A stretch of 32,000 bases of DNA. Source: Candidatus Lokiarchaeum ossiferum. Its GTDB lineage: Archaea > Asgardarchaeota > Lokiarchaeia > Sigyniarchaeales > Promethearchaeaceae. A program made the position numbers and the translations under genes. Within the stretch, counting starts at the first letter, position 1. The number at the start of each line of letters is the position of its first letter. The DNA is taken from positions 2,370,001 to 2,402,000 of the forward strand of contig CP104013.1 of assembly GCA_025839675.1 (NCBI GenBank), read 5' to 3'. Of this stretch, positions 1 through 32,000 are shown piece by piece. The notes beneath the pieces are model-generated. The model made no database searches and was not told the origin of the DNA. It saw only the letters and a program-made list of their open reading frames with translations.

Positions 1-1
1 G

Positions 2-2263
2 TTCACAACGTGGGCAACAGAAAGAAAAGGGGATGTGGAATTTATTTCCCATACTAATGCATTCCAAACCAATACACCTATAATCACTGGAGTTGCAAGC
101 AGCGGAGATCAAGTAGCAGCCAAAGCAGAACTCATAAGAATAATGGATGAAATGATAGAAATCTACGGATGTTACAAATCTATGTACATCTTAGATACAG
201 AGGGACTTATTGTAGCCTTGACTACTGCTGATGGCGTCGAATCGGTGTCGGAAGAAGGGGATGATGAATCTTCTGAGTTTGAAGTATCTTATATCATTGA
301 CAATAAAGATGTTACAGGATACGTATTTATGTCCGATTTTCATTTACAAGAGGGAGATGTTCAACTCGCAGTTTCTTCTCCAATTTATGATGTATCCGGT
401 ACTTTTAGTGGAATAATTGTTTTTCAAGTAGATTTGGTGTCATTCAATGCATTAATGCAAGATACAGAAGGATTGGGTGAATCGGGCGAAACCTATGTAG
501 TAAATAAAGATTTAGAATGGATATCACAATCTAAATTTTCCACCATGAAACTCCTTGAAGACAGTATCACTCAACCAGGAGCCATTTCTGCATTGGAAGA
601 TAATCTGGATGTCATCATTGAAAATGATGATTATCGTGGTATTCCTGTTTTTGGAGCTTATATCTATATTAATGCTGTTGAAGATGCAGGATGTTCGATT
701 GCAGGAACCGAATGGATTTTGGTAGCGGAAATTGATAGTAAGGGGGAGGCATTGGTCCCGGTTCAAACTCAACTAATTTCGACATTGATCATAATTGGAG
801 TATCCATTATTGCAATTGGAATAATTGCTTGGTTTATTGGATCGAGTACAGCAAACCCAATAAAGGAATTAGCCGGTGTGAGTCAAATCATCGCAAAGGG
901 AAATTATAATACCGAAATCGAGGTAAAAGCCAATGATGAAGTTGGTGAATTGGTGGAAAATTTCTCCGTTATGGTTGGAAATATTCGCCAAAATCAAGAA
1001 TTTGTTCGATTATTGGTTGATTCTTCAGCATCACCTTTAGTCCATTTGGATAAAGATTTAGTAATTCAAGATGTTGGCGAATCTTTCACCGATCTCACGG
1101 GATTTCCACGAACACATTATATCGGAAAACCGGTTTCCGTTTATTTTGAGGATGCAAATGAACTCGATCAAGCCGTTGCACTGTTCAATAAAAATGGAGG
1201 ATTAACCCAATTTGAATTCAAACTAGCAAATAATAAAAACAAATCCATAATTGCCCAAATAACAGCGAAGAAACTAATATCTAAAGCGGGGGAAAATTTA
1301 GGAAATCTTACTACATTAGTTGATGTTACAATTATCAAAGAGTTAATCAAAAATGTGTCACAAATTGCTGAGGAAGTTTCTTCCATGTCATCTCAAATTG
1401 CCGAATCGAGCAGTCAAATCAATATGTCTGTGCAAGAAGTCACAGGAGGAACTCAAGAAGTTGCCCGAGGTGCACAACATCAAACTCAAAGCGTGAATAT
1501 TATTTCCGATGCTGTAATGCGCGTACAAGAAGTAAGTAAAAACATAGTGTCGAATTCAGATGAACTTGCCCAAGATGGTGCCGCAGGTCAAGATATGGCC
1601 CAGAAGGGAAAGGATTTAACCGATGACTTAGTCATCCGGATCAACGAAATTACAACCGGAGCAAATAAAGTATCCATTGTAATGGGATCTCTAGAAGATA
1701 AAAGCAAAGCAATTAATAAAATTGTGGATGTAATTTCTGGAATTGCCACGGAAACCAATTTACTCGCGTTGAATGCAGCCATTGAGGCCGCTCGAGCAGG
1801 AGATGCAGGTAAAGGGTTTGCAGTTGTAGCAGAACAGGTCCGGAAATTAGCTGAAGATTCCAAACAAGCGGCGGATCAAATCAATGATTTGATTAAAGCC
1901 ATTCAAGTGGAAGTGGTAGATGCAGTTAAAGCCACTGATACAACTGTAGTCGCGATCAATGAAGGTCAAACGGCTTTAGATGGCACGAAAGTCCAGTTAG
2001 ATGCGCTGTTTGGAGTAATCAACAAAACAAATATCGGAATCAAGGAAACTATCGATAAAGTCACCACACAAGATGGCCATATTGCTAATATTGTGGATAA
2101 TGTCGAGAAAATTAATGTAGTCATTGAGCAAAGTTCAGGGACCGCTCAAGAACTTTCCTCATCCACAGAAGAAATGGCTTCGACCTTGGAAGAAATGAGT
2201 GCCGCTGCAGAAGAACTCAATGCAGCAGCAACCAAGTTATTCGATGAGATCAAACAATTATAA
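2..2263 (+). CDS. Methyl-accepting chemotaxis protein (Cache-like sensor, TM, HAMP, PAS, MCP signalling domain); 5' end probably cut by the window edge
   Basis: The ORF track starts at GTG 35, but the same frame is open back to nt 2 with no stop, and no N-terminal TM helix precedes the extracellular sensor region. A TM helix [23 protein letters not shown] is followed by a HAMP-like segment ([17 protein letters not shown]). The highly conserved MCP hairpin motif is present: [36 protein letters not shown]. Confidence 0.9.
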
Positions 2264-2275
2264 TTTATTTCTCAC

Positions 2276-2283
2276 TTTTTTTT
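2276..2283 (+). terminator. Oligo-T tract downstream of the MCP gene (archaeal-type terminator signal)
   Basis: A T8 run begins 13 nt after the TAA stop (2261-2263) and is followed by more T-rich sequence (cttcctttt). Archaeal RNA polymerase terminates at oligo-T tracts. Confidence 0.4.
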
Positions 2284-2383
2284 CTTCCTTTTAGTTAAGG
2301 GTGACATAATTTTATATAATATAATCTGATATTTTTCCATCAAATAAAAAGGTCGAATTTCATATACATTGAGTTGCTTCAAC

Positions 2384-2395
2384 TATATATATAAA
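2384..2395 (+). promoter_or_regulatory. TATA-like box upstream of the candidate selenoprotein ORF
   Basis: TATATATATAAA at 2384-2395. The usual archaeal spacing of about 26 nt to the TSS would place the TSS near ATG 2414, giving a leaderless or near-leaderless transcript. Alternatively, AGGAG at 2398-2402 serves ATG 2408 from a more distal promoter. Confidence 0.3.
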
Positions 2396-2407
2396 GAAAG
2401 GAGATGA

Positions 2408-2713
2408 ATGGAAATGGAAATTAAGGAAAATGCCCAGAAATATATTTCTTCGTTGGGATCTAAGTTGAAAACACCTTCCGTCATGATCTATGAAAAAACA
2501 TATAAAAGTTGATGTGGAACATCCAGTTATCTTAAAATCCGTGTTATGAACAGTGAAGAAATCTTCGATCCAGAATCATATGTTATTCATAAATTGGATA
2601 AGGTTCCATTTCCAATCTATGTTGAAGCAAAACTTCAGGATCTATGGAATTCTTTGGTTATTTACGTGGATGGAAAATATAGCTACAAACAATTAATGAT
2701 CATGAAAGATTGA
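2408..2713 (+). CDS. Candidate selenoprotein, small HesB/IscA-like (U-C-G motif) protein with in-frame TGA at 2510-2512
   Basis: Not in the ORF track. My manual translation reads MEMEIKENAQKYISSLGSKLKTPSVMIYEKTYKS-TGA-CGTSSYLKIRVMNSEEIFDPESYVIHKLDKVPFPIYVEAKLQDLWNSLVIYVDGKYSYKQLMIMKD-TGA(2711-2713). The frame has 34 sense codons before and 66 after the internal TGA. The next in-frame ATG lies 12 codons past the TGA. AGGAG at 2398-2402 lies 5 nt before ATG 2408. TYKS-U-CGTSSYLKI aligns by eye with E. coli IscA RTSGCSGMAYVLEF. Confidence 0.55.
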
Positions 2714-2790
2714 AAATCCGTTGGAATGAAATAAGTCGACAAACTTCGCGATCTATGGACCCCGTGCCCTCGGATGATGGATAGTTATGG
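2714..2790 (+). promoter_or_regulatory. Candidate SECIS-type structured 3' UTR element
   Basis: This is the only GC-rich patch in any intergenic region of the window (cgcgatctatggaccccgtgccctcggatgatgg). Three pairings can be traced by eye. AUCCG 2716-2720 pairs with CGGAU 2771-2775. AUAAGUCG 2731-2738 pairs with CGAUCUAU 2749-2756, with one mismatch and one G-U. CCG 2762-2764 pairs with CGG 2771-2773, closing a 6-nt loop followed by A2774. The fold was not computed and the alternatives are mutually exclusive. Confidence 0.3.
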
Positions 2791-2822
2791 AATTAAAAAA
2801 AAAGAGACTGATTTTTTGCAAT

Positions 2823-4484
2823 TTACTTCTTTTTGTTTTTCACGGCACTTGGAACCATTTTTGGGCCCAATTTACCCGCTTTTAGCATATCAGTAAGAGT
2901 ATCACGTAATTTATACTTTTGAATCTTTCCTCTACCACTCAAGGGTAATTCAACATCAAAATTTACAAATCTTGGCACACTAGGGCTGTTAATTTTCCCA
3001 TAGCAATAATCGACTACATCTTGCTCAGTTAATTTCGATTCTGGAGGACGATGAACAACAGCAGCAACTAATTCACCATATTCTTTATCGGGAACGCCCA
3101 CAACAGCCACCTCCATAATATCTGGATGTTGGATCAGGAAATTTTCAACCACTTTTGGATAGACATTGAATCCGCCATAGATGACCATATCTTTCTTTCT
3201 TCCGACGATTTTGAAATAGCCATTCTCATCCACTGTAGCTAAATCCCCAGTGTGAAGATAACCTTTATCATCGATTGGTTGAAATTCAGATTTTAAATAT
3301 CCTTTCATAACGTTGTATCCTTTAACTACGAGTTCTCCTTTTTCACCAATCGCAACTTCTTCATTATCATCATCAAAAATGCGCACATCAATATCAGGTA
3401 TGGCTTGTCCCACAGATTCAACTCTGTTTTCAAAAGAATCATCAGGTTTGGTCAAAGTAATGATAGGACTTGCTTCAGTTAATCCATAACCAATAATGAT
3501 ATCTTGCATTTGCATTTCATTAATAATCCCTTTCAATGTATCAGGAGGACAAGGGGCACCTGCGATAATCCCAGTTCGAAGATGAGAAACATCGATTTCA
3601 GGATGATCTTTTAAATATCTTAAGTATCGCATGAAATGAGTTGGAGTTCCATGAGCCACAGTCACACCTTCATCCATAACCTTTTTCATTGCAATTGAAG
3701 GTGTTTGATCCAACAGTGGGATCATGGTTGATCCGGTCAAACAAGCCGTTGTAATTCCCAAAGTATTCCCAAAACAATGAGAAAAGGGCACAGGAATTAA
3801 ATATTTATCAGAGGGGCCACATTCCATTACATTGGCAGTATCAACCGTATTCCGAATAATGTTATAATGAGTTAATTGTGCACCTTTTGGTGTTCCAGTG
3901 GTCCCTGAGGTATATAGAATGAAGGTGACATCATCTTTATTGATGGAATCTTGCACTTCATGTAAGGCTTTTAAATTTGCTTCATCCAATGGAACATTCA
4001 TCACGTCTTTCATGTTCACGATGCCTTCCATCTCAGATTCAACTTTCTCAGGATTATCCATCAACACAATGTTGCGAAGATCAGGCACCTCAGAGCGAAA
4101 TGATTCCACCATTGGAATGTAGTCAGAGGTACAAATGATGGCAACAGACTCAGAATGGTGCATAATGAATTTTGCTTCGTGAGGTTTATACCACGAATCC
4201 ATTGGAATTAAGGTAACTCCAATTTTAGGTAAAGCAAACCAAGCAACAATCCACTCATAAATATTGAGGGCCCACACTCCGGCTCGCTCTCCTTTTTTCA
4301 AACCTAATTTTTGTAATCCAATTGCAAGTTTTTCGATATCTTCATGGAGTTCTTTCCAAGTTTTTCGTAAATTGTCAAAGACTGCCGCTTCAATAGTAGG
4401 ATAAAGACCAGCTACAATATCGATCAATCCACCAATTGTGAGGTTTTTTTCCATTTCAGTAAGAATTTTATTATCAATAGCCAT
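2823..4484 (-). CDS. AMP-dependent acyl-CoA synthetase/ligase (fatty-acid-CoA ligase family)
   Basis: 553 aa with adenylate-forming superfamily motifs: LYTSGTTGTPKGAQLTH (A3), GYGLTE (A5), TGDLA (A8) and the C-terminal catalytic Lys context GRGKIQKYKLR. Confidence 0.9.
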   Translation of the reverse strand: MAIDNKILTEMEKNLTIGGLIDIVAGLYPTIEAAVFDNLRKTWKELHEDIEKLAIGLQKLGLKKGERAGVWALNIYEWIVAWFALPKIGVTLIPMDSWYKPHEAKFIMHHSESVAIICTSDYIPMVESFRSEVPDLRNIVLMDNPEKVESEMEGIVNMKDVMNVPLDEANLKALHEVQDSINKDDVTFILYTSGTTGTPKGAQLTHYNIIRNTVDTANVMECGPSDKYLIPVPFSHCFGNTLGITTACLTGSTMIPLLDQTPSIAMKKVMDEGVTVAHGTPTHFMRYLRYLKDHPEIDVSHLRTGIIAGAPCPPDTLKGIINEMQMQDIIIGYGLTEASPIITLTKPDDSFENRVESVGQAIPDIDVRIFDDDNEEVAIGEKGELVVKGYNVMKGYLKSEFQPIDDKGYLHTGDLATVDENGYFKIVGRKKDMVIYGGFNVYPKVVENFLIQHPDIMEVAVVGVPDKEYGELVAAVVHRPPESKLTEQDVVDYCYGKINSPSVPRFVNFDVELPLSGRGKIQKYKLRDTLTDMLKAGKLGPKMVPSAVKNKKK

Positions 4485-4775
4485 GTTTACTAACCCATTT
4501 TATTCCCATTTTCATAAATAGGATAAATTGTGATTAATTTATTCTCATTCAAATTTAAAAGCTGTTCTACCCTCACTGAAATGAATTCCAAAATTGTTAC
4601 AATATTTGAATTATTGGGAAATTTCATATGGTATTTTTTACATTATGCAAATTTTCATCAGTTTGATGAATGAAAATCGAAGGGACTAGATTAGATCACG
4701 TATGAAATCATGCTTTTTCATTGTACATGTTAAGTTTATTTTTCAAAATAGCATACTATTTTTTATAGATAAACC

Positions 4776-6368
4776 ATGCAAAATAATACTGAAAAAAATG
4801 ATAGTAAGTACCATCAATTCTTTGAAACAATTGAAGATCCGATTGTAGTTTTCCAGATTGATAATGATGGTTTACCATCCTTTTTTTCCGAGGTAAATGA
4901 AGCCGCTTGTAACTTGCTGGAATATTCTCGAGACGAATTACTCTGCAAAAAACCCCAAGAATTAGATGAAAAATTCAAAATCAATACTGAATGGTTTGTG
5001 AAAGAATTACTTGAGACCAAATATTTACGGTATGAAGGGAATCTAATACCAAAGGGGAATAAAAGCATTCCTGTAGAAATTCATGCCAAATTAATTAATA
5101 ATTATGACCCTCCATTGATACTTTCTGTTATTCGAGATATTTCGGATAAAATTCAATTTGAAACAGCCCAAATGGAATTATTTGGAGCTTTTTCATCAAA
5201 ATTGAAGGGAATCTTTCAAGCCTTTCCAGATCTATATTTAAAAGTGGATTATGAGGGCAAAATTTGCGATTCTTATGCAGAAGATTATTCAAAATATCAA
5301 TTAGAAAATGCAGACAATTTAAACAAACGAATTTCAGAGATTTTACCCAAAGAATCAATTTTCCAGATATTACAGGGTTTGAAAGAAGTTAAAAGAACAA
5401 ACCACCTAGTAACAGTCGAATTTCAGTTAAATAAAACAAAGGAAGACCAATTTTTTGAAGCACGAATGGTTCCTTATGATCAACATCATGCAATAGTATT
5501 ATTACGTGATATCTCAAAAAGAATTCAAGCTGTGCGTGCACTTGAGTTGGAACATGAAAAAAAAAGAAGGCTGGAATCCCAACTTCTCCAGCGTCAGAAG
5601 ATGGAAGCCATTGGACAACTCACGGGAGGCATTGCCCATGATTTTAATAATATTCTGATGTCTATAGAAATGAACGCAGATCTCGCGACATCCATCTTAG
5701 AACAACAAAATCAAAAAATAGATGCGATTAATGACCTAAATGAGGCAGTAAAGCGAGGGAAAGATTTAACTAATCGGTTACTTACTTTTAGTCGAAAAAA
5801 GCCTATTAAAGCAGAATTAATGAACTTGAATAGAGGTATAGAAGATATACAAAAAATGCTAAAGTGGCTCATTCCTAATGAAATAAAACTTGTTTTGGAT
5901 TTAGATCCAAGAATAGGACTTATCAGGACGGATCGGATCCAATTCGATCAGATAATTATGAATCTTGCTGTCAATGCACGAGATGCAATAGTGGAGGCAA
6001 ATTCACATCGAGAAAAGCGACAAATCCTTATATCTACTACCATAATTACTCTCGATCACGCAATTGAAACCAAAATATCTTTCATCCCTCCAGGAAAATA
6101 TTATGTAATGAATGTCCAAGATACAGGCATAGGTATGACTACAGCTACCCTTGACCGAATTTTCGAACCCTTTTTCACGACTAAAGAGGAGGGAAAAGGA
6201 ACCGGAATTGGATTAGCAACAGTATATGGAATTGTAAAGCAAAATAATGCTTTTATTCATGTAGAAAGCAAATTCGGCCAAGGAACAAATTTTCAAATAT
6301 ATTGGCAAGTTGAACAAGACCCGAAAACAAGAAAAAATGGAAAGGATAATGAATCTGTTGTTTTTTAA
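4776..6368 (+). CDS. Soluble PAS-domain sensor histidine kinase (PAS-PAS-HisKA-HATPase_c)
   Basis: 530 aa with no TM segment. The H-box is GGIAHDFNNILMSI, the N-box NLAVNARDA, and the G-boxes DTGIGM and GKGTGIGLATVYGIV. The N-terminal half has PAS-like segments (FFETIEDPIVVF...). Confidence 0.88.
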   Translation: MQNNTEKNDSKYHQFFETIEDPIVVFQIDNDGLPSFFSEVNEAACNLLEYSRDELLCKKPQELDEKFKINTEWFVKELLETKYLRYEGNLIPKGNKSIPVEIHAKLINNYDPPLILSVIRDISDKIQFETAQMELFGAFSSKLKGIFQAFPDLYLKVDYEGKICDSYAEDYSKYQLENADNLNKRISEILPKESIFQILQGLKEVKRTNHLVTVEFQLNKTKEDQFFEARMVPYDQHHAIVLLRDISKRIQAVRALELEHEKKRRLESQLLQRQKMEAIGQLTGGIAHDFNNILMSIEMNADLATSILEQQNQKIDAINDLNEAVKRGKDLTNRLLTFSRKKPIKAELMNLNRGIEDIQKMLKWLIPNEIKLVLDLDPRIGLIRTDRIQFDQIIMNLAVNARDAIVEANSHREKRQILISTTIITLDHAIETKISFIPPGKYYVMNVQDTGIGMTTATLDRIFEPFFTTKEEGKGTGIGLATVYGIVKQNNAFIHVESKFGQGTNFQIYWQVEQDPKTRKNGKDNESVVF

Positions 6369-6371
6369 TTG

Positions 6372-6950
6372 TTATAATTTAAAATCAGAAAAAATTTGCC
6401 GCATTGTTTTCATCAGTTGATTGAGACTAACATCATTAAAGAAATAACCCCAATATTTCGAAATTTGCAATAGAAGATGGATATATTGATCAGCATATTG
6501 TGGTTGCTGGAAATCAGCTAATAAAAGATATCCAATACATTCATAATTCAATTTGATCTGTAGGATTACCATTGTTTGTGTTGTATCCCAAAGAAAAAGT
6601 TGTTTGGAAGAAGGTAAATTGCGAGGAAGAACTGATTTAGAATGTGAAAACTCGAAATCTTCAAACATATAGCAGGTGATTTGACTTTTATCTATTATAT
6701 CGTAGTATTTGATTTTTTTAGGAGAAGTTAGGGTAAAAAAGAATTCTAAACTTTTTTGAATCATAATATTCCGATTAGTTAGAGTTGATATCTGCCTCAT
6801 GAAATCTAAAATGATTTCCTTATCAGCATTTTTTTTTAGATTCTGAACCTCATTACTGATTATATTATTTTCCTTCTCAGAGGTTTGAATAGTCATTTGT
6901 TTTATTTCTCCTAGATAAATTAGGAATTGTAAACTAAATAAAACTTTCAA
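6372..6950 (-). CDS. Hypothetical protein (possibly GAF-like); true start may be ATG 6896
   Basis: 192-aa ORF with no competing ORF, convergent with the kinase gene across a 3-nt gap. No motif I can name. CIGYLLLADF is only vaguely GAF-like. An internal start MTIQTSEK at 6896 follows GGAGAA. Confidence 0.45.
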   Translation of the reverse strand: MKVLFSLQFLIYLGEIKQMTIQTSEKENNIISNEVQNLKKNADKEIILDFMRQISTLTNRNIMIQKSLEFFFTLTSPKKIKYYDIIDKSQITCYMFEDFEFSHSKSVLPRNLPSSKQLFLWDTTQTMVILQIKLNYECIGYLLLADFQQPQYADQYIHLLLQISKYWGYFFNDVSLNQLMKTMRQIFSDFKL

Positions 6951-7039
6951 TGATCAAAATAAGCATTTCTACTAACTGAACATTTATGATTAAATTCAAA
7001 AATGCTATTTTTTTATTTGTTTAAACCATAGTTTATTTC

Positions 7040-8449
7040 ATGGGTGTTCAAGAAACAAGTAATTTATTGCTTATTGATGATAAGGTGTCCATTAAAACAA
7101 AGATTGCCTTTGGTCTATCTGGAGCTTCATCTTCGGTCATGGAAGGAATGGTTTTCGGCTCTATTACATATTTCTACAATGTTAAATTGCTCCTTGATGG
7201 CGGTCTTATTGGAATTGCATGGATCATTTTTGGATTTTGGAATGCTTTAAATGATCCTATACTAGGGATCATGCAAGAAAAAACACAAAGCAAGTTGGGA
7301 AGAAGAATTCCCTATATTCGATACGGATCATTGTTTTTTGGAGCATTATTTATTCTTAGCTGGATCCCTCTCTTTGGAAGAAGTGAGACAGCATTGTTTA
7401 TTAATTTTATTTTAGTTCTATTTTTATTTGACACGATATTCACGTTAGTTGGACTTGTTAATTATTCGTTGCCTGCCGAAATGGCGATGACTGCCAAGTC
7501 ACGTGCGAGTATAAGCGCATATACCACAATTTTAGGCGCCATAGGCGTTTTAATCTCAATGGTAGTCCCAATGATACTATTCACAGAAGGGCGAGACTTA
7601 CCACCATCATTCTATCCAACTATTATCATTATTGGACTAGCAAGTACCTTAATAATGTTTGTTTCCAGTTTCTTTTTGAAAGAAAATCAATATGCCCAAC
7701 AAGAAGAAACTCTCGGGTTCTTTGAATCTATAAAATGGTGTTTGAAAAACAAGCCTTTTTTAATTAATGAAGTGAATTTTTTCTTTTTCCAGATAGCTTA
7801 CACAATCTTAACGAGCGCAATTTTTTACTATGTGGATTTCGTTTTAGAATTGGGAGGAGATCAATCATTTTATCCGGTAATCGCGGTTTTTATCACCATT
7901 TTTATAGCTGCGGGATTCATTAGCACGAAAGTTGAAAAATGGGGGTTAAAAAAAATATATATCGGTTGTCTCCTATTTTCTGGAGTGATGTTTTTCATTG
8001 CATATTTTGTAGGATCCTATTTCATACCCGGAGTAATTATGATGGCACTGATTGGGTTTGGGATCGGTGGACGAATGGTGACTGAAGGAGTTATCATGGC
8101 CGATATTATTGATTTTGATGAAACTCAAACCGGCAAAAGAAGAGAGACCACCTATGCGGGAGTAAATGCATTATTTATTAAACCAGCCATATCGATTGGG
8201 AACTGGTTATATTTAAAAATATTCGGAATCTATGGATTTAATCCTGAATCCGCAGTGCAAGGTCCAGATGTAAAAGACGGAATTTTACTCGGATTTTTCT
8301 TGATTCCAGGGATAATTATGCTCATTAGTGCGTTAGCAATGAAATTTTATCCATTAGATGGACCAGAATGGAAGAAAAAGAAAATTGAAATGCAATTGAT
8401 CCATCAACAAAAAGAAAAAGATTTTTTGAGCATTTTAAAAAAAAAGTAA
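7040..8449 (+). CDS. GPH/MFS_2-family cation symporter (glycoside-pentoside-hexuronide type)
   Basis: 469 aa with about 12 hydrophobic helices. The GPH-type loop motif is NALNDPILGIMQEKTQSKLGRRIPYIRYG. The central cytoplasmic loop is KENQYAQQEE. Confidence 0.8.
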   Translation: MGVQETSNLLLIDDKVSIKTKIAFGLSGASSSVMEGMVFGSITYFYNVKLLLDGGLIGIAWIIFGFWNALNDPILGIMQEKTQSKLGRRIPYIRYGSLFFGALFILSWIPLFGRSETALFINFILVLFLFDTIFTLVGLVNYSLPAEMAMTAKSRASISAYTTILGAIGVLISMVVPMILFTEGRDLPPSFYPTIIIIGLASTLIMFVSSFFLKENQYAQQEETLGFFESIKWCLKNKPFLINEVNFFFFQIAYTILTSAIFYYVDFVLELGGDQSFYPVIAVFITIFIAAGFISTKVEKWGLKKIYIGCLLFSGVMFFIAYFVGSYFIPGVIMMALIGFGIGGRMVTEGVIMADIIDFDETQTGKRRETTYAGVNALFIKPAISIGNWLYLKIFGIYGFNPESAVQGPDVKDGILLGFFLIPGIIMLISALAMKFYPLDGPEWKKKKIEMQLIHQQKEKDFLSILKKK

Positions 8450-8455
8450 ATTCTA

Positions 8456-8480
8456 CCTATAGATTTATAGGTGTTTTTTT
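8456..8480 (+). terminator. Hairpin plus oligo-T terminator after the transporter gene
   Basis: CCTATA-gatt-TATAGG (8456-8471, 6-bp stem, 4-nt loop) is followed by tgTTTTTTT (T7 at 8474-8480). It begins 7 nt after the TAA stop. Confidence 0.5.
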
Positions 8481-8608
8481 CACTCTTTATATAGATTAAT
8501 CCATACGAGGAAATTATTCTAAATCAGTAGATATAAATAGAAGAAATGATATGTAGAATAATATATAGATTTGTTAAATCTACCTACCCTACAAAAATGG
8601 TGACTCAT

Positions 8609-9673
8609 ATGAAAATTTTACTTACAGGTGCGTTTGGAAATGTTGGTTTAAGTACTTTGGACGAACTCCTTTCTCGGGGATATTATGTGTCTGTATTTGA
8701 ATTGGATACACCCAAAAATCGAAAATTGGCTCATCACTATGGAGATCAAATTGATATGATATGGGGAGATCTAAGAGAATTTACCCAAGTTGAAAAAGCG
8801 GTGCGTGATGTAGATATAATTCTTCATGTAGGTGCAATAATTCCTCCATTAGCCGATAAATTTCCCGAATTAGCCGAAGCAGTAAATGTAGGGGGAACTA
8901 AAAACATTTTACAAGCGATGGCTCAACAACCAATCCCCCCCAAAATAGTTTACACTTCTTCAATTTCAGTGTATGGCGATAGAAGACAAAATCCCTTAAT
9001 AAAAACCGAAGATCCACTAAAACCAAGCAAACATGATCTCTATGGACAGCAAAAATTGAAAGCCGAACGGCTTGTACGCCATTCAGGCTTAAGCTGGTGC
9101 ATCTTTCGATTAACTTATATTACTTCTATGGATAAATTGGACTTAGATCCCTTGATGTTCGAAATGCCTCTTGAAACGTGTATTGAGATAGCCGATACCA
9201 AAGATGTAGGGCTTGCTTTAGCCAATGCTGTTGAATCGGAAGATATTTGGGGTGAGATATTAAATATTGCAGGAGGACAAGCATGTCGTACAACATTTGG
9301 AGAATATTTAATAAAAATGCTGGATCTGTTTGGTTTAGGATATGATCGATTCCCTGCAAATGCCTTCTCCAATGAAGAATTTCATTGTGGATTTATGGAT
9401 ACTCAGAAATCACAAGAATTATTACATTTTCAACGTCAAACTCTTAATGACTATTACAAGGAAGTGGCTAAAAAAGCTAAACCCACCAGATGGTTAGCTA
9501 AATTATTCCAACCCATTGTCAGAGCAGTTATCGTAGGTAGGAGCCCATATTACAAAATAAAACGAAGAAAATCTCCAGCTCGAATGACCATTGGCCAGTA
9601 TTTGAAACAAATCAAACGCACCTATTTGATTATGAAGCGTTCAATTGAAATTGAAGATACAATTACAGTTTAG
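8609..9673 (+). CDS. NAD-dependent epimerase/dehydratase (extended SDR) with a basic C-terminal extension
   Basis: MKILLTGAFGNVGLST is a Rossmann GxxGxxG at the N-terminus, and the active-site YxxxK is YGQQK. I prefer ATG 8609, preceded by GGTGA at 8599-8603, over the ORF-track start 8546. The last ~60 aa (RWLAKLFQ...KIKRRKSPARM...) lie beyond the usual SDR fold. Confidence 0.85.
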   Translation: MKILLTGAFGNVGLSTLDELLSRGYYVSVFELDTPKNRKLAHHYGDQIDMIWGDLREFTQVEKAVRDVDIILHVGAIIPPLADKFPELAEAVNVGGTKNILQAMAQQPIPPKIVYTSSISVYGDRRQNPLIKTEDPLKPSKHDLYGQQKLKAERLVRHSGLSWCIFRLTYITSMDKLDLDPLMFEMPLETCIEIADTKDVGLALANAVESEDIWGEILNIAGGQACRTTFGEYLIKMLDLFGLGYDRFPANAFSNEEFHCGFMDTQKSQELLHFQRQTLNDYYKEVAKKAKPTRWLAKLFQPIVRAVIVGRSPYYKIKRRKSPARMTIGQYLKQIKRTYLIMKRSIEIEDTITV

Positions 9674-9678
9674 ATTCC

Positions 9679-9695
9679 TTTTTTTTCGGTTTTTT
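9679..9695 (+). terminator. Oligo-T tracts after the epimerase gene
   Basis: T8 (9679-9686) and T6 (9690-9695) lie within 25 nt of the TAG stop (9671-9673). Confidence 0.4.
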
Positions 9696-9702
9696 CCATA
9701 TT

Positions 9703-9909
9703 TCAAACGTGAATCTTCAAAATATGTTTAAACGCGGGATGCGTAAGACACAAATCCTTATCAATTATTTTTTGCTTCAATTCATGAAATTGCTCTGTTA
9801 AATCTGCCGCAATAAGATCCAATTCACAATGATCACATACATTAAATTGTTCTCCTAAGAGATTTGTATATATTGTTGTTCCATTTCGGTTACAAAATTC
9901 ACACGTCAT
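9703..9909 (-). CDS. Small zinc-ribbon protein (CxxC...CxxC), hypothetical
   Basis: MTCEFCNRNG...NVCDHCELDL provides two CxxC pairs. The ORF track extends it to a TTG start at 9963. I prefer ATG 9909, which places the first CxxC at the N-terminus. Confidence 0.45.
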   Translation of the reverse strand: MTCEFCNRNGTTIYTNLLGEQFNVCDHCELDLIAADLTEQFHELKQKIIDKDLCLTHPAFKHILKIHV

Positions 9910-10250
9910 TTTTATATTTCCCCAAAGTAGTACTATGAACAATTTTTCCATCAAACTAATCAAAGATAGACAGTCTTATGATTTATTGAATTTGTAAAAC
10001 AGATCTCGAGCACTCAAAAAATACATGATCATTTAAAATCCAATGATAATCCAGCGATTACATCATTAAAAGCAATAGGATAAGTTGCTTGGAATTAAAT
10101 ACGGATCATAGATATCAAAACTCACAAAAAATTTCCAGATTCTATACAAGTTATCTTAGTTTAAATGACATTTCTTTATACAAAAATCAAGATCTTTTGA
10201 CAATAGTAATTTTTAATAATCAAATCATTTAAAATTGTAATTTCAGATAT

Positions 10251-10258
10251 ATTTATAA
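10251..10258 (+). promoter_or_regulatory. TATA box for the giant surface-protein gene (leaderless geometry)
   Basis: ATTTATAA is centred about 26 nt upstream of ATG 10281, with no SD-like sequence in between. This supports 10281 rather than the internal ATG 10338 as the start. Confidence 0.35.
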
Positions 10259-10280
10259 CAGCAAGCAAAGGTCATTTCTA

Positions 10281-13200
10281 ATGAATTTGGGATTAATTTA
10301 TTATAAATTTGGATTTAGAGGGCAAAAATTTATAAAAATGAGTGTTTTGATAATAATCTGCAGTCTTTTTCTATCGAAATACACAAATTTACCTTTGATT
10401 TCGCAGCATGACGACTCAGACGATTCACCGCAAATACATATAGTCAATGAATTACCCAACCAAGATACAATCGAACCCTCTGCATCGTTATTGTCATACA
10501 CATCCAATAATGTTTCCCTTTTTAACGTCAGCGAGTCAATTTTTAGTATAGCGCCGCAAACGTCCTTAGATATTGATTCCGAAAATCTCACCCTCGAAAT
10601 TCCTTCTGGCTGGGACTTTGAAAATGCGAGAATGAATATTTCGGATCTATACAAATCATGGGAAGTAATACAAAATCAGAATATTACCGGTTCGGGAGAA
10701 TTTTGGGATTTTGATACTAATATACCCTTCGTAGATCCTAATACTTTATATTTTATTGGAGACTCCACAACGGGAAATCTTAAACTTAATGGAAGAAGTA
10801 ATAAATACTCTTCATATTTTGATGGAGATTATGCTTCTTGGTCCCAGACAGTTACCAATCCAGAAAATGATCTTCAAATCTATGAAAGTGAGTTGATTAG
10901 AGAGAATTCTAATCAGACACTGCTTCAAAATGATTTTTCAGTCAATCCTTTCTGGCAACCCTTACTTAATTTTCCTTATGGGGGAACTAATGGAACATCT
11001 ATTTATGAAGCAGAATATGACCCATCGTCAGAATATTTATCTACTTATATTAAGGCAGGAAGTAATGAACTTTCCCTAGGAAATCCATCCGTAGGGTGGC
11101 AAACTAATTTTACTAATCCTAATTCACTGTCTTTTAAAGCAAATCGTTTTGAATTAACTGTTTCTTGGAACTTAGAAAGTATAGACCTTGAAGCCGAGGA
11201 TAACTTATCAATAATCATTCGTATTGATGATCAATATGTGGATGGTAGGATTGATGTGGACGGGAATACCTATTTAGATAATGCAACTGAAATCACCATT
11301 GAAAATTCCGTAGTAAGTGGTGTACTTGATCATGATACTATCACCCGGACTTTTGATATTACAGAGATGATTGATTCATCAAAAGAGTTTCACACTATTG
11401 ATTTTGGAATTTGGTTAGAAAATATTGATGAAACTAATGATGAAGTTCGAGTCAATTTTGCTGCGCTTGAGATCAAGGCAATTGAAGAAGACCAATATAA
11501 AACAGGGGAATTATCTTTTACTTGTGAAATTGATATGGATAAATATATTAATTTTGTAGATGACTGGCAATTATTCTACTCTTTTTCTAATTCAACATCT
11601 GTTGATTTTCATCGAATAGGTTATGTATCAGACTATTTTTCTTCATTAATAGGGACTCAGCGGATAAATGTGAATTTGTCATCCCATTCACGATCTTTTC
11701 TAAATCAGCAAGAGTATCGCTTTTCACTTGGTTTAGTAGGGGCAAATAATAATACAACTCTAGAAAAAGATACCCTTTTTGTATATTTTGATGATATTTC
11801 ACTATGTCCTATTTATAGATCCACCAATTTTTCAAAAGCTCAACTTCAAATATTCAACGGTACAGGATATGAACAAGTTGTAGAATCTTCCTTTGATTTT
11901 TTAGAATCTGTCCATAACAATTACATAAATGCAAGCTTTCTTATTAACAATCCCGACTATGCAAATTCACAATTAAATTTTATTAGTTCCTTGTCAGTGA
12001 ATAATTTTCAAGAAAATTTAGCACAGGCAGATTTTTTTATTGATGTTAATGATTTAACCAATGGAAATGAAATCAAATGGAATGTATCTTATAATAATTC
12101 AGATACCTTCACGCATTTTTCCTTGAATAATTATGAAAATTTTAAGATATCTTATTACAACTTCACGATTATTGATCTCCCAGCCTTAGATTCCTTAGGA
12201 AAAGATTCTATTGATTGGGACTTTCGAGACTATTATGACCCTTCCAATACAACCCCAAATTATGCAACGGCAGTTCATACGAATGGTACCCTAAGTAGTG
12301 GTACACATCAGAATGTAACAATTGTTAATGCAACGAAATTGGAGGATTTTTATATTAATGGAACATGGATATTGAAATTTCTATCGCAGAATTATATTGA
12401 GGATTTAAAATTGAAATCTTCAACGGGTTCAATTATACTGCCAAAAGTGTATTTCGGAAATGAAACCAAAATTAAAATCAATCAAATTTTTCCATCAGAT
12501 TTGACGGGAAATTATAGAACTGAAATCAGGAATGCAAGCGATATAATAATCTCTTCTTTTCCAAAATTTAATTCAAGCATTGTAGGCAATCTTTCGTTGG
12601 ATTGGAGTGTTCCGAATTTGTTACCAGGCGAATATAAAATAGTTGCATACTGGAATGATTCAACGACGGAAAATCAACAATTTTCAAGAGTGGGATTTCT
12701 TACCTATGATTTTGAAATATGGGGTCAAACCAAGGCAAATTTACTTAGAAGCCCAGATGTTCTGAGCCCATCAGACAAGGGAACGTTCTACTTTAATTTT
12801 ACTAATTATTTTGGGAATACCTTATCCGGTATCGAGCCGTATGTTACTCTTTATTGTTTGAATACGAGTAATAATTGGGGATTGGAATGGTCACCTTACC
12901 AATACTTGGTGACTGGGGTTATAGAGAATCAAACAGATGGATCTTACGGAAATTATTCACTCGAGTTTCAAACTCGCTATGTGCCAGATGGAGCCTACAA
13001 TGTATCAATTATTATCGAAAAACCATTTTATGATAGCCAATCTCTTCTTTCATTAATCAATATTACAGGATCCGAGATGTTAATTGATGTTATTTCAGGA
13101 GGTTTTAATTTAAACGCCACCCATGCTCTATTGGATTCCAATAATATTCCATATTTGAATGATACAAGTCATACTTCAATAGTCCTATATTTATATGACA

Positions 13201-16200
13201 CTTGGAATTATCCTTTGGAAAATGGGTTAATTTCAGGAACATATAATGGATCTGACAGGTCATTTTATGCAATCGATTTGTATAAAAATTCTCAAAATGA
13301 TCAAGATCTTGGAAAATATGAATTAACTTTTGATACAACGGGATTAAACGCAACAAATCCTGCCATCGGAAATTATAATTATTCCTTAACCCTATCTATC
13401 TCAGCTGAAGGATATAGTTCAATAAATCTTGAGATTTCCAGCAATATACTACCAATTCCAACAGAATTAGCATTATCAACAATTAATTCGGTATATGAAG
13501 GAGAGTTACTGGAATTGTTTGCAACTTATTCTAACATACTCAACCCGAGTTCCCCAATTTTATTGAACAATGCAATTTTAACATGGATTTTACAAAATTC
13601 GACTCATTCAAATTTAATGAGTGGATTTTTTGAGAATGTTTTCTCGGGAATGTATGAAATAGAACAGAATCTCTCCCCAACTTTACAACCTGGAACATAT
13701 GAACTAATTATTAATGGTAGTCAAGAAAATTGTGCTTTTGCTTCAAAGACAATTTCTAATTTCAAAATTTTATCTAAAAACAAGACCTATCTTAATATTG
13801 GTGGATATGAAGGGTTGCAAATTGGGACTACGATGACTATCACTGCAGTATTAGGAATAATAAATGGAACAGTTTTACCAAGTCAAGAAGTGACTTTTAA
13901 TTTAAAAAATGGTGAAGATTATTTAATTAATATCATCGAATATACGAATGAATTTGGGATTGCGTCAGTATCACAACCACTTTACCCCTATTACGCAGAT
14001 TTAAATTTGACATTAGAAGCCGTTTATGAAGGAGGTCCTACTATGAGAGGTATTTCAGATTCAATAGAGAATATTCATATTAAAGGAAAAAATGAAGTAA
14101 ATCTGACAATTTCTTCAATATCCCCAATACGAGTGGGATATTCCCCCATTATATCACTATCACTGTCAATTGAGAATGTAGAAGATTACTCTGAATATTT
14201 TATTACTCTTTCAGGATGGTATGAAAATAATTCTCAAACTTATATTGTCAATCAACAATTACTCGTGAATTCTCACGGGTTAACGTCTTATGAAATCCCT
14301 CAAATAGACGCAGGTTATGATAATTTGACTTTCTTTGTCTATTTTACAGAAACTGAGATTATCTCGTATGCATCCAAATTTGAAACATTCGGAATTATTG
14401 CAAAATGGGAAACAAATCTGACGATATCACATTATCCCGAGCAAATTCGACCCGGATATTATTTTGAATACGATATCGAAGCAAAATTTTTAGATCAATC
14501 ATGTCCTGAATCATTTTTCCAACTCCCTGTTGAAATAAACTATTATTATTCACAAACACATATCACCCAAATACTATATTTTGATGAAAATGGGAATATT
14601 TCAGTTCAAATTTTAGTTCTTGATGAATTTCAAGGTGGTTTCAATATTTCACTTTCGTTTTCGGGTTCAGAAAAAATTGATCTCGCAGAATTTCAATTCA
14701 ACTATTCAAGGGTTCTTCCAAAGTGGCAATTAGAGTTTGAATTTGAAATAGTTTCTGATTATTTTCAAATAGGGTATGAAGCTGAAATTCTCATTTCTGC
14801 AGCCTTTGAAAATGCATCTTGTACAGAAAATATCTATGGAAAATCCATTTTCGTTCAAATATCCTACCACAATCACTCAGATCTCCAAGAAATTTATTTT
14901 AACCTTCAAAATCAAACATATCTTAACTTTCTAATACCCCAAGTTGAAAAAAACACGCTCAACTTATCGGTAAGCTTCTTGGGTACAAGTAAAATTAATC
15001 CAAGCCAAAAAAATGAATCATTTGAAATTAATGAAAAGTGGAAACCATTACTGAGAATTTCTCCAGAAAAACCAAATTTGCGTATGGGAGAAACAATAAA
15101 TATCTTGATTTCTGCCTCAATATTTGATTCTCAGTTTTCTGGAGATTTTGAATTAAATTTCCCAATAATATTTTCCATGGTGTACGATCAAAATACGATC
15201 ACTTCTGAAATAACCCTTGATTCAGACGGGCAATATTCGGTAGATATTCAAGTTCCAATAATGAACAGTCCAATATTAAATATCACAGCAATTTTTTTGG
15301 GATCAGCTAAACTGCAACAAGCAATCATTTTTACATCATTTGATATTCTTCCTCAGTTATTAACAAAATTAACATTACTATCTCCTCCAACGATTTCTGA
15401 GCTCCAAGGAAGATTTTTGAACTTTAAAATTCAACTATTTTCATTGCCCAATAATGAAACACTGGAAGATCAGCAAGTTGTTTTTATCTTAAAACAAAAT
15501 TCAATTATTTTAGACAATTTTACACGAGTTACTGATGAGGAGGGAATTGTGGAATTGAGTTTAACAATTGAAGAAGCGGGAAGTTATACTTTAGAGTATT
15601 CCTATTTAGGTCATTCCATTTTTATCCCATTAATGGATCAAATTCCAATTGAGATCAAAATTGAAGACCCCTTTGAGTATTATATTTTAGATAATCTAAT
15701 CCCCATTTTAATTAGCCTTTCCTTGACATCAATAATCATTGTAAGTTCATATAAATTTGTTTATATCCCAAGAAAACGTAAAAGAGTTAAAGATCTAGTT
15801 GATATTAGAACAAAATTTAATGATTTAGAGAATTTGCAACATCTTTTTATTATTAGCAAGGAAAATGGATTAACTTTATTTTCCCATTCCTTTTCTGATA
15901 AACGCATTGAAGAAAATTTAATAAGTGGATTTATTTCCGCAATATCTTCCTTTGGCGTTGAGTTAGGAGGGCGAGTTAAACAAAATGCAACTGAATCAGA
16001 TGAAGTATCAAAGTTGAAAGAACTTTCTTACAACCAATTTAAAATAATAATTGTAGAGGGGAGTCTTATGCGGATTGCATTATTATTATTAAAATCTCCA
16101 AGTCCCTCGTTGCAAACTAACGTTAAGACTTTTCTTACATCCTTTGAAACTACGCATACAGAATTTCTTTCAAAATGGCATGGAGCAATACCGGATAAAG

Positions 16201-16718
16201 AACCAATTCAGAGAGCTTTGGAAAAGTATCTCTTTGTCCATTTCATTTATAATTACAAATTGATACTTACTCGCTTGCCAGACTACGAGAGAAAATTAAA
16301 AAGTAACTCAAATACTATAAAAATTCTCTCAGTTTGCAGAACATATTTTGGAAACTTATTCACAATGAAAGACGTTATTGAACATATGTTGACCTACGAG
16401 ATAGGAGAAGTTGAAACGTTTAACATTCTATTGAAATTGATGAAAGATAATCTATTTATACCTCTAAATACCCAAAACCAAGAGCTGGTTTTAGAATATT
16501 TACCATCCATAGAGGATTTGACTTTAGAGGAGCAAATAGTATTAAAATATATCTATGATGGACACACAGACATTTTAAAACTTTCGGATTTAACCCACAT
16601 CCCCGTGATTATTGAACCGATACATCAACTTCAAAAAAAAGGGTTGGTAACAGAGTTAAATGAATTAACTGAACTCGGAAAGAAAATTGCGATTGTTCTA
16701 AATTTAGTCAACAAGTGA
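10281..16718 (+). CDS. Giant (2145 aa) type I membrane surface protein: signal/anchor, ~1760-aa sequon-rich ectodomain with Ig-like repeats, one TM, and a cytoplasmic longin/roadblock-like plus tandem winged-helix tail
   Basis: Uninterrupted 6.4-kb ORF. The N-terminal hydrophobic segment is MSVLIIICSLFLS. I count about 62 N-x-S/T sequons by hand before the TM. The single TM helix LIPILISLSLTSIIIVSSYKFVYI (about nt 15694-15765) is followed by the positive-inside stretch PRKRKRVK. The tail is at 15768-16715. Confidence 0.9.
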   Translation: MNLGLIYYKFGFRGQKFIKMSVLIIICSLFLSKYTNLPLISQHDDSDDSPQIHIVNELPNQDTIEPSASLLSYTSNNVSLFNVSESIFSIAPQTSLDIDSENLTLEIPSGWDFENARMNISDLYKSWEVIQNQNITGSGEFWDFDTNIPFVDPNTLYFIGDSTTGNLKLNGRSNKYSSYFDGDYASWSQTVTNPENDLQIYESELIRENSNQTLLQNDFSVNPFWQPLLNFPYGGTNGTSIYEAEYDPSSEYLSTYIKAGSNELSLGNPSVGWQTNFTNPNSLSFKANRFELTVSWNLESIDLEAEDNLSIIIRIDDQYVDGRIDVDGNTYLDNATEITIENSVVSGVLDHDTITRTFDITEMIDSSKEFHTIDFGIWLENIDETNDEVRVNFAALEIKAIEEDQYKTGELSFTCEIDMDKYINFVDDWQLFYSFSNSTSVDFHRIGYVSDYFSSLIGTQRINVNLSSHSRSFLNQQEYRFSLGLVGANNNTTLEKDTLFVYFDDISLCPIYRSTNFSKAQLQIFNGTGYEQVVESSFDFLESVHNNYINASFLINNPDYANSQLNFISSLSVNNFQENLAQADFFIDVNDLTNGNEIKWNVSYNNSDTFTHFSLNNYENFKISYYNFTIIDLPALDSLGKDSIDWDFRDYYDPSNTTPNYATAVHTNGTLSSGTHQNVTIVNATKLEDFYINGTWILKFLSQNYIEDLKLKSSTGSIILPKVYFGNETKIKINQIFPSDLTGNYRTEIRNASDIIISSFPKFNSSIVGNLSLDWSVPNLLPGEYKIVAYWNDSTTENQQFSRVGFLTYDFEIWGQTKANLLRSPDVLSPSDKGTFYFNFTNYFGNTLSGIEPYVTLYCLNTSNNWGLEWSPYQYLVTGVIENQTDGSYGNYSLEFQTRYVPDGAYNVSIIIEKPFYDSQSLLSLINITGSEMLIDVISGGFNLNATHALLDSNNIPYLNDTSHTSIVLYLYDTWNYPLENGLISGTYNGSDRSFYAIDLYKNSQNDQDLGKYELTFDTTGLNATNPAIGNYNYSLTLSISAEGYSSINLEISSNILPIPTELALSTINSVYEGELLELFATYSNILNPSSPILLNNAILTWILQNSTHSNLMSGFFENVFSGMYEIEQNLSPTLQPGTYELIINGSQENCAFASKTISNFKILSKNKTYLNIGGYEGLQIGTTMTITAVLGIINGTVLPSQEVTFNLKNGEDYLINIIEYTNEFGIASVSQPLYPYYADLNLTLEAVYEGGPTMRGISDSIENIHIKGKNEVNLTISSISPIRVGYSPIISLSLSIENVEDYSEYFITLSGWYENNSQTYIVNQQLLVNSHGLTSYEIPQIDAGYDNLTFFVYFTETEIISYASKFETFGIIAKWETNLTISHYPEQIRPGYYFEYDIEAKFLDQSCPESFFQLPVEINYYYSQTHITQILYFDENGNISVQILVLDEFQGGFNISLSFSGSEKIDLAEFQFNYSRVLPKWQLEFEFEIVSDYFQIGYEAEILISAAFENASCTENIYGKSIFVQISYHNHSDLQEIYFNLQNQTYLNFLIPQVEKNTLNLSVSFLGTSKINPSQKNESFEINEKWKPLLRISPEKPNLRMGETINILISASIFDSQFSGDFELNFPIIFSMVYDQNTITSEITLDSDGQYSVDIQVPIMNSPILNITAIFLGSAKLQQAIIFTSFDILPQLLTKLTLLSPPTISELQGRFLNFKIQLFSLPNNETLEDQQVVFILKQNSIILDNFTRVTDEEGIVELSLTIEEAGSYTLEYSYLGHSIFIPLMDQIPIEIKIEDPFEYYILDNLIPILISLSLTSIIIVSSYKFVYIPRKRKRVKDLVDIRTKFNDLENLQHLFIISKENGLTLFSHSFSDKRIEENLISGFISAISSFGVELGGRVKQNATESDEVSKLKELSYNQFKIIIVEGSLMRIALLLLKSPSPSLQTNVKTFLTSFETTHTEFLSKWHGAIPDKEPIQRALEKYLFVHFIYNYKLILTRLPDYERKLKSNSNTIKILSVCRTYFGNLFTMKDVIEHMLTYEIGEVETFNILLKLMKDNLFIPLNTQNQELVLEYLPSIEDLTLEEQIVLKYIYDGHTDILKLSDLTHIPVIIEPIHQLQKKGLVTELNELTELGKKIAIVLNLVNK
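13450..15670 (+). repeat. Seven tandem, diverged ~105-aa (~315-nt) Ig-like protein repeats inside the giant ORF
   Basis: Unit boundaries recur at about 13455, 13775, 14086, 14400, 14719, 15034 and 15350, with the array ending near 15660. Recurring unit-end motifs are AVYEGGPTMRGIS, SFSGSEKIDL, SFLGTSKINP, IFLGSAKLQQ and SYLGHSIFIP. Recurring unit starts are AKWETNLTI, PKWQLEFEF and EKWKPLLRI. The repeats are conserved at protein level only, not as DNA repeats. Confidence 0.6.
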
Positions 16719-18182
16719 ATTATTTGAAGTATTATTGGAACTATATTCAAACTTCACTTTCTTCACGAATAGTACCGCGATAATAAACATCAAACTCGCG
16801 AGAGGAAGGAACACTACTATAATTTGAGGATTTTCTGTATTTCCTTCAAAAATCAGCCCCGTGAAGAAATCACCGACAGCATACGCAATACTTAAGGCAA
16901 AAAGAAAACTTCCAAAATATGCCCCCGATTGATTTTCATTTTCATTTTGTTTCAAATATAATTGTTGCTTATCAACAAAATTACTAATGATTGGATTTGG
17001 TAAAATAAAACCGGGTACGATGCTAGCAATTATTCCACCAAGAACGAAAACAGCAATGGCAGAACGAATAATTTTAACCATAGGTATCAAAAATAACAAG
17101 CCAAGTATTAAAAATATAGCTGCGGCAGTAGAGGAAATTAAATAAGTCTTTTTTAATCCTTGCTTCTTAATGGTTTTTGACCAAAGGATAAAACCGATTC
17201 CAGCAAAAGGGGTTAAATATAAAGCAGCAAGAAAGAAATCTTCAGATTCTAACTCCAAAACATAGGTGAAAATGAAAAACATGATCTTTAAGATAATTTG
17301 TAACGAAACATTCCAAAAGAAAGAACTTAACAAATATCTTCGGTAGCCTAAATCTTTAAAAGGTGAAAGAAGTTGTAAGACAGTTTCTTGAATAGTCAAA
17401 TATTCTGTTGAAGCAATTTGCGTATTACTTTCAAGTTCAAAGTGAAATTTTTCATCGACGGAATAAAATGTAACAATCGTTAATACTCCAGATAGGAAGG
17501 CAAAGCCTATGGCCATCCAAGGAACGATTTTTAAAATGCGTTGACCATCAGGAGTAGTATGAAATATCGCAGTAGGATCTTCTAAAGTTCCTAAAAGAAC
17601 AATAGGAAGGAGAAAAGCAACGACCGAAGCAATAATGCTAAAAATTCCCTGAATTTTTGAGATTTGTACACGATTATGCACGGTTTGACTTTGTTCTGGA
17701 AGCATGCTCAAATAGGTGCTCCGAATAAGAGCATAAGAAAAATAAAAGATCAATAAAAACATCCACATTTGAATAGCAATATTGAAATCTTTAGATCCAG
17801 GAGCGTCAGCTTTGGGAGAATACCAAAGAAGAATGAAGGAAAAAACATATGCAGGTAGCCCTAACAGAAGTAATGAACGACGTTTGCCCAGACGATCAAC
17901 CTTTTTTCGGTCAGCAATTAATCCAGTAAGAGGGCAAGCGATCGCATTGATAATGAAACCTGAAGATGTTCCGATAGACACTAATATAGGGCTTAACCCA
18001 ATTGTATATACAAAATAAATCATAATCAAAGCCCCACAAAACGAAAAAGGCAAAATTTGACCTAAAATTCCTGCAGAATAGCCATATAATCGCGCTCCGT
18101 GCAATTCTCGCAAAGGTTTTTCTTTCGTATTTTTTGAAACTTCAACTTGATCTAACACAAAATAGGTAAAGTCAAAACTCAT
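16704..18182 (-). CDS. GPH/MFS_2-family transporter (paralog-type of 7040-8449)
   Basis: 492 aa with multiple TM helices. The GPH-type loop is GLIADRKKVDRLGKRRSLLLLG. Its 3' end overlaps the giant ORF's 3' end convergently by 15 nt (16704-16718). Confidence 0.8.
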   Translation of the reverse strand: MSFDFTYFVLDQVEVSKNTKEKPLRELHGARLYGYSAGILGQILPFSFCGALIMIYFVYTIGLSPILVSIGTSSGFIINAIACPLTGLIADRKKVDRLGKRRSLLLLGLPAYVFSFILLWYSPKADAPGSKDFNIAIQMWMFLLIFYFSYALIRSTYLSMLPEQSQTVHNRVQISKIQGIFSIIASVVAFLLPIVLLGTLEDPTAIFHTTPDGQRILKIVPWMAIGFAFLSGVLTIVTFYSVDEKFHFELESNTQIASTEYLTIQETVLQLLSPFKDLGYRRYLLSSFFWNVSLQIILKIMFFIFTYVLELESEDFFLAALYLTPFAGIGFILWSKTIKKQGLKKTYLISSTAAAIFLILGLLFLIPMVKIIRSAIAVFVLGGIIASIVPGFILPNPIISNFVDKQQLYLKQNENENQSGAYFGSFLFALSIAYAVGDFFTGLIFEGNTENPQIIVVFLPLASLMFIIAVLFVKKVKFEYSSNNTSNNSLVD

Positions 18183-18415
18183 TTAATCTCTAGGATTGCC
18201 AATTTTTAGCGTCGCTAGAACAAATAATCTCACAGTAAAAATTAGGCATCATTTCAGAATTACTATGCGGAACAATAGTTTTTTGCCTAAGAAATCGCTT
18301 GATTATTTGATTAATTAGTAAAAAGTTAGAATATTGCAGCCTTTTGACTTTTTTGAGATTGGGAACAAATGAAAATCTATCGATTATTCTTAATAGGAAT
18401 ATTCTATGACAGTGA

Positions 18416-18423
18416 ATTTATAT
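18416..18423 (+). promoter_or_regulatory. TATA-like box upstream of lysC
   Basis: ATTTATAT is centred about 26 nt upstream of roughly nt 18445. This would give a short leader containing GAGG (18449-18452) before ATG 18459. Confidence 0.3.
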
Positions 18424-18458
18424 CCAAGGGAATAATGATCTTACTATTGAGGAAAACT

Positions 18459-19919
18459 ATGTTGAGTAATTCATCCACCACCGTAAATTTAGATATTCAA
18501 GCAAAAAAGATCGCAGTTATGAAATTTGGAGGCTCGTGTTTCAAAAATGCAGAAGCATTCCAACAAATAGTTAAAATCACAAATCTTTATGATCAAGAAA
18601 AAAAAATATATGTTGCTTCAGCCCTTCATGGAGTTACAGATCAACTCATTCAAGTTACTGAATATGCAAGCAGTAAAAATACAAGAAAATTGGAAGAAAT
18701 ACTTGAGTCAATAAAACAAAGGCATCTTTCAACAATCCAAATGATTTTTAAATCTAACTTAGAACACCAGTTAGAAGCTTATAACGGTATAAAGAATTAT
18801 TTGGCAGAATTAAGTAAAGTTTTAAATGAAGTAAATGAATTTGGAATAATCCCCTATTTTATCGATTATATTGTTGCATTTGGGGAAAAAATGAGTACTT
18901 TTCTACTGCATTTATATCTGAAAATGAATGGCTTTCCTACCTCGCTGTTTATGGGAGAAGATCTTATAATTACTAATGATGAATTCAATAATGCATTCCC
19001 AGATTTACGATTTACCATTCACAGAGTGAATCAAAACTTACTTCCAATCTTAAACGATGCAAATACAAATCGGATTGCATGTATCACAGGATTTATTGGA
19101 CGAAATAAAATTGGATATACGACCACTTTAGGAAGAGGAGGAAGTGATTTTACAGCAACTATTATTGCAAGGGCTATTTATGCATGCAACCAGGAACACA
19201 AAATCAAGGTAATTTTGTGGAAAGATGTGGATGGCATGTTGTCAGCCAACCCAGAATTTGTTGATAATCCTACACTGGTCAAAAAATTAAATTATGCAGA
19301 AGCTAAGGAATTAGCATTTTTTGGGGCTAAAGTACTGCACCCAAAGTGCTTAGCTGTTATAGAAAATCAAAATATTCCTGTAGAAATCCGCCGATTTTCT
19401 TCTCCATCAAAAAAAGAAGATTTCTCGACAATATCAGAACTTTCGGATAATACAGATATGAAAGGTATTGGTTCTATTAAGATTGCTTCCATGATTACAC
19501 TCTCCTCCGCGGTAATGGTTAAAGAATCAGGATTTGTTGGGAAAATATTCTCAATTTTAGGGAAAAATAACATTAACATCAATTTTATAGCTCAAAGTAG
19601 TAGTGAAATAGCAATAACCTTTGTTGTTGATAAAAATGATGGAGAAAGAGCGCTAAATCTCTTAACCACGAGTAAAGATCTTCCAATTAAATGGATGGAT
19701 GTAAAAAAAGACGACATCGGAATTATTGCGGTAGTTGGGGAACATATTCACAAATCTTCCAATAAATGTCGTATTTTCCGTGCTTTAAGTGAAATTGATT
19801 TAGATGCAATTTCAATCTCCCAATGTAGCAATGGATTGAATATTTCTATCATAGTGCCAATAAAAAGAGTTCAAGAAGCGGCTAATGCAATTAATAATGA
19901 ATTTTCTACCCCAAATTAG
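18459..19919 (+). CDS. lysC: Aspartate kinase (monofunctional, C-terminal ACT domains)
   Basis: VMKFGGSCF is the kinase N-terminal motif and TLGRGGSDFTATIIA is the conserved aspartokinase motif. The C-terminal ~150 aa are ACT-like. I prefer ATG 18459 (GAGG 7 nt upstream) over the ORF-track start 18369, whose extra 30 aa are hydrophobic filler. Confidence 0.88.
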   Translation: MLSNSSTTVNLDIQAKKIAVMKFGGSCFKNAEAFQQIVKITNLYDQEKKIYVASALHGVTDQLIQVTEYASSKNTRKLEEILESIKQRHLSTIQMIFKSNLEHQLEAYNGIKNYLAELSKVLNEVNEFGIIPYFIDYIVAFGEKMSTFLLHLYLKMNGFPTSLFMGEDLIITNDEFNNAFPDLRFTIHRVNQNLLPILNDANTNRIACITGFIGRNKIGYTTTLGRGGSDFTATIIARAIYACNQEHKIKVILWKDVDGMLSANPEFVDNPTLVKKLNYAEAKELAFFGAKVLHPKCLAVIENQNIPVEIRRFSSPSKKEDFSTISELSDNTDMKGIGSIKIASMITLSSAVMVKESGFVGKIFSILGKNNININFIAQSSSEIAITFVVDKNDGERALNLLTTSKDLPIKWMDVKKDDIGIIAVVGEHIHKSSNKCRIFRALSEIDLDAISISQCSNGLNISIIVPIKRVQEAANAINNEFSTPN

Positions 19920-19945
19920 GTTTTTTTCTCTAACAGGTGATTCAT

Positions 19946-21244
19946 ATGACTAACAAAAAAACAGATAAAAAGTATAATTTTGAAACTACGGCGATTCATG
20001 GAGGTTATTTTGAAGTAGAACCAACTTCCCGATCTCGGACGGTTCCTTTATATCAAACTTCTTCCTTCACATTTCGTGACGACGAACATGCTGCAAACCT
20101 CTTTGCCTTAAATGAACCTGGAAATATTTATACACGTATTGGTAACCCCACAAACGAAGTTTTGGAACAACGAATTGCGCAATTGGAAGGAGGAATTGGA
20201 GCACTCGTTACAAGTTCTGGACAAGCAGCAGAGACTCTCGCACTACTAACTTTATTGAAACAGGGAGATGAAATTGTTTCCAGTTCAGAAATTTATGGAG
20301 GTACATATACACTTCTTAACTACACATTGGCTAATTTTGGAATAAAAACAATTTTTGTGGATCCGAATTCACCAGAAAATTTCTTGAAGGCTATTACAAG
20401 CAAAACCAAAGCAGTTTATTTAGAATCCTTAAGCAATCCCAAACTAAATGTCCCTGATTTGGAACAAATTGCAAATATTGCACATAATCATGAAATACCT
20501 TTAATTGTTGATAATACAATTCCATCACCTTATTTGTGTAATCCAATAAAATGGGGAGCGGATATTGTTTTGCATTCAACTACTAAATATATTTCAGGCC
20601 ACGGCTATGCCATTGGGGGTGTTATTGTCGACTCGGGTAATTTTGATTGGAGTCAATCTAATCACTATTCCTATTTTAATGACCCCGATCCATCATACCA
20701 TGGATTAAATTTCCATAAACATTTTGGTAATTCAGCATTCATCGCAAAGTGTCGTGTGCAATCACTTCGAGATCTGGGCAGTGCACCAAGCCCATTTAAT
20801 TCGTGGTTAACCTTGGTTGGATTAGAAACCCTTGCACTACGAATGGAGCGAACTTGTGAAAATGCAGAGAAAATAGCAAAATTTCTATTATCCCATCCAA
20901 AAGTCTCATGGGTTAATTATCCTTCGCTATATTCAGCGGAAAAACTCACTCACTTTAATAAATATCTTCCCAGAGGATATAGTGGATTGATGGGATTCGG
21001 TGTTAAGGGAGGATATGAAAGTGGCAAGAAATTAATCAATAACGTCTCATTAATCTCCCATTTAGCAAATATTGGAGATGCTAAAACACTAATCATACAT
21101 CCAGCGAGTACTACCCATCAACAATTGACACCTGAAGAACAATTGAATGCAGGAGTTAGTCCAGATTTTTTACGTTTATCCGTTGGAATTGAAAATATTG
21201 ATGATCTCATCCAAGATCTCAACGAAGCATTAAATTCGATATAA
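19946..21244 (+). CDS. metY: O-acetylhomoserine sulfhydrylase (PLP-dependent Cys/Met metabolism family)
   Basis: [26 protein letters not shown], and the PLP-lysine motif [12 protein letters not shown] prefer ATG 19946, preceded by AGGTGA, over GTG 19937. Confidence 0.88.
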
Positions 21245-21277
21245 TAATTTTTACCAACTTAAGGAAGAGGAAAACTA

Positions 21278-22393
21278 ATGCTCGGAACGAGATCAAAACA
21301 TATCCAATATGCAACTATTGCTACTCCAATGAATCCTTTAAAACTGGATTGCGGAAAGGAGCTAACAGAAGTAAGGTTAGCCTATGAAACCTTTGGAACA
21401 TTGAATCCAGTAAAAGATAATTGCATTCTTATAACACATGCACTTACTGGGGATTCTCATGTAGGAACACATGCAGATGAGGAAGAATTGAAAGGCTGGT
21501 GGCATGATTTTTTAGGGCCGGATTTAATATTTGACACAAATAAATATTTTATTATTTGTTCCAATATTCTTGGAGGATGCATGGGTAGTACAGGTCCAAC
21601 ATCCATCAATAAAGAAACAAATAGGCGATATGGAACAGAATTTCCTTTGGTTTCAATTCGAGATATGGTAAATGCTCAAAAAAGATTAGTCGATTCACTT
21701 AACATTTCTTGTTTGCATGCAGTATGTGGGGGATCATTAGGAGGAATGCAGGTAATGCAATGGGCAATAAGTTACCCAGATATGGTTAGAGCAGCAATTC
21801 CAATTGCAACCACACCTCGATTATCACCTCAAGGAATTGCTTTTAATGAGGTAGGAAGAAGAGCCATAATTAATGATCCTGCTTGGAATCGTGGAAATTA
21901 TTCAACAGATTCATTTCCGAGTCAGGGATTAGCCTTAGCCCGCATGATAGCTCACATTACCTATCTTTCTGATGAATCCATGAGAAATAAATTTGGACGA
22001 ATGCTTCGTAATACTGATGAATACCAATACTCCTTTGCACCAGAGTTTGAGGTTGAATCCTATTTGAACTATCAAGGAAATAAATTTATCAAGCGTTTTG
22101 ATGCGAATAGTTATCTTTACATAACAAAAGCCGTGGATTATTTTGACTTAGAAAAAACCTATGGAAGTCTTACTAAAGCATTCAGTGAAACCAACGCAAA
22201 ATTTTTAGTGATGGGATTTTCAACGGACTGGTTATACCCAATTTATCAAAGTAAAACCATTGTTTCAGCATTACAAAAAGCAGGAAAGGATGTTTCCTAC
22301 TGTGAAATTGACACAAAATTTGGACATGATGCATTTCTCTTAGAATATGAGAAAATGGCCCCCTTTCTGATTAATTTTTTGCAGAATATTTGA
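21278..22393 (+). CDS. metX: Homoserine O-acetyltransferase
   Basis: HALTGDSH is present. The nucleophile elbow is GGSLGGMQ and the C-terminal catalytic His context is FGHDAFLLE. Typical MetX length of 371 aa. GGAAGAGG lies upstream of the ATG. Confidence 0.9.
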   Translation: MLGTRSKHIQYATIATPMNPLKLDCGKELTEVRLAYETFGTLNPVKDNCILITHALTGDSHVGTHADEEELKGWWHDFLGPDLIFDTNKYFIICSNILGGCMGSTGPTSINKETNRRYGTEFPLVSIRDMVNAQKRLVDSLNISCLHAVCGGSLGGMQVMQWAISYPDMVRAAIPIATTPRLSPQGIAFNEVGRRAIINDPAWNRGNYSTDSFPSQGLALARMIAHITYLSDESMRNKFGRMLRNTDEYQYSFAPEFEVESYLNYQGNKFIKRFDANSYLYITKAVDYFDLEKTYGSLTKAFSETNAKFLVMGFSTDWLYPIYQSKTIVSALQKAGKDVSYCEIDTKFGHDAFLLEYEKMAPFLINFLQNI

Positions 22394-22418
22394 TTTCACT
22401 AAAAGGAAGAAAAGCAAC

Positions 22419-23003
22419 ATGAATAGCGAATACAGAAGTATTGCAGATATTATACCAGAGAGCTCAAAAGTGTTAGATTTAGGATGTGGGGATGGAACCT
22501 TATTAGAGTGTCTCCGTAGAGAAAAGAAAATTGTAGGCACTGGAATTGAGATATCTCCAAAAGGTGTTCAAAACTCCATTTCTAAAGGATTATCAGTTAT
22601 CCAGGGCGATCTTGAAGAAATCATCCCAAATTATTCAAATAATTTGTTTGATTTTTGCATTTTGGCTCAAACATTGCAAGAACTCAGAAATTCAGATCGT
22701 GTTATCCAGGAAATGTTGCGTATCAGTAAATTTACGATTATTGCTTTTAATAATATTGTTCACTTTCGTAACCGATTAAAAATTCTATTTCAAGGAAAGC
22801 TCCCTCAAACGAAAGAGTTACAGTATGATTGGATGAATACTAATATCATGTTTCTTAGTGTAAAAGATTTTGAAGAGTATTGTTTTAAAAAAAAAATAAT
22901 AATAGCATCTAAGAAATTCTTTTCAAAGGATAAAATTATCAAAAAATGGCCTAATTTGCGAGCTAAATCATGTATTTTTGTCATTAACAATATCGTAGAT
23001 TAA
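22419..23003 (+). CDS. metW: Methionine biosynthesis protein MetW (SAM-methyltransferase-like fold)
   Basis: VLDLGCGDGTLLECL...GTGIE...GLSVIQGDL...FDFCILAQTLQEL...QEMLRIS...LPQTKELQYDWMNTNIMFLSVKDFEEYC matches the MetW pattern along its whole length. It lies directly downstream of metX. Confidence 0.85.
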   Translation: MNSEYRSIADIIPESSKVLDLGCGDGTLLECLRREKKIVGTGIEISPKGVQNSISKGLSVIQGDLEEIIPNYSNNLFDFCILAQTLQELRNSDRVIQEMLRISKFTIIAFNNIVHFRNRLKILFQGKLPQTKELQYDWMNTNIMFLSVKDFEEYCFKKKIIIASKKFFSKDKIIKKWPNLRAKSCIFVINNIVD

Positions 23004-23077
23004 AATTTCTTAAAGTTCAAAAAACCTATTAAACCAGCCATAAATAGTTTTTTAATTCCTCTCAAGTAATTTTACTT

Positions 23078-24043
23078 GTGTCTTTAGATCAGCAACCTTG
23101 GGTGGAAAAATATCGCCCACGTCATTTATCAGATGTTGTGGGACAAACGGAAATAGTAAAACGCTTGAAAGCCTTTGTTAATGATAAAGCCATGCCTCAT
23201 CTAATGTTTGCAGGTCCAGCGGGAACTGGAAAAACCACGTGCGCATTGGCTTTAATCCGTGATATGTTCCAAAAAAATATGAAACGAAATCAATCTTATT
23301 TGGAACTTAATGCCAGTGATGCTCGAGGAATAGATGTGATTCGAACAGATGTCAAAGATTTTGCCAAAACTCAGCCTCCCACAGGAGTTCCTTTCAAAAT
23401 TTTAGTTCTTGATGAAGCAGATAGTACAACAGCGGCAGCACAACAAGCCTTAAGGCGAACCATGGAAAAATTTACCCATAATTGTCGATTCATATTAATC
23501 TGTAACTATTCAAATAAAATTATCCTTCCCATTCAAAGTCGAACGAGCATGTTCCGTTTTTCTCCTTTAAGCAAAGAAGAATTAATTGATCGGATTAATC
23601 ATGTGGCCAAGAATGAAAAATTAAAAATTCGACCAGATGGAGTAGACGCATTAATTTATGTGTGTGGAGGAGATATGCGTCGAGCGGTAAATTATTTACA
23701 AGCATGTTCCACTATTGGCGATGAAATTACAGAAGATGTTGTATATCGCATTACGGGTAAAATTAACCCTCTCGAAATTCAGAGTTTACTTAAAGCGGCC
23801 ATAGCCCGAGAATTCATGGTAGCAAAGCGAAAATTAGATGAGCTTTTCAATTCATATGGTCTTTCTGGCCGGAACATTGTCAAACAATGCCATTCCGAAG
23901 TCTTTAATCTTGATGTTTCGGAGAAAGTCAAAATGGATATTATTAAAATGTTGGCTGAAATTGAGTTTCGATTGTCCCAAGGTGCCACCGAAGAAATTCA
24001 GTTAAATGCAATGTTAGCAAAAATAGCAATAATGGACCTTTAG
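23078..24043 (+). CDS. rfcS: Replication factor C small subunit
   Basis: PWVEKYRP (RFC box II), Walker A GPAGTGKTT, Walker B LDEADS, and sensor region IQSRTSMFRF (SRC-motif position). GTG start. 321 aa with no intein. Confidence 0.93.
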   Translation: MSLDQQPWVEKYRPRHLSDVVGQTEIVKRLKAFVNDKAMPHLMFAGPAGTGKTTCALALIRDMFQKNMKRNQSYLELNASDARGIDVIRTDVKDFAKTQPPTGVPFKILVLDEADSTTAAAQQALRRTMEKFTHNCRFILICNYSNKIILPIQSRTSMFRFSPLSKEELIDRINHVAKNEKLKIRPDGVDALIYVCGGDMRRAVNYLQACSTIGDEITEDVVYRITGKINPLEIQSLLKAAIAREFMVAKRKLDELFNSYGLSGRNIVKQCHSEVFNLDVSEKVKMDIIKMLAEIEFRLSQGATEEIQLNAMLAKIAIMDL

Positions 24044-24045
24044 CT

Positions 24046-24879
24046 TCATTGCCACCCCAGTTGTAATAAACTGAATGCTTTTTGCTGTAATTTTTGTATA
24101 TTTTTTTCACAATATTCTTTCTGTCGCTTATTACCTTTCAAATTTGTGTGAAATTGCAGTTCCTTTGAAAAATTCAAGGAAATTAGGGTTAAACCTTCCG
24201 GATTGCATGCCTTCTCTCTTTTTTCCATAGGATCTTGGATCCTTACAGGATCAAATTTATGAAGAAGATCTTCTTTTGATAAATCGTCCCGACCTATCTT
24301 GATCAGGAAAGCGACAGTTCGTCGTATTTGTTCCCATAAAAAAGCGCGGCAGCGAAATTCAAACACAAAATATTCCGGATATTCTATGACTTGAGATTTT
24401 TCCATAGTAAGAATTGTATTTTGCTCGGGTTTCGAAGCATCTGTTTTTGAAAATAATCGAAAATCATGAGTTCCTTCCAAGAGATGAATCGCTTCTTCCA
24501 TCAAGGAAAAATTTAGAGGAGTATGAGGATTTTTAGGATAAATATACCGATATTCTTTGCTAGATGCTTCAAAACGAGGATGAAAATCCAAAGGAACCTC
24601 AGCCCATTGAGTAATACCCATATCGCGGGGCAAATAGGTTTCAAGACGATTAACATAAAAAATTTCAGCAGTATTAAAACAGAATGCTGCATCTTGAGCA
24701 TGCACACCCGCGTCAGTTCTTGCTGCGGTTCGAAAAATCGCATCTTGTCGATTAGTGATATATTTGGATTTGATCAAACCTCGAAGTAGTTCTCCTTCTA
24801 CTGTTCGTTTTTCTCTTTGTTCCTGAGATCCAGAAAAAAAAGTTCCATAATACCATACTTTGAGTAAAATTCGTTTCAT
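24046..24879 (-). CDS. truA: tRNA pseudouridine(38-40) synthase TruA
   Basis: The N-terminal YYGTFFSGSQEQ and the catalytic-Asp motif RTDAGVHA are present. 277 aa. Convergent with rfcS across a 2-nt gap. Confidence 0.88.
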   Translation of the reverse strand: MKRILLKVWYYGTFFSGSQEQREKRTVEGELLRGLIKSKYITNRQDAIFRTAARTDAGVHAQDAAFCFNTAEIFYVNRLETYLPRDMGITQWAEVPLDFHPRFEASSKEYRYIYPKNPHTPLNFSLMEEAIHLLEGTHDFRLFSKTDASKPEQNTILTMEKSQVIEYPEYFVFEFRCRAFLWEQIRRTVAFLIKIGRDDLSKEDLLHKFDPVRIQDPMEKREKACNPEGLTLISLNFSKELQFHTNLKGNKRQKEYCEKNIQKLQQKAFSLLQLGWQ

Positions 24880-24892
24880 AAATTGCGAACGC

Positions 24893-25234
24893 CTAGTTTT
24901 TCACTTGATATTCTATCTTGACTGGGCTATGAGGAAAAGACTCCAGCAATCCATTTAAACTCGATATGAATCCAAGAAGGGTTTTCATAATTAAATCTTG
25001 AACAAATGGTTTTATCTCGACAAGGAATTCTCCACATTTCATAATAACTTGTTTACCTTGGGGTTCTTTGGAAAATATTTCAAGTAAAATAACACGATCT
25101 TCAGTCACTTCATTTAATTCTGTAAAAAATCCATGACAGACATTTCCAAGGGTATTTAAAATAAAAGGTTTGGTAGCAATGCGCTTTCCATCGATATAGA
25201 GCTTTAATCCATATTTAAGGGCTTTTTTTTCCAT
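24893..25234 (-). CDS. Hypothetical protein (113 aa)
   Basis: Clean ORF lying 13 nt upstream of truA and 29 nt downstream of the PTA_PTB-like gene on the same strand. I recognise no motif. Confidence 0.5.
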   Translation of the reverse strand: MEKKALKYGLKLYIDGKRIATKPFILNTLGNVCHGFFTELNEVTEDRVILLEIFSKEPQGKQVIMKCGEFLVEIKPFVQDLIMKTLLGFISSLNGLLESFPHSPVKIEYQVKN

Positions 25235-25263
25235 ATTTAGAATAAATATAGAAAACTTATTAA

Positions 25264-26217
25264 TTATTTGGGCAACAAACCTAAAGCGAAGTATAAAGAT
25301 CCTTCAACTTCAAATTCTGGGGCAACTCGGGAACAATCAATGATGATTTTTTCATATTTATTATATTGAGATAAATATAAAGCACCATAAGAACGACCGT
25401 TTCCCAAATGTACGAGGGTCCGATAAATTAAATTTCCAGCAATCCCTTCTGGAGCAATAAGTAAATTTACTTGCTCCATCATTGCTTGTTCAATCAATAC
25501 TTGGTAATGTTTTATGGAGTAAAGAGGATACATCTGTTGAAGTTGAGAGCATAATTTCTCAGCATCTGCTATTGTCTGATCAATCCATGAATCTCTGCCA
25601 ATGTCACCTAATCTTCCTCCACTTAATATACCAATTTTTGGTTTAATTCCTAGAGACTTAAACAAAAGAATTGCTTGTTGAATCATATGAAACTTGTCCA
25701 AATAGGAATTCACTTCATCAATACCAACTCCACCATAAAAAAATTGGTGTCCCTTGGATGTTTCAAGTAGAGCAAGGCGATAGGTTCTTCCATTTGTTAT
25801 TTGGGTAGATGAAGATTCACCTTCGAAAGTGGATCTTTCTTCATCCAGCAAACAAGCTCGCAATTTTGTAAGAAAAGGTGTAGAACTTAATCCTCCCCGA
25901 ACAATTGCATTAAATTGGACAAAATCTGGATCAGATGAAGGTAAAGTTTGATCAATGAATAAGTGATCAATTAAAAAAGAACACGGATCATGTATCGCAA
26001 CACATTTAACACGATTATTTTCAATAAATCCATTATTACGATAACTTTGAATGGTGTTTGAAGTTCCCACCACCACAACTTTGCTTGAAGTTTTTTTAAC
26101 AATTTTTTCTATAGCAGAATGAATATTTTGCTGAGCAAATCGATCATCATTTATTCCAATACCAATAGTCTTATTTGTATGTAGCGAATTTGCAATAAAT
26201 TTTTGTAGGATATTCAT
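25264..26217 (-). CDS. MtxX / phosphate acyltransferase (PTA_PTB)-superfamily-like protein
   Basis: AIVRGGLSS and the C-terminal APEGIAGNLIYRTLVHLGNGRSYGALYL resemble, from memory, the PTA/PTB and methanogen MtxX/marker-4 pattern (P-D/E-x-x-x-GN-x-x-Y/F-R/K ... G). I prefer ATG 26217 over the TTG at 26232. Confidence 0.45.
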   Translation of the reverse strand: MNILQKFIANSLHTNKTIGIGINDDRFAQQNIHSAIEKIVKKTSSKVVVVGTSNTIQSYRNNGFIENNRVKCVAIHDPCSFLIDHLFIDQTLPSSDPDFVQFNAIVRGGLSSTPFLTKLRACLLDEERSTFEGESSSTQITNGRTYRLALLETSKGHQFFYGGVGIDEVNSYLDKFHMIQQAILLFKSLGIKPKIGILSGGRLGDIGRDSWIDQTIADAEKLCSQLQQMYPLYSIKHYQVLIEQAMMEQVNLLIAPEGIAGNLIYRTLVHLGNGRSYGALYLSQYNKYEKIIIDCSRVAPEFEVEGSLYFALGLLPK

Positions 26218-26246
26218 AGAAGTCCAATCCAATTATTGAAAAAAAT

Positions 26247-27377
26247 TTAGAGAAAAATGAAATAGATAATTATTGTTTGTATACAATTGTAGATAATATG
26301 GGCTGAACCTGCTGCAATGAGATCTTTCCGCCAATTTCGCACCAGACCCAAAAAAATCGAAATCCCAAGATAAACTATTAAAAAGAAGAGAAATATCGGA
26401 GGCATTACAATATATACATAAATATGAAATAATCCAAAAAATACTGCCGTAAGTAATAACGAGGCGGGTTTATTCATTTTACTTTCAAAGCTCCGTTGCA
26501 CAAATCCTCGAAACATAACTTCTTCGGAGTAACCGACAAAAAGAGCCATTTGAAGAACAAAAAGCAGTAATTCCCAGAATTGACCCGGACTTGTTAGATC
26601 AAAATCATCGAACTCAATCCCTTCCATAAAAGTGATCACGTCTACCCCATAGAACGCTTTAACAATAATAGAACCGATAATTTGGAATCCTAATGCAAGA
26701 AATACCATTATGAGCCCCAGAAAGATACCAAGTAATATTTCTCGAACTAATTCAGGCTTGGTATATTTATCAAAAGGTAATCCTAACACATCTAGACGTT
26801 GCCGGAGAGTTAATTTTCCTGGATAATAGCGATTAACCCACCAAATTGGAACGATCAAGAAAAATAATGAAAAACTCCCAACAATAAACACGAAAACTGA
26901 GTTCATTCCATTGCCAGAAAATACTGTTAAAGCAGCGGGAATAATGGTAAGGATGATAATACCAATATAAGTGATCAAAGGAACCAGAAATCCTGCGAGT
27001 ACATTCCACTTTCGTTGTTTGTGAATCGGAGAATATCCCATTTGGGGATACATTTGAGGATAACTAGCAGGATATCTTAGTGTGGGTGAAATGGAAGATT
27101 GAGACTGCCCAATCGCATTATTATTTAAGGGAGCAATAGAAGTGGAAGACATTGGGGGTGTATCAGAAGTGAAGACAGCATAATTTTGATGATCAATTAA
27201 AATTTCTTTATTACGACCCACTGGAAAAGCGTATCCACAGACGTGACAAAACAACGGATTATTTGATAGTAGACTCGTCGAATGGCAACGAGGACAATAA
27301 AATTCATCAGGATTTGGAGAAAGATCGGCGGGTTTGGGATCAGAATTTCGAGTATCTTTATTGGGATTTTCTTCCAT
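26247..27377 (-). CDS. Zinc-ribbon-fused CPBP family intramembrane glutamic endopeptidase (CAAX protease-like)
   Basis: The N-terminal zinc ribbon is CPRCHS...CHVCGY. The CPBP motifs are EEVMFRG (EExxxR), FFGLFH (FxxxH) and a distal HIIYN. There are multiple TM helices. I prefer ATG 27377 (GAGGT upstream) over the TTG at 27413. Confidence 0.8.
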   Translation of the reverse strand: MEENPNKDTRNSDPKPADLSPNPDEFYCPRCHSTSLLSNNPLFCHVCGYAFPVGRNKEILIDHQNYAVFTSDTPPMSSTSIAPLNNNAIGQSQSSISPTLRYPASYPQMYPQMGYSPIHKQRKWNVLAGFLVPLITYIGIIILTIIPAALTVFSGNGMNSVFVFIVGSFSLFFLIVPIWWVNRYYPGKLTLRQRLDVLGLPFDKYTKPELVREILLGIFLGLIMVFLALGFQIIGSIIVKAFYGVDVITFMEGIEFDDFDLTSPGQFWELLLFVLQMALFVGYSEEVMFRGFVQRSFESKMNKPASLLLTAVFFGLFHIYVYIVMPPIFLFFLIVYLGISIFLGLVRNWRKDLIAAGSAHIIYNCIQTIIIYFIFL

Positions 27378-27513
27378 TAACTTACCTCTTCTATGTAATA
27401 TGAAAAGAAACAATTAAATAAATTTTCCACTCTTGAAATAAAATCAATTCAACAAAAATGCTACTAAAGAGCAAGTGAAAAAGAAAAAAGAAATTCAAAA
27501 ATGAAAAATGTGC

Positions 27514-28722
27514 CTATTGTAATCGGCGTTTTTCATGGACGTCAGTGTCTTCAATTAAAAAGCTTAAAATTCCACCAATTAAGAACAATCCTGCGACAAC
27601 ATACATCAAGAAGTCAACTGGAACAATTAGTAGTAATAATCCGCCAATCTGACCTAATACCATCAATAATCCATTCGAAGTTTCTTCTGGTGCAGGATAA
27701 GTAATTTCTGCAGCATAAGTTAAACCAACAGGTAAACAAGAAACTAAAAGGAACCCAAAGATAAATCCTATGGCACAAACAATCCAAAATGTATTAATTA
27801 TTGCCAACAAAATACATAAAGGAACCGCAGACATCATCGCAATATTTATGAAAATTTTTCTTTTGTGTTTTGCATCTGAAATGCCAGATAAAATAATGGC
27901 ACCAAATATTCCTCCAATTATCATAAACCCACCAATCAATCCTGAATCCCACGTTGGATCAAAAATAAGATCAATCTTTGTGGTAATTGCATTAAATGCA
28001 CCTAACCCGAAGAATAACATCAATAAAAGCAGATTAAAATCCTTAATTTTGAATAAATCTTTTGTGCCCTTAGTGGCTAATGCTTTTGTTTTATCGGCGT
28101 ATGGATTTGGGGCGAATTCTGGTTTTTCTTTTGCAAAAATTAAAAATAAACCCATGCTTACAAACGAAATAATCCCGTACCACAGTAATAACTTTCCAAT
28201 GTCAAACCCTTCACCGAGCATCCCAGGCACCAACATCGCAACAATAGCACCGATTAAGGTAGCAATCGTTCCTAATCCCGATGCTGTGGCCTTCTCTTTT
28301 TCAGGAAACCATGTGGATGCAAGTTTTGTGAAAGAATTCAACAAAAATGGCTGACCAATAGCACACATAATTTGTGAAATAACAACAATTACAAAATTTG
28401 CTGCAAAAATTCCACGGATTAGTCCAAATAAGCCGGTTAAAATAACACCAACTCCAACACCCCATTTCAACCCATATTTATCAATCATCCAACATGCTGG
28501 AAAATTTACAGGAATATAGGCAACCATATAACTTGCAGCCAGAAAAACAATCCAAAACTCTGAAACACCATAAAATGCTTTAGATTCTACAACAATTGGT
28601 GAAAATGATACCCAAATAACTTGATTCATCAAACCAATGAACATAAATAAAATTAATTCCACAAACCGAAACTTCGTTGTTTTGTATTCAGTAGGTGAAC
28701 TGGAAACGATTTTTTCTCCCAT
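27514..28722 (-). CDS. MFS transporter
   Basis: 402 aa with about 12 TM helices, a central loop (KEKPEFAPNPYADKTKALATKG) and MFS-like loop 2-3 sequence (DKYGLKWG). Confidence 0.8.
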   Translation of the reverse strand: MGEKIVSSSPTEYKTTKFRFVELILFMFIGLMNQVIWVSFSPIVVESKAFYGVSEFWIVFLAASYMVAYIPVNFPACWMIDKYGLKWGVGVGVILTGLFGLIRGIFAANFVIVVISQIMCAIGQPFLLNSFTKLASTWFPEKEKATASGLGTIATLIGAIVAMLVPGMLGEGFDIGKLLLWYGIISFVSMGLFLIFAKEKPEFAPNPYADKTKALATKGTKDLFKIKDFNLLLLMLFFGLGAFNAITTKIDLIFDPTWDSGLIGGFMIIGGIFGAIILSGISDAKHKRKIFINIAMMSAVPLCILLAIINTFWIVCAIGFIFGFLLVSCLPVGLTYAAEITYPAPEETSNGLLMVLGQIGGLLLLIVPVDFLMYVVAGLFLIGGILSFLIEDTDVHEKRRLQ

Positions 28723-28880
28723 AGCAATAGTTCAACTTCAAGCTAAATATAGTTATAGAAGTAATTTCTGCACAATTTTGGTCAAATTTCTACTGACTAT
28801 TTTTTCTACGTATCATTGAAAACTTTGAGATTTCCATTTTTTGTAATAAGAAAATTTTTTTCAATTGTTGCATTTGAATG

Positions 28881-28888
28881 TTTATAAA
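28881..28888 (+). promoter_or_regulatory. TATA box for gltX (leaderless geometry)
   Basis: TTTATAAA is centred about 24-26 nt upstream of ATG 28907, with no SD-like sequence between them. Confidence 0.4.
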
Positions 28889-28906
28889 GGTTCGGAGATC
28901 TCATAG

Positions 28907-30691
28907 ATGAATGAAGTAGAAAAAATAATCTGGCTCGAAGGGTTAAAAAATGCCGTCAAATTTAAAGGAAAGGCTAACGCAAAAGCAGTCATGGGTAAAT
29001 TGATGCGAGATATGCCTGAATTACGTACACAGGGAAAAGAAGTTAAGATAAAAATTTTTACAATTATTAAAGAAATAAATCAATTGGATCAGGAAACCCA
29101 AGCGAAAAAAGCGTTGGAAATGGATCCTCATGCATTGGATGAGAAAGAAAAGGCAGGTCCTGAAGAAAAAGTATTACCCGAATTACCTGGGGCAGAAAAT
29201 GGAAAAGTGATAATGCGTTTAGCACCTTACCCATCTGGAGCATTACATGTCGGAAATGCCCGAATGTGTGTATTAAATGATGAATATGTGAAGCGGTATA
29301 ATGGTAAATTATTATTAGTTTTTGATGATACCATTGGCACCACGCTGGAAAAAATTAATGAACCTAATGCAAAATATGTAATCCCTGAAGCCTATGATCT
29401 TATTCCTGAGGGGTTAGATTGGTTAGGGGTTAAATATCACGAGACTCATTACAAAAGCGATCGCGTTGAACATCACCAAAAAGAAGCAGGAAATTTGATT
29501 GATAGGGGAGAAGCGTATGTGTGTACCTGTGAAGCCCAAGTTTTTCGAGATGAATTTAAACGTCCTGGCAAAAATTGTCCATGTCGCTCCAAAGATCTTG
29601 AACATCATCAAGAATTATATGATCAAATGAAAAGTGGAAAAATTGGGGAAGGCGATGCGGTTGTTCGTTTAAAAACAGGCATGGATCAAAAAGATCCGGC
29701 CATGCGTGATCACATTATTATGCGAATTTCCGATGCGCCCCATCCACGAATTGGAACGAAAGTCCGTTTGTGGCCTGTCTTAGAATGGTCATGGGGTTTA
29801 GATGATCATTTCTTAGGAATCACTCACATCATTCGCGGAATTGACTTGAAAAAAGAAGGTGAGGTAGAGAAGTATATTTGGGACTTATATGGGTGGAAAC
29901 ATAGTCATATTTCTCTCTATGGTCGTTTAAAATTTGGCGATGAATTTAAATTTAGTAAAACTCAAGCTCGCCAAAATGTTAGAGCAGGAATATATGATGG
30001 CTTTGGCGATCCGCGTACTTGGAGCCTTCAATCGTTAGAAGCTCGAGGTATCCATCCTGATTCAGTTCGACAATCCTTAATTGATTTAGGAATGTCGAAT
30101 CGAGGGATAGAATTTGATAAAAACTGGATTTATTCTTACAATACGAAAATAATTGATGCTAACTCCAATCGTTATTGGTTTGTTGAAAATCCAAAAGCCG
30201 TGAAAATTTTGGATATTCCTATGGATAAATATGTTGCAAATCCTCTATTAAACCCTCAATTCCCCGAGAAAGGTACGCGCAACGTTCCAATGGGAATTAA
30301 CAATCACCAATGTGATGTATTCATGGCTAGTGCAGATTTAGATGCAGTTATAAACCACAAAGGGAAGGTGTTATATCCAGCCATCACAGAAGGACAAGAT
30401 ATTCGATTTAAAGATATGTTTAATGTTAAAATTGAGTCCATCGATGAAAATATTACTGCACGGTATCTTTCTTCCGATAAAATCCAAGGAATTCGAAAAA
30501 TCCAAGTCGTTCCAGAGTTGAATAACATCCCGATCAAAATTTTACAACCGGATGGGATTGTGACTGAAGGCTTTGGGGAGTCAAATCTCCGCACATTAAA
30601 ACCAGGAACCAGTGTTCAATTCGAACGGTATGGGTACGTAAAGTTACGGGACATCTCACCAAATAGTATTTATGGATATTTCACAAACTAA
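28907..30691 (+). CDS. gltX: Glutamyl-tRNA synthetase, archaeal type
   Basis: The N-terminal archaeal GluRS domain is LKNAVKFKGKANAKAVMGKLMRDMPELR. The class I HIGH motif appears as PSGALHVGNAR and the KMSKS equivalent as KFSKT. A Cys cluster CTCE...CPC is present. 594 aa. Confidence 0.92.
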   Translation: MNEVEKIIWLEGLKNAVKFKGKANAKAVMGKLMRDMPELRTQGKEVKIKIFTIIKEINQLDQETQAKKALEMDPHALDEKEKAGPEEKVLPELPGAENGKVIMRLAPYPSGALHVGNARMCVLNDEYVKRYNGKLLLVFDDTIGTTLEKINEPNAKYVIPEAYDLIPEGLDWLGVKYHETHYKSDRVEHHQKEAGNLIDRGEAYVCTCEAQVFRDEFKRPGKNCPCRSKDLEHHQELYDQMKSGKIGEGDAVVRLKTGMDQKDPAMRDHIIMRISDAPHPRIGTKVRLWPVLEWSWGLDDHFLGITHIIRGIDLKKEGEVEKYIWDLYGWKHSHISLYGRLKFGDEFKFSKTQARQNVRAGIYDGFGDPRTWSLQSLEARGIHPDSVRQSLIDLGMSNRGIEFDKNWIYSYNTKIIDANSNRYWFVENPKAVKILDIPMDKYVANPLLNPQFPEKGTRNVPMGINNHQCDVFMASADLDAVINHKGKVLYPAITEGQDIRFKDMFNVKIESIDENITARYLSSDKIQGIRKIQVVPELNNIPIKILQPDGIVTEGFGESNLRTLKPGTSVQFERYGYVKLRDISPNSIYGYFTN

Positions 30692-30693
30692 TA

Positions 30694-30702
30694 TTTTTTT
30701 TT
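30694..30702 (+). terminator. Oligo-T tract after gltX
   Basis: A T9 run begins 3 nt after the TAA stop (30689-30691). Confidence 0.4.
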
Positions 30703-30783
30703 CTTATGAATATTTTATTTTTTGTGTTATGCATCATATCAGCATTTAAATGGATTTTTTTACTCATTTACTTGGTATTAAAG

Positions 30784-31323
30784 ATGGCAACAGCTCAAGA
30801 AATTAGCTATGATGATTTAGAATTATCTGGATATAATGAATTACTTCCCGTCATTCCTCCCGAAATTGAGCACAATTGTATTGCTTGTTCTCCCACCAAT
30901 CCTTATGGAATAAAAATGCGATTTTTTGGAAATAAAGCCAAAGGAGAAATTATTTCGCGCCTCATATTAAAGAAGAATTATTGTGGATTTCCCAACTTTA
31001 CCCATGGGGGGATTATCACATTGATTCTTGACGAATTGATGGCTCATTTACTATATTTATTATATGGTCGTTATGGAGTTACAAAATCAATAAAAGTTGA
31101 ATTTTTACGACCTGTATTGATAGGAAAACCCTTTTATGTACGGGCAGTCCTTGCAAAACCTATGGAAACGGAATTAACTCCCGATGGTCTTTCTGAAGTG
31201 GAAGTAAAATCATCCATTCATGCAGGTTTAAATGAAATGGGTAAAATTTGTGCATCAGCCCAAGCATCCATGGTGATTCTTCCCGATGAACGGTTTGAAT
31301 TGCTTTGGAAATCACAACAATAA
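30784..31323 (+). CDS. Hotdog-fold thioesterase (PaaI/YbgC-like) with an N-terminal Cys pair
   Basis: CIACSPTNPYGIKMRFF and FTHGGIITLILDELMAH are typical of PaaI-type thioesterases. The ORF track starts at 30706, but those 26 codons are T-rich and hydrophobic and begin immediately after the gltX T9 terminator. I therefore prefer ATG 30784. Confidence 0.75.
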   Translation: MATAQEISYDDLELSGYNELLPVIPPEIEHNCIACSPTNPYGIKMRFFGNKAKGEIISRLILKKNYCGFPNFTHGGIITLILDELMAHLLYLLYGRYGVTKSIKVEFLRPVLIGKPFYVRAVLAKPMETELTPDGLSEVEVKSSIHAGLNEMGKICASAQASMVILPDERFELLWKSQQ

Positions 31324-31339
31324 CACTTAAAGAACTCGA

Positions 31340-32000
31340 ATGAAGAATCGAACATCATATTGCGCAGCAATTTTTTCATTATTGCTCTGGGGAACAACAT
31401 TTGCTCTTGCAAAAATGGTCACTCCTGATCCTTTAAACCCCTTTACCTTCATTGCTCTTCGCTCGTTCTTTGGGTTAATAGTATTGTTTTCCTTCCTAAT
31501 TCTTGCGAAACAAGTAGGTGAATGGTTTCGGGTATTTAAACGACATATCAAATCATTTCTCTTAATCGGCACATTGTTTTTTGCTGTAGCCTATCTATTA
31601 CAATTTTGGGCGTTGTCTATGACAACTGCATCCAATCAATCAATAATTTCAAATACTCAAGCCTTTTGGGTTGTTATATTCAATATCCTTTTCTTCAAAC
31701 AAAAGCCTTCGAAACGATTTATAATGGGACTGATGTTGGCGATGAGTGGCGTATTACTTATAATCATGAATACGGATATAAATATCTCTGGAAATACGAT
31801 CATTGGAGATTTACTCTCACTTCTTTCTTTCATATTCTGGGGTGGATATACGGCTTTCATAAAACCTATCACCACAGAAGAAAAACCGATTTATGTAACC
31901 ACCTCGATAATTTTTGTCGGAGCACTCATTATCATTCCCGCGTCATTATTTTATGGCGCTCCCGCAGAAATGGCACAATTATCCTTGTCTCAATGGGGAA
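31340..32000 (+). CDS. EamA/DMT-family transporter, 3' end cut by the window edge
   Basis: Not in the ORF track because no stop is reached. My manual translation from ATG 31340 reads MKNRTSYCAAIFSLLLWGTTFALAKMV...LRSFFGLIVLF...LLQFWALSMTTASNQSIISNTQAFWVVIFNILFF...MGLMLAMSGVLLI. This is the typical EamA repeat pattern. The frame is open to nt 32000. Confidence 0.8.
   Translation, partial: MKNRTSYCAAIFSLLLWGTTFALAKMVTPDPLNPFTFIALRSFFGLIVLFSFLILAKQVGEWFRVFKRHIKSFLLIGTLFFAVAYLLQFWALSMTTASNQSIISNTQAFWVVIFNILFFKQKPSKRFIMGLMLAMSGVLLIIMNTDINISGNTIIGDLLSLLSFIFWGGYTAFIKPITTEEKPIYVTTSIIFVGALIIIPASLFYGAPAEMAQLSLSQWG

What the first reader, a model, noticed from the sequence alone, without database searches (positions are those of the whole stretch)
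2408..2713. Hidden TGA-interrupted ORF: candidate HesB/IscA-like (U-C-G) selenoprotein
The 560-nt gap between the MCP and acyl-CoA ligase genes has no entry in the ORF track. One frame nevertheless reads 34 sense codons, a single TGA (2510-2512), then 66 more sense codons to a terminal TGA (2711-2713). The downstream half has no start codon next to the TGA (first ATG 12 codons later), whereas the upstream half has AGGAG at good spacing. The TGA sits directly before Cys-Gly: ...VMIYEKTYKS-U-CGTSSYLKIRV.... By eye this matches the beta-strand / G-C-S-G loop / beta-strand segment of IscA/HesB proteins. The N-terminal I-x-E-x-A-x-x-Y-I helix and the later DKVPFPIYVE...LVIYVD strands follow the same fold pattern. 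HesB-like proteins are an established selenoprotein family in Methanococcus, and small proteins with a CC motif that alternates with UC are, to my recollection, annotated as (seleno)proteins. A Sec codon here would mean the genome uses the Sec-decoding trait, which is patchy in archaea.
Basis: partly seen in the sequence, partly recalled or inferred. Interest (0 to 1): 0.8.

Follow-up and report, generated by a model that had tools for sequence, protein, structure and literature searches.

The report
Unannotated selenoprotein gene in Lokiarchaeum
The "empty" gap holds a real but unannotated gene for a small selenocysteine-containing protein, with its own eukaryote-like recoding signal, in the cultured Asgard archaeon Lokiarchaeum ossiferum; it belongs to a selenoprotein family not yet listed for archaea.

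Summary
The window is from Ca. Lokiarchaeum ossiferum. The deposited annotation calls only the 55-aa part after the TGA. All 11 homologous loci whose DNA I read, down to 24% protein identity, keep an in-frame TGA-Cys-Gly at the same column. Public catalogues show "W" there because short contigs were gene-called with code 4. Codons upstream of the TGA change mostly synonymously between orthologs. Twelve nucleotides after the stop lies an AUGA / 9-bp stem / A-rich 10-nt loop / GA hairpin that fits the published Lokiarchaeota SECIS. It is the only strict match in the window. Eight of its 9 stem pairs covary. A model built from 4 copies finds the held-out copies and also the SECIS position of Lokiarchaeial selD genes. 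The protein is a sub-threshold relative of NCBIfam NF041239 (CC/Se motif family), and the TGA aligns with that model's first conserved Cys. It is not a member of the HesB-like selenoprotein family TIGR01911. Its predicted fold (pLDDT 91.5) is nevertheless HesB/IscA-like. Two things remain untested: the Sec machinery of this genome and the biochemical function. I rate it a new member of a known kind, of moderate interest.

The parts
2399..2403 (+). AGGAG, a possible ribosome-binding site
   Evidence: Read directly from the sequence. It lies 10 nt before ATG 2414 and 4 nt before ATG 2408. The ortholog L001 has AAGGAA at similar spacing. Function is inferred only.
2414..2509 (+). Coding part 1 (codons 1-32, MEIKEN...YKS). 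An alternative start at ATG 2408 would add Met-Glu.
   Evidence: Compared with ortholog L001, 9 of 32 codons differ: 6 synonymous and 3 conservative. L001 has TAA just before MEIKEN. Full-length homologs align across this part.
2510..2512 (+). In-frame TGA, read as selenocysteine codon 33
   Evidence: TGA followed by TGY-GGN at the same alignment column in all 11 loci read at the DNA level. It aligns with the first conserved Cys of NF041239: Cys-to-Ala at this column costs 5.2-5.3 bits.
2513..2710 (+). Coding part 2 (codons 34-99, CGTSSYLK...IMKD). The deposited annotation has only 2546-2713 (NEF87_001965, 55 aa).
   Evidence: Compared with L001, 30 of 66 codons differ: 16 synonymous and 14 not.
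2711..2713 (+). Terminal TGA, the true stop
   Evidence: Distant homologs end at the corresponding place with TAA (TGA in L001, L103 and L015). It lies only 12 nt from the SECIS core.
2716..2722 (+). 5' arm of the lower helix of the SECIS
   Evidence: RNAalifold on three orthologs pairs it with 2776-2782. Pairing is kept through one double change and three single-sided changes (UCCGUU/GAUGGA in the window, UCCAAU/AUUGGA in L001 and L103).
2726..2759 (+). SECIS core: AUGA (2726-2729), 5' stem (2730-2738), 10-nt loop ACAAACUUCG (2739-2748), 3' stem (2749-2757), GA (2758-2759)
   Evidence: It is the only strict lokiSECIS-pattern hit on either strand of the window; 0.07 are expected by chance. Covariance model R1 scores it 59.8 bits. 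Eight of 9 stem pairs have compensatory double changes; 86% of cells are paired, against 63% in shuffles and 32-47% in slid controls. R1 also finds the position just after the selD stop codon in Lokiarchaeial genomes.
2760..2773 (+). Invariant CCCCGUGCCCUCGG between the SECIS core and the lower helix; role unknown
   Evidence: Identical in the window, L001 and L103. L011, L013 and L014 have a small CCCA...UGGG hairpin at the same place.
2776..2782 (+). 3' arm of the lower helix
2810..2815 (+). T6 run, a possible archaeal transcription stop signal
   Evidence: Read from the sequence. Homologous loci also have T-runs after the structured UTR. Inferred only.

Best explanation
Window 2414-2713 (+) is one gene for a 99-residue selenoprotein. 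The UGA at 2510-2512 is decoded as selenocysteine, directed by a kink-turn-type, eukaryote-like SECIS hairpin in the 3' UTR (core 2726-2759, 216 nt after the UGA). The second UGA (2711-2713) lies only 12 nt from the SECIS and acts as the stop. The product adopts a HesB/IscA-like alpha+beta fold. Sec33-Cys34 sits at the tip of the beta-hairpin between strands 21-31 and 36-46; by matching the order of secondary-structure elements, this is the loop that carries the first cluster-ligand Cys of IscA. Sec-Cys is the only conserved reactive pair, and the window protein has no other Cys. My working mechanism is that this vicinal selenol/thiol pair is the active centre. It most likely ligates iron, an Fe-S unit or another soft metal between two protomers of an IscA-like dimer (about 45%), or else cycles as a selenenylsulfide redox couple (about 40%). 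Shown here: the conserved UGA, coding on both sides of it, the SECIS with covariation, the family link and the fold. Inferred: actual Sec insertion in this organism, dimerisation, and the chemistry of the site.
For: (1) TGA-TGY-GGN sits at one alignment column in all 11 loci read at DNA level, although the proteins are only 24-33% identical to the window protein (83% for L001; L103 was not scored). A twelfth member, P0011, shows the same W-C-G artefact. (2) Upstream of the TGA there are 6 synonymous and 3 conservative changes against L001. In homologs the next Met after the TGA is 28-62 codons away or absent. (3) The SECIS is the single strict pattern hit in the window, against 0.07 expected, and meets the published lokiSECIS and type I eSECIS-like criteria (PMC4989117, PMC11227280). 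(4) Model R1, built from 4 copies, finds the held-out copies in L011, L013, L014, L015 and L016 (E 1.5e-5 to 0.015) and in L103 (52.5 bits), always 4-36 nt after the stop. (5) Covariation: 8 of 9 pairs have double changes and 0 of 500 shuffles reach the observed score. (6) In 308 kb of Lokiarchaeial selD loci, R1 gives 4 hits, all on the coding strand about 10-20 nt after the end of the selD match. (7) NF041239 is matched full-length by 9 of the 10 scanned rows. Cys-to-Ala at the Sec column costs 5.2-5.3 bits and at the next Cys 3.4 bits. (8) The genome uses TGA as an ordinary stop (3 of 20 large ORFs) and TGG for Trp (98 codons). (9) The AlphaFold model has pLDDT 91.5. The best PDB matches are IscA 1R94/1S98/1X0G, SufA 2D2A, 2APN, 1NWB and DsrR 2K4Z, with probability 0.97-1.00 and TM 0.52-0.63. 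(10) 85.9% of sequenced Lokiarchaeia/Helarchaeales use Sec (PMC11227280).
Against: I could not show that this genome has the Sec machinery (tRNA-Sec, EFsec, PSTK, SepSecS, SelD). Two SelD searches did not list this organism among the rows shown. There is no protein-level evidence. Rfam has no matching SECIS family. The 3' UTR alone does not fold better than shuffled sequence (z = +1.5), so the RNA case rests on motif, position and covariation. The NF041239 match is below its curated cut-off (25.9-33.1 bits against 40). Sequence profiles do not link the family to IscA. The protein lacks the C-terminal CGC ligands of A-type carriers, so the proposed metal or cluster binding is speculative. The apical loop is 10 nt, whereas the first-described lokiSECIS elements had 11.
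Confidence: 0.87

Rival explanations
1. The gene is a relic in L. ossiferum. The family is a real selenoprotein family elsewhere, but this organism has lost Sec decoding, so only truncated peptides, or nothing, are made.
For: Sec machinery in this genome could not be demonstrated. Sec use is not universal in Lokiarchaeia: about 14% lack it (PMC11227280).
Against: L. ossiferum and two related lineages (L001, L103) keep the TGA, both coding halves under purifying selection, and a nearly invariant SECIS with compensatory changes in the lower helix. A dead gene would not keep all three.
Confidence: 0.06
2. TGA is a true stop, and the locus encodes two independent small proteins (32-34 aa and 55 aa), as current gene calls imply.
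For: The gene callers produced exactly these two products. An ATG lies 12 codons after the TGA in the three close orthologs.
Against: The 11 codons between the TGA and that ATG are conserved as coding: CGTSSYLKIRV is identical in the orthologs, with synonymous changes. Distant homologs have no nearby Met after the TGA. The two halves form one compact domain in a confident model and match NF041239 colinearly over the full length. The Sec column aligns with a conserved Cys.
Confidence: 0.03
3. UGA is read through with a standard amino acid (Trp, Cys or Arg by near-cognate decoding, or a TGA=Trp code), not with Sec.
For: Database proteins show W at this position.
Against: The W is a code-4 gene-calling artefact on contigs under 1 kb; the DNA is TGA. 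This genome ends genes with TGA and encodes Trp with TGG. A conserved SECIS of the accepted Lokiarchaeial type follows every gene except the one on the suspect contig L012. The column pairs with Cys in the related family, the classic Sec signature.
Confidence: 0.03
4. The conserved 3' UTR hairpin is a transcription terminator or mRNA-stability element unrelated to recoding.
For: It sits at the end of the gene and is followed by T-runs. Its folding energy is unremarkable.
Against: The unpaired AUGA and GA(C) flanks and the A-rich loop ending in G are conserved while the stem covaries. These features define a kink-turn SECIS, not a terminator. The same model picks out the known SECIS position of selD genes.
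Confidence: 0.02

Closest known systems
NCBIfam NF041239, 'CC/Se motif family (seleno)protein' (predicted in Moorella thermoacetica; bacterial)
   Same: About 90-100 aa. The match is colinear over the full length (residues 2-96 to model positions 4-88 of 91). The two adjacent motif columns coincide with U33-C34. It is matched by 9 of the 10 scanned rows, best E 4.1e-8.
   Different: Scores of 25.9-33.1 bits are below the curated 40-bit cut-off. The family here is archaeal-type, with a 3' UTR kink-turn SECIS rather than a bacterial in-frame SECIS. Sec occupies the first motif position (U-C); which position is Sec in the bacterial members is unknown to me. NF041239 is not marked as archaeal in the 2026 review's Table 1, which counts 11 archaeal families (PMC13188914).
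HesB-like selenoprotein family (TIGR01911; Methanococcales and many bacteria)
   Same: A small selenoprotein related to HesB/IscA. From my memory of the TIGRFAM description (not checked), its Sec replaces the conserved Cys of the HesB domain. That is analogous to the position inferred here from the order of secondary-structure elements.
   Different: No hit to TIGR01911 for any member, even at E<=10 in the calls run at that threshold. The motif is U-C-G, not U-x-G-P (PMC13188914).
A-type Fe-S carriers IscA/SufA/ErpA (Pfam PF01521)
   Same: The same fold: Foldseek probability 1.00 and TM 0.56-0.63 to 1R94, 1S98, 1X0G and 2D2A. There is a recurrent weak PF01521 signal, 4 of 10 members with best E 0.005.
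   Different: No significant sequence similarity. It lacks the C-terminal Cys-Gly-Cys ligands and has a vicinal Sec-Cys in place of the single loop Cys.
Lokiarchaeota SECIS (Mariotti 2016) / type I eSECIS-like element (Huang 2024)
   Same: AUGA, a 9-position stem, an A-rich apical loop ending in G, then GA, placed in the 3' UTR a few nucleotides after the stop (PMC4989117, PMC11227280).
   Different: The loop is 10 nt (10-14 in relatives) rather than 11. The pair next to the core is usually non-Watson-Crick. There is an extra invariant segment or mini-hairpin between the core and the lower helix. It serves a gene family not in the published Asgard selenoproteome.
Vicinal Cys-Sec redox centre of mammalian thioredoxin reductase (C-terminal Gly-Cys-Sec-Gly; from my own knowledge)
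   Same: Adjacent Cys and Sec flanked by small residues, able to form an eight-membered selenenylsulfide ring.
   Different: The order is reversed (Sec-Cys). The pair is internal, on a beta-hairpin of an unrelated fold, with no flavoprotein partner identified. This is an analogy only.

Membership tests
Selenoprotein gene (UGA recoded as Sec), Asgard/archaeal type | In-frame UGA conserved at the same position in homologs | tested here: met
   11 of 11 loci have TGA-TGY-GGN at one column.
Selenoprotein gene (UGA recoded as Sec), Asgard/archaeal type | Protein-coding conservation on both sides of the UGA | tested here: met
   Upstream: 6 synonymous and 3 conservative changes in 32 codons. Downstream: 16 synonymous and 14 non-synonymous in 66 codons. 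Full-length homologs align across both parts.
Selenoprotein gene (UGA recoded as Sec), Asgard/archaeal type | UGA column pairs with Cys in related proteins (Sec/Cys pair) | tested here: met
   Shown indirectly. Cys-to-Ala at this column lowers the NF041239 score by 5.2-5.3 bits in three members. No individual Cys-form homolog sequence was retrieved.
Selenoprotein gene (UGA recoded as Sec), Asgard/archaeal type | SECIS element in the 3' UTR | tested here: met
Selenoprotein gene (UGA recoded as Sec), Asgard/archaeal type | Sec machinery (tRNA-Sec, EFsec, PSTK, SepSecS, SelD) in the same genome | tested here: inconclusive
   There is no tRNA in the window. SelD searches listed only the best 120 of 1,101 proteins and the best 80 of 153 loci, and L. 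ossiferum was not among them. The rest of the genome is not readable with these tools.
Selenoprotein gene (UGA recoded as Sec), Asgard/archaeal type | Selenium physically present in the full-length product | not testable with these tools
   This needs 75Se labelling or mass spectrometry.
NF041239 CC/Se motif family (seleno)protein | Score at or above the curated cut-off (40 bits) | tested here: not met
   25.9-28.5 bits for the window protein; the best family member reaches 33.1 bits.
NF041239 CC/Se motif family (seleno)protein | Full-length colinear match with the two motif columns aligned | tested here: met
   Residues 2-96 match model positions 4-88 of 91. Both motif columns favour Cys.
HesB-like selenoprotein (TIGR01911) | Match to the family model | tested here: not met
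   No hit for any member: at E<=10 for the window protein and the nine probe variants and at E<=1 for the 10 scanned rows.
HesB-like selenoprotein (TIGR01911) | Sec in a U-x-G-P motif | tested here: not met
   The motif here is [SG]-U-C-G-[TVL]. UxGP is as listed in PMC13188914.
A-type Fe-S carrier IscA/HesB (PF01521) | Pfam gathering score | tested here: not met
   15.4 bits against 26.3. Only 4 of 10 members hit at E<=1.
A-type Fe-S carrier IscA/HesB (PF01521) | HesB/IscA fold | tested here: met
   The model has pLDDT 91.5. Nine of the 10 best PDB matches have this fold.
A-type Fe-S carrier IscA/HesB (PF01521) | Three conserved cluster-ligand Cys (loop Cys plus C-terminal C-G-C) | tested here: not met
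   The window protein has Cys34 as its only Cys, next to Sec33, and ends ...LMIMKD. No C-terminal Cys is conserved in the family.
Lokiarchaeota SECIS / type I eSECIS-like element | 5' AUGA and 3' GA core flanking the upper stem | tested here: met
   Present in all 10 elements found.
Lokiarchaeota SECIS / type I eSECIS-like element | Upper stem of 7-15 bp with at most 2 mismatches, supported by covariation | tested here: met
   Nine positions with 2 non-standard pairs in the window. Eight of 9 pairs have double changes.
Lokiarchaeota SECIS / type I eSECIS-like element | Apical loop of 8-20 nt starting A-rich, with G at the last position | tested here: met
   ACAAACUUCG in the window. Relatives have AYAAAC..., AAAAAC... 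or GUAAAC... loops, and most end in G.
Lokiarchaeota SECIS / type I eSECIS-like element | Location in the 3' UTR close to the stop codon | tested here: met
   4-36 nt after the stop; 12 nt in the window.
Lokiarchaeota SECIS / type I eSECIS-like element | Directs Sec insertion | not testable with these tools
   This needs a reporter or mutational experiment.

The most novel reading that the evidence does not exclude
This is a previously unrecognised archaeal selenoprotein family. It would be an eighth family for Asgard archaea and a twelfth for Archaea. It has a HesB/IscA fold and a vicinal Sec-Cys centre, and it appears to be obligately Sec-containing, since no Cys form was found among 1.84 billion representative proteins. 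It is present in a cultivated Asgard archaeon. That would make Asgard Sec decoding, and the eukaryote-like kink-turn SECIS, testable in culture on a tiny, single-Sec, single-SECIS gene.
Probability: 0.6. Interest if true: 0.6.

Novelty: new member of a known kind. Interest (0 to 1): 0.55.

Why it matters
First, it corrects the annotation of a model Asgard genome. A 99-aa selenoprotein is currently represented by a 55-aa "hypothetical protein" (NEF87_001965).

Second, it adds a family to the Asgard selenoproteome. That list stands at seven families (PMC11227280), within 11 for all Archaea (PMC13188914), and neither list includes this one.

Third, it indicates that cultured Lokiarchaeum ossiferum decodes UGA as Sec through a eukaryote-like SECIS. 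[quoted passage not shown] A short, monocistronic gene with one UGA and one compact SECIS in a cultivable organism is a convenient handle for 75Se labelling, proteomics and SECIS-binding-protein hunts.

Fourth, it exposes a general blind spot. Selenoproteins on short metagenomic contigs are stored in public protein catalogues as Trp-containing proteins because of code-4 gene calling. This both hides them and offers a way to find them.

Tried and rejected
Writing X at the Sec position was accepted.

**Searches that found nothing.**
- A first word-seeded homology search found only the two C-terminal fragments.
- A species-genome scan with the close-ortholog alignment found nothing. The source genome seems to be absent or masked there.
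- Rfam gave no SECIS or other significant family, at gathering threshold or at E<=10.

**Analyses that were uninformative.**
- Thermodynamic folding of the UTR alone was no better than shuffled sequence, z = +1.5. I relied on motif, position and covariation instead.
- The single-sequence AlphaFold model was useless, pLDDT 42.
- The family profile against PDB sequences, and hhalign against E. coli IscA, showed no sequence-level link.

**Sec machinery of L. ossiferum: inconclusive.**
- I took a Lokiarchaeial SelD from the supplement of PMC11227280.
- I searched protein clusters with it and species genomes with a SelD profile. The rows shown did not include this organism.
- A Logan-only SelD (P0091) came from unrelated runs.
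- The literature has no statement on Sec in L. ossiferum.

**Readings considered and rejected.**
- A TGA=Trp genetic code.
- A sequencing error.
- Two independent small ORFs, and a pseudogene.
- Membership of TIGR01911.
Full report
**1. The observation.**
The 559-nt gap between the methyl-accepting chemotaxis protein gene (35-2263) and the convergent acyl-CoA ligase gene (2823-4484, minus strand) contains the frame described. It reads 34 sense codons from ATG 2408, TGA at 2510-2512, 66 sense codons, and TGA at 2711-2713. The context is ...YEKTYKS-[TGA]-CGTSSYLKIRV.... By itself this is only modestly unusual: 2.1-2.7% of simulated gaps of this size and composition contain a one-TGA ORF of at least 100 codons.

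The window is from Candidatus Lokiarchaeum ossiferum. The deposited annotation carries only the 55-aa piece that starts at the first ATG after the TGA (NEF87_001965). The TGA is identical in four Logan assemblies of separate runs that I aligned across it, so it is not an assembly error.

**2. Comparative evidence that the TGA is decoded.**
A syntenic ortholog from an ENA metagenome (L001) has the same ligase and PAS histidine kinase neighbours. It keeps TGA-TGT-GGA in frame. Upstream of the TGA, 9 of 32 codons differ: 6 synonymous and 3 conservative. Downstream, 30 of 66 differ, 16 of them synonymous. L001 has TAA just before MEIKEN, so the conserved start is ATG 2414 and the product is 99 aa. 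A third close ortholog (L103) also keeps AGC-TGA-TGT-GGA.

An exhaustive HMMER search of 1.84 billion representative proteins, with X at the TGA position, returned four full-length relatives of 25-33% identity that read "W-C-G" at the aligned column. A profile search added five more. I read the DNA of eight of these nine. Every one has TGA-TGY-GGN at that column. The "W" arises because contigs of 0.5-1 kb were gene-called with code 4. In L015 the same artefact also read through the real TGA stop.

So 11 of 11 loci examined at the DNA level have the TGA. In several homologs the next Met after it is 28-62 codons away or absent. The window's genome uses TGA as an ordinary stop (3 of 20 large ORFs, plus this gene) and TGG for Trp (98 codons), which excludes a TGA=Trp code.

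**3. The recoding signal.**
The 3' UTR is more conserved than the coding sequence between orthologs. Mariotti et al. 2016 (PMC4989117) describe the Lokiarchaeota SECIS as AUGA, a 9-bp stem, an 11-nt apical loop that starts A-rich and ends in G, then GA, placed just after the stop. Huang et al. 2024 (PMC11227280) generalise this to a type I eSECIS-like model: GA_[G/A]A core, a 7-15 bp stem with at most 2 mismatches, and an 8-20 nt loop.

The window reads AUGA(2726-2729) | AAUAAGUCG | ACAAACUUCG | CGAUCUAUG | GA(2758-2759), starting 12 nt after the stop. A strict pattern scan hits only this site on both strands of the 32-kb window, against 0.07 expected.

I built a covariance model (R1) from four elements only: window, L001, L009 and L010. 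It then found the held-out elements of L011, L013, L014, L015 and L016 (E 1.5e-5 to 0.015) and of L103 (52.5 bits). Each lies 4-36 nt after the homolog's stop. In the window the only other hit was one at E 0.83.

On the nine-element alignment, 8 of 9 stem pairs show compensatory double changes. 86.4% of cells are paired, against 63% in shuffles (0 of 500 reach the observed value) and 32-47% when the partner is slid. The pair next to the AUGA/GA core is mostly non-standard, as expected above a kink-turn. This alignment was fitted to the model, which favours the structure. However, the stem was defined beforehand from the published description, and the slid controls are far lower.

As an external control, I ran R1 over 308 kb around 80 Lokiarchaeial selD genes, which are accepted selenoprotein genes. 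It gave four hits, all on the coding strand about 10-20 nt after the end of the selD match, which is the known SECIS position.

A lower helix (2716-2722 with 2776-2782) keeps pairing between the window and L001/L103 through one double and three single-sided changes. An invariant CCCCGUGCCCUCGG (2760-2773) between the core and the lower helix is unexplained.

Rfam has no matching family, and the UTR's folding energy alone is unremarkable.

**4. What protein family it is.**
NCBIfam NF041239, "CC/Se motif family (seleno)protein", matches the window protein over its full length. The scores are 25.9 bits for the 99-aa form and 28.5 bits for the 101-aa form, and the best family member reaches 33.1 bits; all are below the 40-bit cut-off. 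It matches 9 of the 10 rows scanned, which were 6 different proteins with 4 of them given in two versions.

I probed the model by mutation. Changing the Sec-column residue from Cys to Ala costs 5.2-5.3 bits, and changing the adjacent Cys costs 3.4 bits, in each of three members. So the TGA aligns with the first of two conserved Cys columns. This is the Sec/Cys pairing that the field uses as a criterion.

The 2026 review of prokaryotic selenoproteomes lists NF041239 as a predicted bacterial family and does not mark it as archaeal in its Table 1, which counts 11 archaeal families. It lists the archaeal HesB-like family separately as TIGR01911, with motif UxGP (PMC13188914). No member here hits TIGR01911.

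Huang et al. list seven Asgard selenoprotein families, and this is not one of them. No later paper in the library reports it.

I found no Cys-form homolog of the archaeal-type family.

**5. Fold.**
Without an alignment AlphaFold failed (pLDDT 42). With the ten-sequence family alignment it gave pLDDT 91.5 and pTM 0.79. The layout is a short strand, helix 5-15, a long beta-hairpin 21-31/36-46 with S-U-C-G at its tip, then strands 56-61 and 64-71, helix 72-80, and strands 81-86 and 93-98.

In a Foldseek search of the PDB, ranks 1-8 and 10 are all HesB/IscA-fold proteins: IscA 1R94, 1S98 and 1X0G, SufA 2D2A, HI1723 2APN, AQ_1857 1NWB, and DsrR 2K4Z. Probabilities are 0.97-1.00 and TM-scores 0.52-0.63. 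Everything below them is noise.

At the sequence level the link is invisible. The family profile finds no IscA in the PDB, and hhalign against E. coli IscA gives 0.3% probability. PF01521 is only a recurrent weak hit.

The Sec-Cys loop corresponds by topology (helix, strand, loop, strand) to the loop carrying Cys35 of IscA. This is inferred from the order of secondary-structure elements, because no residue-level superposition was available.

The C-terminal Cys-Gly-Cys of A-type carriers is absent. Cys34 is the only Cys in the window protein.

**6. Mechanism.**
Shown: a conserved UGA inside a conserved coding frame, a covarying kink-turn-type SECIS in the 3' UTR, a Sec/Cys pairing with a known (seleno)protein family, and a HesB/IscA fold.

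Inferred:
- Sec-tRNA(Sec) is delivered to UGA-33 under the direction of the SECIS 216 nt downstream.
- The second UGA, 12 nt from the SECIS, terminates. That it is too close to be recoded is my inference, by analogy with the minimal UGA-SECIS spacing known in eukaryotes.
- The vicinal Sec-Cys pair at the hairpin tip is the reactive centre.

I commit to a metal or Fe-S ligand site formed between two protomers as slightly more likely (about 45%) than a selenenylsulfide redox couple (about 40%). Neither is tested. Gene context gives no functional clue: the gene appears monocistronic, lying between an MCP gene and a convergent ligase gene.

**7. What could not be settled.**
I could not read the rest of the L. 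ossiferum genome, so the presence of tRNA-Sec, EFsec, PSTK, SepSecS and SelD is untested. The prior is favourable, since 85.9% of sequenced Lokiarchaeia/Helarchaeales use Sec (PMC11227280). The conservation of the TGA, the frame and the SECIS in L. ossiferum and two close relatives also argues against a dead gene.

The distant members sit on contigs too short for taxonomic placement. Their 3' UTR kink-turn SECIS points to Asgard hosts.

**8. Verdict.**
The selenoprotein interpretation is strongly supported (0.87). The label "HesB/IscA-like" holds for the fold but not for family membership. The correct nearest family is NF041239, of which this is a divergent, sub-threshold, archaeal-type branch.

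It is a new member of a known kind: an unannotated and apparently unreported Asgard selenoprotein family using the known Lokiarchaeial recoding system. Interest is moderate (0.55). It is not a new mechanism, but it is a real addition to the archaeal selenoproteome in a cultivable Asgard archaeon, and it shows how code-4 gene calls hide selenoproteins.

Noticed in passing
L009-L016 (proteins P0005-P0013): Public metagenome protein catalogues store the full-length members of this family with Trp at the Sec position, because contigs under 1 kb were gene-called with code 4 (TGA=Trp). In L015 the same artefact reads through the true TGA stop (601-603) and buries the SECIS (611-647) inside a false C-terminal extension. 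Looking for W aligned to Cys or TGA on short contigs could be used to mine selenoproteins.
   Followed up: yes
window 2760-2773: An invariant CCCCGUGCCCUCGG lies between the 3' GA of the SECIS core and the lower helix. It is identical in three orthologs whose coding sequence has diverged. More distant members (L011, L013, L014) have a CCCA...UGGG mini-hairpin at the same place. Its role is unknown.
   Followed up: partly
window 8335-8366 (+): A weak match to the SECIS model R1 (11.1 bits, E 0.83) lies inside the 3' part of the MFS transporter ORF 7040-8449. It is probably chance.
   Followed up: no
window 18369-23003: A methionine biosynthesis cluster: aspartate kinase with ACT domains, a Cys/Met-metabolism PLP enzyme, a MetX-type alpha/beta hydrolase, and MetW.
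   Followed up: no
window 10281-16718 (+): A 2,145-aa ORF whose only Pfam signal is a sub-threshold Big_1 (bacterial Ig-like) match. It is otherwise uncharacterised.
   Followed up: no
window 35-6368 and L001: The gene order is conserved between L. ossiferum and the related metagenomic contig: MCP, selenoprotein, acyl-CoA ligase (-), a 45-aa ORF (-, window 4490-4627), PAS histidine kinase. The 45-aa ORF is called in both.
   Followed up: partly
L097 1492-3873; L099 343-2724: Two adjacent selD-like genes (291 and 290 aa, AIRS/AIRS_C domains) lie on Logan contigs of a Lokiarchaeial relative. This agrees with the report that many Lokiarchaeia and Thorarchaeia carry two or more selD genes.
   Followed up: no
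L012 23-274: One family member (P0008) has the TGA-Cys-Gly motif but a prematurely ending ORF and no detectable SECIS. The contig has 1.3x coverage, so it is probably chimeric or frameshifted.
   Followed up: partly
Genome contigs and metagenome contigs collections: Exact peptides of this gene found no relative in the species-representative genomes. The source genome therefore appears to be absent or masked there, and close orthologs appear to be rare outside the Lokiarchaeum lineage.
   Followed up: partly

Follow-up and report, generated by a model that had tools for sequence, protein, structure and literature searches.

The window analysed in this study is a 32,000-nucleotide stretch of the Ca. 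Lokiarchaeum ossiferum genome. Its translation contains an intact ORF of 2145 aa at positions 10281..16718 on the plus strand, which is also the strand of every feature described below. The ORF product is identical in sequence to the NCBI entry UYP45688.1 (NEF87_001973, 'hypothetical protein'); the RefSeq version starts at Met20 and therefore has 2126 aa. A signal-like N-terminal hydrophobic stretch leads into an ectodomain of ~1780 aa (10281..15695) that is rich in Asn, Ser, and Thr residues, contains Ig-like repeats, and gives sub-threshold Pfam matches to both Big_1 and Big_3_5. The ectodomain is also rich in N-x-S/T sequons, with 62 present versus ~29 expected from shuffled sequences, and this density by itself suggests that it is glycosylated. 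Genes for an MCP and a PAS histidine kinase are located in the same window, 4–8 kb from NEF87_001973, in a neighbourhood that is not conserved.

Structurally, the ectodomain is followed by a single transmembrane helix (15696..15767; residues ~1806-1829, LIPILISLSLTSIIIVSSYKFVYI). It is part of a strong hydrophobic segment at residues ~1802-1829, where hydropathy peaks at 1802-1820, and the protein has no other such segment except the signal-like N-terminal stretch. Because the basic stop-transfer sequence PRKRKRVK comes directly after this helix, the tail of 316 aa begins at nucleotide 15768, as had been proposed in an earlier note made from the DNA letters. This sequence is part of a juxtamembrane region (15768..15833; tail residues 1-22) that is helical from residue 2 to 22 in the AF2 model (pLDDT ~90). 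Among 29 homologues, this region has a mean net charge of +2.45, and the family consensus is PRRxRR. In NEF87_001973, six of the first eight residues after the membrane helix are K or R, and an acidic stretch precedes it. Moreover, the 62 sequons of the ectodomain compare with only one in the tail (NAT), which is located in an insert of the longin domain (tail residues 65-82). The distributions of charges and sequons place the tail inside the cell, in agreement with the initial reading. Thus, a giant single-pass (type I) surface protein conserved in Lokiarchaeia has its cytoplasmic tail encoded at positions 15768-16715.

The orthologous family consists of proteins of about 1900-2300 aa from Lokiarchaeia, and P. 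syntrophicum has an orthologue. Ectodomain homology extends over ~25 giant orthologue representatives. The tail is the best conserved part, with 0.45-0.68 bits per column versus 0.15-0.5 for the ectodomain, which suggests that selection acts on the tail. At E<=1e-3 the tail is matched by 715 cluster representatives, of which 41 reach E<=1e-30. Thus, the tail is not low-complexity sequence, as the earlier note had stated, and it is conserved among homologs, even more so than the ectodomain. The first domain of the tail represents a large family of 715 representative proteins found almost exclusively in Asgard archaea, and this family has no qualifying sequence match in Pfam, NCBIfam, or PDB. 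In one tier of homologues, similarity to the tail ends at residue ~235.

Moving inward from the membrane, the basic juxtamembrane helix is succeeded by a longin-type domain and then by two further domains, one helical/winged-helix-like and the other winged-helix-like, with a linker helix between them. An AF2 model built on an alignment (mean pLDDT 83.8, pTM 0.68) begins with helix 2-22, strands 23-30 and 36-41, helix 49-70, strands 84-88, 91-97, and 101-107, and helix 113-135 (tail residues), matching the succession of helix, hairpin, helix, three strands, and helix that had been read from the translation. The first helix is considered a juxtamembrane extension because paralogues begin at beta1. 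The longin-type domain (15834..16172) is supported by AF2 secondary structure, Foldseek, BFVD, Pfam, and hhalign. All 50 of the Foldseek PDB matches listed are longin or roadblock proteins, most with a probability of ~1.0, which places the domain in the longin/roadblock superfamily and confirms the fold that had been predicted. They include zeta-COP, AP sigma and mu, sedlin, Sec22b, and Fuzzy, as well as Rag C-terminal domains, LAMTOR, MglB, and MK-D1 Roadblock2. The top BFVD matches are giant-virus longin SNAREs, and weak Pfam matches to Robl_LC7 occur in four of 29 family members (best E 3.4e-4). By homology, the domain is of the longin type. Its alpha1 is the most conserved element of the tail, with the motif LISGF(I/L)SAISSFG-E, and invariant columns are present at G54, A58, F62, and G63. 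A variable-length insert (15960..16013; tail residues 65-82) begins where alpha1 ends and runs up to beta3; here pLDDT is <50 and alignment occupancy drops.

The second domain (16197..16466; pLDDT ~86-95) consists of helices at residues 144-175 followed by winged-helix-like unit A (tail residues 182-233; 16311-16466), which AF2 models as helix 182-192, a short strand at 197-198, helices 200-210 and 214-226, and strand 230-233. A linker helix (16470..16514; residues 235-249) joins it to winged-helix-like unit B (16515..16715, with an approximate start; residues 250-316). This unit forms three helices (253-263, 269-276, and 282-290), a short hairpin with single strand residues at 294 and 300, and a C-terminal helix (302-315). 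The two spans fit the ranges previously given for these units. In unit B, G304 is invariant and L288 is nearly so. Winged-helix Pfam matches among the 29 members, listed without positions in the protein, are weak: wHTH-PRTase_assc is matched by six members, and HTH_27, HTH_5, TrmB, MarR, and HTH_IclR by one each. In PDB, the family profile matches a single sequence, 7od9_C (the CheF C-terminal domain), over profile positions 242-311. Judging from the modelled secondary structure and these weak matches, both units look winged-helix-like. The two units proposed in the earlier note are therefore retained in this form, but the 'MarR-type' identity assigned to unit B is not supported, as MarR matched one of 29 members at E 0.079.

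If these units were DNA-binding, whether at the membrane or once the tail had been released by proteolysis, the protein would be a membrane-tethered transcription factor. Bacteria provide a precedent in their membrane-bound one-component regulators. The weak matches of single members to HTH_27, HTH_5, TrmB, MarR, and HTH_IclR point in this direction, as does an asCOG 'HTH domain' of category K that is co-listed with an NPRL2-like longin domain. However, mean net charges are -2.6 for unit A and -1.1 for unit B, and the third helices, which serve as the DNA reader in DNA-binding winged helices, lack net positive charge and fall in variable columns of the family consensus. Because the units are neutral to acidic and the third helix is variable, DNA binding by the tail is unlikely, which speaks against the DNA-binding half of the DNA- or protein-binding module that had been suggested. 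Also, a conserved protease gene was not found nearby, and many family members carry the longin module without winged-helix-like units. We consider a transcription factor to be the least probable of the explanations discussed here.

The CheF match evokes a different role, wherein the last winged-helix unit would bind a phosphorylated CheY-like receiver, as the CheF C-terminal domain does, and two-component or chemotaxis proteins would thereby dock on the tail. This match is the only one of the family profile in PDB (E 0.0026) and has the same order of elements, although it is marginal by E-value and spans ~70 residues. NPRL2-like longin domains have been reported as fusions to two-component domains in Asgard archaea, and L. 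ossiferum possesses a set of che genes along with 15 MCPs (PMC9834061). The window contains the MCP and PAS histidine kinase genes noted above, but these are 4–8 kb away in a neighbourhood that is not conserved. Furthermore, P. syntrophicum has an orthologue of the giant protein but reportedly lacks many of the chemotaxis proteins that make up the L. ossiferum set (PMC9834061). Docking of this kind is thus decidedly improbable.

The longin module is portable and usually located directly after a membrane helix. In a genome survey, a transmembrane helix is present <=45 aa upstream in 41 of 120 occurrences, and among the 60 matches listed, most full-length proteins have one ~25-30 aa upstream of the module. 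The earlier note had advised looking for the tail on other ectodomains, and the module is indeed attached, behind a membrane helix, to ectodomains of unrelated kinds, including one with FG-GAP repeats (integrin-like). Additional fusions involve HerA-type ATPases, polytopic membrane proteins, and GTPase-like domains. For the longin-GTPase fusions, which are ~300 aa in length, hhalign aligns the N-terminal domain to the tail longin profile with a probability of 99.2% (E 1.2e-19, 106 columns), and scores with the tail-domain HMM are 32-55 bits, mostly 44-55. Their C-terminal halves contain a GxxGxGK[ST] P-loop and weakly match Arf, Roc, and RsgA in Pfam, and their NCBI product names are GTPase, Arf-like, or Rab family. 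This GTPase-like region is a predicted GTPase, with a very divergent P-loop domain that has no PDB sequence match. A giant tail protein and a longin-GTPase fusion can occur together in one MAG, as do L016 and L081, and likewise L015 and L069. The fusion of the same longin module to GTPase-like domains in paralogues provides indirect support for GTPase recruitment by the tail.

The longin-GTPase paralogue genes are arranged in tandem and adjoin genes for a JAB deubiquitinase, a ThiF-type E1, and a UQ_con E2. This context would fit a sorting or turnover signal, whereby the tail is recognised by, or recruits, Asgard ubiquitin/ESCRT-type or coat-like machinery for delivery, removal, or vesicle packaging. 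Likewise, AP and COPI coat longin subunits are among the top structural neighbours, and tandem winged helices are the building block of ESCRT-II. However, the connection is made via paralogues only, ubiquitin and ESCRT genes are absent near the giant gene, and none of the 29 members has a Pfam EAP30/Vps25 match, which leaves such a signal improbable.

We favour, with a probability of roughly 45%, the explanation that the tail is a membrane-tethered longin adaptor platform for dimerisation or for the recruitment of GTPases. Small GTPases are known to assemble on dimers of longin and roadblock domains, with a dimer interface formed by alpha1 and beta3 (PMC3747258). Arf-like and Gtr/Rag GTPases are enriched in L. 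ossiferum, as are longin and NPRL2-like longin asCOGs, and the organism displays many complex surface proteins (PMC9834061). Presumably, the longin domain would pair via its highly conserved alpha1/beta3 face with a second copy of itself or with one of the many soluble proteins that have the same module, the foremost candidates being the longin-GTPase fusions of the same lineage. Pairing would position a GTPase-type switch or its regulator beneath the site of the ectodomain. The winged-helix-like units might make protein-protein contacts or mediate dimerisation, like their counterparts in NPRL2/3 and the CheF C-terminal domain, rather than read DNA. Information could flow either way, as outside-in signalling or as inside-out control of the location or clustering of the surface protein.

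The earlier note had advised looking for neighbouring small GTPases: no such gene adjoins NEF87_001973 in the window, and there are no conserved neighbour genes among its orthologues. This lack of a GTPase neighbour is in keeping with a purely structural role, in which tails would pair via the longin and winged-helix units to create a sub-membrane lattice that anchors, spaces, or clusters the giant ectodomains in a cell coat without an S-layer, with no nucleotide switch. Longin/roadblock domains are obligate dimerisers (PMC3747258), and the CheF-type C-terminal domain dimerises via a beta strand. In addition, L. ossiferum is without an ordered S-layer and has many protruding surface proteins, some of which are clustered at high curvature (PMC9834061). 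The presence of the module on HerA-type ATPases and polytopic membrane proteins also argues against a strict tie to GTPases, and it may be a general pairing module. Nevertheless, a GTPase-like domain is present in the closest soluble paralogues, and three folded domains that are conserved above the ectodomain seem excessive for a simple anchor. Clustering alone is therefore somewhat unlikely.

Integrin alpha subunits, a functional analogy only, likewise combine a large ectodomain with one membrane helix and a tail that binds adaptors in the cytoplasm. FG-GAP repeats are present in one family member, although NEF87_001973 itself has no FG-GAP match, and integrin tails are short peptides whereas this tail is made of folded domains. 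Another functional analogy is the Streptomyces conservon, in which the membrane sensor CvnA is coupled to the roadblock protein CvnB and the small GTPase CvnD; these are separate proteins of one operon, and no such operon exists at NEF87_001973. Longin SNAREs (Sec22b, VAMP7, and Ykt6) are membrane-anchored proteins with a longin domain on the cytoplasmic face, and they are among the best structural matches (target-normalised TM-score up to 0.67). However, they are tail-anchored: their longin domain is N-terminal, their membrane helix is preceded by a SNARE helix, and an extracytoplasmic domain is essentially lacking. In NEF87_001973, the longin domain comes after the membrane helix and the ~1780-aa ectodomain, and a SNARE motif is absent. 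The CheF C-terminal domain (PDB 7od9) shares with unit B its three helices, strand, and C-terminal helix; it dimerises and binds CheY-P, and a DNA-binding role is not described. CheF as a whole, an archaeal chemotaxis adaptor, differs in having two N-terminal PH-like domains, in being soluble, and in binding the archaellum switch.

Roadblock/LC7-MglB proteins and Ragulator (LAMTOR) belong to the same fold superfamily, in line with the weak Robl_LC7 matches, and the membrane-tethered roadblock dimers of Ragulator are a GTPase platform (PMC3747258). Unlike Roadblock/LC7-MglB, the tail domain begins at beta1 (the longin order) by homology, and no cognate MglA-like gene is located beside NEF87_001973. 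The tether also differs, being lipid-modified LAMTOR1 in Ragulator and a transmembrane helix joined to an ectodomain here. For the Asgard longin-GTPase fusions, architectures of a similar general type are described by Tran et al. 2024 (PMC10933270) and Liu et al. 2021. Beyond the homologous N-terminal domain and the shared lineage and MAGs, these fusions have in common with the tail an alpha1 motif (L-SGFL-AIS-F/IA-E) and a W-G motif after alpha2. In contrast to the tail, they are soluble, begin at beta1 with no membrane helix, and carry the P-loop GTPase-like domain in place of winged helices; in contrast to the giant gene, theirs form tandem arrays beside ubiquitin-like system genes.

The earlier note recognised no described architecture that joins a huge glycosylated ectodomain to a roadblock/longin-like module and wHTH domains, but a longin domain followed by tandem wHTH units is the order of NPRL2/NPRL3 (GATOR1), which have a longin domain and then at least two winged HTH repeats (PMC3747258). 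Moreover, the asCOGs 'NPRL2-like longin domain' and 'HTH domain' have already been tabulated together, in an orthogroup common to L. ossiferum and P. syntrophicum. At the sequence level, none of the 29 members has a Pfam NPR2/NPR3 match, and there is no PDB sequence match to GATOR1 chains. Rag GTPases are what longin domains of the NPRL2/NPRL3 class act on. As subunits of a complex in the cytosol, NPRL2/3 are soluble, whereas the same domain order here forms the tail of a membrane protein of type I.

The tail is encoded by the 3ˊ end of an ORF on the plus strand (10281..16718) of archaeal chromosomal DNA with a GC content of about 33%. The 2145-aa product is identical to UYP45688.1 / NEF87_001973, a 'hypothetical protein' of Candidatus Lokiarchaeum ossiferum B-35. 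Its translation begins with a hydrophobic, signal-like stretch and continues into an Asn/Ser/Thr-rich ectodomain of about 1780 residues with sub-threshold matches to the Ig-like Pfam families Big_1 and Big_3_5. A single strong hydrophobic helix lies near residues 1802-1829, followed directly by PRKRKRVK, and the 316 residues beyond are of ordinary composition. The ectodomain holds 62 N-x-S/T sequons (35 per 1000 residues, approximately 2.1 times the shuffle expectation) and the tail one, while the residues flanking the membrane helix are acidic before it and basic after it. These distributions of sequons and charge support a predicted topology with the ectodomain outside and the tail inside the cell. 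In P. syntrophicum, a solute-binding protein is the only protein found to be heavily glycosylated (PMC11284389).

The orthologue in P. syntrophicum MK-D1 (QEE16527.1 / WP_147663402.1, 1953 aa; L004:3111-8972, NZ_CP042905.2) is laid out alike, with an ectodomain, a membrane helix and a longin-winged-helix tail. Its annotation as a 'carbohydrate porin' found no support anywhere in the analysis and is corrected by this finding.

The surroundings of the giant gene in the window include MFS transporter genes and housekeeping genes such as those for the RFC small subunit, GluRS and a tRNA pseudouridine synthase. A methionine-pathway cluster (18369-23003) encodes an aspartokinase with ACT domains, a Cys/Met PLP enzyme, a MetX-like alpha/beta-hydrolase and MetW. 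A chemotaxis gene set and chemoreceptor arrays are reported for L. ossiferum, which agrees with the presence in the window, at 35-2263 and 4776-6368, of genes for a methyl-accepting chemotaxis protein (with dCache, HAMP, PAS and MCP signalling domains) and for a PAS histidine kinase. The giant ORF (stop codon 16716-16718) and a convergent MFS-transporter ORF (16704..18182, minus strand) overlap at their 3ˊ ends by 15 nt (16704-16718). Minus-strand ORFs that lack a Pfam match are located at 6372-6950 (192 aa), 24893-25234 (113 aa) and 25264-26232 (322 aa), the last of which adjoins a gene for a Rce1-like CAAX protease (26247-27413).

When searched alone, the window tail yielded nothing usable from Pfam, NCBIfam or PDB sequence searches, and AF2 prediction of the membrane helix plus tail from the single sequence was uninformative (pLDDT 40). 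Once the window tail had been aligned with 28 full-length tails, AF2 gave a model with a mean pLDDT of 83.8 and a pTM of 0.68. In this model, numbered from the first residue after the membrane helix, an N-terminal helix (H2-22) precedes a longin-type domain formed by E23-30, E36-41, H49-70, E84-88, E91-97, E101-107 and H113-135, with pLDDT values of about 85-93 outside a low-confidence insert (65-82). Connecting elements (H144-160, E162-165 and H167-175) lead to a first helix-rich unit, here called unit A (H182-192, a short strand at 197-198, H200-210, H214-226 and E230-233). Another helix (H235-249) is followed by unit B, which comprises H253-263, H269-276, H282-290, strand residues 294 and 300, and H302-315.

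Structural comparison of the model with the PDB by Foldseek returned longin or roadblock proteins in 50 of 50 places among the matches listed. These include zeta-COP, the AP-1/AP-2 sigma subunits and mu N-terminal domains, sedlin and other TRAPP subunits, Sec22b and VAMP7, as well as Fuzzy, the RagA/C C-terminal domains, LAMTOR subunits, MglB, dynein LC7 and MK-D1 Roadblock2. Among these listed matches, E-values range from 5e-4 to 6e-3, the probability is about 1.0 for most, and target-normalised TM-scores are mostly 0.4-0.67. These modest E-values reflect the fact that the matches cover only about 40% of the three-domain query. The best matches in the viral library BFVD are longin SNAREs of giant viruses, not winged helices. 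Thus, the longin/roadblock-like fold that an earlier note had read from the sequence is borne out by both the AF2 element pattern and the PDB matches, and the two helix-rich units it described agree with the predicted elements almost to the nucleotide.

Pfam Robl_LC7 is matched in 4 of the 29 aligned members (best E 3.4e-4). However, no above-threshold match to the curated families Robl_LC7 or Longin was obtained, the window tail itself being without a hit, and the predicted domain is therefore placed in the longin/roadblock superfamily at the level of fold only. The most conserved element of the domain is alpha1, and no Arg within the domain is invariant.

Our definition of the fold was a five-stranded antiparallel beta-meander with flanking helices, ordered bb-a-bbb-a(a) in the longin type and a-bb-a-bbb(a) in the roadblock type. 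The longin (bb-a-bbb-aa) and roadblock (a-bb-a-bbb-a) arrangements are circular permutations of one another (PMC3747258), and the additional helix ahead of beta1 in the tail (residues 2-22) could sit at the position of roadblock alpha1. In the surveyed loci, the module also occurs at the extreme N-terminus of many soluble proteins of about 300 aa, with beta1 starting from Met1 and helices following beta5. When a tail-domain profile of 149 sequences was compared with these N-terminal domains, hhalign gave a probability of 99.2% and an E-value of 1.2e-19 over 106 columns, from beta1 through alpha2 up to a common W-G motif. Because these homologous proteins begin with beta1, the tail domain is predicted to be of longin type, and helix 2-22 is probably a juxtamembrane extension.

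A word-indexed protein search found only three matches with the tail and 10 with the alignment, and an exhaustive HMMER search of 1.84 billion representatives was therefore used. The numbers of proteins detected were 715 at E ≤ 1e-3, 255 at E ≤ 1e-10 and 41 at E ≤ 1e-30. Against the family HMM, the window domain reaches 141 bits, and the match spans the whole domain of about 120 aa, including the alpha1 motif L-SGFLSAIS-FG-E, which places it in this Asgard longin-module family. The organism names comprise Lokiarchaeota/Promethearchaeota and Hel-, Hod-, Heimdall-, Thor-, Hermod-, Sigyn-, Sif-, Atabey- and Jordarchaea. Similarly, nearly all of the 80 loci kept from a survey of GTDB species genomes are Asgard. 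A few matching contigs labelled otherwise may be mis-binned.

Among approximately 150 representatives listed, the whole tail (residues 1-314) is matched in about 45 and residues 1-235 in about 20, whereas most match residues 1-141 only and continue into other C-terminal extensions. The full tail is found mainly in Promethearchaeota. A hydrophobic helix precedes the longin module by about 25-30 aa in most of the full-length proteins among the matches listed. About 25 representatives of 1900-2800 aa are also homologous to the window protein in the ectodomain and are probably orthologues forming one family, in which the tail scores 0.35-0.68 bits per column (0.45-0.68 in most) and the ectodomain 0.15-0.5. 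Other large proteins have only the longin module in common with the window protein.

The earlier note had raised the prospect of finding the tail on other ectodomains or as a stand-alone gene. The longin module does occur on other ectodomains, for example in the representative P0068, whose ectodomain contains FG-GAP, integrin-alpha-like repeats. The apparent stand-alone tails are all artefacts: P0001 is the final fragment of a frameshifted giant gene, and both P0002 and P0153 start at contig edges. In one metagenomic contig (L001:4786-10945 and 10959-17194), a giant orthologue is frameshifted into many ORFs, probably through assembly errors, and a second giant paralogue with its own longin module lies directly downstream of the split gene.

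Of 120 significant occurrences of the module in the loci, 41 have a TM helix no more than 45 aa upstream, and 27 form the N-terminus of a soluble protein. The remainder include fusions to HerA (DUF87) ATPases of about 880 aa and polytopic membrane proteins of about 860 aa with a C-terminal module. These two form convergent gene pairs in L042-L067, such as L053:6477-9134 (plus strand) and L053:9217-11865 (minus strand). The ATPase carries the module mid-protein, its partner has 9-12 predicted helices ahead of the C-terminal module, and the neighbourhood is kept over about 20 species of Heimdall-, Hod-, Thor- and Hermodarchaeota. The products could be a membrane-ATPase pair joined via longin pairing.

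Evidence for the winged-helix assignment of units A and B is weaker than that for the longin-type fold. In the AF2 model, unit A has the canonical element order of a winged helix and unit B an order of the CheF or MarR-like kind. The family profile had a single hit below E 0.01 among PDB sequences, the CheF C-terminal domain 7od9_C (E 0.0026; profile positions 242-311, 70 columns), whose alpha-alpha-alpha-beta-alpha order agrees with the AF2 model of unit B. The CheF domain consists of three helices, a long strand and a C-terminal helix, dimerises via the strand and binds CheY-P (PMC9126983). That the tail is a dock for receiver proteins, acting via this CheF-like unit, seems to us very improbable.

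Pfam wHTH-PRTase_assc is matched in 6 of the 29 members, and HTH_27, HTH_5, TrmB, MarR and HTH_IclR in one each. By hhalign, no relation was detected between units A and B, or between either of them and an ArsR-like tandem winged-helix family of neighbouring loci, so we claim neither an internal duplication nor an ArsR/MarR relationship. ESCRT-II (EAP30/Vps25) is absent from the 16 Pfam families that the 29 members match at E ≤ 0.1. Mean net charge is -2.6 for residues 140-234 and -1.1 for residues 250-316, so that both segments are neutral to acidic, and the third helices of both units have a net charge of about zero and variable columns in the family consensus. The MarR-type assignment made earlier for the second unit is not supported, given one MarR match at E 0.079 and these variable helices of about zero net charge. 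A DNA-binding winged-helix regulator is likewise unlikely, as the 29 members gave only isolated matches to such families and no basic, conserved recognition helix was found, and a tethered transcription factor is the least probable of the functions considered here. Rather, the charge and the variability of the third helices suggest that units A and B are protein-contact modules.

In the soluble proteins of about 300 aa, the longin domain is followed by a GxxGxGK[ST] P-loop, with weak Pfam hits to Arf, Roc and RsgA_GTPase and NCBI names such as 'GTPase domain-containing', 'ADP-ribosylation factor-like' and 'Rab family GTPase'. A profile of these longin-GTPase fusions had no hits among PDB sequences. 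The fusions are abundant in Lokiarchaeia (349 hits), and L. ossiferum is absent from the organism names of the best 120 matches. This species is enriched in Arf-like and Gtr/Rag GTPases and in longin and NPRL2-like longin asCOGs (PMC9834061). In L068-L081, longin-GTPase-like genes of about 300 aa each form tandem pairs or triplets (for example L068:7986-13209) that are followed by genes for a JAB/MPN deubiquitinase, a ThiF-type E1 and a UQ_con E2, an arrangement kept in many Lokiarchaeia. These arrays often have a gene for a small Rab-like GTPase close by. Two MAGs contain both the giant tail protein and such an array, namely LW30_13 (L016 and L081) and H3B.172 (L015 and L069).

One fusion variant of 871 aa (L073:2385-5000, plus strand) ends in a carbon-nitrogen hydrolase domain (Pfam CN_hydrolase, E 3.9e-8). 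At the same locus, repeated paralogues encoding polytopic membrane proteins of about 315-355 aa flank the ubiquitin-like cluster on the minus strand (L073:5064-7436 and 11551-13938), as is also seen in L075 and L078. Their C-terminal Cys-rich motif, CLVCK...C..C...YC..C...CW.C, is RING- or zinc-ribbon-like, and these proteins may be membrane-bound and E3-like.

Dimers of longin and roadblock domains, formed through alpha1 and beta3, act as small-GTPase platforms, as exemplified by MglB, SRX, the Rag C-terminal domains, Ragulator, TRAPP, Mon1-Ccz1, DENN proteins and NPRL2/3 (PMC3747258). Because the alpha1 motif is kept across all architectures of the module, tethered tails probably pair either among themselves or with soluble proteins that carry the module, and the winged helices would supply further contacts. 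We assign a probability of roughly 0.45 to the reading that the tail is a membrane-tethered longin platform that dimerises or recruits GTPases. Dimerisation and GTPase binding gain indirect support from the strong conservation of alpha1 and from the fusion of paralogues to a GTPase-like domain. What the analysis shows directly is the fold class, the topology indicators, the conservation of the module, its portability, and the homology that relates it to a domain in covalent linkage with GTPase-like domains. A neighbouring gene for a small GTPase, the partner envisaged in the earlier note, was found neither in the window, which contains no other GTPase, roadblock or longin gene, nor near the orthologues, which share no neighbour genes in the surveyed loci except between closely related genomes. 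A tail that acts purely as a structural clustering device is rather unlikely by our estimate, and one that serves as a sorting or turnover signal is improbable.

The platform reading can be extended to a receptor family, which we regard as doubtful. Asgard transmembrane receptors or adhesins with diverse ectodomains (giant Ig-like, FG-GAP propellers) would share a cytoplasmic longin module that pairs with soluble longin-GTPase switches and that, in the window protein, is extended by an NPRL-like winged-helix pair. Such a family would amount to a prokaryotic precursor of the eukaryotic route by which surface receptors signal via longin platforms to small GTPases, and could link contact between cells to the remodelling of cytoskeleton or membranes in the lineage ancestral to eukaryotes.

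Longin/roadblock platforms and small GTPases play central roles in the membrane traffic and nutrient signalling of eukaryotes, and they are expanded in Asgard archaea. Two cultivated Lokiarchaeia, L. ossiferum and P. syntrophicum, have a conserved surface protein of very large size with a predicted platform of this sort on its inner tail, which provides concrete candidates. The module is also found behind the membrane helix of many other ectodomains, and paralogues have it joined to GTPase-like domains. If the tail pairs with GTPase switches, an S-layer-free cell surface thought to mediate syntrophic cell-cell contacts would be connected to intracellular regulation. Even as a mere clustering device, the tail would represent a large, almost Asgard-only family outside the coverage of Pfam and NCBIfam. 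Our literature searches found no earlier account of giant or integrin-like surface proteins that have a longin-type module in their cytoplasmic tail. The one trace is an orthogroup label in a supplementary table, which has no gene identifiers linking it to NEF87_001973.

The domain order itself has a precedent, and the earlier note's view that no described architecture joins a huge ectodomain to such inner domains is not confirmed. In NPRL2 and NPRL3, at least two winged HTH repeats come after a longin domain (PMC3747258), and Liu et al. noted 'NPRL2-like longin' families in Asgard archaea that have varied fusions. The predicted likeness of the tail to these GATOR1 subunits is one of domain order only. 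The NPR2/NPR3 Pfam families have no match at E ≤ 0.1 in the 29 members, GATOR1 chains are absent from the PDB sequence matches of the family profile at E ≤ 10, and the Foldseek match 9o5d_C, from a complex containing GATOR1, has a TM-score of 0.22 and an rmsd of 13 Å. Furthermore, the tail belongs to a membrane-tethered protein, whereas NPRL2/3 reside in a soluble complex with DEPDC5. A catalytic arginine finger in the longin domain is another hallmark of NPRL2/3, and the tail domain has no invariant Arg. If the proposed pairing holds, tethered tails of this kind would be a possible source of the NPRL2/3-type architecture, in which longin and winged-helix domains are combined.
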